Assembly: GCF_026571515.1 (NCBI RefSeq)
Contig: NW_026852108.1
Coordinates: 1 to 64,000, forward strand
Source: Ruditapes philippinarum
Lineage: Eukaryota
Direction: 5' to 3'
DNA length: 64,000 nt
Made by a program: the position numbers and the translations under genes. Each line of letters opens with the position of its first letter. The stretch's first letter is position 1. The notes under the pieces were generated by a model, which was given only the letters and a program-made list of their open reading frames with translations, was not told the origin of the DNA and ran no database searches. Of the stretch, positions 1 to 64,000 are shown piece after piece.

Positions 1-1424
1 TATATAACCTTTACAGAGTTGGTGCGACGTAAAACCCAACCAAGAGAAAATATTAAAAAATATCTTATTGCCGCATATAATTATAAAGAATAATAGTATA
101 GAAAAATGGATGAAATTCAAATCTTGAGCAGCCGATATTTTAAAAGACGACAATTCCGGTGAGAAATTTAAATCAAATAATGTTAGATATCTACTTAAGA
201 GTTCAAAATATTCAACTGACAAAATAGCGAAGGTATCCTTTTAATAAAACATATAGGGACAGTCTTCAAATAGGTTCAACATTTCGTAAGAAAGATTTAA
301 AGATTTTTTGAGCGTGTGGTGTGAACTTGGCATATTTAATCTCGCAAAATTGTGTCAACCATTATTGTAGTTTACTTACCGATTATGGTAAAGGACTCTA
401 ATCACCGCCATATTTTGTAAATATATTTTTGTCTTTTTTAGAAGAAATAAAGAAAAAAGTACACAACAATATATAAGCTTGAGTGCAATAAAATTTTATT
501 TTGTTTCTTTGCATTTCTTACAGTCATCTACATGTACATGTATCAACTGAGATCCTCATTCATTTTTAAGGCAATTTAACATCGGAAACTTAATCAAATC
601 TCCCAAAACCCATTCCGTACTTGCAAATATTATATCAACGGCACCCTATCAAGTTTAAACGTATGCGCTATAAACTTAATACGTACGTTTTTAGTTTGAA
701 ATATTACGAGTAAGAAGTTTAATTCTTTATCTTGCTCCTTTTATTGTTTTTTTCTCATAATTGTGTCTTATTTTTGTGAATACATGTATCAAAATAATTT
801 TTCAAAAGAGCTAACCAATATAGTAATATAGATGACAATGAAAAGGTTTGGAAATACTTGCCATTGTAATATCCAGATCAAAGTGGCAAGCACATACTAT
901 CAGTGTCACAATTAAAGAACAAAGCGCAATAATAAAATGTAAGTATGTTTGACAAAAAACCAAGGCTACACATCATTGTGAAAATATTAAGAACAAAAAC
1001 AAAATATTTTTGGTAAACAATATACTCTTAACAACATTTCTAATTGGTCTCTTCTTAAATTGCCATTAATGTTCAGAAAAGTCAGTACACTGGGCAATGG
1101 TTATACATTTTAACAACCTCTGCATCTCATAACAGTGACGGTAGATTTTGTTAAGAAATATTGTAATTATGTAGTGTAGCATTAAGTTTCTTTTTCTTCA
1201 TAAAGTAACTGTTCACAAACATGTTAATCATATATTGTTTAATAGCATATAAACGTTTAGGTTGGCTAAAAACTAAATTCTATAGCTCAGGTAACGATGC
1301 ATGGTCCTTGAAGACATTTACAAGTCAATTACCAGAATCTAGTTCGGTTTAACGTGTCGATTTTCTATATGATAATGGCCCTTAATTGTAGCGGAGGTGT
1401 TGTCTTTACGGACTGAGGCATCAG

Positions 1425-1635
1425 AATTCAGCCACCGTGTCACCGTGCATGATCGTAAGAGGCGACTAAATAGGTCAAAATTATCTCTTAGCTCCAGCAG
1501 GTGAGGTGGTTATGACTCCTGATGTTGCTTTTAATTTGTAACACCCGAGGTAAGTCAATATCATCTTTCCTGTTTCGGCGCCATTATGACCTTAATTGTG
1601 TTGGTGCACCGTAAATCCAAACAAAAACAAAAAAC
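1425..1635 (+). mobile_element. SINE-like fragment (core plus 3' tail)
   Basis: The tail TGTGTTGGTGCACCGTAAATCCAAACAAAAACAAA resembles tails at 15-45 and ~62825-62860; GC-richer core GATCGTAAGAGGCGACTAAA. Confidence 0.4.
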
Positions 1636-1762
1636 AGGTTTAACTATATATGTTTTGAAATGTTATTTGTCATCCATTTATCAGCTCCTTAAATCATTTG
1701 ATATCTCTTATTAAATGCCTGACAACTTCAACTCGATATTTGTGTTACCATGGTTACGATTG

Positions 1763-2863
1763 TTACGGCCGAGTAATGTCATTTCTGTCATTGAGGTTAG
1801 TATTACTAGCGAGTAGGTCCTCCGAGGAATTTTGATACTGGCTGCAACAGAATAACACATTCTGGCAAGTTTCCAGGTTTATGAATCCATACAAAAACGG
1901 GTTAACACATGGATTGATATATGCTATAATCAAAGTCCAAGTGAGTACATATGATGGTAAACTGTTGTTTCTGTAAGAAACGTCATGGTGTAACATTCCC
2001 AAAACTACAAACAGCGGCAGCCACATGATGACAAACACCAGCACTAGTAGAATAAGTGTCTTCACCATTTTTATATCCTTGTTTCTTCTTGCAATTGCCA
2101 CTCTTTGGCTCCTTGTCTGAATATGGCATAAAGCACCAACTGCTTTCTTTGAGGACCAAAATTTCCGGAATATTTGATAGTAGTTAAAGGTGATCACAGT
2201 CATTGGCATGAAGAAGGCAAACAATACCAACATTGCCATAAAGAACGCGGAATAATGAATTCTTCCTCGTGGCCATAGCAACGAGCATATTGTTGCCATT
2301 TCTTCACCAACTTCTATGTCTTTGAGGTGAAAGAAAAGAGCTAATGGGAGGAAACAACATGCACTGACAATCCAAATACATAAGCAAATCAAAACAACAT
2401 GGCCTGTTCGTATTCTATTCACCATCCCTTTGTTGATGCAAAGGTACCTGTCCACGCTAATCACCGCCATTGTCCAAATCATTGCAATGGCGCACACAAA
2501 CATCCCATAAGTCAACAGATGACACATACCGTCTCCAAGACGCCACGTGCCTGTGATTCTGACGTAAGCAACAAATGGTGCAGCTGTAGCGAACAAAATG
2601 TCGCCAATGGCAAGATTGCATACAAAGTAGTTGGTTATGGTTCTCGAACTTCTTGTCTTGAACATAATCCCAAGAATGAAGAAGTTTCCGATAACAGACA
2701 TTACGAACAATGTTGTCATGATTGTTGCCTCAATATAAGCAGCCCCTTTCCAGGGTCTGTTAAACTCACTAAAATATGTAAAATATGTTACGTTCCCAAG
2801 TCCAAACATGGTATCCGTGGCAATGAAATAAGATCTGTTAGCTTGAGAGCCACCTGTCACCAT
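1763..2863 (-). CDS. FFAR4: Class A GPCR, free fatty acid receptor 4 (GPR120)-like, 366 aa, intronless (paralog 1)
   Basis: ATG at 2863 (the ORF-track start at 2869 is TTG). Seven hydrophobic segments; GN (TM1), NLAIGD (TM2), DRY, WLP (TM6), NPFLY (TM7). YVRITGTWRLGDGMCHLLTY, FTYFSE and ICSLLWP match human FFAR4 as recalled (AVRWTEAWLLGPVACHLLFY, FPFFSD, ICTLIWP). The GPCR call is certain; FFAR4 orthology is less so. Confidence 0.88.
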   Translation of the reverse strand: MVTGGSQANRSYFIATDTMFGLGNVTYFTYFSEFNRPWKGAAYIEATIMTTLFVMSVIGNFFILGIMFKTRSSRTITNYFVCNLAIGDILFATAAPFVAYVRITGTWRLGDGMCHLLTYGMFVCAIAMIWTMAVISVDRYLCINKGMVNRIRTGHVVLICLCIWIVSACCFLPLALFFHLKDIEVGEEMATICSLLWPRGRIHYSAFFMAMLVLFAFFMPMTVITFNYYQIFRKFWSSKKAVGALCHIQTRSQRVAIARRNKDIKMVKTLILLVLVFVIMWLPLFVVLGMLHHDVSYRNNSLPSYVLTWTLIIAYINPCVNPFLYGFINLETCQNVLFCCSQYQNSSEDLLASNTNLNDRNDITRP

Positions 2864-4212
2864 CTTCAAATGATAATTTGATCACTTGTAAAGTTAAATA
2901 ATAAAAACACAACCAAATTATGACTTATTTATTTGTAACTTGGTTAAAGCGATAATTCATTGGAAAAAAACCCATAAAGCAGATGTAACAGAATTTCCTA
3001 CAGGCGAGCTGAAATAATCAGTTATGATGTGTTTTGTCATTTGTCAACAACGGTTATTATTTATTGGAGGTATCAGGATTTCCGCCTTCTTCGTTGAAGA
3101 GTTCTGATAAAGAAACACTATCAGTAAATTAAAGATACCGTACAACCTCGAGCAATTTGATTAAATCTAAACTTTGTCATGACTGTTGCCTGAAATAAAG
3201 TGCGTGCATATTAAAATGATAAACAAAAGATAAAAAAAAAATGAGAACTCAATATTTACACCAGGACGATACAATATCTTAATTTCCATGAATATGAATT
3301 TGTTAAAATGGATGCACACCGGATACTCATTAATTATACTCCAAGTTCGATAATTTATTTTAAATTAACACATGTAAAACATGTAGGGAGTTGAGGTTGT
3401 AGCTTTCACAAGTTCCTTTCTCATAAAACAGAGTTCAAGTTCATATCGTATGCAACATGTAGTGCAATCCTGTACAATCTTATCGTTTTCGCTCCATTAC
3501 TCTGCGTTTCCTAGCGTTACCTAACGAAAGGTAATGGAGAGTCAATAAGGTTATGATTTATTTTGCTCGCCGCGTCCAGAGGATGATACTCTGAGATTTG
3601 GCTAGTACGTGAAATCCGACGGCGACGTCGATATCAACTTACGTTTCTTAGAGATAATGACGTATGACTTCTGGAAAACTAGTATGCCAATCCTGCTCTG
3701 GAACATTGACCTTTGAGGAATTTTTCGAGCGACTCTAGTAAAAAACATTTTGGATCCACGCCTGTACGGTACAAGTATTACAAAACAAAATGAGAATAAC
3801 AACCGTGTTTTAAATAGACACATTGTGGCGCCGTTATATGTCGCAATGCCGCTTAATGTCGTACTTACCGCTAAATGTCGCAACCGCCGCTAAATGTCGC
3901 AAATCGTCTGCCGTTAAATGTCGCAATGGTAACGTCAAATGTCGCACGATTTTCCCTTACCGTTAAATGTCGCAACACTACCGTTAAATGTCGCAAAATT
4001 TTAATTCATGTTAAACAAGTAGCTGGTGGTATTATGTTAATATAATTACCATTATGTATGTAATCTGGCGACAAATTATCTGTCATGTAGGAACTGCTTT
4101 GCTGTAGTATTTAAATAAATTGGTTGAAATGAAGTCATCTTAGTCGGTATTATAAATTGACGACCATAATTTATCCAAAAAGCCCCTTGGTGATTAAACA
4201 CATTTTTATTAC

Positions 4213-5155
4213 GTTTTTGTCTCCCGCCTTTTTGAAGAAAAAGAGGGATACATAAAAAGGCTACGTCCGTCTGTCCGCTCCTTAACTCAGCCGTTCATCA
4301 AGGGATTTTGAAATAACATATGTTCACCAAATTAGGACGACCTGTCATGCGAAACAACCAGACCTCCACGGTGGTCCCACTTGGAGATCAGAGGTCAACA
4401 TTGTCTGATGGAGGGTACAATTCGTGTCGGGTTTATAACTTTTAAGTCCATCAAGGTATTTGAAATAACTTGGCACAAATGCTCACTATCTAAGACAACG
4501 TGCTTGCGAGACAATGGTCACAGTCAACATTGTTTTATGGGGAGTATATTTCTTGTCCAATCCTTACCGTTTTCATCTATAAAGGGATTTTGAAATGATA
4601 TATCACACATGTTTATCATAATAGGACCACATGTCATACACAACACTCAGAATCCTACTTCCAAGGTCAAGGTCACACTAAAAGGTCAAAACTTAAAGTG
4701 GTCTGTTATAATGCCTTTTTGTGTCAGATCCACAACATTTTCACTCATCAAAGTATTTTGAGTTTGCACAATATTCACCATATCAAGATAATGAGTCATG
4801 CGCGACACTCCGACCTCTAACAAGGTCAAGGTCACACTAAGAGATCAAAGCTAAACATGTTCTGTATTTTCCTTGTCCAGAGAAAATCTCCGAAAGTATT
4901 AGAGATTCCAGTGAAACTTAAAATATGCACTGTAACTCCATCTTGAATATATTTTAATTGTTTCCCTGTATGTACTTATTTTCAGTGACACAAACTCCTC
5001 AAATGTATTTCTATTGACACATACACAGGAGTTATTTCATTATATTTCTATGATGAATTTATTGTTGTCTGTGCATTTACTGAAACTCAAACTGTCAAAA
5101 TCATACTATTGCGTGCTTCATGTAAAACTTCCGGGGCACTTGGTAACTCTGTTTT
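4213..5155 (+). mobile_element. Degenerate Helentron-associated (HINE/DINE-1-like) element inserted in the left foldback arm
   Basis: T-rich start, GTCC microsatellite at ~4264-4277, and ~160-bp internal repeats containing CAAGGTCAAGGTCACACTA (~4662, ~4821). It interrupts the arm alignment. Boundaries approximate. Confidence 0.55.
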
Positions 5156-5619
5156 TATAGGTATTATACTATAGGTATTATCATATTGTTTCAATCAGAT
5201 TACAGTTTTATAAAATCCATTGATGCAAAAATCTGATTAGTCTTGGGCTTTTTTCCTTTCTTTCTTTTTCTTTCATTACCAGTAAAAATGTGTTTCATGA
5301 GAAGTTTATGCTTTTGAACTTCGCCACATAAATCATCAAGATATGCAAGGGACGATAAATGATAGATACTTTCCTTATTGGCCTAACCTGGCGAGCTGAT
5401 ACAATACTATATACAATACAATATAATACTTAAGTGTCAAAAATGATATCTTTTGATACTAGCAACTTTGGTTTACGATTGTTTTGCAACTGGCAACAAA
5501 TCATGTAATTGGAAACTGTTGCGCGTTTAGAAATCAGCCATGTGCCACACGGCCAAATTCAATCGAAATTTTCGGCGGTTTTAGCAATACTAATTCTAGC
5601 AAGTCAACGAAAAGGTACG

Positions 5620-6360
5620 GTTGTTACAACCGGTTTTGCAATAAAACGAGTTTTGCAATAATTTATTGCAAAACTCATTGTGATGACATACTTTTGTTGC
5701 AAGTTTTTCACAACCAGTTTTGCAATAAATTATTATTATATTTATCTTTTTATATAAGGATTGACATACAGTGAGTTCTTTCATTAAATTTGTATATATG
5801 ATTATACATTAATTTCCAGTTTAGAATTTATTTATAATGGCAAAATAGATGATATTTGAATGTGTTTTGTATTAAACATCAGCACACACAGCGAACACTT
5901 TGGCTGATATACATATTTGATCGTGTAACAATGCCGAAACTTACAAATACTTTTCAGAAGTTACGTATTTACAACATTATTGCAAAACTCGTTGCGATGA
6001 CATAATTTTGTAGCATTTTTTTCACAACCAGTTTTGCAATTAAAACGAGTTTTGAAATAAATTATTCTTATATCAGATTTGATATGAAGATTATGCTCTA
6101 AATATTATTATCTTTAAATATCTTTTTTATGATTTTAAGGGATTTTATATTTCAATTATTAAAGTATATATGATTTAATACCAATTTCCATTCTCAAATC
6201 ATATATTCATGATTGCAAAATATTTGATAATTGAATGATTTTTATTACATATCAGCACAATTTTATTATCAATAACCATTGTATTTTCTGCAAAAGTTTT
6301 GGCTCAAAACTCGGTGAATTGCATATTTGATCTTGTAACAGTGTCGGAAGTTACAAGTAC
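5620..6360. repeat. Degenerate direct duplication (~315-400 bp unit) rich in TTTTGCAATAA/TTATTGCAAAA
   Basis: TTATTGCAAAACTC...GATGACATA...TTCACAACCAGTTTTGCAAT occurs at ~5663 and ~5977. Confidence 0.6.
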
Positions 6361-9300
6361 TTCGTGGCATTATATTACCAATAACGTTATTGTTGAAAAT
6401 GTTGTTAAAATTCGACAATGTATATAAAGGGTTTTAATGGGTTATTATAGAAGTATCTTGAACTATAAACATGGATATTAATGGTTCGTAAGAGTTACTT
6501 CTCCTACCGAATACAATACCAGATAAAATAATGGCAATTTTGACATACTTCCGTTCATTTCAGTTAGTGTATCGATGTATGTATTTATTGGGAATATCAA
6601 AATTTATCATTATCTTATTTGCCCTGCCATTAGAGAAATAGTTAACTATTCAACAATTATCACTTTTACATTTCGCTAATTTTTGTATCTTCTTCCATAA
6701 ATAACAATGCCATTCATCTTCCTCTATTAACATTTAAAGGTTCTTCATTATGATAATGCATATTAATGTTCGCTTATAAATTATTGGCAAATTACATACC
6801 AACTGTTGCTTTTTATCCGAACGTTTTAATGTCACCAAAATGTCATTGGTATGATACTTTTAGTTATTCAACCCTAGTCATACCATACAGACGGAAAATG
6901 AAACTAATAACATAAAAACTAACATCAAAAACAATTAGTTACATAGCAATAGCAAAAATAACACAACCAAAAACAACAAATTCGTAACTTTCCTCCAGAT
7001 ACTGGTAAATAGATAAAATTGAATATTTTGTACAGTTTGTATTCCTGTTTATTTCATATCGTTACCTAACACACATTTTTTTACAATCACAATCTTGTGT
7101 TCCGACAGTGAGGCAAAGAAATTTGACGTGTTTTATAAACAATTATTGGCCGAATTTGGTAATAAGTGAGAAGTACAAATATAATTCTGTGCACAAGCAT
7201 TTGACTTAAAAGTAATGTTTACGAACTGTAAATATGTAATAGTAAAAAAGAGTAGTCAACTACAATTCTTTAACAACATCCCTTTCATGAACCAACATTT
7301 CGGCTAAACAGCATTTTTCAGAGTACATAAATACATTATAAATAATAAACAAGAACAGTATGTCAGCGTCAGATGACGTAAATAGCGAAGACGACAAAAG
7401 ATAAAAAGACTATGTCGTAATTATCATAGACAGGATCAAGTTGATGCGATATACTTTTGAAAAAAGCAGTAAAAGTGCAAAAGAAAGTAAAAACACCCGT
7501 AAAACTGACTAAGATTGTACAAAATAACCCAAAGGAAAATGAATATAAACAGATCCTGTTTATTGCATAATTTCGTTATACAAAGTATTTTAAATAAATA
7601 GCACCTAGACCAAAAAGTATTGATAAGAATCATTAAAGACATTTAAAATTGAATAATCTCCTACGTGTCAATGAGACTGACATAAAATTATGCCCTTGTT
7701 GGCAAATACTACTAAGAGGATATTTTTTCGTTTGAGTGAAATATGGAATATATTTTCACGAAATATGCTAAAATTCCATATATTTTCACGAGCCGGAACC
7801 AATAAGTAAAAACAATAAAAGTTGTTCACAAAGATTTTAATTGTATGCAATAATATTTTGATTATTCATCAGTGAGATTCAATTTAATGTCGTCATCTTA
7901 CACTGTGTTGAGAAAACATATAACATAATTATCATTTTAATTTCTTATAATGAAATGAATAACTGAAGCTATTGACTGTCAGAAAAAAACATCTGAAAGT
8001 TGTCACTAGATATAAATATGTATTTTGACTCCGCCCACTTTCATATTTTTTAAATATCTATAACATACCGTACGTGTATGACTGAAACACTATTTCAAAT
8101 TGTAATGAAAGAAAAAAAAGGAAAAAAACTAAACAGGTTTTTGCATCAATGACATTTTTAAGATCGTAATTCGTAATATGATAGTGACAATATCATAAAA
8201 CCTTTCAAGGTGAAGATTTAGGGAAAATGCGGACACAATATAAAATCTCAATCCAATCTTTCTAGAATATGCTTCCTAGTATTTCAGATCTATTATATCG
8301 TAGCTCAAAACCTTGGCACGTAGTTTGTTAAATGAAAACACGTATGTGTGCAAAAGCCAAAGAGGCATGAATGATAGTTATAGATTTTAAAACCCAATAA
8401 GAAAACTATTATTTCAACCAATCATTTTAGAAGACACTTCAAAGCCTATTCTAGCAGAAAGTTGGGAATTTTCCCCCTATTAGATATGAACTTATTCATT
8501 TTTGCTTTATTAATGATAAGTAACGGATAACTAACATACGGACAAATCTAATGCAACACCATTAGCTGCTAGTTTAACATGAATTTACATCTTGCGACAT
8601 TTAACGGTAGCGTTGCGACATTTAACGGAAAGTGAAAATCGTGCGACATTTAACGTTACCATTGCGACATTTAACGGCAGACGATTTTGCGACATTTAGC
8701 GGCGGTTGCGACATACATGCATATATTGTGCAAACATCCACAACAGAGTGTTGCCTCCAATTTATATAATCCAGAAAATGTAATTAGAATCCAGTACATG
8801 TATAAGGGCACTTCTTATAATTATTTGTTGTTGTTGGGTTGGGTTTTTTTTGTTTTGTTTTTGTTGATTTTTTTTTTGTAAATTAACAATTGACATAATT
8901 ATACAAAAGCTACATTTTATTTCAGCTATTATCTACACCAGAGTGAAAAAATATAAATCTGGAAAACTTATGTATCTGTATCATATCTACGCATAAAATG
9001 CATGCACACATATTACTAAAATAGTTTTTGTGTCGGGTTATAATTTTTCGGAGTTTTACCGTACATTGTTATTTATACCGATTATTTGCAGGAAGCTTGC
9101 CACTTGTGGAGTTGTTGCCAAGATATTAAAATGTGTTGTAAATCAATGTTGTGTCAAGCACTTTACCCTTCTGATAAGACTCATTAAGCACTCTAAAAAT
9201 CTGCCAGGTTGTTCCATTAATACCAATGTTCACAGTCTTCATGTATTAAAACATCTGAGGTATTGATATTCTTTGCAGGATTGTTATCAGTTTGAAATAA

Positions 9301-9590
9301 ATTCGTTCAACACCCACAACATTCTACTAGTCTAAATTTAAGTTTCTCAAAACACGAAGAGCAGAAACCGGTATAAGTAGTCCAATAAATATGACGTTGC
9401 TTTGAGATATATATTTCATGGCAAAGCAACTTCAACAAGATCGTAAAGTCTGATATATTGGACAACGGTATAAGAAGTCACAAGGAACATACGTACGTAC
9501 ACTTTTACAATAAACACACGTTTGATCGATGCACAGTTATATGTATAGTTGAAATTGAAAACGTGTCAATTACAAAAAATACTGTAGCGG

Positions 9591-10670
9591 TCACATATAT
9601 GTTGCACTTGTTGGCTCCTCCTGTGGAAGAGCCATTGTTACAGCTGTGCTACGCTGTTTGTACCGTCGGCAGCACGCTATATTTCGGATAAATTCAGCGT
9701 TCATGAAACCATACAACACAGGGTTAATGCATGGATTGAGGTAAGCAATGATTAAAGCGCACGTTAAACCATACGACGGCATCTCGTTCCTACCGTTTTC
9801 TATATCTTCTCTTATCATGCTGAAAACAATGACGACCGGAAGCCACATGATGACGAAAATGACAACGAGCAAAACAAGTGACGTCACTACTCTGTGTTCC
9901 CGTTTTCTTCTTGTTTGTGTGCCACTGTTAGAAGCCGTCTGCGAAATTGTATCTATTGCTCTTTTTGAATTCAGGAACTTTTTGAATATGCAGAAGTAGT
10001 TAATTGATATTATTACAACCGGAAGTCCAAACCCGAGTACAAGTAACATCGTGGTAAACAGTACAGAATAGTGAATGTGTCCACTAGGCCATGTCAGAGT
10101 ACAGAATTTGTACTTTGTACCATTTTGATCAATCTCTTGAATATGAAAGAAAAACGCCGTAGGTAGAAAACAACATGATGTTGTAAGCCAGATACCAGCG
10201 CAGATATAGAATATGTGTACTGGTGCCAGGCGTCTGGAAGAAGATACATTTTTAACAATACAGACGTATCTGTCAATACTTATTGCAACCATTGTCCAGA
10301 TCATTGTATTAGAACAGACAAACATCCCATAATTCAGTAAGTGGCACATTCCGTCCCCTAGGTACCACGAGCCAGTGAGTCTGACGTAAGCAACTAATGG
10401 CGCCGAAGATACAAATAATATATCGCCAATGGCAAGATTGCACACAAAATAATTGGTAACTGTTCTGGCTTTTCTAGATTTGAAGATAACTCCAAGAATG
10501 ATGATGTTTTCAAACACTGACACGAAACATAAAATAATCATAGTAATAGCCTCTAAATAAGCAGCTCCTTTCCATGATCGGTTAAATTCGCTGAAATAAG
10601 TGAAATAAATGGTGCTATTATCCGAGCCATAGAAGAATGACCTGTTTATCTGAGATGTACCGTATACCAT
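9591..10670 (-). CDS. FFAR4: Class A GPCR, FFAR4-like, 359 aa, intronless (paralog 2)
   Basis: Colinear paralog of 1763..2863 (YFTYFSEFNR, NYFVCNLAIGDILF, YVRLTGSWYLGDGMCHLL, DRY, IMWLP, NPVLY). Confidence 0.88.
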   Translation of the reverse strand: MVYGTSQINRSFFYGSDNSTIYFTYFSEFNRSWKGAAYLEAITMIILCFVSVFENIIILGVIFKSRKARTVTNYFVCNLAIGDILFVSSAPLVAYVRLTGSWYLGDGMCHLLNYGMFVCSNTMIWTMVAISIDRYVCIVKNVSSSRRLAPVHIFYICAGIWLTTSCCFLPTAFFFHIQEIDQNGTKYKFCTLTWPSGHIHYSVLFTTMLLVLGFGLPVVIISINYFCIFKKFLNSKRAIDTISQTASNSGTQTRRKREHRVVTSLVLLVVIFVIMWLPVVIVFSMIREDIENGRNEMPSYGLTCALIIAYLNPCINPVLYGFMNAEFIRNIACCRRYKQRSTAVTMALPQEEPTSATYM

Positions 10671-12094
10671 TATGTTGACTTCCGGTCTATCTCACGGTAA
10701 TCCTCATCGTTTTAAGTTTTATGTCTAAATCTCCACTGACCAGGTTCTTAATCTTCTCCTTTCCTATTAAAACAAGTCCTTCCTGTATTTCTCGTATCAA
10801 TGCTAGATAACGAAATACTCAACAAAACAGTTACAAACACAATTCACGTGCCGCTGTAATTAATGCTCATTTCCAGAAATACACGCAACAATTATGTTTA
10901 CATACAAATCATGGCATGTGAAATATTTCATAAATAAACTCGTCTACTTGTTCTGTTTATAGAAATGTATCAGAGGTACTTATATCCCAAGCAATAAAGC
11001 AATAATAATAAAGTGATGAATAAATATCCCCCGATATTAAATTAAGGTCAATTTCGAAAATATGCAAATAGTTGAGCTCTCCTATTATTACATTATTAAT
11101 ATTTTCATCGGCGGGAAAAACTCAAAATGTCAACCCACATTATTAATAACACAGAGTTTTCATTTCATAACCATCGATTCTCGGAAGCAACGAAATGATG
11201 ACGGATCTTATTCTCGCCATATAAAAATATCCGGGTAGGTGGGGGCGCTAAAGACTTTTCGTTAAATTTCATTGCATATGAGGTCCGTCCTTTTAAATTT
11301 GCTATGATTTTTTTATCACAAGAAAGACATATAACAAATAAAGACAGTTTATTAAGTCATTTTTATTTTATGTTGAACTACATTTTGATATTGTGTCCTG
11401 CTTAGAATGTGGAACAAAGTTAAAGGGATTCCATTATGCAAAAGCTTATCACTCTCATTTCCCTTAGGCTAATAAGTTGCCATATTCATTGGTTCTTAAC
11501 TTTGTTAAATGTATATGTTTGCTTTGAAAGTAAATGCAAATAATGTTAAGGAAAATCATCATAAAGCAGACGAAAACCATTACAATTAATTAAGACTATT
11601 TGTACGTTATCAACACTGCATATTTACATATTTGGACTAAATGCATGTGTTTAAGTTATCATTTAACATTTTTCTTTTGTAAGAAAACTGGTACATATGT
11701 AATAAGAATCTACGTGCGCACCTAAATATCATTTGTTACGGGAATATTTGCAAAAGAAACAAAAACAAATTGTGTTCTCTCATCTCGATAAGTCATACAT
11801 GAGTATCTCTAGCTTTATTTCTGTATTTATCATGCAAATTATTTTGTCTACAAGATTTATATACACATTTGTATAATTTTGTTGTTAATGCTGATTTGTT
11901 AGTGAAATTAGATATTTATAAAACTGATGCTCATGGGCCTAGTTAAAAATAAAACTTGAAACTTGTTATAAATTCTGTATTGAACATAGAAAGAAATGCA
12001 CTAGAAATATACAAATTATTTTCATGTGTAGTTAGTAGGAAACAGACGACATTGGTATTTTCTGATTTTCCGAGCAGACGATATGAAAGTGTCC

Positions 12095-12619
12095 TCAGTG
12101 CAACTGAGTGCTGTATTTGCAACATCCCAAAAACAGTTCTATAGGATCAAACGCAACATCAAGGCCAAGGGCGACAAGTAGAAATATTTGTTCTGCCTTT
12201 TCAGTGTTAATATGTTCCCTTCCGTAAATAGTCCCGGCTAATATGATAAACGCAATTATCATATGAATAGTTTTGAATGTCAGGAAAAATCTGTTAAGAC
12301 GCCTCACTTTTTCAGAGTTGCCGATTCCGTGTTGTAACACGCTTCCTGATTGGCTACCAATTAATAAGAATGCTCCAATCATCAGTAGCGTTATTGTAGA
12401 TATTATAACGACATCTAGTGTGAAATTTTCTTCGGTTTCTTTTTTCAACACAGATTCTTTTAATATGATTATTTCTACAACGTCCAAAGCAATTCCAATG
12501 GTAGCGCGACACATGTAGAAAATAAATCCAATATCACCCCCACCAAAACATTTTGAAGCCAGTTTGAGAGCAAATAATGTAAAATCCATGGGGTCTTCAA
12601 ACAAGCCCCGAGACGCCAT
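12095..12619 (-). CDS. Uncharacterised 174-aa protein with ~4 predicted transmembrane helices
   Basis: ATG at 12619 in AAGATGG context; single open frame, higher GC than flanks; hydrophobic segments GFIFYMCRATIGIALDVVEIIIL, LDVVIISTITLLMIGAFLLIG, FFLTFKTIHMIIAFIILAGTIYG, IFLLVALGLDVAFDPIELFLG. No family recognised. Confidence 0.65.
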   Translation of the reverse strand: MASRGLFEDPMDFTLFALKLASKCFGGGDIGFIFYMCRATIGIALDVVEIIILKESVLKKETEENFTLDVVIISTITLLMIGAFLLIGSQSGSVLQHGIGNSEKVRRLNRFFLTFKTIHMIIAFIILAGTIYGREHINTEKAEQIFLLVALGLDVAFDPIELFLGCCKYSTQLH

Positions 12620-13073
12620 CTTAGACGTCGAAATGTCAATTACTAACTCAAAGACATAAAAATGTATACTGCTCTTCTTTAACAATAGTGTTTTGGTTAT
12701 TTCAAAATCGATCAAATGAAGTTGAGCAATGTTTCTTTTTATTTGTCACGACTGATCATTTTACAAGATCGATACTGGCTTTTCCTCTACGTTAAAATAT
12801 GTATGATAATGGCGGTATAAAGGTAAAAGTACATGTGGTACTAATTGAATGTCTTGTTTTCAAAAGGAATAACAAAAGAATGCGTTTGTATTTGAAGATT
12901 TAATACTTTTTAGAAAAAAAGACTATGAAAAGAATGTTAAATGGTTATAGCGAAAAATTATATTTCACCAACATCTTCGCCAAGAGATATATTCAATCAA
13001 GTTCAAGCCATTATCAAAGAATAACGAGATAAGCATGTTTATGTGGGTAAATGTTTAAACTTGTGGCATGAAT

Positions 13074-14173
13074 CACGGTGCATATCCATATCGGTACCCT
13101 CTTTGCGAAATCTGCTGAAACGGTATACCTTCTCTGAACATGCACAGGTCATTCTCTGCTAAAAACAAACCAGCGATGGATACCAATCCAGTAAAATTTC
13201 ATTGTAATAAGGAAAGGAGGTATGTCACGTAGAAAAGATGTATACCACGGAACACTAGGATGTTTTATTTAAGTGCTGATTTGTCATGTGCCCGATTTTC
13301 ATGTACTGCAACTTCACAATAAGCTACAAAAAATCGACATTTCTTGCTTCGCCAATCACCTCGACATATTTTTCGGGCTGAAATGAACCTGTGGCTCGAT
13401 AATATATGCATCATACATATTTAATATGTTCATATACATATCATCTTCGGACAAATGGCAGTATATTGTCAAAAATAAATGTAAAATTCATAAAAACACC
13501 CTACTTTCGGTTTTGCAGCGGCACGGGCTACCTCTCTTCATTTGAATTTTTATGTCACATGTACCCTCTCATTATTGAACACATAGGTACCCTCAAAGCA
13601 CGACATATGCTTTTATTTGCGTTAATCGTTAAGTGTGTATGTAATACTTTTTACTTTTATGTAAATATTACATACTTAACGATTAACGCAATGTGTATAA
13701 AAATTCAAATGAAGAGAGGTAGCCCGTGCAGCTGCAAAACCGAAAGTAGGGTGTTTTTTGAATTTTACATTTATTTTTGACAATATACTGCCATTTGTCC
13801 GAAGATGATATGTACATGAACATATTAAGTATGTATGATGCATATATAATCAAGCGACAGGTTCCTTTCAGCCCGAAAAATATGTCGAGGTGATGGGCAA
13901 AGCAAGACATGTCGATTTTTTTTAGCTTATTGTGAAGTTTCAGTACATGAAAATCGGGCACGTGATAAATCAGCACATAAATAAAACATCCTAGTGTTCC
14001 GTGGTATACATCTTTTCTACGTGTCATATCTCCTTTCCTTATTACAATGAAATTTTACTGGATTGGTATCCATCGCTGGTTTGATTTTAGCAGAGAATGA
14101 CCTGTGCATGTTCAGAGAGGGTACCGTTTCAGCAGATTTCGCAAAGAGGGTACCGATATGGATATGCACAGTG
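13074..14173. mobile_element. 1.1-kb palindromic non-autonomous DNA transposon, CAC termini, 5-bp TSD (Transib/RAG-like)
   Basis: Starts CACGGTGCATATCCATATCGGTACCCTC and ends GAGGGTACCGATATGGATATGCACAGTG. TGAAT lies on both sides (13069-13073, 14174-14178). Arms of ~480 bp plus an inner hairpin at ~13617-13691. Confidence 0.85.
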
Positions 14174-15402
14174 TGAATGGTAGCTTGCATTTTCCAGTAC
14201 CGACCATGAACAGGTTAGATCAAACCAAAGCTGTAACATTTCAATTTGTTGTGCTTCGTGAAACTCTAACCGTAAATTGTGTAAATAACTTGGAAAAACC
14301 TACAATTGCCAATTCGGATTCTATTCTTCATTATTTGTACAATATATTTAATCATTTTCAACCGAGCTTCGTTACTGTTTTGGGCGGTAAAACAGACTGT
14401 ACAGTATACAAATTGATTCCCTTAGTTTTAGCATGTTAACAATTGACATTTGAAAAAGGCAACAACTTAGAATTCTTAAATAGTTGTAACTGATTGTAAC
14501 ATTGCCAAAGCACTTCTGAAAACGTTGTCATTTTCATAGAGACCATGCGACCATATACCCGCATCGAGGACAAGGTTGATAAAAACTGACCGTACGACCA
14601 CATACACGCATCACAGGTTTCCCCTAGCTTCTAATACAACAGGGGGCAAAGGGATGTCCACCATTTCCGTATGGTTATTGATTTGGTATAAAAATGTATA
14701 CAAATATAGTAATGCAAACCAAGTGGGGTATCAGAAAAGAAAAGAAAGACCTCAAATTAATTACCGTACTTTCACACACTCTTTCCAAATGGTCAATACA
14801 ATGCATTCATAGAGATTAATAGGAAATATGTACATGTATCATATTTAAACTTTCGCATGAATACTTTCCGAAGTAAAAAGTAAAATGTGAACATATGAAA
14901 ATTTTAGAAACAGACAATTACTTAAACCACATGATAATATCAGATAGAATAGAAGAAAGTGCAGCCACAGTGTAGTCTTTTGTACTCATTTTTAATTGAA
15001 TTTGGTTTAGCCTTAATTGCATGGCTTTTTCTTTGGTTTTTCATTTTGGAACGCAAATGAAATCGTGAATTGATTATCTAAATAAGTCTACAAACTTGAA
15101 ATAAGAATGTGTGTATGTATATTAACGTTGTAATGTTAAATGACCAACAACATTGGTGAACGAATTGTTTTAGAATATCACACATACGGTACGTGATCGC
15201 TATAAGAAGAATGTCGTCTGCTTTATATGTGAACTGATTTGTTCATCTAGTCACCAACTGGGACTTTGTTTTCTTTTAATATAGTACATGTACATGGCAT
15301 GGCGTAAAATCTTATCAGGCCTGTAATTTCATGGTAATATTGTTAGTTATTAAGATTTTTCGACAGCTTATATGACCCAGTATGACCTGCTGTTTGTTTT
15401 TA

Positions 15403-15725
15403 AGGGGCCTCCGTTGCCGAGTGGTTAAGGTCGCTTACTTGAGATCACATGTCCCTCACCTCTGTAGTTTCGATCCTCACTCGTGTCGAAATCTTTCATG
15501 TTAGGAAACCATCCAGCTGGCTTATGGAAGGTCGGTGGTTCTACCTAGGTGCCCGCTCGTGCCTGAAATAATACCTAATGCCTAGAGGGGCACACCACAG
15601 CTTCCTCCACCAATAAAGCTGGGGAAAAAATCCACGAAAAATCTTGGCAGGACGCTCTAGGCAGGCCTGACTTGAGTGTACGGTCGCCCTTATGGGCTTT
15701 CCGGCGGCGACCTTAAATAAACGCA
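15403..15725 (+). mobile_element. tRNA-derived SINE (Meta-core-like)
   Basis: A-box-like TTGCCGAGTGG and B-box-like GTTTCGATCC; core CCATCCAGCTGGCTTATGGAAGGTCGGTGGTTCTACC. Related copies at ~45397-45660 and ~59110-59290 (minus). Confidence 0.7.
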
Positions 15726-17611
15726 ATTTAGAAAACTGTTTGTTTATTTAACCCATATATAACCCATTTAACTATATACACCAGGCGAGGTTGACACTCG
15801 GCGAGGGTGTAACTAAGCGAGGTTGACAATCGGCATGGGTGACAAATGGCGACGGTGGCAGGTGGAGGGTTTATGAAACAAACAACCTTGCCTTTACGGC
15901 TATATAACCTATCAAAGGTTTTTTTAACACTGCTGCATTGACTTCTTTGATAAAATTATACTCAAATTTGCTGCAGAAATGTTCATGTACTAGTATATAT
16001 CGATAGTATAATTTGCCGATAAAACTGACGTTACAAATGGGTTTTAAATATCTAATTTGAATTATTTGAAACAAGTACCTTAATATTTCCTGCTGAAAAG
16101 TTATAGCATTGTTAGGGCATTGTAGTGAAACTAAAAATCTAACCGCATTAAATAAAAAAGACAATATCTGTTTAAAAACATATCATATGGTTTACAAATA
16201 GACATAGAAGTAGAATGAAACCTGTATCATTATTTTTGTATAATCTTTAAATACGATAATTATGGTGGCTGAGGTAAGCCGTTTCGTATTTTAGCCATAT
16301 TATCATTATTTTAAGGCACAAAAGGCTTATAATTTTTTTAATGTGTCCTATTACGGTTTCCATAACGTTATTCACATGCCATGAAGTCGAGCCATCATTA
16401 CAGTATTTTGTATTTTGGCACAAAAGTATTTTGAATCAAAGGTGTTCTGCGAATTGATTGGTCACTTCGCCAAAAATAAATAAATGAATAAATAAATAAA
16501 TAATGAAAAAGAAAGAAATGACACATATATATTTAGTATACTAGTACATGTATGATCTATTTTTTCTATTTTTTTTTTGCTTTGGCGTAATGCCAGTCAA
16601 CGCGCCAAACATCTGTGTTTTAAAAAGAGGTCAAAATGCTACTTTGTTTTCATTAAAATTTTATATTACCTTTATCATACTTTTTTTTAACATTCAGCGC
16701 TATCTATTCATCTTACATGATTTTAATCCATAATATCACAACAAACAGAAAGAAAACAATATTCATGTCTGAGATCGACTGTTCTTCAACGTAAACTTAA
16801 GTGACGTCAGTTGAAAAGACAAACCCTTGGTATCTTCCAATATAGTTTCAAATTTTATATAAATACTAGAAACACTTTAGAAGGACCACTAAGCCTTTTT
16901 ATAGTGAGAAGGACCCCAAATTGAAAAGCGTAGCAAAAACCGGCTAAGAATTGTACAAAAATCGATTTCCGATTTAATTCTGAATATATTTCTTTGTTAT
17001 CCTTTCAGATTTTTTTTCAATTTTAAGTGAATGGTATTCGTAAGATTTTAAAATTATATGTTGTAAAGCATATGGACTTCAGTGGAGTTCCTTTAACTAT
17101 AGATACGAGCGTATGCTTCTAAAATCAAAAACACGAAAATGCAATTTATGAAGGATAATGGAATCCTTTTCACATCCATATGTTGTGATTTGGACCTTGC
17201 TTTTCCAGAAATAATTGGATTGGGCGGAAGTGGTTTTCTCAAGATTTACATTAAAGCACCAATGAGTACATAATAATGATGAGTCTATGACGAATGAATA
17301 TTGCTTAGACATGACGGTACATGGGCAACAGGGGCGAGTTGTAGTAAGTAAAAAAAGTAATCAAATGTTTCCTTTTTATAACTTTTGCTGTTACATCTAA
17401 CTCGTTCTGCAAATATTCGAGTTTTGTTTAATTTGTTTTGTTAAAACTTTTTTGACTTGCTTTATTATTAATAAGTTATTTCCTTATTTCAGATTTGTCA
17501 CGAGATATTAGAATAAACATAAGAAACCATTTGTTATAAATTAAAAGATTATTTTGTTGTCATTACTTTTATTATAACTGCAATGTCATTTATACATAAT
17601 TATTTCAGACT

Positions 17612-18097
17612 TCAATGATGTTGAAGATATGCAACGTTGTTATGGTGGTCCCAACAACGATGAAGGCCATCGCATGTCACGATCGAAAGACGGGCGTAAT
17701 TATGTGAATGTGGGTCCGCTTTCAGTTCGAGTTCGTGCTGATGCCCGTTATTTTCTGTAGTGTACACCCTAATAGTGTGCCCATGCTTCAAGCCGTCTAG
17801 TTCCTCCTTTGTTAAGAAGATATCATGATTGTGGGCTCCTGGGGGATTTGAGTGGGTTGTTGACGTAGCATAATGAATGTCCTCATGAATGTTCAGATCC
17901 TTGATTTGTGGCTTGTGTTCGAACATTTTCTGATATTTATGCATGTCCATCATCATGTCCTCCATTGCAGCTAGATTCTTCCAGGTTGCACTGCCTTCTT
18001 GGTGTGTAGGGGCTATTGGGTATCTAATACGAATTTTTCCGACACCTGGAATTTCGGGGGAAAATATACGGATACCGGATGCAGTTACACGACGGAC
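17612..18097 (-). CDS. Secreted protein A, coding exon 2 (161 aa, His-rich C-terminal module)
   Basis: VRRVTASGIRIFSPEIPGVGKIRIRYPIAP...HNH...GHQH...CDGLHRCWDHH matches exon 2 of the paralog. Confidence 0.9.
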   Translation of the reverse strand, partial: VRRVTASGIRIFSPEIPGVGKIRIRYPIAPTHQEGSATWKNLAAMEDMMMDMHKYQKMFEHKPQIKDLNIHEDIHYATSTTHSNPPGAHNHDIFLTKEELDGLKHGHTIRVYTTENNGHQHELELKADPHSHNYARLSIVTCDGLHRCWDHHNNVAYLQHH

Positions 18098-19943
18098 CTG
18101 TAAATAAAGACGGACGTTAGTCGTGTTTTCCCATTAGTCTACCGAAACGCCAAGAATGTTAAAAAAAAACATACAAAAATGGCACGATACAAGATGCAGA
18201 ACACAAAAGAAAAGGTGGCGGTATTTAAAAGATTACATGTGTGCAATGGTAAACATAAGCTCTTATGGATATGGAACTCTATAAAAACTGATTCTATTAC
18301 GTCATTTTTAAATAATTGTATAATACCTCTCCATGTTGATCTAGGACACCAACAATATCCTTTGCAGTATCTGCTGGATCTCTATTTGCCTCACCACCAT
18401 GGAAAAACTCGGCCGGTGTCAGGTAGTAGCTCTGTAAGGATGAACCATTAAATGCCTTCGCTTTGTCCAGACCTCCGTCTCGTCCACCATCAGTTACATA
18501 ATGGAATGTTCTGTAATCTCTGTCTAGAAGCCGAAGGTTGTATGGATTCCAACTACTGAGTGGTGTCAACCAGACTATTTCAAGTGGTACGGCATATGTT
18601 GTTCTTGCCTCATGATATTTGCACTCCATCTTATGTGTCTTTGAATTACGTTCACAATCTTTGACGTTGAAATTTGCGATTTTTGGGTTCTTCGTTTGAG
18701 CAACCCATAGAGAGGTATCAGAGTATCCTCTGTTGCGTACACTCAGACCCATAGCACCCTTTCTCATTACTCTGTAATGACGATGGTATCGAGCAGTGTT
18801 CAAAACGGTTGCATTTTTCATATCAATTCTGTATTTAAGAAGCCCAAATGAATCATCTGTTTGATGGCCGGGATAGTTGTCAACACCTGGAATTTCATTC
18901 ATGATAGAGTCCATTGTACCATAAGTATAACGACGGTCAGAATATGTTCCAAACCCATCATCAGCGTGATAGCCATTTCCTCTTGATGGGGCCACAGTGA
19001 ATCGAACTTGTTTGCCTTTTCTTGTATAATCACTATAGTTGTAATTTGGCATCCATGCCATTCTTGCTGCTAAATCATCGACTGGTTTCAGGTCCTTCAA
19101 CTCCAGATCACGCTTGATTGGATGGCATAAGATTCTGTAGTTCCACTGTGCGTAAATAGGCTCGCCGTGTTCTGTTACGTTTATAATTGTTGTCGGTAGG
19201 TATGAAAGATTTTCGAATTGGTTTTTGCCACCTGTGGATGACATATACTGAATCTTTTGTTGTAGGTCAAACCAACTGGATGCGTCAATGAAATGTCTGT
19301 CGCTCTGGAAAGGTTCGTCAAGGTGTTTCGTGTCTGTAGTCCAGCCGCCTTCTAGATAACACAGTACTGGTTTGAAATATGGTTTGTAATTTCTCAGTTT
19401 AGTATTTTGATCACGGAAAGCTTTGAAATACTGTTGCATTTCTGCAACTTGCTCTGGGATAGTTTTCTTGTTGCGAACAGTTGGTGGAACATCGGGAAAT
19501 GGAATATCCTCCATTGCATGGTAATCTGATTTTGTTCGGTGGGGCATTCTGAGCTTGTAGTCGTTATGTCTGGTTCGGAATTCGACTCCGTTCAATACTC
19601 CAATAAATTCACCCATGCCGACAGTTCGGTCATAGTTCGAGTGCTCATGGATAGCGAGAAACGAGTGGCTCGAATACGTATCGTAGTGATAAGGTCTTGA
19701 CCCGCCGCCATTGCTTCGAATTTGCTTGACACCGGAACTACCATCTGAGCGTACTCTCTCTTCTACAAACAGTTGCTGAAGCATCATTTGTCTCGCCAGA
19801 CCGCCGATTGTTTGTTTTACGGACGTTTCAAATTGTTTGAACTGCGCCTGCAGCTGATGGAGAAGTTGCACGTCATTACTGGTTGCGCCATGTACAACAT
19901 ACAACAACGGGCACAGGAACAGAAAAGATAACGTCAGTCGCAT
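17612..19943 (-). CDS. Uncharacterised secreted protein A, 700 aa; join of 18327..19943 and 17612..18097 (minus)
   Basis: ATG at 19943, 2 nt after a TTTTCAG acceptor; signal peptide MRLTLSFLFLCPLLYVVHG. Donor GAG|GTATTA at 18327/18326, acceptor TTTACAG|GTC at 18098/18097, phase 0. AATAAA at 17568-17573 (minus). Colinear with the paralog at 24745..27741. Confidence 0.9.
18327..19943 (-). CDS. Secreted protein A, coding exon 1 (539 codons)
   Basis: Long ORF; homology with the paralog ends at VGVLDQHGE, at the GT donor. Confidence 0.9.
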
Positions 19944-20898
19944 CTCTGAAAATTGCAAGATATACATTGAAACAGCTCGTAACAAAATTTAATAAATTTA
20001 ATAAATTTCAACAAAGAAGATCAATTTTGATATTAAAGAAATTCATGCAATTACATCTGGCCGTACTTAATAATAATAGTGCAGAAGATGTACATTTTAA
20101 AGTTCACAAAAGGGGATATGAAAGTAAAATGCATGCTTGAGTTATTGACCTTAGCCAATAACTAACAACCATGACCCCCTAGAACGTGTATACAAAACCA
20201 AGCATGTTCAGTGGTTGACATGTTTAACCATATAAATCATTAGATTTGTACATTTAGGTTATATTGTCGAGTTGATTTTCTCCGCATGTATGGGATTTGT
20301 TTCTTATCACTGGCCAATGAAAACAGAAAGCGCGCGAAAAGTAATTCTTTATTTGGGAAGAAAGAATATATGGCTTGATAAAGTTGCAACGGATAAAAAC
20401 ATTTGTGAATGCACAGAACGCTTTCAAACATTGAAATGGGTGTTGGTGACAATTTGTATTGAAAAATATTTTTTAACTGAAATTATATTTGTAGTTTAAA
20501 GTGTAATGCTTTTGGTATATATAGATTGTTTATGATTTTTCATTCTGAACCACCTTCCCACTCTCAGAGATTGATATATTTTATATATTATTTTATTTAT
20601 AAAATATATATATCTAACCGATTTCTTAGGTCATGTGACACTGATCTGACCTGGTTTTGATTTTGTGTGTAGATCTAATTACGACATTACAAATATCACA
20701 AAAACATTTGCATCAATTATACATTTTTGCAAAAACTACCGTTGCTCACGGAAGTATTATTGCCCCAATTGCCACTCATATAACTTGTCCAGTAGTCTCG
20801 TCAAAAAGAAAAAAAAATATGTATCGGCTATTTACCGTATTTACGTGCACTCACTGAGCTATAGCACGAAAAGTGTACTGCATTATATATAAAATCTG

Positions 20899-21873
20899 TT
20901 TAGTGTCCAGCTTTATTTGTCATCCAATGAAAGCGCTGTATTTCTTAAAAATTATGTGTGTTAATTTTCATAGAAGAAAAAAAGTCGATACTATATTGAA
21001 ATCCGTTCATAGTCGCCTTCTATTTTTCATAGTGCTTCATAGAACCGCGTAGTGACGTTATCAAGGGCCAAATAAAGCTTGACACTAAATAATTATGTTG
21101 GTGTTCATCCTTAGCTGTTCTACAGAAATTAAAAACATTCTCCTGTCGCTATCGCTCCCGTTGAAGTTTCTAATTTCTGTAGAACAGCACGGATGAACAC
21201 TAACATATACATAAAGATATCTTTATATACATTTAGTGTCCAGCTTTATTTGTCATCCAATGAAAACGCTGTATTTCTTAAAAATTATGTGTGTTAATTT
21301 TCATAGAAGAAAAAAAGTCAATACTATATTGAAATCCGTTCATAGTCGCCTTCTATTTTTCATAGTGCTTCATAGAACCGCGTAGTGACGTTATCAAGGG
21401 CCAAATAAAGCTTGACACTAAATAATTATGTTGGTGTTCATCCTTAGCTGTTCTACAGAAATTAAAAACATTCTCCTGTCGCTATCGCTCCCGTTGAAGT
21501 TTCTAATTTCTGTAGAACAGCACGGATGAACACTAACATATACATAAAGATATCTTTATATACATTTAGTGTCCAGCTTTATTTGTCATCCAATGAAAAC
21601 GCTGTATTTCTTAAAAATTATGTGTGCTAATTTTCATAGAAGTAAAAAAGTCGATACTATATTGAAATCCGTTCATAGTCGCCTTCTATGTTTCATAGTG
21701 CTCCATAGTACCGCGTAGTGACGTAATCAAGGGCCAAATAAAGCTTGACACTAAATATGTTAGTGTTCATCCTTAGCTGTTCTACAGAAATTAGAAAACA
21801 TTCTCCTGTCGCTATCGCTCCCGTCGAAGTTTCTAATTTCTGTAGAACAGCACGGATGAACACTAACATATAC
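20899..21873. repeat. Tandem array of three 333-bp units, each made of two hairpins
   Basis: TTTAGTGTCCAGCTTTATTTG starts at 20899, 21232 and 21565. Each unit has IR pairs TTTAGTGTC..GCTTTATTT/AAATAAAGC..GACACTAAA and GTGTTCATCC..GCTGTTCTACAGAAATTA/TAATTTCTGTAGAACAGC..GGATGAACAC. Confidence 0.95.
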
Positions 21874-24744
21874 TTAATATACGTACCTTTATGCAGTTAG
21901 GCTTAAATTTTGATATTATTAAGATATACACTCCAATGGTCACTGTGTGATTACACGATGGACACAAATAATATTTCCCCCTTAATCTCTTACTCATGAA
22001 ATGAGATCGACGTGTACTTCGAAAGTACCATTAGATAGATGTACCTGAATTTGAATACGAAACCCATACAAATGATGAAAATGGAAAATCTGAAACATAA
22101 AAGACTATACTGTTTCAGATTTTTCAGTTTTCATTACACATCTGTTTATATGGGTTTTGTATTCAATTGTGTTTTATGAAATGAGTATGTTGTTTGGATA
22201 TATAGGTACAATGTATATTGAAAGTTTTCTTTGTTAACTGTGGTACTTCCGGGAAAAGACATATTGCTCAAGAAGAGAAACAAAAGAGAAACGATTGGCA
22301 TTTCGTTGTCCCAGATAAATTATGATACAGTCACTTAAGACTAGATAATTGATAAATTAGTAAGCGGGCAAAAATTTATTCAATGAGTAACGGTGATTTC
22401 TTACAAAAAGTGCACCAAACCTTGATTTTTGTACGTATATTATGTCAGACTTACATGTATATCAATACATAATCAAACCCAGGCCAAACATGTGTCATAA
22501 AAGCTGAGAAATCGAATTGTCTCTTATTTTTGGTCATTTTTACGATGCTTTTATGACTCATATATTTAGTCCGATTATGTGATAGGCAAAATTACATTAA
22601 TAATTATTTTAATTATTCAAATGGTAGAGTACATCTTAAAATTCTGGAAAAGAAGATCTATATGCAAGAATGAAAATAAGTAGAATTGAAGTTTAATATT
22701 TCTGTACGAATCCTCCAATATTTATATAATCAAATAATTGATCATAAAAAAATCAAAATTAATAATCTGAACTTTTATATTTTGTTTGAATGTAAAAAGA
22801 AAATAAATATTTTACCTGCAACTTTGTACGAAGCCTGCTTTTTCGCAATTGACAGATACTTCTTTCTCGCGTTGCTACCGGCAGAGGAGCAACTGGTAAA
22901 TGTGGCCACCAGGTCGCCTATCTCTCACGATTGTACCAACAAAGATATCTGACCTTATAGTTCCATTTAAAGGAACACGGGCTTATCTTAGTAGTTCATT
23001 ACATTATTCAATATTTTGAATATATTTAGCATGTATTCGTATCCGAAATTGTTACACTTTTGCAGCAAAATTCGACCGACCGAATGGTTACTTTCACATT
23101 CACTTAATAGCCTTTTGGGTCAATGTGTGAAACCGTACTTTGTCAATTTATTTTCATGTGAAAATATCAGTACATTTACTAGAGTTTTGATCAATTATAC
23201 TAGTTTATCAAAATTAACTTATTTCAACACATTTCATGCCTGTAATTTTAATATTTTCTGATTACTCATATATTAATGTACCTATCTCAATATAAAAAAA
23301 TAACGTGCTGAAAGTTCTGTATACAATCAGGTTTCCGATTATATATTTTTGAAATAATTCTGGATAACCCCTTGAAACGTTGGAGTTTGAAAAATTTTTG
23401 GAATAGATAATTATATATTTTTGGTATTTACAAAAAAAAAATGCTTTATATGAATGAAATATCACCAGAACCATATGATTAAGCTAGATATATATGAAGC
23501 TCTAATGAAAAATGTTTTCCCATGGAGTAGCTTCTAATGAACTATTTCAAGTGTGTTTTAGTTTGAGTTGGGGTTGACCTCAGTAATACCAAGATTGTAA
23601 ATTTGAAATTGTTTCATAAACCTAATTCTTTATGTGACCTTAAGTTTGTATGTCCTCAATTTTTCCCCTTGAGATAAAGAAATACATGTACAAAGCAATA
23701 AGATAGTTCATGTCTACAACTGAAAGATAAGACGGTGTTGAATTGTTTAGACCATAGCTGTCCGGACTTGTATTAGGGCGTCAGGTAGACAATTATCTTT
23801 TTAATAAATGATTTTTTGTTTCCGTAATTAAGATGTTTAAAACATTTTTTTTCAGGACTTTCAGCATTCGTTATTATTTTTTTTGCCATCAACACATGCT
23901 ATACTTATATATTATAAAGAAATAATAAGTATCTGTAATTCATCAGTTAACTTTATCATATATTCTTGATGTATTTTATTATGTGTAAGTTTAATGTCTG
24001 CTCATAAACTTGAATGAGCAATCCTCAAATTTATGAAAATAGTGAGCCATATGAAAAAGCATTTTTTATTCTAAAATTTGCAAAGCCACATTTTCATAAA
24101 GAATTCAGTAGCTTATTTATACCTGTTTTTCTTAAGATATCCGAATATTTTGTTTCATTATCACCCTTTTTTCTTATTAACTATATCATATTTGAAAAGT
24201 TAACGTTCTAGAATATGATTCTTAACCGTCGCTTTCGAACGCAGTTGAGTATCAGTTTATATTTTAAGTGTTATAATATAATTATGTTTGAAGAAATATT
24301 ATTCATTAACATGTAATAAAGAATACAGATATCAACGAGGCAAAGGCTACGTTCACAGAATGCAGAATTAAACTAGCAATGACATTTTCCTACCATTTAA
24401 TTTTACAATGAGCAAGAGATTTTTGATTGATAAAATTGCTTTTTTATTTGAAAAATATCCATATCCCACATTTAATTCAGAATCAGTCGTCAAATTACAG
24501 AACTGTCAGAATGTAGTCATCATTATGCTTACAAGTGCAGTCCGCCTTGTAGTTTGCCTTCCTTTTAATTATTATTATCTTATATAACCTTCTACTATAG
24601 ACATAAAAAGCCATAATGGTAGCTCCATTTGAATATCAAATTCTTAAGGAAAAATATGCATGATTATAATAATTTGTAAATATACAATTTGTTATATTTG
24701 TATAAATACAAAATCTGTTAGATGATGATTTTCTATTTTTAGCC

Positions 24745-26364
24745 ATGCGAGTGACGTTTTGGTTATTGGCTTTGTGCCAAATTCTCTTCTTTACAAATGG
24801 CGCAAATACGGCTTCCACAACTGACACTTTTTCCAAACAAGTGCACGACTTCCAGACAGAACTTCAACAGTTTACGTCTTCTGTAAAAACGAGTATAAGT
24901 CGTCTTGCTAGACAAATGATGCTTCAGCAAATGCAAGTGGAAGAGAAAATCCGTGCAGACGGAAGCTCGGGTATCAAACAAATCCGAAACAACGGTGGCG
25001 GATCGAGGCCCTATCACTTTAATACATTCATGTCGCCTGGATCATTTTGTTCCATGCACGAGCATTCCAATTACGACAGAACTGTAGGCTTAGGTGAGTT
25101 TATAGCCGTGTTAAATGGTGTGGAATTCCGTACAAGACATAACGATTATAAACTCAGAATGCCATCTACTAAGACCAAGAATTATCACGTAATGGAAAAT
25201 ATTCCATTTCCGGAGGTCCCACCTTCAGTCCGCAGCAAGCAAAATATCCATGAACAGATTGTTGAGATGCAACAATACTTTAAGGCTTTCAAAGAGCAGG
25301 ACAGCACGATTAGAAATTACGAACCGTATTTCAAACCGACCCTTTGTTATGTGGAGGGCGCTTGGACGACTGATACTCGTCATCTTGACGAACCATTTGA
25401 GAGCGACAGACATTTCATAGATGCATCGAGTTGGTTTGACTTGCAACAAAAGATCCAGTATATGTCTTCAACAGGCGGAAAGAACAACAATGAAAATCTG
25501 TCATACCTTCCAACCGCTATCATCAATGTTACTGCCGATGGCTCGCCTGTTTATGCACAGTGGAATTATAGAATCGTGTGCCATCCGATAAAGAAAAAAC
25601 TGAAACTTGAAGATTTTAAGCCTATCGATGACTTGAATACACATATAGATAATATTCGCAGAAACTTCACTCAGTTGACAACATATAGTAAAAGCTTAAG
25701 ATATAACTTAGCGCCAGAACACGGGTCCAACTACAGTAACCTAACAGGTTCGGGAACATTTGAAGATGGTCACTTTTACTACAATATCATGGATCAACTG
25801 ATGTACGAAATTCCAGGTGTTGATAATTACCCAGGACATTTAAGTGACGATACCTTTGGCGAGCTTAAACACAGAGTGGATACCAACACTCCAACAGTAT
25901 TAAATACCGCTCGTTATCATCGTCACTATAAGATACTTCCAAAGGGCGACAAGGGACTTTCAATGCAAAACAGAGGTTATTCAGACTCTACGCTCTGGGT
26001 TGCGCAAACTACAAACCCAAAGATTGCCGAAATGGAAGCCAAGGATTGCCACGTTGACGTGCATACGCAAAAGCCTGTATGTAGAACATACAAGACCCGG
26101 TCGACATATGCAATTCCTCTTGAGATTGTCTGGCTCACCCCGCTCAGTGCATGGAATCCGTATAACTTAGCAATTCACAAAGACTACAATGCTGTTACTG
26201 CCAATGGTAGAAATGGGGGAAACGATACAGCACATGCTTTTAATGGATCGTCTTTACGTAACTACTATCTAACACCGGCTGAATTCTTTCACGGCGTAGA
26301 AGAAGACCGAGATCCCGCCGATACCGCCAAAGATTCTGTAGGTGTGTTAGATCAGCACGGAAAG
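24745..26364 (+). CDS. Secreted protein B, coding exon 1 (540 codons)
   Basis: Long ORF colinear with exon 1 of protein A, ending VGVLDQHGK. Confidence 0.9.
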
Positions 26365-27741
26365 GTATATCTTAATACATGTATATACAGGTCCCGACAA
26401 ACGTTATTTTTCTAAATTTATAACGTGTTTGTGATAGGCAGAATTTAGAAAATATCATTTTGATATGAAGGTCATCAAAGCAAAATTGTTCTAAACAAAA
26501 TCGCATTTCCATATACTTCCGTTTCTTATTAAGTAGAACAAATGCAAAACGAAACATTTGTTTAGTCTGTACAATGTCAAATGTCTGATGTGCGGTGAAA
26601 TAGCCTACATTATTAACCCAATTAATTTATGCATTATTTTATCTGTCCAAGTCTCTCTTTGGGAAATATCAACAGATATCAATTTTGAGTCCGTTGTTGT
26701 AGAATAATGCACGGTTCGAGTACAGATGCGGAGTCATGTATAATCACGAAGGCTGGTGGGTCGTACATAGCATTTGAACAATGAACCATGCATGATTGTA
26801 CTACAAAGGAAATTGATATGGATTTCCAATCTTCCATGCCTATGAAGAATTCATAAAAAATATTTTGAACTGCATTTAGCGGAGAAGTAATTTTCGTCGT
26901 CGTTGGTTTATTGACGTCAAATATGGCGTCATATTGCGTTTAAACAGTCTTTCTCTTGATCAGTGCATATATCATGTAATAAGACACGCGATTGCTCAGT
27001 CTGTTTGATAAGAAAAACATGTGAACCGTGTTAGAATCTTTGCCAAATCAAATATTTTAGTGATTGATGTAATGATATTGTAGTGACGTAAAAATAATTC
27101 AACAAATTCCTTTTAAAACTTATTATAAGAATTTTGAATCATCAAACATCCCGCTCTAGATGCGATCTTTCTGAGGTTTTGTTTTAGAGTATTAAGCCAA
27201 AAAAGACCGATATTTCGGAATATATAATACACTTTTGTAATTTTTATAGGTGCAGAGAGTTTCTGCCTCCGGCATACGTATTTTTACACCGAAAATAAGC
27301 GGTGTTGGCAAAATAAGACTTAGGTACCCGGTTGCTCCGGCTCACCAAGAGGGAGACGTAACTTGGAAAAATCTCATTGCATTGCAAGACGTTCTGATGG
27401 ATACCATGAAATTTGCTCAGATGTTTGAGCAGAAGCCCGCTACGATGGATCCACTTGCGCATGCGCCCGATACCATCTACCTAATGACGACGACGCACAA
27501 TAATCCACCCGGAATGCATAACCATGAGGTGTATATCACACGTGAAGAAATGATCGCTCTTGAACGAATTGGGACCATGGTTGAAGTCTATACCTCGGAA
27601 AGTAATGGACATCATCATCAGCTTACATTGACTATGGATCCACAACATAGTGATCTCAGCACTTTAAAAGTAGTTGACTGTGACGGAAAATCAACATGCT
27701 GGGACGGCCATAGCATGACCGTTACAAAGAAGAAAGTGTGA
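24745..27741 (+). CDS. Uncharacterised secreted protein B, 703 aa; join of 24745..26364 and 27250..27741
   Basis: ATG 2 nt after a TTTTTAG acceptor; signal peptide MRVTFWLLALCQILFFTNG. Donor AAG|GTATAT at 26364/26365, acceptor TTTATAG|GTG at 27249/27250. Same phase-0 intron position as protein A. Confidence 0.9.
27250..27741 (+). CDS. Secreted protein B, coding exon 2 (163 aa, His-rich C-terminal module)
   Basis: VQRVSASGIRIFTPKISGVGKIRLRYPVAP...HNH...GHHH...CDGKSTCWDGH. Confidence 0.9.
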   Translation: MQRVSASGIRIFTPKISGVGKIRLRYPVAPAHQEGDVTWKNLIALQDVLMDTMKFAQMFEQKPATMDPLAHAPDTIYLMTTTHNNPPGMHNHEVYITREEMIALERIGTMVEVYTSESNGHHHQLTLTMDPQHSDLSTLKVVDCDGKSTCWDGHSMTVTKKKV

Positions 27742-28765
27742 TCATAATTCCTCTCGTGTTGTACTTAACAACAAGAAACATATTAAAATATTTATAACTA
27801 TTCACAATTTTGTTTATATATTTTGTAAGTCTGTTCCGTTTTCGTTACATTCGTAAAAATTACAAACAAAATGTAAAAAAATCATAGGAGGTATTCAATT
27901 TAGACGGCAAACGAGTATACAAACTTTAAAAGACCTAATATAGTAAATCACACAGACGCGCACGCCCGCACGCTTGCGCACAAAACACCATTTTTTACAC
28001 GTAGCACAAGTTGTTGCTCTAAGCTAAACCCAAATTATTTATTTATGATTGACACTTGATGTGAGTTGTTGTATCAGTGTTCAATAAGTAATAAAGAAAC
28101 ATTTATCAAATAGAGAAAACGGAATCACTAAAGAACGTCCAAGACGCAGGCTCGGTTAAAATGAGCCGGTTCATAGACGGTACCGATAGGGCAAGTTACC
28201 CTCTACGTCCCCTGTCAACGACTCAAGGACAATTCAACATTTAAACATAAAAATGGTGAAATTTTGAGTTTACAAATATCCATACGGTGGTTATCATGGA
28301 ACCTAATCAATGTTAGACGTGAGTGTCTTTCCATGAAAAACATTGGACACAAAGGCGTTTGACAGCATTCTACATTATTCAAATAATAAAACAACATTAC
28401 CAAGCACAGCAAAATTATAAAGTACCCAGATTAGGTGGAAAATCGTCCTATTCCTTTCTAACATGCAAATTAAGAACATAAAATGATTGTTTTATGATCA
28501 TTTAAACCATCTAGTTTTTAAAAACAACAAACAAAAGGCAAACAGTAAGAGATGAGATAATGCTGGAAGAATTTATCTTCTGTTGATGTTGATACCCGTG
28601 TTCTTTTTCGATGGGATATAAAGTTAATCTAGCAAATAATCATGAGAGTTTTATGTTCTATCTATCTCCTAGTAATGCCAACCCCCTTGTGGGAACACAT
28701 ATAATATTAGAAATCTTACTTTTTTCTCTAAAAAATGATGTTTGCTGTATTATAAATTCGTTATA

Positions 28766-28907
28766 AAGATTTTTGACAGGTTATACGGCCGTACAATGTA
28801 TATAAACGGCTGTTTGCAATATAACCCTCGCCTAGCGGCTCGGGTTATATTTACAAACAGCCGTTTATATAGGGCCATAATTATACTAGTAACCTGTCAA
28901 CAATCTT
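28766..28907. repeat. Hairpin element with GC-rich loop
   Basis: TATATAAACGGCTGTTTG..AATATAACCC / GGGTTATATT..CAAACAGCCGTTTATATA around the loop TCGCCTAGCGGCTC; outer pair TTGACAGGTTA/TAACCTGTCAA. Confidence 0.75.
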
Positions 28908-29015
28908 AATCACTAATTATATAAATGTCACGATAATCCAATGAAAAGTGACGTTCCAAACGTGCAGTATTATAATAAACTATATCATTGCGATTATTCA
29001 ATTGAAAAATATGAT

Positions 29016-31320
29016 AAACAAGATCAACAATGAAAGGCGGCGTTCAATGAACGCAACCCCCATATGACCCAGCAACAAGAACCAATGGCAAGGAGCCCAG
29101 ACGGACCCAAACAAAACCAGGACAGGGCAAAGTACGGACAGGTTAATCATTAAATGATAAATAATTTGTAACTGATTAGGAATTCAAAGAAAAGAATAAT
29201 AGGTCAACAAAGGGGAAGGGGACACGAGACCAGGGGAAGGGGGGTTAATCAAAAAAATAAAAACTAGAGGCAATTGGGAAGATACTTACTGTAAACGAGA
29301 AAACAACAAGGGACACAAGCAAAAGTGTCAGAAGAACAGTATGAAACAACATAGACATACATCTGAGGAACAAAGATGGGCACCACCTTGGAACGGTCAG
29401 CAGCATAATAATGACTGCTGGGGAGTTTAAACCGGTTAATGGTGCACCAAACCTCGCTCTTAGCCCCACCATGTTCTTATAAACGAGACAGTGTAAATAA
29501 AATGAATCCCCGCCAAGTGAAATTCTAACAGATGTCATGGTTACAAAAGGTTAAATAAGTAAAACACTAAAATGATCATGTAGAAACATATAAAAGTAAA
29601 CCCAATGACCATAACAAAAGTACTCAATGTCCTAAAGGAAGACAGAGCAACAAGAAAATCACCTAGCTACAAGGGCCCGACGAAACAAGGCAGGCGACGA
29701 ACATTAAGACAATTCAGTCCCAAAGGGCTTTACGAACTTTCCATCATAGAGTCTCCCACGTGGTCCGTCAGATGTAATCAAAAAAGGAAAGCGTAGTGTC
29801 CAACTGTAAAAGGGTTGAACACTAAACATGCAGTATGTCTTAAAATAGTTGGGTCATAACCTCTTTTAATAAAACGTTTAATGATTTTAGTGAAAACAGT
29901 GCTCAGAAAGATTACCATGACCCAAAATCTTACGAAGTTTGTAAATCACATCGCCATAAAAAAAACAGGCTGGCTAATCCCTTGTCGCAGAAGAGTTTTT
30001 AAATCACTATTGAATTTAGAAATTAAATCAAAGTTACGATTGTAAAATTTAGTAAAATATTTCCGTAATTTATGATAGCGGTAGCCCTGTTTAGGTCCTT
30101 GCTGGTAATAAAAATATCCCCCTCGTTGAAATCTTTTACGTTGCTACAAGCTCTAGCGAATCTAATTAACTGAGAAACATAAACCCCGTAAGATATTGCA
30201 TGGGGTACGTCTCCATCTAAATGTGGATAATTAACTATACAAAGGTCAAAGTCATCTCTTTTATCATAGAATTTCGTGTGAATAGAATTGTTGTTGATAG
30301 TAATATGAAGATCCAAAAATGATGTACTAAAATTTCAAGAGTTCGTTTTATTCGTTGTAGTTCATGCGGATAAATGTCAGACACCATTTGATCAAAATAA
30401 GGATTATCTAAATTAAATATATCATCAAGGTATCTGGAAGTATTAAATGCGACAATAACATCTTGTTGTTTATCTTCAGAGAGACTCAACATAGCCGTAC
30501 AAAAACAAATCGGCGACCAGGGGTGCACAATTAGTACCCATAGGATTTCCTATGATCTGTTTTAAAAGGGAACCTGGTATTACCAAACCTGACATAAATG
30601 TTGTCTAAAAGAAAAGAGAGTGCTCTACAAACTTCGTCACAGGTCCACATAGTATAATGTTTAACAATACCGTTAGTAAAAAAACTTTGTTAGAATTACA
30701 TGCTAGAAAGGTAACTTTTTCCCGTGCAAAAGTTTTCTGAATTAGGGAAATTAGTTTATCATTGATTGATTTATGTGGCAAAGTTGTATAAAGTGTGGAA
30801 AAATCGTATGTACTGACAGTTGAAGCTTGAGAGTTCTTAATTTTGAATTCATCCAAGATTTCACCAGAATTTTTAATTGACCAAAAGAGATGTTTGTCTG
30901 TGTTTTCATGGACTTTATCACAATATCTAATTACATGTGTTTTAATGGTAGTCAAACAAGACGTCAATAAAATAGAAAGTTTACTTGTAGTGCAAGATGT
31001 AGAATTAGCAATGAATCTGGCTTTGTAAGGTTTTTTTATGTAATTTAGGAATCCAGTACATAATAAGAAGTTTGAGTTCTTTTTCATTAATTTGGACTTT
31101 AAGATTGGAAATATTAGTACATGTAATATGATTGTTTACAATGTCTTTTTCGGAGGCAGAGGTTTTAGAATAGGCATTAGTACTATTTAGTTCCTGATGC
31201 AAAACTTTAATGTAACGGATTCGTCATACATTTATAATATTATCAGCCGCCTTGTCCGCTGGCACTAACACAAATTTTGAATGAAAAGCTAGAATATCTT
31301 TTTTCAGATGTCTTAAAGTA
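29016..31320 (-). mobile_element. Decayed Penelope-like retroelement (frameshifted reverse transcriptase plus 3' flank)
   Basis: Minus-strand fragments in changing frames: VPADKAADN, YWIPKLHK, KPYKARFIA, TYDFSTLYTTLPH, GNPMGTNCAP, RYLDDIF, FYDKRDDF...YGVYVSQLIRFARACS. Several frameshifts. Outer limits approximate. Confidence 0.8.
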
Positions 31321-31542
31321 AGTCTTGGTTTAGGTGGCAAAAGATGTTCATTTCCATGATAAGAATTGATACGTGAATCAATAATTTTAAAGATAATACG
31401 TTTCCATATAACTGAAAGCCAGTTTCAATGTGTAAACGTACAGTTTTACAAAGCCTCTTGTCCATTACAGAAATATAACAAACAGGGCACCAATGACCAA
31501 AATTTACATAAAAGCACAGTACCGATATCATTTACATGTATG

Positions 31543-31590
31543 TGTGTGTGGGGGGGGGGGTGCGTGCGTGCGTGCGTTCGTGCGTGTGTG
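31543..31590. repeat. Compound microsatellite (TG)n-polyG-(TGCG)n
   Basis: Read directly from the sequence. Confidence 0.85.
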
Positions 31591-32045
31591 TTTAGTAGAT
31601 ATTTTAAAAAAGTTGATAAGCATACGATATTAACCGTTTTATACGTTCATATGTCAGAAATGAGTCAAGAAAGGTAGAGGTTTTTGCAGAAAAATAAATT
31701 CTTTCGACTATCAATGAAGAGACAAATCATTTGCAATTTCTAATCAAAGGTCATGCAATAATAACATACTGGAAAAAAAGCTCAATATACACAGGTGTTA
31801 TTCAATCCTTTACACTAAATATATTGCAATCAATGATCTCCAAAGACAAGAAAAATATAACATCACTGAGGTAAAGCACGGGGCAATTTTATGTATATTA
31901 ATGCACAAACGGGTACCTATGACAGGCCTTCTCCAATCCTTCTCGAGAGAAAATTACCATTAAGCTCAATATCCGAGATCAACTATCAAGGAGAAAGTTC
32001 GCCTTGTCCGATGATCAGATCAACGAATCCTGAATTAAATATTAT

Positions 32046-32992
32046 ATAAATAACACATGGGTTTGTGGGTAACAGTAAAAATATCATCCCGAGGAAAATA
32101 CTGTTACCCGAGACGTAGCCGAGGGTAACAGTATTTTTACAAGGGATGATATTTTTACTGTTACTCACAAACCCATGTGTTATTTATTTTATTACCCCGA
32201 ACAAAAATACTGTGATGATCTGAAATTGTCAATTAAATCTTACTGTAGCAAAAATAAACCAAGAGTAACAATAACTAAACAGAATTGTCCTTACCTTTTA
32301 TGTTTTTAAGTGTACCAACTTGAGAAGTTTTCTTTTTCTTTTAATCTTTAATCAAGTGATGATATCTACAAATCATAAACATACAATACGCTAAGTTTTA
32401 TTTAGAACACAAAACACTAACCCATTTACACGGTTATGATCTATGAAATCTGATCCTTCTGTTTCCAGAATATTCTTAGCATGGTTTTTGACAAATAAAG
32501 ATGATATCCTATGTCTGTCCACCATATCTGTAACGTTTCACTGATTAAAATTGTTAAATAATCCTTTGTTGCATGCTTAAATCGACTGCATGTTCCAGTT
32601 TGATACATAATTATTTACAATGCAATTACTTCCGTTGAAAACGGATGTTCACTTTTTGACTATTCAACAAAAAGATATTTTATACGCGAAAAGCACACCA
32701 CAGTGCGAATAACTAAATTGTATGAGTGTCATAGTTACTCCATAGAGGAAATTGATGTCCTTTCCGGGTTTAACGTCGAAAATAAGAATAAATCGAGGAA
32801 AAAATGGCGGCCATTTTATTTCATTTTATTTAGAAAATAGACCACGTGACAAGATTTTTACTGTTATAAATACTGTTACCTATGTAACAGTACAAAATTT
32901 TTAGTCACGTGGTGCACTTGCATTAACAGTAAAAATAACTCTCAGAGGCCTATAGGAAATTACCATTGCGAAAAAAAGTGAGGGGTAATAAT
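32046..32992. mobile_element. Non-autonomous element headed by a ~140-bp hairpin (Crypton-like architecture, family uncertain)
   Basis: Arms of ~64 bp at 32046-32187 around the loop CGAGACGTAGCCGA; TTATTACCCC (32189) pairs with GGGGTAATAA (32982); second hairpin ACCACGTGAC..GTCACGTGGT at 32841-32913. Confidence 0.6.
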
Positions 32993-33199
32993 ATAGGATA
33001 GTCCTTATAGGTCTTTTTCTTGTGAATATCAAACTCCCGCAATTCAATTATGGGGCCTATGTGTGATGCTGGTAAAAATATTCACAAACTGTGTACGTAA
33101 TATGATCGATGAATTAGTTTGTTAATATTGAGACCAGTTGAGGCACCGTTGCAACTGATTTGAGTGCTACTACTGTGAATAATGTGTGTTTATTGGGTG

Positions 33200-33330
33200 A
33201 TATCATGCTCTTGAAATTGACAGATTGTTCTCGGGTAAAATGAATATTTGAACAAATCTTTAGTTGTGGCAATATTTTTTTGTATATGGCCAACTTGCTC
33301 TTGTTTTGTTATCAGATGGTATAAGTAAAT
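33200..33330 (-). mobile_element. Small 3' fragment of a CR1/L2-type LINE ORF2
   Basis: The translation TKDLFKYSFYPRTI resembles the C-terminal YKxSFFPRTI motif of these elements. Confidence 0.4.
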
Positions 33331-33599
33331 TTTAAAGATAAATAGCAATATGGTGGTGAATAATTTAAAAGAACATTTTAAAAAAATCAATTATAATCAT
33401 TAAATTATGTTTTAAATGTCATGGATCAGATATTTTAGATTCTACCACCAATCTCACTATTATGGCTCATTCTTTTAATAGTTTTCTTTCAAATGAACAT
33501 GATTTTATGTTTATTTGTTGTGGAGTGTCAAAGTTATTAAGAAGAAGGAAACTGTATAGTAGTGTTCAACCGTAAGAATAGCCAGGAGACGCCGGTCAG

Positions 33600-33614
33600 T
33601 TTCCGGTTGACGTG
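33600..33614 (+). promoter_or_regulatory. ETS-like (TTCCGG) and CREB3/XBP1-like (TGACGTG) motifs next to the SEC23IP start codon
   Basis: TTTCCGGTTGACGTGTAATG; motif match only. Confidence 0.3.
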
Positions 33615-33616
33615 TA

Positions 33617-33758
33617 ATGGCCGACAAACAGAAAAAAGAAACAACACCGCCGCCTTTGCTGCTTATGCCGGCTGGTGGTGGTCTAACTCTTACTCCACCT
33701 GACCAGCCAAGTCTTTATATGCCGGTCGTACAATCTGAACCCACTCTCTTTGGTGCAG
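33617..33758 (+). CDS. SEC23IP: SEC23IP exon 1
   Basis: [18 protein letters not shown]...PTLFGA; donor CAG|GTGTGT, phase 1. Confidence 0.8.
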
Positions 33759-36700
33759 GTGTGTAAATTCACTTAATTAAAACCACACTTTCCAATTGTC
33801 TCCATACTGCACAGAATTTTGAATCCAGTCACTTTGACAGTTCATCGAGATAGTGCATTTTTTTTTCATTTCCCCAGCGCAACCCTGCTATGTTTTGCAG
33901 GTTTATAGACATTGCACGGGGGCCACCATTAAACCTTGGAAAATTGATTCCTCTTATGAAAATTTGACTGTCAGATACACAGGCGCTAGTCACATAATCA
34001 AATATTTTACAGAATCGGTCTATATATGTATATAAAGATATAAGGCCCCAAACGAAACAAAAACATCATGCGGAACAAACAAGAACAATGCTGAAAGAAA
34101 CGACCAGATCACGGTTATCTCTTACTGGTCGCCATCTGAAAGGATCAATCCAAGCGTTAAAGCTTTTTATTTCATTAAAATTCTTCAAATAGCAAAGAAA
34201 TGAGTGAAAGTTTCGGAAAATGCCAATATTTTCAATCCATGTCGTTTTCGACGTCCAATCTATTCATGTATACAAACACTATTTCTGGTCGATTTCTACG
34301 AAATAAATAGAAAACATCTAAAATTTCGTCATAAAATTCATAAACAAACCTTTTTTCTATCAATCTGCGAAGTCTAAATTGAACTAGAGCCCTCTTTGTA
34401 CTCAAATATTTAAAAAATATTGGTTGTAGAAGCGGAGGTAAAGTAAAGTGCGCCATTTGAAATTTGAAGTGACAGATAAATGAAGCAAAGAAATAGTATT
34501 ATACGATTGGTCAATAGTATTCCGGTAATTATCTTAACCAATCAAATCCTTATATAATATTCAGAGTGGAACAGTTTATACATGCGCTATACATGGCGAT
34601 AAAATACTGTCACAAGCGAGATCCTTGTGTATTTTTTAATGAAATACGTACGAAGAGGGCATTTGATCAGTGAAGACTTCGCAGATCGATAGGAAAAGAG
34701 TTTGTTTATGGAACGTACGTGGAAATTCTAGCCGGTTTTTGTTTTTTTCCGTAAAAACCGATCAGAAATCGTGTTTATATACATGAATGGACTGGACGTC
34801 GAAAACGACATGAATAAAATATAATGGCATTTTGCGAAACTTTTCCTCATTTTTTTGCTATTTGAGGGATTTTAATGAAATAAAAAGCGTTGGCACTTGG
34901 ATTGATCCTTTCAGATGGCGACCAGAAAGAGATAACCATGATCTGGTCGTTTATTGCAGCAGTGTTCTTGTTTGTTCTGCATGATGTTTTTCTTTCGTTG
35001 GGGGCCTTATATCTTTATATACATATATAGACCGATTCTGTAAAATATTTGATTATGTGACTAGCGCCTGTGGTCAGATAGGCTTACACTTGGGTTGAAA
35101 ACAGAAAAGATTGTGGTTTCGGCTAACTTGATTTATAATAAATTATATGGGAATGTGAAAAGGTCCAGAGTGAGACCACTTGTGGTTAAGCTTGCCTTGC
35201 TACATACAACATGTATATTTAAAAGGAAATCTAAAACTGTTAAAAATATATAGATTTCCAGCCTAAGAATAATTGTTGAGGTATGCCGATTGAAAACGGA
35301 AGCGCTTTACAAAAAAAAATAGTATTTCACCAATCACTTTTTTTTTCATGTATATTATTATTAATAACACACCATATTAGCTATAAAGCTTGTTTAATGT
35401 TACTTTCATGAAAATTACTTGTTGTCTTTAAATTAATGGAACATCCACTGAGAAATGAGTAAATCACACAGGGAATTCCCCAGGATTTTTTTTAAGTGCT
35501 ACATTTTTTAATTAGACGGGGATGGGTGCGGGAGGTGGTCTTGACCCCCATACCGCGTGTCGAAAATTTTTGCCATTTTAGGTCAGGGTTCTCACTAGGA
35601 CTTTAAAACATGGAGTCCATGGACTCCCAACCCTGAAAAAGTTGGAGTCCAAAAGCGCGTCGCAATTAATATGTTTACAGATTAGTCATATAATGCTCAC
35701 AATAGTATTGCTGATATTTTGAATCTTCAAGAGACTTCCAAAGTTTATAGTTATTCAAAAGAAACTCTGAACTACATAGTAAAATTATTGTTTTGTTGTT
35801 AATATTTATTATGAAATTATTTCATTATAATTCATCAACACATGGAAATCGTTTTTTTGTTGTTTTTTTTTCACTTTTATACCAAATCAAATTTTATTCT
35901 GGTTAAATAAGTCCACTCTAAAGACAAAAAGTTTATATTTGTAAAAAAAAAAACGTAAATGTATATAGGCAGCGTTTAGCGGAATGAATAGGAAAATCGT
36001 GTACAGCTTCACACAGTGTGTAAGAGATTCATCCGATCGACAATTATTTTAGCAAATATCTTCAAAAGGGGGCAAATTGAAGATCGATATTTAAAGATTT
36101 AATGTTGATTAAATAATTAAGGGACAATTCTTTCGCATGTTTGGCTTGGAAACCGATAATTTTTGCGAAATTTGAGGGTTTCTGACGAACGTGAAATCGC
36201 CGATGTTCGGGATAAAACCTAAATATCAAATAAAAGCGTATGTGTATTTTGGTTTGTTGTCCTGGCATTTCGGCACAATATCTTAAATTCTTAATACTCT
36301 TATAGAAAGTTTTTGCAAGAATGAAACTAAAGCAAAATTGTGCCTTGAAAATGCCGAAAATATTCGATAATAATTCAAAATTACATTCATTTGTAATTTC
36401 AGAAAACAGTCTTTAAACTTGCGGCGTACATAGTCGATAATTTTATCCTTTTGTCCGTAAATTTTGCTAATTTCCAATCAACTGATGCTCAAAGATATAA
36501 AATTATCACCTGTGTTATATCTGGGTAATTACATGTACTGAACAGCGCGTGTATACATTAGTCTGATCAATTAGCGTGATTATGATCGGAAGCGTTATCG
36601 CTGATTGGCTAATCGCTTCACGGGTCGATGTGCATAGGACCGCCTATCTATAGACTGACACGCGCTGACGCATTTGTGTATTTGTGGTTGTAAACAATCG

Positions 36701-39700
36701 GTAATGTTTATGCGTCCCCAGGCAAAATTAAGCGTACGTGGAATCCTTGCTCTGAAATATTTGCGTCCTGCTGTAATAAACATGCGTACCGGGACGCCGA
36801 AATAAGCGTCCCCGAGAACCCTGTTAGGTGTCAAGATACTGCTGTGGGCTGTTTTAAGACAAATAATGAAAGCTTTTCACTTGATAAACATTTTCTTAAT
36901 TTTTATTATTTACCTTTCCATTTCCAATAATTCAAATAAATAAACAGTTATATATAAACACAAGTTCACAACATGTGATCAACATTTATATGTATGTGTG
37001 TGTCCCGTTTAAATGAGTATATTTCAGTTGTTTTTTCTTCATTAACATCATTAAAAGTGGGCCTGTCTTCTAGGTTTGTTGTCCTTCCATGCCTTGACTA
37101 CCTTCTCAAAGTTGAAAGATTCTAATGGGGGTCCTTGAAGGGAGACGGCAAGAAGATAGTTTAGAACTTTAACAGAGAGACAATTCCTTTTTTCAGTCTT
37201 AACTCTCTTCAGGCAGTTGAATCCTCGCTCACAATCTGAAATTAATAAATGAAAGACTTTACTTTAAGTAATCATTTATGTTTACCTCATGTCTTTTATT
37301 TATATTGTTTGTTTGCTGTGAATATTTGAAAATTTAAAACTTCCAGCCTGTTTAAACTTAACTGAGTAAAAATATTTATATTTGAAATGTTGAAAAACTT
37401 CTAGCAAAGTGTTACACATCTGCAACTGTCATTGGAATTTCATAAATGGTCAAGAATGAATGAATTTAATAATAATTACCTGCAGTAGTGGTTGGGAGGA
37501 GGAGACCCACAGCAGCAATTCTGTAAAGAGCTGGATGACTGGTATAAAGTTTGCCAGTAATCCAGGTCATGGTCTGGTCGGCTGACTGATCAGTCCCCTC
37601 TAGACTGGCACGTACCTGGTGCCAGTGGCTGCGGCACTGCTCCATATCTGCACCAAAGTACCTGGCCAGCTCCTGTATGTCCTGACAAACCAATGCTAAG
37701 CCTAAGGGGTAGGACAGTGGATTGCACTTCACAAAGCTGTCCATGAACAGGCTCGATTAAAGAGGGCCTGCAAAATTAACTTTTTTTTTCATTTTGGGGA
37801 TACAGTGAACAGAGACAGATTACAAGATTTTTTTAATTAAAAAAGAAAATGACCAATTGGCTGTCACTAAGTGGGATTGTTGATGTATAGTTTTCGTTGT
37901 TGTTTTCACTCAGTTGCAAGTTGATAATGTACAGTCGTAAATGTTTTCAATGTTAAAGTAGCCATCAAACAAATTTATTTCTGAATAATCTAAGCAGATT
38001 AATTCAAGTAAAATACGATTATCATGTATATATTAAAAAGCAAAATGCTCCTGAGACAGTTTCAATGACATTGCTCACAAAAAACTCTTAAAATTGATAG
38101 TGAACTAGGCTTCCCTTTTTCATGTTAGACATATTATTTTTTAAAATCTTAATACGGGGAAGTCAAAGACCGGGCCCGTGAAGCGGGTACGGGCTTTGGC
38201 TTGCCCGGCTATAGACTACACGTGTATATTTAAAAGAAAATCAAATAAAAAACAATTAAAAAAATATATAGAATTCTATACCTAGTATACTATTTTCAGT
38301 CGGGCGCCGCCATTTACAATGTAACTCAATGATTATAGGCGGGGTATTCCGATAACGGAACAATTCTCAACTTTTCGGATTAGTAATAATCGTCGAGTGT
38401 TCCGAGTGAAAACGGAAGCGGTGTATGTAATACCGAATGAAACCTTTAAAACGGAAAGAATGAAAGGATTTTTTAACGACTTCCCCGTTCATAAGCTTTG
38501 CCTAATTTCATATTACTACAGTACTGCTTAGACGTAACGATCATAAAAAAGTGAAAGATGAAATTGAACATTGCACTTATATCAAGACAATTAACTCATT
38601 CATCCCTAAATATCAAACTGTTATATCGCATGTCAATTAACACCTGAAAGTGCGCTAACAGTCGTCTGCAGACATCGATGACAGGTGTCTGTGACGTCAC
38701 ACAGTCTAAAGGCAATTGTGTATCGGGATGTGTATACGCCTCGGGTAATTATCTACACAGGACATGTATATTGGCTTGTTTATTTGGCTAATTGGGGTTA
38801 ACTTATAGACACAATAGAAAGAAATAATGGTCATTTTTAAAGCGCTATGATAATTTTAAGCGCATCAGGATTTCTTGTTCTGAAATTTTAGCGCATCGGT
38901 GCCGATGCGCTAAAAGCGCCTGGGGAATTCCCTGTCACACAGTGCTACAGATAAGCAGCGTATCTGCGTAATTACCCAATAATTTTGACCAATTTACCCA
39001 AATAAAATAAAATCTTTGCGTTATAAAAACGCAAATCAAAATATCAGTACCCAATTTGTTTTGATACTCTAGCGTATTTTCAATATCTTGGACCATAATT
39101 CATCTAGCAAAAAGTGCCAAACAAATCCGAAAATAGCCTGTTTCCCTTTCTGTACTTTCGTTTTCTATTTGTTAACCGGGAACAATTGAGTAGACTGGTT
39201 ATATTAAAGATATTTTTTCGCGGAAAAGCTTTATATACTTATGAGAGATAACTAAATAGCAGTCCAAACTGAGGTTTATTTACTTTCTGCTTCAACAAAA
39301 TGGCGAAACGGGGCTGATAAAAATTAATTATTTCAATGCAGTCTAACAAAATATTTGGTTATTTTACCAAGCCAGATGTTGTAAAAAATTTTTTAAATGA
39401 ACTTTTTAGACAATGTTTGTTTACAGTCTTTGCGTATATTGTTTCCGAGATCCTGGACAATATTTTGACCGATGCAAATCTATGCCAACCAATAAATTTT
39501 TCAATGATACCCAATTTTGTTTCTGTGTTACCCAATTGCTTGTCAAGTCCAGGGGTAAATACCCAATTAACTCAAAAGCTTATCTGTAGCTCTGGTCACA
39601 CAAGCCCAAAATCAATTAAAGAAGCATTGCACTTTTCTATCTAAAAGCAAAACAAAAAAAGACAGCAGATAAATGGTGTTTGATTAACTAACGGACATAA

Positions 39701-42700
39701 CTTAAGTTTGAAGCTTTTACTACAACTGTAATGGCTAATTGTGTTTACATATATTTGGGATTTATACCCCAACATGAACGTTATAACAGGGTTGCAGAGT
39801 TTTCCCCCAAATTTAAACATGCCACACTTTTTTCCCAATCGCAAACAAAGAGATTTTTTTTTTTTCATTTCAGAAGATGATGGGCTTGGCGAGGCAGACA
39901 GCTTTGTTGGTCAATCACCCCCTCAACCAGTAGGTGTTCCACCAACCTCAACAGTGTTAAAAAGTAACTCTGTCCCACAGATTGGTCCTGGAACCCCAGT
40001 TAGACCTCAGGCTAGTCGACCACCCCAAAACATGATGCCACCACTGGCACCCACTTCACAGGTTCCTTCATCAGGAAGCACCATGTCTACGGTTCCACCT
40101 ATGCCTAATGCAAGTGGTAAGTCATAAAACTACAAGTATCAGTGTCAACCAGGGCTTTTTTTCCTTCTATAGCAGGGCCGTTATAGGGCTGCTTCCCCAA
40201 AGAAAAATTCTTTTTTTCCCCAAAAACTGAATTTACATCAAGCCTTTTCTTCCCCTTTTGCAAATATATCGTGTAATTTTTCCCCAAAATTAAACCTAGG
40301 GCTGCTTCCCCAACCTGAGAAAAAAAGCCCTGTCAACTATACGTGTATTTGAATCAAATTAGATTATTAATCATGTGGCAAACCAAAGAATGTTTTTCAA
40401 ATCATGTTATCCAAATAAAAACTTGTAAAATCATGAAAACAAAATTAAGATGTTCGTTTAGTGACAGATTTACCGGTAATTAACATGGATTATGATGGCA
40501 TATTAAGAGTGGGTAGAGGTTACAGAAAATTGAATAACATTATCAAAACTAACGGGTTACCATATTGAACCAATATAAGGGTCATCTAGAGCTGTCATCG
40601 ATATCAACAATATCGATGTATCGTTGATATTTTTTTGTCGATCAATAATCGATACACATTTTAAAAAATCGATACTTTTGACTAATAAATTAAATGTCTA
40701 GAAATTATAAAATTCACCAAAAATATATACAGAAGCAGTAATTTATATCTAATGTTATGCTTTTGTTATATAGTGGAATTATTTCATAGCAATGGTGACA
40801 AAAATATTGTCTGGAAAAAATCATGCAGTGGACAAGACACTGTACAGAACATGTTTTTGACTGAAATCATTGAAACAGGTATGAAAGTGAATGACAGACA
40901 AGTGAGTATAGGATATTATCGATATATCGGTGTATCGTTGATTTTAGTCACTTGATATCGATATATCGTTGATATGCTTTGCACTGAATCAATGACAGCT
41001 CTAGGGTCATCTAATGTAGGTAAACTAATATCAATAGTTGTTTAATGAAATCAATGGATTACGACAATTGTAAGAATAAGTTTGCTTGTGATGATAATTG
41101 CAACTTGTATGAACTCTAAATAAAACACATTTACCATACAAGTGTGTAGAGGAGCAGCAATTACAATGGGAGCTAGAATGCATAGATTCCTACATGACCC
41201 TAATCGGTTTTATTTAAATTTGTATTATCAGATTAGTGGATAATAATAAGAATTTCACCACAAAATATTTCTTAACAAAAGAACACATGTCAATTTTTTG
41301 GGTTAAATCTATTGTTATTCAAATAAAAGGTCAGAGTAGGAATCTATCAATTAGGATAAATGCAATACACATACATTTTATTATATTGATGCAACAGATA
41401 CTTTATTGTGTTTCAGGTTTATCAAGTTTGTATCGCAAGCATGGCTCTAGCAGATATGCTCCAATGCCATCTGGGACATACTCCACCAACTCACCAGCCA
41501 ATTTGATGTCAAATCCCCCAGCTCCCACACCTTTCTCACAAAATTTCACAGAAGCTGCCATGCTTGAACCGTCATCGTCCACACCTAATATTCCTCCAGC
41601 GACGCTACCCCCTCAGCCAAGTATTGGTCAACTACCTGGCATGGGATATGTTGCTAATGCTACAGGTTTGCAATTTAATGATAATATTAATTTTAACTGA
41701 TCATTGAATAAAGATATTGATAGTCGATGGCAGTATAAACCTTATGGTTCCTAAATAACTTTCAATGTGAAGATGGTGCCTTCCAGGATGTATAGAGTAC
41801 AAAAATTGATTTTAAGTATGCTGTTTTCTGTTTCAATATTATAATAAATATTAATGTCATTACAATTTTATATGTAAAACTATGTAGAGCTGTAATGGAT
41901 CAGTTGAGGGAGAATAAATGAGCCGCGTCACGACAAAACCAACATAATGGGTTTGCAGTCTGATCAGGATCCATGCTGTTCGCTTACCAACTTTATTACA
42001 AGTAGAGAAACTGATAGCGAACAGCATGGATCCTGATCAGACTGCGCAGATGCAAACCCATTATGTTGGTTTTGTCGTGACGCGGCTCAAATAAAAAAAA
42101 TCAATCACTCATGAACATCAATAGAGAAGAATGTTCCCCAACAATCTATTCAACTGCTAGTCTTTAGTTAGACTTTAAAAAAAAATAGGGAGAGCTATTG
42201 CACTTGATCCGGGTTAAACATTAGTTTTTGCTTGTAAGTTTGTATTTCTGGAACTACTAAAGAGAATGGGTTGAAACTTCACACACTTATTTGAGAGCAT
42301 TATAGGCTACTGTCCTAGGCCCATAACTCTTAACATGGATAATGACAGTCACACAATTATTATAGCCCTTTTTGAAATTAGAAAATTCTACATTATCCAG
42401 GCCCACGTTTACTGTATCAAGCATTGAGAATAGTTAAGCTGTAATAAGCACACTGTCTTACTGACAGATCTTGTTGTAAGGCCTTCAAAGATATGCACTT
42501 GCCTGCTTTCTCTGTATGATACAAACATTATTCCTCCAATGTAGAATTTTATTACATTCTTCTGACTACAGACAAGCTTGATTACTTGAAACATTTAAAA
42601 AGATAGGTAGTGTCTAGATATTGTATAGGAACTATACTGGAATTGCTGTGTTTACTTATTCAGGTACATATATCCCAGTAGCCCATCACTGGTGCTTTTG

Positions 42701-45700
42701 TAAGAATGTTGAAGGACGTGACATATGGTATCCATTGTCAATGGCAGATAATCTTGCTTTGGAGGATGCTTTTAAATCAGGTAAACAATACTTACTGCAA
42801 AATCATTATTATTTGTGGGGCACTAATTTACATGGTTTTCGTGGATAGGTCAATCTATGAATTTACATTTTACCTTTTGGAAAAGCAATTAGCCCACGAA
42901 ATTTAAGTACCCACAAAAATGTTCTTTTTAACAAAACCACAAAATTTCATGTTCACGAAATTAAGTGAATTTACAGTAATCTGTTCTTCAATGGATTTTT
43001 CTGTCTTTAAATCTGAACGTCCTGTTTCTTTCACATGAATTGTGCATCATGTTGATTTCTATTAAAGGTCAAGAGAGTACTTTAGTGAGTACAGATGGTG
43101 GGAGATATGACGTGAATCTGTCAGAGAGACGTCGTTATGCTGTGTTCTGGGAAGAAGAGCCGAAGGTCATTCAGAGATGTAGCTGGTTCTATAAACGAGA
43201 GGGGGACAACCGCTATGTTCCATATGAAGAAAAATTTGCTCTTCGCTTAGAGGTTTAAACTTTTTTGTTTTTTATGCATAATCAAATCATTGGAAGTCAG
43301 TACATAACAAACTCTCATTTGTTGCTGGATTTCTTAGATTTATTGAGAAACCATAAGGAAGTTTAGGTTACTAAAGCATTACACTGTAAATTGCATCACT
43401 ATTTCTTGTGTCTGTAAAAACTGTTACATATATTTTTCAAATTAAAAAGAAATTCTTCAATTTAAAGTGACATTATGCTCATTCAAGGGTGGTGAGTGAA
43501 TGGGTGAAAGTCAAAATAAGTTTTCATTTTGCCATAATTCCTTTTAATTTAATAATTAAGTTCGCATAAACAATAAATAACTAATAGATCCAAACAAAAT
43601 TTCTGTAAATATCCATAAGGATTTACCTATAAAGCTTAGTTTATGAAAAGAGTGGGGGAGTCTTTTTAAATTTTAGACAGATTTATAATTTTATCCTTAA
43701 CATTTTCCAATATCAACTGTTGGTCAAACACCATTTTGACAGTCAATCTTTTTAAATATAAAGTCAATTCAGCTCAACTTGACCATAAAAATATGAGCAT
43801 AATGTCACTTTAAAGTAAATACTAAAATACAAAATTTTAAAGAAATACAGATTTTTAGCTCGACTTTTCTATGAAAAGGGGAGCTATCCTACTCGCCCCG
43901 GCGTCGGCGTCGGCGTCACACCTTGGTTAAGTTTTTCGTACCACCCCACTTTATTTCAGAAGTATTACAAGTATGGCTTTGAAACTTACCATACTTGTTC
44001 ACCATCATAACCTCCATCTACAGACAAGAGTACATAACTCTGTCAAGGTTTTTGACAGAATTATGGCCCTTTTTTGACTTAGAAAGTGTATTGAGCTTGG
44101 TTAAGTTTTTTGTACCACCTCACTTTATTTCAAAACCATTGGAGGTATTGCTTTGAAACTGACCATACTTGTTTACCATCACGACCTTCATCAACAGACA
44201 AGAGGACATAACTCTGTCAAGGTTTTTGACAGAATTATGCCCCTTTTTGACTTAGAAAATACATTGAATATGGGTAAAATCCACTTATTGCCTTAACCCT
44301 TTGAGATATTGCTTTGAAACTTTTAATGCTATTTCACATCATTACCCCCATCTGTACGCAAGAGAAGGTAACTCTGTCAAGGATTTGTTTTAAAAATTAA
44401 GCCTTTTATCGACTTAGAATCTTGGTTAAGTTTTTAGTACCAGTCCACTTTTTGACTGAACTGTTTGAGATATTAATTTGAAAGTTGGAATACTTGTTTA
44501 CAATCATGATTCCCAAACATGTCCAGGAGAAGGTAATTCTGTCAAAGATTTTATTTGAATTATGGCCCTTAACTGTCAATGTTTTGTATTATAGGCAAGC
44601 ACTAAAAAACTTAAAAAATCTAAAAAAATTCATTCCTATCCACTTGTTCACTTTACCATAAATTATGTCATAATAAAATAATTCTTCACTAAATATCTTA
44701 ATGCTCATGGCCATTGTTCACTTTAAAAATACAGAGATTCTTGTATTGCCTTTTACTGCAAAAACTTTTTTTATTGGCAAGCAATAAAAAAGTCGAGCGC
44801 GCTGTCTTACGGACAGCTCTTGTTATCTAAGAAACTATGCTGCAGGAGTGTAATAAAACCATTTAATAAAAGCGATATTACACTAGTATAACATTTTGAC
44901 ATTGACAACATTTGCATTCTAAACAAAAATATGTGTGTCAATGAAAAATGACTCTTTTTTTCTAAACTTTGTCCTTTTGAATATGTGATAAATTAAATAT
45001 TACATTCATGTAGATTTAATACTAAATTTGTTGAATAAAACAATATTATGCTCATCACAGGCTCTCAGGATATGATTTTATTAAACTTGTTCAATAAATT
45101 TAGTATTAAATCTACACTCGTTAAATATTCTCTGTATACAGTTTGTTTGGTTATTTTATGTGTAGGGTTTAATATTCTTGTTATTTAACTAAACAGGAAG
45201 AATATAAGACAGCAGTTACTAGTGGAGTTTGGCATAAACCGATACAGTTTGAGGGTGGAGAGTCGGTTGTGATGCATAACCCTACAGTAATGGTACATTA
45301 TCAGGCCTCGTCCCAGCCTGACGAGTGGGGAACTGTCCAGGTATTCATATTCCTCTATCTGAAAGCTATATATTAGTTGTTTAACATAGCTATTAGGGGC
45401 CTTCATGATTAAGGTAGCTGACTCGGAATCACTTGCACCTAACCATTGTGGGTTAGAATCTTGCGAGGGACTTGTGGATTCATATAATGAAGCTGTCCAG
45501 CTAGCTGACAGAAGGTCTGTGGTTTTACTTAGCTGCCAGCTTGTGTCTAAAATAAATGTATTTCAGGGCACAGGTTTTTGTCCTTCAGTAAAGCTGGAAT
45601 GTTGTAATATTACCCCCAAACAGCATTGGTGTAACTTAAAAATCCAATCAATCAGTCAATCTGACATAGCTGTTGTACCTCTCTGTAGAGCTGTTTTGAA

Positions 45701-48700
45701 GGTATGTGTGTATTTCAAGGATTATGTGATTGATTATTTCCAGAAAAAATTAACTGCAACTAGGAAAATAATGTTTTATAAGAGATTATTGAACTTATAG
45801 GTTATATTATGATAAATGTGTATTCTCAAGTGGTTTTGAATAAATTTAATGCTGAAAACTGCCAATATATATTACTAAATACATATAAATATATACACTT
45901 GAGTAATTAAAAGATTGAATTCAAAAGATTAATGTTGCCTCATCCTATCTTGTATTATGTGGGTGGGTGCTTGAAGGGTGTTGAATTTTGATTAAAGTGA
46001 TTTTAAGATTTTCTCTGCACATCTAATGAAAGTTATTTACTAGAATAAAAGATGTATGTTTTTAGCATGCTGTATATGTATATTTCTAGTTCAAGAAGTC
46101 ATTTTAAGTAAAGTTATAAAAGTTACATAATACTGTTTTTATACTAAATTCATAGGGTGTCAACATAGGGTCACCTGAGGTAAAAAATCTTCTGTCATAG
46201 TATTTTAGCTAGCATGGTCCTCTCCTTTGTAACAGAACTGACTGAATTGCAAGTAAAATATGTAGTTGTTATACGACTATTAATCATGGACTTTACACAG
46301 TATATATCATAATTATCATGCATATATCATAATTATCATGAACTTTACATGGTATATATTATAATTATCATGCACTTTACATTATGTATATCATATTTAA
46401 TGTGGACATTAATTTTATGATAAATGTTGTGGATGGATTTTATATGGTTTATCACAATTGTCATGGGCTCTGCATGATTCATCATAATAATCATGGATTT
46501 GACATGGTATATCATAATTATCATAGACTTAAAACATGGTTTATCATACTTTTAATGAACTTTACCAGGGCCAAAATACCCTTCTTTGTAGTGGCCCAAT
46601 AAAGGCTGCTTCCCCAATCAAACTAGCTTCTTTTTTCCCAAGTTTGGTCCTCAAAATTCCCCAGTCTTTTGAAATTTCCCATAGAATTTAGAACAAAATT
46701 AAATGAGGTCTTTTACTGCCTAATTAGTATTTCCCACTGCTTTTTGCTGTCCTATTTTGAAGAACATTCCCACTGCTTTTTGCTTTTCTATTTTGAAGAA
46801 TTTGTTAAAATTTTGTGTTAAATTTGAGAACCCTTTTCCCAAAGTATGCTAAAAGCACGAATATTTTCCCCAAGAAATAGGCCGAGGCCCCTTCCTCAAA
46901 AATGGTGTTTTGGCCCTGTTTACATGTATTATCATAATTAGCGTGGAGTTTAGTTGATTTATCATAATTATCATGGACTTAAAATGGTATATCATAATTA
47001 TCATGGACTTCACATGTATTATCATACTTATCACAGACTTTACATGTATCATAAACAACTTTTGGATTCATATATGGAAAGCAATTACCTTGGAAGGGCA
47101 AAGTGTCAATAACTTTGATATGGCAAGTACATCTTGATCATAAACATATGAAGATGATGTTTTTTCCGGGTTGGATTTTTGAGCATTTTAGCACACTCTT
47201 CAAAATGATGTCTGATTTTAAGGAATCCAAAAATTGTTTGATGATTTTAAAGAATCCATTTGTGTGTTGTTTTGTTTTATTATCATATTATGAAATCACA
47301 CACACCAGATGCAGAAGTTACTTGCACTTCTGTAAAGTTCTGAAATGTCGTAAATGTATTCTTGTTTGTTTTGTCACCCCAAGAACTTTTTTTGTAACAG
47401 TCCTATCTAACTTTATAAAGGGGGTTTGGGGCATATAGATTTCAAAGGGTGGAAGATGATGCAACCATGTCCTATAGATACATTTATTATGAAATTATTT
47501 TAAGAGTACAGTAGGGGGACAGTACTAAAAAAAACACAACAAAAAACTAAAAAAGCCAAAAACAACAAAATTCATAGTAGAGCCTTTTCAATGATTTAAA
47601 CAGGGCTCTCAGTAGTGTCAGAAGTTAATGAGTAAAATCAGTTTATTTTTTGTGTCATTAAACTACACAAATCATTTTCCAGTTACGATAAATTTAAGCT
47701 GATTTTTGTAGAATTAAAATCATGAGGTACTTAAGAAATATGACGGTCAAACATTTGTGTATCTGTTGTTGTTGTTTTTGTATTGTATAAATGCTCATCT
47801 GATTGTTGTTTTCCCTCTTTTATATTGTCATGTTGTGTTTTTATCCTGTATTTGTGTGAATATTTTTCTAGTGATTTTCATAGCATTTGAAGATTTCATA
47901 AGGCATGTATTTATTTTGTTTTTCCTTTGCTCTGTGAATATCTAAATTTTTCCTTTTTACATGCAGGCCATAGATTTGATTTAAATTTGTACTATATTAA
48001 TTAAAATAAGAGGAAAATGGAGAAGTACAACACGTCCTCAGAGCTGATTTATTTTCTTTTGGTTTCGGTTCTATCAAAGTATTACGTAATTAAGAATAAT
48101 GAAAGAAAATTGATTATTTATTTCAAGCGGCAGGTCTCCAGGTTCATACAAATTTTCAAATTTAAAATCATACAAAATTTTCACATTTTAAAACATCAGC
48201 AATGAAAAACAACATGCATGTTAAGTCAGTCAGAAATGCCATGTGTGAAATTCCCTTGATCCTTGTGAAAACCTTCTCCTAGAACATTGTTATATATGTG
48301 AGTGACATGTTTGATGAAGTAGTATATTCATGTGATTTCCTGCATGAAGTTTAGTTAAAAGTTAATGAATATTGAAATCTTAAAAAAATTTAAATTTCAA
48401 ATTTTGAACATAAAATAAATAAATTTGGTAACTTTTATCCATATCGCATTGTAGTTCAATCTCATTGGCTTGTTAGAGAATTGGCAAAATATATATTTTT
48501 TTTTTTTGCATAAATTTTTTGTATAAAGTTATATTTAATTTTCAGAGTTATTTAAAGTCTAAAGTAGGTTGTGTATTGAAAGTATTATATTGGTATTAAT
48601 TAATAGATTCTGTAGAAAGTACATGCATTACATCGGTTTGAAAGATTGCGTGTAAAAAGTTGGGTTTGATTCCTTGTAAAACAGATGATAAGGTTGGCAT

Positions 48701-51700
48701 TTTTATACGGAAAGTGAACAAGACTAATTTGTATAGTGGTAGAAAACAAACTTCTCAAACCTAATTTTTGTATAAGCAATTTTGATGTTATTTATCCTTG
48801 TAAAACCACATAGCATAATGAATTATATTGTTGCATTGCAATTTAATACTATAAAAAAGGAGTATGGTTCATACACCATACAACTTTAAATTGGAACCAG
48901 TAGTTCTTTTATATAAAACACTAGAAATAAAGTGAAAATCATTTGTTATTCTGGGTTTATGTATTTAATATAGGCTGAGGGGTGGCCTAGTGGTTGTGGT
49001 GCCTGCCTACCAAGTTCAAACCCAACCCAACGATTGCGGGTTTAAACCCATGGATAACGGGTTCAAACCCAAGGATTGCAGGTTCAAACCAAGGGGTTCC
49101 GGGTTCAAACCCAGGGATTGCGGTTTCATTCCCTATTTGGTTCCGAACATTTTTCATTATATGACACTAGTATTGTTTAGTTCCTGGAAGCCGACTAACA
49201 CATGTTTGTAATAAGAATTGAATTAGTTGCACACTTATTTGTAAATATAAATGTTTAATCTAATACAGGGTGAACAGATGCGTCCACGTGTTGTGAAGAG
49301 GGGAGTTGAAGATTTTGAATCAGTAGACGAGGGGGAGTCAAGACAGGTGGATCATCTAGTGTTTGTTGTACATGGTATTGGTAGTACATGTGACTTCAGG
49401 TTCAGAAGTATTGTAGAATGTGGTACGTTATATTTATTTTAACAGAAAATTTAAATGTTCTTTTTCCCCCAAAAAAGGGTAGTTATTAAGTTATTTCAAA
49501 ACACATGAAGAAAAGTTACTTTAAGTTACTTGTTCAATACTGTTAAGTTTTATAAGGTCAGAAAGGATATACATGCAATTAAGTTAATTGGAGTTATCAT
49601 AATGCATGGATGGGTAGGCTGGCCTGGCTTTATACAAGTGACAAAGGCTACCAATCTAGCAGGTTATTAAGATTGATGGTTGTTTGCAGGTGCTTTCCAG
49701 GTTCTAAAATATTGCACTAAGGGAGAGGTCTTGATCTACCAGTAAAGCTGGAAAGTTTTCATTTAAATTTCACTGTGTCACTGTAACTTTAAAGCGAGAC
49801 AATAAAGTTTTTGAAAATGTCCATATGGATTTAAATTTCAATATTGGCAACATCATGATATAAGATTTAACATTTGTTTTTCAGTTGATGATTTCCGATC
49901 AATATCTAAAAGTTTGTTGTCTAGTCATTTTACACAGTATGTAGATAGCAATAGAATAGGTCGTGTCGAGTTTCTACCTATACACTGGCATACAGCACTA
50001 CACGGTGATGCTACAGGAATTGACAAGTAAGCAAGAATTCTGTTTTATTAATGAAGTCCAGTGAGAGTTTGCCCTTACCTTATACCACTTATTTAAGTTT
50101 GGTCATTAAAAATATATGGGAGTGTTAGTTATCCCACTCAACCTGCCATCACTGTTGATGGTAGTGTAATGCTTGTTTAGGGTTTTGCATGCAATTTAAT
50201 ATCTCATTAACATATGAAAATAATCAGTTGAAACTGATCACATTTTACTTTGGTCACTAAATGACACTAGTTACTCTGCAGAGGGTTTTTATACAAAATT
50301 ATCCCCCTGTATTGAACTTCTCTATGGCTAGAATACTGTTTCATTCTCAAGCACTGATAGTTATTGAGCACTCTTTCGATGTAAAAGGTTTCGTTTATAA
50401 AAAAGTTTTTGGGTTATGAAATGCTTAAATATTCTTTATCACACAATATATTGAACAATAAAATGTTGAATGTCATTTTCAAGTTTATCAAGCAGTAATA
50501 TTAAATATGTGAGGGATATTTGCTTGTTTTCATTTAATATGATATATATTTCACTGAGAAGTGAGAAAATTGCTAAAATTTCACCAGCTTGTGGATATTT
50601 TCTCAAAAACAAAAAAGTTTGGCAAAGCTTTATCACATGTTATTGATACACAGTTAGTATTATGAATTTCAGACCTAACTTAATTAATCATATTAAGAAA
50701 AATTATAATGTTTACATACATGTATGTACATTTTCAACAAAATATGTCATGCAAAATACACAAAGTGTATACAAGGTATGTTATTATGTCTCCCCCACCT
50801 CGGGGGGAGACATATTGTTTTTGCCCTGTCCGTCCGTCAGTCCGTCCGTCTGTCCGTCCGTCCATTCTTCGTTTCCGGACGATAACTAGAGTTCCTTTTG
50901 ACCTACAGCTCTCAAACTTCATAGGATGAATGGTCTTATTGAGCAGATGATCCCTATTGTTTTTGGCGTCAGTAGTTCAAAGGTCAAGGTCACAGTGACC
51001 GTTGGTCAATTTCTCGTTTCCGGATGATAACTAGAGTTCCTTTTGACCTACAGCCCTCAAACTTCATAGGATGATTGGTCTTATAGAGCTGATAATCCCT
51101 ATTGTTTTTGGGGTCAGTAGGTCAAAGGTCAAGGTCACACTGACCGTTGGTCAATTTCTCGTTTCCGGATGATAACTAGAGTTCCTTTAGACCTACAGAC
51201 CTCAAACTTCATAGGATGATTGGTCTTATTGAGCAGATGATCCCTATTGTTTTTGGGGTCAGTAGTTCAAAGGTCAAGGTCACAGTGACCGTTGGTCAAT
51301 TTCTCGTTTCCGGATGATAACTAGAGTTCCTTTTGACCTACAGCCCTCAAACTTCATAGGATGATTGGTCTTATAGAGCAGATGATCCCTATTGTTTTTG
51401 GGGTCAGTAGGTCAAAGGTCAAGGTCACAGTGACCGTTGGTCAATTTCTCATTTCCGGATGATAACTAGAGTTCCTTTTGACCTACAACCCTCAAACTTC
51501 ATAGGATGATTGGTCTTATTAATCAAATGATCCCTATTGTTTTAATGGTCAGTAGGTCAAAGGTCAAGGTCACAGCGACCGTTGGTTAATTTCTCCTTTC
51601 CGGATGATAACTAGAGTTCCTTTAGACCTACAACCCTCAAACTTCATAGGATGATTGGTCTTATTGAGCAGATGATCCCTCTTGTTTATGGGGTCCTATA

Positions 51701-54700
51701 ATGTAGAATTACAGTGTCGAGATTATAATAATCATCTGAATACATTGGACACTAATCAGTCAACTGTTAAAGGTGGTGTAGCCCTCTTCATTCATCAAGA
51801 CTTTGCTTATGAACGAATACCCACGGATGCATGTGGAATCGAGTGTGTTGCTGTAAAACTTTTAGCTAAACAACTGTCTGTCTACTCTGTATATAAACCT
51901 CCGTCATTGCCGATTAACTTGTTCCTTCAAAAGCTTACCCTTGTCTTGGAAAATTCACCAACAGAAAACTGCATAGTTCTAGGAGACTTCAACATTGACC
52001 TCATTCAATATTTAGAACATCCATTGACCCACACTATGTTACGACATCGCTTTAAACAAATAATAAACAAGGCTACTACAGCACACAACACACTTATTGA
52101 CCATATCTACCAGAGAGGCTTGATTGTGAAAACGAGTGGAGTCATCCCAACACACTACAGTTATCATGATTTGACATACATTGAAATTTGAGTTGTCTTT
52201 CAATAGTGTAAAAAATCTGACAATATGAACGTTTGTTTCAAGTATCATCAAAATCCTTCAAAGGGTTGAAGAGTTATGGAGCAGACACAATTTCCTTTAA
52301 TTTCGTTTGTGAAACTATATATGATATGACATTCAAGTGTCAAGTAGACCTTGACCTTGGAACCAGCCATACGAAACATGTACTCTACACGTTCTCTGGA
52401 TGTGGTGAATTTTTGTTTCAAGTATCTACCAGAGAGGCTTCATTGTGAAAACGAGTGGAGTCATCCCAACACACTACAGTTATCATGATTTTACATACAT
52501 TGTAATTTGAGTTGTCTTTCAATAGTGTAAAAAAATCTGACAATATGAACGTTTGTTTCAAGTATCATCAAAATCCTTTAAAGGTTTGAAGAATTATGGA
52601 GCAGACACAATTTCATTATTAATTTCATTTGTGAAACTATATATGATATGACCATCAAGTGCAATTTCGTTTGACGCCCGCCTGCCATACGCTGATTGAA
52701 TAACCAGGATTTTCAAAATTGAATACCTGGTTAAAAACAAACAGTTTAGGAAGCATCTTCTCATACAACCTTAACAATAGAAACCATCCATAGACAGCCT
52801 TCATTGAAGTGACTACCGGGTATTTACATTATCTTATCTCCATTTCCATTCCTATTTCCATTCACAGTTATTCTCAGCAGTGGGGGAGACATGCGCTTTT
52901 TTACAAAAGCATCCTCTAGTTTTTTTATGTTTTGTATTTCTGTTTCAGGAGAATAAAGGCCATAACATTACAGAGTATATCAAAGTTACGAAATTTTGTC
53001 AACGATACAGTGTTAGATGTATTATTCTATACTAGTCCTACATACTGTCAGGTAGTTCTTATTTCTATCTTGGTACAATTCGAATTTGATGAATATAATT
53101 ATAATTGTAGATTCAAAGGAACTCCACTGAAACTTTAGATTTGAATTTTCTATATAGATAAATCTGGGGCATATAATCACTTTGTCCCTTCCCGTCCTAT
53201 CCCATTTTGGAAACTGGTAGAGATATTAACTTGAAACTTTGCACATCAAAGCAATATCACAGTATGAATATCTCTGTCAAGTTTCATAACTCTCATAGTT
53301 CGTTTGACAGAATTATGCCCCTTTTGACTAACTTAGAAAATATCCCCCAAAATGTGCCAAAGTGGCTTAGTATTGCTTTATTGTTAATGAATGAATTGTC
53401 TTCATATTGCATTTATATTTCAGTGTATAGCAGATACAGTAGGACAAGAAATTAACAGATTGTATGATTTATTCCTGACAAGACATCCAAACTTCTCAGG
53501 TGGCGTGTCAGTGGCAGGACATAGTTTAGGTAATGCTTTAACCCAACACAGCAATAAAGTTCTTTATTGGTTCATCGTAATATATTTCCATCCTACAGAT
53601 TATCCAAACAGAAAAAAAGTATTGAAGTTTCGAGGTTTTATTCTTCTGAATAAGACATAAAAAAATAAGCTAAAATGGTTTTCTAGCATGTTTGTTCGAA
53701 GAAAAAGTCTTGCTATTGTGATCGCTACATCGTCATTGTCATCGATGTTGTTGTCATGGAGCAAAAATTTTAATGTAGCCCATTATTCAAACATTTAAAA
53801 ATTTATCAACATGAAACTTGGATTACTTGCTTATCATGACAAGGTGCATTTGTAAGACATGAGACATAATTCTGAGTTACTTGGAATTTGTGTCAAAATT
53901 GGTTATTAAAACCCTTTACAGACGAGTGTAAACACTACATGCTGTGCTTCATTTGTTACATGAAATAAACTTTAACCTTGATTGCTAGTGGCATTTATTA
54001 CCAGGCTATGCCAACAGTATAGAAACAGGTCGGTCTGCAATCGCATGCAGTCAGACCTTGTTAAGTCCTTCATATTGCTGGATTAGTGTATTTTGATAAA
54101 TTAAAAAGTTTTTAAAATAATAAAGAGCATTTCCAAAATTTAAAACAAATCAAAAGATTCTTTAGCATTAAGAGTATATACAGATAAATTCTTTACTTGT
54201 TAATAACACAGATAGTATTGAAATTTAGACATGCTTTAATTTTAACAGATGAACCTTTGAAAATTGAAAACCGTAAAAATCTGTTTATATTGAAATTTTT
54301 AATAGTATGGATCTTAGATATATTTTACTTTGTTTTACCCTTACTTTAAACAATATGGGAAATGTATTTTTACTTCAATATTTTCTATCCAACTTTTATG
54401 TTGTTGTATTCAGGGTCGTGTATACTATTTGACCTACTGCATAATCAAGCGGACCCGACAATGACCCCTGACAGAAATTCAGAGTTGAGCAATGGTAGTC
54501 GAGAACTGTCCAGGGAACCTACACCTCAGCCATCATTTACTAGTCAAACAGAGGTAATCTTATCAGTGATATTATTAGGAAAATAGGTGATAAGTTTAGG
54601 TGTTTTCCTAATTTACAAAAACATTGAAAATTCCTAATTTTATCTTGAAAATGTCTGAAAATTTGTTAAGTTTTTGCCAACCTAGCATGATCCTTTTAAC

Positions 54701-57700
54701 ATTTTTCTTTTGAATATTGGGAAGAGATGGCTTTGATAAGTGATATTATTAGGAAAACAGGACACAAGTATTGGCGTTTTCCCAATTAACAAAATTGTTG
54801 AAAATTCCTAATTTTATTTTGAAAATTTCTTGAAAATTTGTAAAGACTTCGGACACCTAGGATGTTCCTTTTAAGATTTCTATTTTAAATATTGGGCCGA
54901 GTTGGCTTTCATGACAACTATTCTCTAAGAATTAACTATCAACTACATGTATATTACAGTGACAGGTTTGTTCATTTCCCAATTTTCAAAGGTCATTGTC
55001 CTTTAAACTTCCCAATGACAAAGGCATAGGCTTTTGTGAAATAAAGTAAAAAATTGTGCATGGATACAGTCATGTATATATTTACACCAATAAGGGCCCT
55101 TTTCATGTGGCCAGTCACACATATATTGTCGTTATTTTGTTTGTAAATTTTCATTATAGATACAGAAGAAAACTAAATGCAAGATTTTAATACAAAAGAT
55201 AAAAGTCAGTGTGAATGATTACTTAAGCTGTAACTGATACTAATGGAAATTCCAGGAAGTTATGCAAAAAGAAAAATGTCTGTCTTGAATGAATTGAAAA
55301 GGGAAGATAAATTGAGAGTGAAAATATTGAGCCGAGTCACGACAAAACCAACATAATGGGTTTGCGACCAGCATGGATCCAGACCAGCCTGCGCCTTCGC
55401 GCAGTGTGATCAGGATCCTTGCTGTTCGCTTACAAACCCTATTACAAGTAGAGAAACTGATAGCGAACAGCATGGATCCTGATCAGACTGCGCAGAGGCG
55501 CAGGCTAGTCTGGATTCATGCTGGTCGCAAACCCACTATGGATGGCCTAATGATGTCTAGCTCTCAGTCAACATTGTAAAAACAAGTAAAATTCCAGCAA
55601 AAAAAAAAAAAAAATCCAACCTATTGAATAAACCGTTTTGTTACTGAGTGTGATTTTTTTATAACATTTTTTAGTTATTAATAAATGTGAGTTTCTCATT
55701 GTTTTAACAGAGTGAAGTTGAGCCAACTGAGACTGGGGACCAATTACAAGAGGAAGATTCTACTCTAACACTGGCCGAATTGCTGTCAAAAGTTGGATTA
55801 CAAGAAAAACTGTCATTGTTTGAGCAGGAACAGATTGATATGGAGTCATTGGTAAAATGACTTGTTTATCTTTTCATTTCTTTCAATTTCATTAATGTTA
55901 TTTTAATTTTGTACTGGGATCAAGTTACATTTGTATTGAATGTTTGCTTTCAGTCTTTAAGGATGACCAAAGACCATGTCTTTACAGGATAAATACTGGT
56001 AACTAGTGTTTACATGACTAAAACCTATGTTTTTCATGATTAAATCCCAGTATTTACATAACTAAAACTTAGGTATTTACATGATTAAAAAATTCAAAAT
56101 TTACATGGTAAGAACCCAGCATTTACATGGTTTACATTATTTGTAAGGGGAATGATACAGCTACAAGTAATAAATGAATCGTCATAAATAAATAGTAATA
56201 TTTTATGTGACATATATTAATTATTTGCAGAGTGTTTTCATGTTTATATTTTAGATAATGTGTAGTGAATCTGATCTGAAAGATCTTGGTTTACCGATGG
56301 GTCCCAGGAAGAAATTACAGGGTATTCTCAAAGATGAACAAATGAAAAAAGTAGGTTACAAGTAAAACAAAGGTTTAAGGTGTATATTGCAGAGAGTTCT
56401 ATATGTGGGAGTTTTTTTGAAAGAAGGGTAGAATCAGGGGACTTGAACAAACGTCCTGGTTTGAGATTAATTTTAGATAAAGGAGGGTTCAAATTATGGA
56501 GTGTACAGTACACTGTACATATATGACAGTCTACAAACATTTAATAAAATGAATAATGATAAGAAATAACACTTTAGTCAAATTGGTAGTTCTATTTATT
56601 TTATTGAAAGAACACTGTATTCGGACACAACTGTTTCGGATAGGAAAAAAGAGACCATAGTTCATGAAAACAAGTATGTGAATATATTTGAATATTTGTC
56701 AGGAAGATTTATAACAAATTTATAATACTGCAAACATTGTTTTTAAGAGGAAAATGTCAAATTGATTCATAAATTGATAGCAGCCATATATATAGAACTA
56801 TATAAACATCAAGATTATCCAATGAAAAGTAACATTACAAACATGCTGTATTATAAATGTATATATACATGTGTATAGATTATCAACTTGCCACATTCCA
56901 TGATGTCAAAGTAATTTGTGGGGTGTAAATCACCTTCCGTAATAGTACTAAATAATGTTCCTGATTAAACCTAAAATAATTTAAACAAATGACAATTTCT
57001 TGAATTCATATACCTCTTAACAGAAAGATTGAAAAAGAATACCTCAGTACCTTTGTTTACATGAAAACTTTATTTTTCTAGGACACGAAACAGAGAAATG
57101 AGGTGAAGAAGGCCAAACAGGCCGAAGACGCCAGAATACGAGAGCAACTTGCCGCAGAGATGGCACTTCAACAACAGCAACAACAAGTGTATGTTGATAA
57201 TTGATTTTGTATTAATGTCTACCCTGTTGAATTTTTGTGATGCATTAAATTGAGTGCTTTTTAAGAAAAGTCCATTGTTTATGTAAGGGATTTAAGTTTG
57301 GTAATACAATGATTTAACAGAAGTATAGACCCTGTCCTGCCGATCTTACTGTATACATATAATAGGTCTGTGTACTGGTGGTCATAAGTTTATATAGCCC
57401 CTAGTGTGAAAATCTTAAAATTATTGATAGCTTTTCCATAAGACTATGGTTTTTTTTTATGAAAAATGCAGCAGTATTTTAAAACTACTCCAGTCATAAA
57501 GTTATGCACTTTTATTCTCATTAAATGTGAATTTTTTCTTTTGTTAGTTTAAGAGCATGTAAGCATCATAATCCATAAATGTAACTGCCAATGATAATGT
57601 TATTAAGATTGCTGACTGCATGTGTATAGCATAGACTACTGATAGAATGGCTGGTATTGTAAGGGTTAAAGGAGGTGGGGAATTAATATTATCAAAAAAT

Positions 57701-60700
57701 CTAAATTAAATCTGTATAACCAATGCTCAAAAGTGACTGTACATTTTCAAGGAGCTCAAGTTTTTGTAAAGCATAGTATTGGCTGGGAATATTTGTTAAA
57801 GTAAACTAGAACCTGATGATGTAACATGTTTGCTATGATGATAATTGCTACACCTTTGAATGTGTGTTGAAAATAACTTTCACTTTATCTGAGCAAACTG
57901 TGTATGTACATCTTGTGTTTGTAAAAGAACATAGTAGAGCTTCTTGCATTTTAGCAAAAGAAATTGCTTCAGATAAGTTTTGGTTTCTTTGGGGAGTTTA
58001 TGATTTATTGGCATTTGATCTAATTTATTATTTATTTTGAAAGCATTATTTAACCCGTATCATACTAAATATATCTTAAAATGGACTTGTCCTTTCAATC
58101 TGGACAGAACCATTCATCATTTTAAAGGAAATATTCAAAATATGAACTGTCTGAATAGCAAACAATGTCGACCATGATCGTAAAGCACAGTTGTGGTCAT
58201 GCAATGTGGTCTGTACTGGTCACTTAGGAAGATTCTGATTCTGTAGTCATTAGTTAGAAAAAAGCTATTAATAATTCTTGCAGTTAACATTTGCATAAAA
58301 TATTATCAGTGTTCATAATATATTAAAATGGAAAGAAAAATTTTCTTTTTTTTTTCAGAAATCCACATAAATCTTCAAGTTTATCGGTGGACTACATTAT
58401 GGGTGTTGGGGGCACTGGCCAGCCTCACATTAAGTTTACCCAGCTCAAGTTCAATCCTGTATGTTGTTTTGCTCTCGGTTCTCCAGTGGGGATGTTCCTG
58501 TCCGCACGAGGAGTTGAAAATATAGGAGAAGATTTTAAACTTCCAACGTGTCAAAAATACTTCAACATATTTCATCCAGTAAGTATGGAGTATAAAAAGA
58601 ACAGAAATGTTTTCATAAATAAATAAGAACTTTATTGTGACAATTGCTTGGCACATTTACTTAAATTACTTCCCTTTATTGTGAAATATCTAACATACTA
58701 ATGTTATCAAGTAGGTAGTATTTAAAAATTTTTTACTCAAATCTTGAAATTGCACCAAATTACCTCCCTTTAATTTGATTTTAATTTAAAAAAGAAAAAA
58801 ATAATACTTTTTGAATGATTTTTTTTTCTCAAACTTGAAAACATCTTACATTATTATTACAAATGTTGTAATAAGTATTTCAGAAAATAGTTTTTCAGTA
58901 GGTTAATACTTGATGTAAATTAATGAAGAAATTGCATATATAATTTTAAGTGATATTTGAAGTAAAGGTTACTATGATGAAATAGTGCTACACCATTGAC
59001 TGCTGGTTGAGAAGAAAACACTATACTCTGAGTAAACTTCTTTATGAACATGAATGGATGGCTAGAGTTCAAATTGTAATTCAAATTGTTTTCATTGGGA
59101 CTTATGTCAAATTGACACAGTATAGGTCATATGGCAATGTTCCAGCTGTACTTAAGAGGAAGATCTCAGGTGCCTTTCAGTGCATATGAGCACCTGAGTA
59201 GAACAACCAATCCGTAAGCTAGCTGGATAGCTTCCTCACATGAAAGAATCCAAAGTCCCTGTCAGGATTCAATGTCAACAACCTTAATCACTCTCCTGAT
59301 TATCCAAATTATATAAAATGCCTGTTGTGTAACACACATGGACATAGTGATGTGTACATTAGAAAATGTCCCCGGATCAGAATATTATGCTACTATTGTA
59401 AGTTGGGTTTAAACTGTTTGCCAATGATCCCATGCATGCGCGATTCATTTTTAAGGAAATATACAAATAATTTCTTTTATACATGTATTTTGGAAAAAAA
59501 AATTCAAATGTTTACCTTTGATTTTGTAAACTGCAGACAGAAAGTATACAGTAAATGATAAAACAAATTTTTCCTTTCTATTTCAGTTTGACCCAGTGGT
59601 ATGTATTAGACCTGAAGTCATATATAAATAATTTAATTCTTCGTAAAAAATATTGATACTTCTTTATGTTTACAATTTCTTAGTATCATTCTTTTAATAC
59701 TTCCATTATTCAGTCATTTCAGGGCTGTTGCAAATCTATAAATTGAGCTGCGTTACGACAAAACCAACATAATGGGTTTGCGACCAGCATGGATCCAGAC
59801 CAGCCTGCGCATTCGTGCAGTCTGATCAGGATCCATGCTGTTCGCTGTCAGTTTCTGTACTTGTAATAGGGTTGGTAAGTGACCAGCATGGATCCTGATC
59901 AGACTGCGTGGATGCACAGGCTGGTCTGGATCCATGCTGGTCGCAAACCCATAATGTTGGTTTTGTCGTGACGCGGCTCATATTATGACTAATGTAGGTA
60001 TAAATACATTATTTCTGTAATTTTTACCTTTACAGATAACATTTTAAACTTATTTGTGTTAGTTAATTCTAGATTTACAAATGATAAGAGTTGGTTTAAA
60101 CATGTTTATTTAACATGCGAACAATATTTACAAAATACATTTTGGGATTCAGCAGAAAGCTATAAAGCATATGAGAGTCCTCTCCCTAATGATAGGATTA
60201 ATTGAAACTGTACATGCATTGCTTTGAATTTAGTACTGTACATTAGATAACTTTCTTTAATTTTATTAGCAAAATTTTGAAATTAACCCTTGACCTGCTG
60301 AATTTGGGTCAATTTGGGTACCATTTTAATAACAAAATACAATTTTAATACCAAAATACAGTAAAGAGACTGATCAGCAAGCAGGCCTAGCTCAATAAGG
60401 GTGCCAAAGGCTAAACACTTTGCGTTCTAGCTGGTTATGGGTTTAGCAACCAAATGTCTGACCAAGCCTGCATGTCTGCACATACAAGTTATGATATCTG
60501 TCAGTGTTGAAAGATGTCTGCGAAAACTACGTATATAAGTGGATATTTCTGTGTTTCGAAAATTTACCCAATTTAAAATTCCATTTATTTCACCTGAGTA
60601 AATATATGCAAATCATGCAAGGGTAGAATTTAATGATAGGTTGGTTGATATTTACGCTAGAGGTAATTATAGCCATTTTCATCAATTCACGAAATTGGCA

Positions 60701-63363
60701 AATATTTCTGCGTGGCTAACTTAAACACTTATACAAGAATCAGTTTCTTCTTGTTTAAAATAGTATACTTTGATTAGTCATGTGATTCATGTATGATATA
60801 GAGGATATTTGTTAAGTGCAGTGTAAGATCGGAATATATTTCACCGAGTGAGCACCAAAAGGTATATTTCACGAGTGGCGCAGCCACGAGTGAAATATGA
60901 ACTTTTGGTGTTCACGAGGTGAAATATATTTTGATCTTACATTAAACTAAACAAATTTTCTTTTTATTATATGCAAAGAAACATTTAAAAAGACATTTTA
61001 ACCTAGTACCAAATGAAAAGGACGTAATTTACAACTTCACATCATTATGTTGGTTTCCAGTACTGTGAACGCTTGTATTTCACTGAAACAACGTACCAGG
61101 ACAGTGAAATTATCAAATCGATAATTTCACTGTTAAAAACAGTGAAATTATCAGTTTTTATTTCACTGATATATTTCTATAAACCACCGAAAAGCATGTT
61201 ATAAATATATGATATATATTTGTTATCTTTATAGGCATACAGGTTAGAACCACTTATTAACCCATCTATAGGTAATATGAAACCAGTCCTGATGCCACAT
61301 CATAAAGGAAGAAAACGTCTACATTTAGGTAAAAAAATTTATATTGCCTGTGAAACAATGGAAAGATTTAAATCTAACCAGTATAAATGTACTAAAATTA
61401 CACTGACAGCTGTATATTGGCTAATTAGACTAAATGAAGGTTTAGGCTGGCTTTAATCTTTTACTGTTGGCTTAGAAAGTATTTACTTAAAGCATTTAAT
61501 TTTATAACAAAAGTCTTTAGGAAATATATCAAAATCCAAGCAAAATTGTGCCTATTTAAGTGTGAAACTTTGATCCCGACTTACAATGGGGTCTGTCTTA
61601 TAGACAGGTATATACAGTAACAGCTTTGAAATGTTAATGCATTTATCATGATGGCAAATTTTATTGCCACAAAAAAAACATCTATCAAAACAAGCTTAAA
61701 TTTTTGGATTTCAGAATTAAAGGAGAGTTTAGCTAGAATGGGTACAGACATTAAACAGAAGATCATCGATTCAGTGAGATCGACGTGGACATCTATAAAT
61801 AACTTTGCACGCGCGCACCAGTCCGATGGGAGTAGTATAGAGCAGCAGGTGGAGTCGGAGATGTCACAGATCAGTAGACAGCTAGAGGATGACGACAGAT
61901 CTGATACGGCTTGTATGTTATATATACATCCTCCATATAACTCAAATAATTTTCAATATGTTATATATATACCCTCCATATAACTCAAATAATTTTCTAT
62001 ATGTTATATATATATCCTCCATATCCATATAACTCAAATAATTTTCTATATGTTATATATATATATCCTCCATATAACTCAAATAATTTTCTATCGATCA
62101 TTTCTTGTTGTACAAATTATACTATTAATTTATTTATACAAACTGTGTATTTGATAAAATGACAGTTTTGTAAAAAGCTTTCCCGACTTATTGTTAACAT
62201 TATGTTCCAGTCATATTTTATAAAAATTGCAGACTCGGTTTAATCAAGTCTGTTTATGAGAGATAAAACCGAGTCTGCAATTTCCATATAATATTGTTGC
62301 TTTCTCTGCTAACGAGGGATCACTTCTATTCCAGATTTCTAATATGTTGTGAATATATATATTATATGATGTATATAATCATTATAATGCTGATTTGATA
62401 TATTTACAGCTGTAACGTCTGGCTTCGAGGAGGATATATACGTAGGACAACTTAACGAGGGTAGACGAGTAGATTATGTGTTGCAAGAGAGACCTATAGA
62501 AAGTTTTAACGACTACGTCTTCTCCCTTACTAGTCATGGTTGTTACTGGTATGTATCCAAATATTTGTCTAGATTTTAGTTTTCTTCATTTCCTGATTAC
62601 TCTGTCTAAACTAAATTATGCATGGCCCAAATGATATTCAAAAGAAGGTACTTAGTTGAATTGGTAGGTTGTTTTGCATGATTTATTGATTTTAGTCAGT
62701 TTATTTTTGTTTTCTAAGTTTGATATTTCTTTTGATATTTTGGAGGAGCGACAATCATTGATGTTGTGAGAATTTTGGCCCAACCCTTTTGCTATTTATT
62801 ATTTAAAAAATTTTTTTTATCTAAATTGTGTTGGTGCACAGTAAAACCAAACCAAACAAACAAAAAATATTTGTTGTTTTTGTTTATATTTACATGTATA
62901 TATTAGGAATAAAATATGATTAAAATGAAACTTATATTTTCATGTTTATTTCAGGAACTCTGAGGATACTATGCTATTGGTGCTGAAGGAGATTTATGCA
63001 TTATATGGAATTTCACCACAAATACCTGGTGCCGATTCACAAGCCGCTCAGAGACAAAGAGTGGGACCTCCTCCCAAAGGGCAATTCCCCTCTACTTCCT
63101 TCCCAGGGATGTCACCGGGGAATCTGAACAACTCTGCTGTACCTCCGCCCCAGAATTACGCTGCTAACAGCCTCAGATCACCACAGCAACCTCCCAAAAT
63201 GTTCCCAGTTTCAAATACACCCCCGCCAGGGCCTCCTCAAATGACAATGGCATCAAATCTGCCCCCATTATCTGGGCCTCCTCCATTTAGTATGGGTCAG
63301 TCACCGAGAGCAGCTGCTCCCATGGGACCCCCTCCAATGGCTGGATTTATGAAAAAGACTTGA
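33617..63363 (+). CDS. SEC23IP: SEC23-interacting protein (p125) / DDHD2-family intracellular phospholipase A1; 20 coding exons, 3141 nt, 1046 aa
   Basis: All introns GT-AG with consistent phases. N-terminus [21 protein letters not shown] resembles human SEC23IP as recalled (FIPVTQ..DVGEEDSFLGQ). Pro-rich region, WWE-like region (TDGGRYDV), [19 protein letters not shown], lipase GHSLG, SAM ([14 protein letters not shown]), DDHD ([34 protein letters not shown]). Confidence 0.93.
33978..35072. mobile_element. 1.1-kb palindromic MITE with 8-bp TSD (P- or hAT-like)
   Basis: CACAGGCGCTAGTCACATAATC... / ...GATTATGTGACTAGCGCCTGTG; GTCAGATA at 33970-33977 and 35073-35080; arms ~400 bp. Confidence 0.9.
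35584..36823. mobile_element. Nested non-autonomous hAT-like element, 6-bp TSD
   Basis: TIR CAGGGTTCTC / GAGAACCCTG; TTAGGT at 35578-35583 and 36824-36829. Confidence 0.8.
37051..37744 (-). pseudogene. hAT transposase C-terminal dimerisation-domain remnant (exons ~37480-37744 and 37051-37235)
   Basis: [19 protein letters not shown]|[50 protein letters not shown], with an intact GT-AG intron at 37236-37479. Confidence 0.85.
38940..39594. mobile_element. Non-autonomous hAT-like element, 6-bp TSD
   Basis: TIR CAGTGCTACAGATAAGC / GCTTATCTGTAGCTCTG; GTCACA at 38934-38939 and 39595-39600; subterminal TACCCAAT repeats. Confidence 0.8.
39874..40116 (+). CDS. SEC23IP: SEC23IP exon 2 (Pro-rich)
   Basis: TTTCAG|AA...AGTG|GTAAGT; [14 protein letters not shown]. 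Confidence 0.88.
40150..40332. mobile_element. 183-bp hAT5-like MITE, 5-bp TSD
   Basis: CAGGGCTTTTTTT / AAAAAAAGCCCTG; TCAAC on both sides. Confidence 0.8.
40587..41003. mobile_element. hAT MITE, 8-bp TSD
   Basis: TAGAGCTGTCAT / ATGACAGCTCTA; GGGTCATC on both sides; subterminal ATCGAT repeats. Confidence 0.88.
41417..41665 (+). CDS. SEC23IP: SEC23IP exon 3 (Pro-rich)
   Basis: TTTCAG|GT...ACAG|GTTTGC; [16 protein letters not shown]. Confidence 0.8.
41920..42088. mobile_element. Palindromic MITE, GAG termini, 4-bp TSD (Sola-like)
   Basis: GAGCCGCGTCACGACAAAACCAACATAATGGGTTTGC and its reverse complement; AAAT on both sides. Confidence 0.8.
42664..42780 (+). CDS. SEC23IP: SEC23IP exon 4
   Basis: [12 protein letters not shown]...[16 protein letters not shown]; canonical splice sites. 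Confidence 0.88.
43068..43252 (+). CDS. SEC23IP: SEC23IP exon 5 (WWE-like)
   Basis: [10 protein letters not shown]...RCSWFYK...YVPYEE. Confidence 0.9.
43466..43809. mobile_element. Kolobok-like non-autonomous element (TTAA TSD)
   Basis: TTAA|AGTGACATTATGCTCAT ... ATGAGCATAATGTCACT|TTAA. Confidence 0.75.
43852..44824 (+). mobile_element. Helentron-associated element (HINE) with ~175-bp internal tandem repeats
   Basis: subTIR GCTCGACTTTT / AAAAGTCGAGC; (GGCGTC)n microsatellite; ~4 repeats containing CATAACTCTGTCAAGG; 3' hairpin GCTGTC-TTACG-GACAGC; T-rich flanks. Confidence 0.85.
44996..45130. repeat. AT-rich hairpin element
   Basis: TGTAGATTTAATACTAAATTTGTTGAA / TTCAATAAATTTAGTATTAAATCTACA. 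Confidence 0.7.
45197..45340 (+). CDS. SEC23IP: SEC23IP exon 6
   Basis: [13 protein letters not shown]...VVMHNP...PDEWGTVQ; not in the ORF track. Confidence 0.9.
45397..45660 (+). mobile_element. Degenerate tRNA-derived SINE (same family as 15403)
   Basis: GGGGCCT.. head, TCCAGCTAGCTGACAGAAGGTCTGTGGTTTTAC core, (CAAT)n tail. Confidence 0.6.
46280..47050. repeat. ~31-bp minisatellite (TATCATAATTATCATGGACTTTACATGG-like) interrupted by a MITE
   Basis: More than ten degenerate copies in total, on both sides of 46566-46918. Confidence 0.8.
46566..46918. mobile_element. hAT5-like MITE, 5-bp TSD
   Basis: CAGGGCCAAAA / TTTTGGCCCTG; TTTAC on both sides; shares GGCTGCTTCCCCAA with the MITE at 40150. 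Confidence 0.82.
48975..49200 (+). mobile_element. tRNA-derived SINE with tandemly amplified B-box
   Basis: A-box TGGCCTAGTGG (48983-48993), then GGTTCAAACCC-like copies at ~49012, 49038, 49059, 49080, 49101 and 49121. Confidence 0.65.
49269..49422 (+). CDS. SEC23IP: SEC23IP exon 7
   Basis: RPRVVKRGV...[23 protein letters not shown]. Confidence 0.92.
49885..50026 (+). CDS. SEC23IP: SEC23IP exon 8
   Basis: VDDFRSIS...[22 protein letters not shown]. Confidence 0.92.
50868..51695. repeat. 145-bp tandem repeat, ~5.7 copies
   Basis: GATAACTAGAGTTCC at 50881, 51026, 51171, 51316, 51461 and 51606. Confidence 0.95.
51696..52191 (+). pseudogene. N-terminally truncated AP-endonuclease (EEP) domain, probably the C-terminus of a Helentron protein
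   Basis: [38 protein letters not shown], then an immediate stop; no RT follows. Confidence 0.8.
52104..52660. repeat. 319-bp-period direct duplication of the endonuclease 3' end
   Basis: TATCTACCAGAGAGGCTT..GTGAAAACGAGTGGAGTCATCCC at 52104 and 52423. Confidence 0.85.
52949..53051 (+). CDS. SEC23IP: SEC23IP exon 9
   Basis: [30 protein letters not shown]. Confidence 0.92.
53424..53529 (+). CDS. SEC23IP: SEC23IP exon 10 (lipase GHSLG motif)
   Basis: [27 protein letters not shown]|G. Confidence 0.92.
54414..54553 (+). CDS. SEC23IP: SEC23IP exon 11
   Basis: [12 protein letters not shown]...SQTE; donor GAG|GTAATC. Confidence 0.88.
54566..54910. repeat. Two-copy ~174-bp direct repeat just downstream of the exon 11 donor
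   Basis: GTGATATTATTAGGAAAA..TTGAAAATTCCTAATTTTAT at 54566 and 54740. Confidence 0.8.
55329..55540. mobile_element. Sola-like palindromic MITE copy (3' truncated)
   Basis: Same GAGCCG..CACGACAAAACCAACAT terminus and GCATGGATCC internal repeats as 41920. Confidence 0.8.
55711..55851 (+). CDS. SEC23IP: SEC23IP exon 12 (SAM domain, N-terminal part)
   Basis: [11 protein letters not shown]...[11 protein letters not shown]. Confidence 0.88.
56255..56350 (+). CDS. SEC23IP: SEC23IP exon 13 (SAM domain, C-terminal part)
   Basis: [21 protein letters not shown]. Confidence 0.9.
57082..57188 (+). CDS. SEC23IP: SEC23IP exon 14 (helical linker, short polyQ)
   Basis: TTTCTAG|GAC...CAAGT|GTATGT; its phase-2 end is required to join exon 15 in frame. 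Confidence 0.8.
58359..58578 (+). CDS. SEC23IP: SEC23IP exon 15 (start of DDHD domain)
   Basis: [34 protein letters not shown]. Confidence 0.92.
59110..59290 (-). mobile_element. Degenerate SINE copy (Meta-core-like)
   Basis: Reverse complement of the 15403 core (GTAGAACAACC..CCGTAAGCTAGCTGGATAGCTTCCTCACATGAAAG). Confidence 0.6.
59587..59598 (+). CDS. SEC23IP: SEC23IP exon 16, 12-nt micro-exon (FDPV)
   Basis: TTTTCCTTTCTATTTCAG|TTTGACCCAGTG|GTATGT; supplies the residues missing between NIFHP and AYRLEP. Confidence 0.88.
59745..59979. mobile_element. Full-length Sola-like palindromic MITE copy
   Basis: Arms of ~95 bp, GAGC..GCTC termini. Confidence 0.85.
60800..61205. mobile_element. Hairpin-headed non-autonomous element (Crypton-like architecture, family uncertain)
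   Basis: Hairpin 60807-60956 with loop GAGTGGCGCAGCCACGAG; repeated TATTTCAC/GTGAAATA motifs. Confidence 0.55.
61235..61328 (+). CDS. SEC23IP: SEC23IP exon 17
   Basis: [10 protein letters not shown]...[15 protein letters not shown]. Confidence 0.92.
61715..61912 (+). CDS. SEC23IP: SEC23IP exon 18
   Basis: [15 protein letters not shown]...W..INNFARAH. Confidence 0.9.
61918..62095. repeat. ~45-bp minisatellite x4 directly after the exon 18 donor
   Basis: TCCATATAACTCAAATAATTTTC repeated four times. Confidence 0.9.
62410..62548 (+). CDS. SEC23IP: SEC23IP exon 19
   Basis: [35 protein letters not shown]|W. Confidence 0.92.
62955..63363 (+). CDS. SEC23IP: SEC23IP exon 20 (end of DDHD plus Pro-rich tail)
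   Basis: [15 protein letters not shown] followed by ~115 Pro-rich residues to TGA. Confidence 0.88.
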
Positions 63364-63861
63364 TAGTCGAAATATAATTTAAGATTTCAAATTATTAAAA
63401 GATTACAAAACTTGTGATAATAAATTATTGCTTTTAAACCAGGTGATGAGCCAGTGATGGTTACAAGAAAATTTAATTGATTCTTAAATATTTTCATCTT
63501 TAACCTGCAAATGGGTAATGCTTTGTTTTAAATTCAGAATTGACCAATATGGAATAGGGCAGACAACGATCAGTCATGAACGTGCCTGCTTATCTTGGTC
63601 AGCACTGATGGCATGGTTAGAATCATTTGCAACTAGCAGGTTGAGTGTTAGAGTAATTGAATCAGAGTAATTAAATAGACAATATTGACTATCACATACT
63701 CAAATTTAAGCTGTGTCATCATACACTCTTACAATGCTTCAAGGTGATGTAGGAGAGTTTGGGAAATTGAACACTTTACTGTTATGTGCGAATAACCAGT
63801 GTTAAGGACATGACCGTATTTTGTAATAAAGTTGTAAATATTGAGTATTAGCTTGCCTGCT

Positions 63862-64000
63862 TTTTTTATGCCACCGCAGCATCTGCGATGCGGTGGCATA
63901 TAGCGATTCACCTGTGTGTGTGTGCGTGTGTTGGTGTGTGTGTTTGTGTGTGTGTTATATAGATTATATAGTGAACTTAAAAAATCTTCTTGTGAAAAAC
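63862..64000 (+). mobile_element. 5' end of another HINE-type element, truncated by the window edge
   Basis: TTTTTATGCCACCGCA..TGCGGTGGCATA hairpin followed by a (TG)n microsatellite. Confidence 0.65.

What the first reader, a model, noticed from the sequence alone, without database searches (positions are those of the whole stretch)
17612..27741. Head-to-head pair of ~700-aa secreted proteins of unknown function: candidate co-regulated extracellular metalloprotein system
Seen: two divergently transcribed paralogs with ATGs 4.8 kb apart and identical gene structure (acceptor 2 nt before the ATG, one phase-0 intron after VGVLDQHG[E/K]). Both have a signal peptide, a heptad-rich segment (LARQMMLQQ..VEE..R) and long invariant blocks with potential catalytic or metal ligands (HEHSNYDRTVG.GEFI.VLNGVEFRTRHNDY; SDRHFIDASSW; LNTARYHRHY; PLEIVWLTPL; RDPADTAKD). 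In the 28-codon block SDRH...GGKN all residues are identical while 10 codons differ silently, so both copies are old and under purifying selection. I recognise no characterised domain. Inference: an oligomeric, possibly heteromeric A/B secreted enzyme or scaffold (haemolymph, mucus, shell or egg) driven from a shared bidirectional region.
Basis: partly seen in the sequence, partly recalled or inferred. Interest (0 to 1): 0.82.

Follow-up and report, generated by a model that had tools for sequence, protein, structure and literature searches.

The report
Phage-fibre-like secreted protein gene pair
Two back-to-back clam genes encode secreted, histidine-rich 700-residue proteins of a large unnamed animal and protist family whose main domain is clearly related to the outer part of bacteriophage tail fibres, a link I did not find in the literature I searched.

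Summary
Two divergent two-coding-exon genes, A (17612-19943, minus) and B (24745-27741, plus), encode 700- and 703-residue paralogs. They are 62% identical in exon 1 and 44% in exon 2. Silent sites are saturated and replacement changes are constrained.

Pfam, NCBIfam, PHROGs and PDB sequence searches name nothing. The family is nevertheless very large: 1599 clusters at 50% identity. Named members come from molluscs, a brachiopod, an annelid, cnidarians and Diplonema. A 2021 preprint noted the same domain in a choanoflagellate collagen (ChCL) as similar to 'metazoan proteins of unknown function'.

The new result is that the ~520-residue core is homologous to the distal module of P2-type phage tail fibres:
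- Gene B against a Pseudomonas-type prophage fibre gives pairwise BLASTP E 1e-66.
- Foldseek against Bacillus phage G gp431 gives E 4e-35.
- 42 IMG/VR viral loci encode the core.

The C-terminal His module recurs as an insert inside Pseudoalteromonas fibres. The core model (pLDDT 90.6) matches no solved fold.

My reading is a secreted, probably trimeric, metal-binding protein that binds or processes surface glycans. The biochemistry is untested. The scan flagged only this same stretch before.

The parts
18327..19943 (-). Gene A, coding exon 1 (539 aa). It holds the signal-peptide-like N-terminus (about 19884-19943), the heptad helix (about 19746-19874) and most of the core domain (18327-19742).
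   Evidence: ORF and translation. It is 86% identical over residues 1-539 of Mercenaria LOC123546767. BLASTP against the L033 prophage tail fibre gives E 1e-58.
18098..18326 (-). Gene A intron, 229 nt, GT..AG, phase 0, after the residues VLDQHGE.
   Evidence: Sequence read. The flanking exons are contiguous on the Mercenaria orthologue.
17612..18097 (-). Gene A, coding exon 2 (161 aa plus stop). It holds the end of the core (about 17978-18097), a linker, and the C-terminal His/Cys module (17615-17875).
   Evidence: The first 35 residues align to fibre residues 650-683 of L033.
19944..24744 (.). Intergenic region between the two ATGs. An AG acceptor lies 2 nt before each ATG (19946-19947 on the minus strand, 24741-24742 on the plus strand). 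A 333-bp unit is repeated three times at 20899-21864.
   Evidence: Promoters and 5' exons were not mapped.
24745..26364 (+). Gene B, coding exon 1 (540 aa). It holds the signal-peptide-like N-terminus (24745-24804), the heptad helix (24829-24960) and most of the core domain (24961-26364). Invariant residues include H105, H107, E118, R131, H132, D134, S220, R222, H223, D414, E460 and W470-N471-P472.
   Evidence: The AF2 model of residues 76-540 has pLDDT 90.6 and pTM 0.90. BLASTP against the L033 tail fibre gives 32% identity over 486 aa, E 1.3e-66. tblastn against phage G gp431 gives E 1e-24.
26365..27249 (+). Gene B intron, 885 nt, GT..AG, phase 0, at the same codon position as in gene A.
   Evidence: Sequence read. 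The exons are contiguous on Mercenaria LOC123546768.
27250..27741 (+). Gene B, coding exon 2 (163 aa plus stop). It holds the end of the core (27250-27369), a linker, and the C-terminal His/Cys module (27466-27738). The module has two HxH motifs, a final His and a Cys pair.
   Evidence: The module is homologous to an insert in Pseudoalteromonas tail fibres: hhalign probability 96.9%, E 2e-10, and a eukaryote-only HMM finds the insert.

Best explanation
A and B are lineage-specific (venerid clam) inverted duplicates of one gene. That gene belongs to a large, unnamed, extracellular eukaryotic protein family.

Each protein has four parts in order:
- a signal peptide;
- a ~45-residue coiled-coil neck;
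- a ~520-residue beta-rich head;
- a ~95-residue His/Cys module.

The head is homologous to the distal module of P2-type bacteriophage tail fibres, which is shown here. In other lineages the same head hangs on other rod-like parts: the phage fibre shaft, or a collagen repeat in a ChCL-like protein.

From this I infer that the clam proteins are secreted oligomers, most likely trimers. I further infer that the head, helped by histidine-bound metal ions, binds (and possibly cleaves) a conserved extracellular glycan or microbial surface polymer. On this reading they work like a collectin-style or fibre-style recognition protein.

Both copies are kept by purifying selection and are probably both transcribed. 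Nothing shows that they act as a pair.
For: Shown:
- Gene models and paralogy.
- Family size and range: 629 word-search hits, and 1599 clusters at 50% identity with E<=1e-3. Named members come from bivalves, gastropods, Lingula, Owenia, anthozoans, hydrozoans and Diplonema.
- Homology to phage fibres:
  - Four Pseudoalteromonas genomes carry the core in a 1014-1136-aa ORF placed after Baseplate_J, Tail_P2_I and a tail-fibre N-terminal gene.
  - 42 IMG/VR loci encode the core.
  - In L033 one 735-aa ORF joins PF12571 (tail-collar fibre N-terminus, E 3e-51) to the core. It lies between Tail_P2_I and the sheath gene.
  - NCBI names such proteins 'phage tail protein'.
  - Gene B against that fibre gives E 1.3e-66. 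The match continues from exon 1 into exon 2.
  - Foldseek on the Mercenaria orthologue model gives gp431 at E 4e-35, TM 0.60.
- About 40 positions, mostly polar (3 His, 5 Arg, 2 Asp, 3 Glu, 4 Asn and others), are invariant or nearly so in both 40 eukaryotic and 14 phage sequences.
- The His module travels with the core in two different positions.
- Rod-like partners: phage shaft, Pfam Collagen in P0169, ChCL in the preprint 10.1101/2021.10.08.463732, and the heptad helix here.
- Fusions to EGF, ShK, a plastocyanin-like domain and a membrane anchor point to an extracellular setting.
- Fourteen small, probably RNA-derived assemblies from six studies hold 0.35-0.42 of the sampled words of the 10-kb stretch. 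That is about the exonic share of both genes together.

From published knowledge: HxH motifs in trimeric phage fibres bind Fe on the three-fold axis (PMC6116203).
Against: - No experiment or solved structure exists for any member, phage or eukaryotic. The ligand, the metal and the oligomer state are all inferred.
- Receptor-binding tips of phage fibres usually vary fast. This head is conserved at 45-50% identity between cnidarians and clams, with many invariant polar residues, which fits an enzyme or a structural metal site at least as well as a lectin.
- In two phage loci (L026, L032) a coiled coil and a further ~200-aa domain follow the core, so the core is not always the distal tip.
- The trimer test on the helix gave no answer.
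- The AF2 monomer folds confidently on its own, so an intertwined trimer is not required.
- Expression rests on word shares in runs whose RNA status is mostly guessed.
Confidence: 0.5

Rival explanations
1. The head is a metal-dependent extracellular enzyme, for example a polysaccharide depolymerase, another hydrolase or an oxidase, like the enzymatic domains carried by many phage tail spikes and fibres. The clam proteins would then digest or remodel an extracellular polymer from food, biofilm, mucus or matrix rather than merely bind it.
For: - Invariant H105, H107, H132, D134, R131, S220, R222, H223, E250, D414 and E460 are shared by phage and animal sequences at only about 30% overall identity.
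- Sequence conservation across animal phyla is very high.
- A protist member is fused to a plastocyanin-like copper domain.
- ChCL carries a ConA-like lectin/glucanase domain next to the core.
- The proteins are His-rich: 33-41 His per protein.
Against: - There is no similarity to any known catalytic fold or family.
- The phage proteins come from hosts as different as Bacillus, Pseudomonas and Pseudoalteromonas, so one common substrate is not obvious.
- I could not check whether the invariant residues cluster in space, because no coordinates were available.
Confidence: 0.3
2. One reading: A and B form an obligate A/B hetero-oligomer and are co-regulated from one shared bidirectional promoter.
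For: - The genes lie head to head and have the same structure.
- Both copies are retained in Mercenaria as neighbouring gene numbers on one chromosome-size record.
- Word shares in probable RNA assemblies fit both genes being present in the same samples.
Against: - Clustered paralogs are common in this family without fixed pairing. Examples are Mytilus, Lingula, Actinia and Oculina.
- Most species' members are not organised as A/B types, and the duplication is younger than the split from Mactra.
- The ATGs are 4.8 kb apart, with a tandem repeat between them.
- No interaction evidence exists (one search gave no answer).
- Transcription start sites are unknown.
Confidence: 0.12
3. The proteins are structural: a matrix, shell, mucus or egg-coat scaffold in which the phage-derived head serves only as an assembly knob and the His motifs as folding or cross-linking metal sites.
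For: - HxH metal sites in phage fibres are thought to aid trimer folding (PMC6116203).
- The head is linked to collagen and coiled coil in relatives.
- The sequence features are extracellular.
Against: - The family occurs in unicellular protists and in soft-bodied cnidarians, so a shell role cannot be general.
- The invariant polar constellation is larger than folding sites would need.
- I found no proteomic report.
Confidence: 0.08

Closest known systems
P2-type phage and tailocin tail-fibre proteins with a PF12571 N-terminus (NCBI 'phage tail protein' of Pseudomonas and Tistrella; the Pseudoalteromonas prophage ORFs), and Bacillus phage G gp431
   Same: The ~520-residue head is homologous along its whole length. 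Identity is 26-34%, with E 1e-24 to 1e-66 and Foldseek E 4e-35. The same invariant motifs are present: HxH, RTRHNDY, S-x-RH, WNP and ADT.
   Different: The clam proteins lack the phage N-terminal baseplate-attachment domain and shaft (no PF12571). Instead they have a signal peptide and a coiled coil, spliceosomal introns and a C-terminal His module. The function of the phage domain is itself uncharacterised.
ChCL, Choanoflagellate Collagenous Lectin (bioRxiv 10.1101/2021.10.08.463732)
   Same: Its ~700-aa non-collagenous domain was reported as similar to 'metazoan proteins of unknown function'. The top hit was Lingula XP_013383323.1, which is family member P0054 here, 47% identical to gene B. 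Both are extracellular, with a rod-forming segment N-terminal to the head.
   Different: ChCL is membrane-anchored and uses a collagen repeat. It ends in a ConA-like lectin/glucanase domain. The clam proteins are secreted, use a coiled coil and end in the His module. I did not hold the ChCL sequence itself. P0169 (Pfam Collagen plus core) has that architecture.
HxH iron sites of trimeric phage fibres and spikes (R1/R2 pyocin fibres, T4 gp37, P2 gpV; PMC6116203)
   Same: An invariant HxH lies just after the rod-like segment, and two more HxH motifs lie in the C-terminal module. The ancestry is phage fibre.
   Different: There the six histidines come from three chains around the fibre axis in a thin shaft. 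Here the motifs sit in globular domains that fold as monomers in AF2, so they may form intrachain sites instead. Metal binding is untested.
Collectins, ficolins and other 'defence collagens' (work-alike only)
   Same: Secreted, with an oligomerising neck (coiled coil or collagen) followed by a globular head. The gene families are clustered and duplicated in invertebrates.
   Different: There is no C-type lectin, fibrinogen or C1q domain. The head is five times larger and far more conserved than typical recognition domains.
YmaF family (PF12788)
   Same: The language-model and predicted-structure look-alike search for the C-terminal module listed YmaF clusters (score 0.85; TM 0.51 by query, 0.44 by target).
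   Different: All scores are below the tool's own trust level. The YmaF profile finds nothing in the exon or in the whole genome. This is a lead only.

Membership tests
Unnamed eukaryotic family (ChCL non-collagenous-domain-like; Lingula XP_013383323 group) | Full-length alignment with the family's invariant motifs | tested here: met
   Gene B is 45-85% identical over 91-100% of exon 1 to most of the 120 best-scoring members listed (a few fragment hits cover only 56-89%). In the 66-sequence alignment A1 there are 90 invariant columns, which both window proteins share in the exon-wise comparisons.
Unnamed eukaryotic family (ChCL non-collagenous-domain-like; Lingula XP_013383323 group) | Architecture: signal peptide, long helix, core, C-terminal HxH/HxH/Cys-pair module | tested here: met
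   The signal peptide was judged by eye only, because no predictor was available.
P2-type phage tail fibre (gpH position) | Distal core module | tested here: met
P2-type phage tail fibre (gpH position) | N-terminal tail-collar fibre domain PF12571 that docks on the baseplate | tested here: not met
   Neither window protein has a Pfam match. The phage relatives have PF12571.
P2-type phage tail fibre (gpH position) | Gene lies in a tail module (Baseplate_J, Tail_P2_I, sheath, chaperone) | tested here: not met
   The window locus is eukaryotic. It has GT..AG introns, rhodopsin-type GPCR genes and a retroelement fragment as neighbours, and orthologues in a Mercenaria chromosome-size record.
P2-type phage tail fibre (gpH position) | Homotrimer | tested here: inconclusive
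   Complex prediction on three copies of the helix gave no answer. Full-length trimers exceed the tool's size limit.
HxH axial Fe site of trimeric fibres | HxH motif present | tested here: met
   H105 and H107 are invariant in 40 eukaryotic and 14 phage sequences. Two further HxH motifs lie in the C-terminal module.
HxH axial Fe site of trimeric fibres | Six His from three chains bind one Fe on the three-fold axis | not testable with these tools
   This needs a trimer structure or metal analysis.
Pfam YmaF (PF12788), for the C-terminal module | Match to the family profile | tested here: not met
   There is no hit at E<=1 for either exon 2. There is none at E<=0.01 in the whole genome, while the Bacillus subtilis control rings.
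Counting factor associated protein D (a name carried by one oyster isoform, UniRef A0A8W8K7W7) | Cathepsin-like (papain family) domain. That CfaD is cathepsin-like is from my memory and was not confirmed in the papers I could read. | tested here: not met
   No peptidase family is matched by any of the 66 members. The named entry is only a 28-residue-shorter isoform of P0048. The CfaD sequence itself was not available.

The most novel reading that the evidence does not exclude
Before animals and choanoflagellates diverged, a eukaryote captured the distal module of a phage tail fibre. Animals, choanoflagellates and several protist lineages have since used this virus-invented head as a trimeric extracellular receptor for bacterial surface polymers. 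It is mounted on a coiled coil or collagen and carries histidine-bound metal. That would make it a previously unrecognised class of innate recognition protein with a fold that has no solved relative.
Probability: 0.2. Interest if true: 0.85.

Novelty: new variant of a known kind. Interest (0 to 1): 0.6.

Why it matters
A 700-residue extracellular protein family is conserved at 45-50% identity between cnidarians and molluscs, and is also present in choanoflagellate-type and other protist proteins. It has no Pfam model, no solved structure and no known function.

Showing that its head is the same module that P2-type phages and tailocins carry on their fibres gives the first handle on what it does. 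It suggests binding or cutting of cell-surface polymers, oligomeric display and metal sites. It also links animal extracellular biology to phage host-recognition machinery.

The link helps in the other direction too. The phage domain is equally uncharacterised, and the deep eukaryotic alignment marks the residues that matter. For clam biology, the pair is a candidate for microbe handling in mucus, gut or haemolymph.

Tried and rejected
Searches that found nothing:
- Pfam, NCBIfam and PHROGs on the four exon translations.
- Pfam on 66 family members: only sub-threshold noise.
- PDB by sequence and by profile.
- Foldseek against PDB with both models: nothing better than E 0.08.
- Papers searched by gene numbers and by phage-fibre/animal terms.

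Weak or unusable results:
- VIA-align on the full model was swamped by the long helix.
- VIA-align on the core alone reached at best Z 3.6. The weak top rows are mostly phage receptor-binding-protein and TssK 'shoulder' domains. That is suggestive only and far below the tool's trust level.
- ESM Atlas on the whole protein gave no usable hit. Its own model is poor, with pLDDT 0.31.
- A stand-alone search with exon 2 found only fragments of the same family.
- YmaF lead for the His module: not confirmed.
- The name 'Counting factor associated protein D' on one oyster entry looks like an automatic label.
- Complex prediction on three copies of the neck helix gave no answer. It counts neither for nor against binding.

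Ideas rejected:
- MSP130, another family with bacterial relatives in calcifying animals. I considered it from memory and from a paper title seen. I dropped it because nothing here matches, and I did not test it directly.
- Contamination or a prophage. Introns, eukaryotic neighbours and chromosome-level orthologues rule this out.

I sent those places to no search afterwards.

All searches were exon by exon, by reference. The full-length Mercenaria orthologue P0002 served as the proxy for folding.

Full report
**What is in the window**

Two long open frames face away from each other. Reading the DNA at their ends gives the same structure for both.
- Gene A (minus strand) has a 539-codon exon at 19943..18327. 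A 229-nt GT..AG intron in phase 0 follows, then a 161-codon exon at 18097..17612.
- Gene B (plus strand) has a 540-codon exon at 24745..26364, an 885-nt GT..AG intron at the same codon, and a 163-codon exon at 27250..27741.
- In both genes a pyrimidine tract and an AG end exactly 2 nt before the ATG. This fits an upstream non-coding exon.

The proteins are 62% identical in exon 1 and 44% in exon 2. Overall, silent sites are saturated (pS 0.82-0.87) while replacement sites are not (pN 0.23-0.34).

Each exon pair lies end to end on a Mercenaria RefSeq protein, with no residue missing or doubled at the junction. All searches were exon by exon, by reference. The Mercenaria orthologue P0002 served as the full-length proxy.

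**It is a real animal locus**

The neighbours are two intronless rhodopsin-type receptor genes and a retroelement endonuclease fragment. The genes have spliceosomal introns. Both have orthologues on a chromosome-size Mercenaria record. The same genome holds a third, multi-exon paralog on another contig.

**Expression**

- Fourteen small assemblies from six studies hold 0.35-0.42 of the sampled words of the 10-kb stretch. One is on record as RNA-Seq; the rest are guessed to be RNA.
- That share is about what the exons of both genes together make up. DNA-sized runs hold 0.52-0.55.
- This suggests that both genes are transcribed in the same samples, but it is indirect.
Junctions, start sites and co-expression therefore stay untested. 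I sent those places to no search afterwards.

**No curated family, but a very large one**

Pfam, NCBIfam, PHROGs and PDB sequences give nothing. Yet the word search finds 629 relatives, and the exhaustive profile search finds 1599 clusters at 50% identity, 591 of them below 1e-30.

Named members are all 'uncharacterized'. They come from:
- bivalves;
- gastropods (Gigantopelta, Batillaria, Physella, Biomphalaria);
- Lingula;
- the annelid Owenia;
- anthozoans and hydrozoans;
- Diplonema papillatum and a EukProt entry.

I saw no deuterostome or ecdysozoan among the named hits. That is not proof of absence.

Longer members add extracellular parts:
- EGF;
- ShK;
- a plastocyanin-like copper domain with a membrane anchor;
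- in P0169, a Pfam collagen repeat in front of the core.

**The literature**

One preprint had met this domain (10.1101/2021.10.08.463732). It describes the choanoflagellate 'ChCL' as a membrane anchor, a ~50-aa collagen, a ~700-aa non-collagenous domain 'similar to metazoan proteins of unknown function', and a ConA-like lectin/glucanase domain. Its top hit, Lingula XP_013383323.1, is family member P0054 here. I found no paper linking the family to phages.

**The turn: the core is a phage tail-fibre module**

- Bacterial genomes. A scan of bacterial genomes with the family's two most conserved peptides found four Pseudoalteromonas genomes. There the core is the C-terminal half of a 1014-1136-aa ORF. 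That ORF sits behind Baseplate_J, Tail_P2_I and a tail-fibre N-terminal gene, and before a tail assembly chaperone.
- Viral contigs. The same scan of IMG/VR gave 42 viral loci. They share a recurrent P2-like gene order. In L033 a single 735-aa protein joins the 'phage tail-collar fibre N-terminal' domain (PF12571, E 3e-51) to the core. It lies between Tail_P2_I and the sheath gene, which is the gpH tail-fibre position.
- Names. NCBI calls such Pseudomonas and Tistrella proteins 'phage tail protein'.
- Cultured phages. Among 50,697 cultured phage records only Bacillus phage G has the core, as gp431. That gene lies near an XkdX gene, and its N-terminus matches PHROG 'tail protein' families.

The homology is strong by every measure:

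| Comparison | Result |
|---|---|
| Gene B exon 1 against the L033 fibre (pairwise BLASTP) | 32% identity over 486 aa, E 1.3e-66; the match runs on into the first 35 residues of exon 2 |
| Gene B exon 1 against phage G gp431 (tblastn) | E 1e-24 |
| L033 fibre core against cnidarian and mollusc proteins, in a 5.8-billion-sequence database | E 1e-54 to 1e-64 |
| AF2 model of the Mercenaria orthologue against BFVD (Foldseek) | gp431 at E 4e-35, TM 0.60 |

About 40 positions, mostly polar, are invariant or nearly so in both 40 eukaryotic and 14 phage sequences. In gene B numbering they include R81, H105, H107, E118, R131, H132, D134, S220, R222, H223, E250, N251, R276, D414, E460, W470-N471-P472 and D526.

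**The His module**

The C-terminal ~95 residues hold two HxH motifs, a last His and a Cys pair. The Pseudoalteromonas-type fibres carry a 73-residue insert inside the core with the same pattern.
- hhalign gives 96.9% probability, E 2e-10.
- Phage G and the Pseudomonas-type fibres lack it.

A small module that has joined the same core twice, at different places, most likely works with it.

A look-alike search pointed to YmaF clusters at scores below trust. The YmaF profile does not match.

**Fold**

- The full-length orthologue model has pLDDT 84 and pTM 0.75. It shows a signal helix, a 44-residue helix, a beta-rich core and a small C-terminal sandwich.
- The model of the window's own gene B core (residues 76-540) has pLDDT 90.6 and pTM 0.90.
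- Neither model matches a solved structure. Foldseek gives nothing better than E 0.08. VIA-align gives at best Z 3.6.
- The weak top rows are shoulder domains of phage receptor-binding proteins and TssK. That is thematically apt but not significant.

**Evolution**

In a 51-row tree, all eukaryotic rows and all phage or bacterial rows are separated by one branch (support 100). Metazoans form one clade (support 100).

A groups with Mercenaria LOC123546767 and B with LOC123546768. The duplication therefore arose after the split from Mactra and before the split of this clam from Mercenaria. B has the longer branch.

The tree is unrooted, so the direction of the old transfer between phages and eukaryotes is open. 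Labelling the unnamed metagenomic rows as eukaryotic is my inference from their domains.

**How it most likely works**

Shown: the head is a phage-fibre module, the protein has secretory and coiled-coil features, and both copies are constrained.

Inferred:
- Oligomeric, probably trimeric, display. The head's partners elsewhere are a phage shaft, a collagen repeat or a coiled coil.
- Metal binding by the invariant histidines. HxH motifs bind axial iron in trimeric fibres (PMC6116203), though here they may form intrachain sites.
- Binding, or cleavage, of a conserved extracellular polymer such as a microbial surface glycan.

The main rival is a true enzyme. The unusually conserved polar constellation favours that reading. 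The two readings are not far apart and need the same experiments.

The only oligomer job gave no answer.

**Verdict**

The gene pair itself is an ordinary lineage-specific duplication. The family it belongs to is remarkable for its size, its conservation and its complete lack of annotation. Its kinship with phage tail fibres appears to be new.

Noticed in passing
window 1763-2869 (-) and 9591-10670 (-): Two intronless paralogous rhodopsin-family receptor ORFs of 368 and 359 aa (Pfam 7tm_1, E about 1e-53), lying upstream of gene A's 3' side.
   Followed up: partly
window 20899-21864: A 333-bp unit repeated three times (99% and 73% identity to the first copy) in the intergenic region between the two genes. 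It could be a satellite, a transposon remnant or a regulatory array.
   Followed up: no
I sent these places to no search afterwards.
   Followed up: no
window 51682-52191 (+): ORF fragment with an endonuclease/reverse-transcriptase-type endonuclease domain (Exo_endo_phos_2, E 8e-6). It is probably a LINE-like retroelement remnant.
   Followed up: partly
window 39741-40127, 41236-41700, 62971-63363 (+): Proline/glutamine-rich ORFs with no Pfam match. They may be exons of one or two low-complexity genes.
   Followed up: no
G000:C15579:401105-406916 (-) (loci L003-L005): A third family member in the same genome, split into several short exons. One exon carries the RTRHNDY motif. This contrasts with the two intron-poor genes of the window.
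   Followed up: partly
L033:9638-10465 and L008:6801-7754: The ORF just downstream of the fibre gene shares a weak N-terminal motif between Pseudomonas-type and Pseudoalteromonas-type loci (E 7e-4). From memory, the motif resembles the start of right-handed beta-helix proteins. It may be a second fibre or spike protein, or an assembly factor that travels with the core.
   Followed up: partly
L026 and L032 (fibre ORFs): In these two viral loci the core is followed by a predicted coiled coil and a further ~200-aa domain, so the core is internal to the fibre there.
   Followed up: partly
P0332 (1011 aa): A PF12571 tail-fibre protein carrying the core also has a short Gly-X-Y collagen-like run (residues 151-177). 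This parallels the collagen-plus-core architecture of the eukaryotic P0169 and ChCL.
   Followed up: partly
P0276 versus P0048 (Magallana gigas): An oyster isoform lacks a 28-residue segment spanning the end of the core. This implies exon borders there that differ from the clam intron position.
   Followed up: partly
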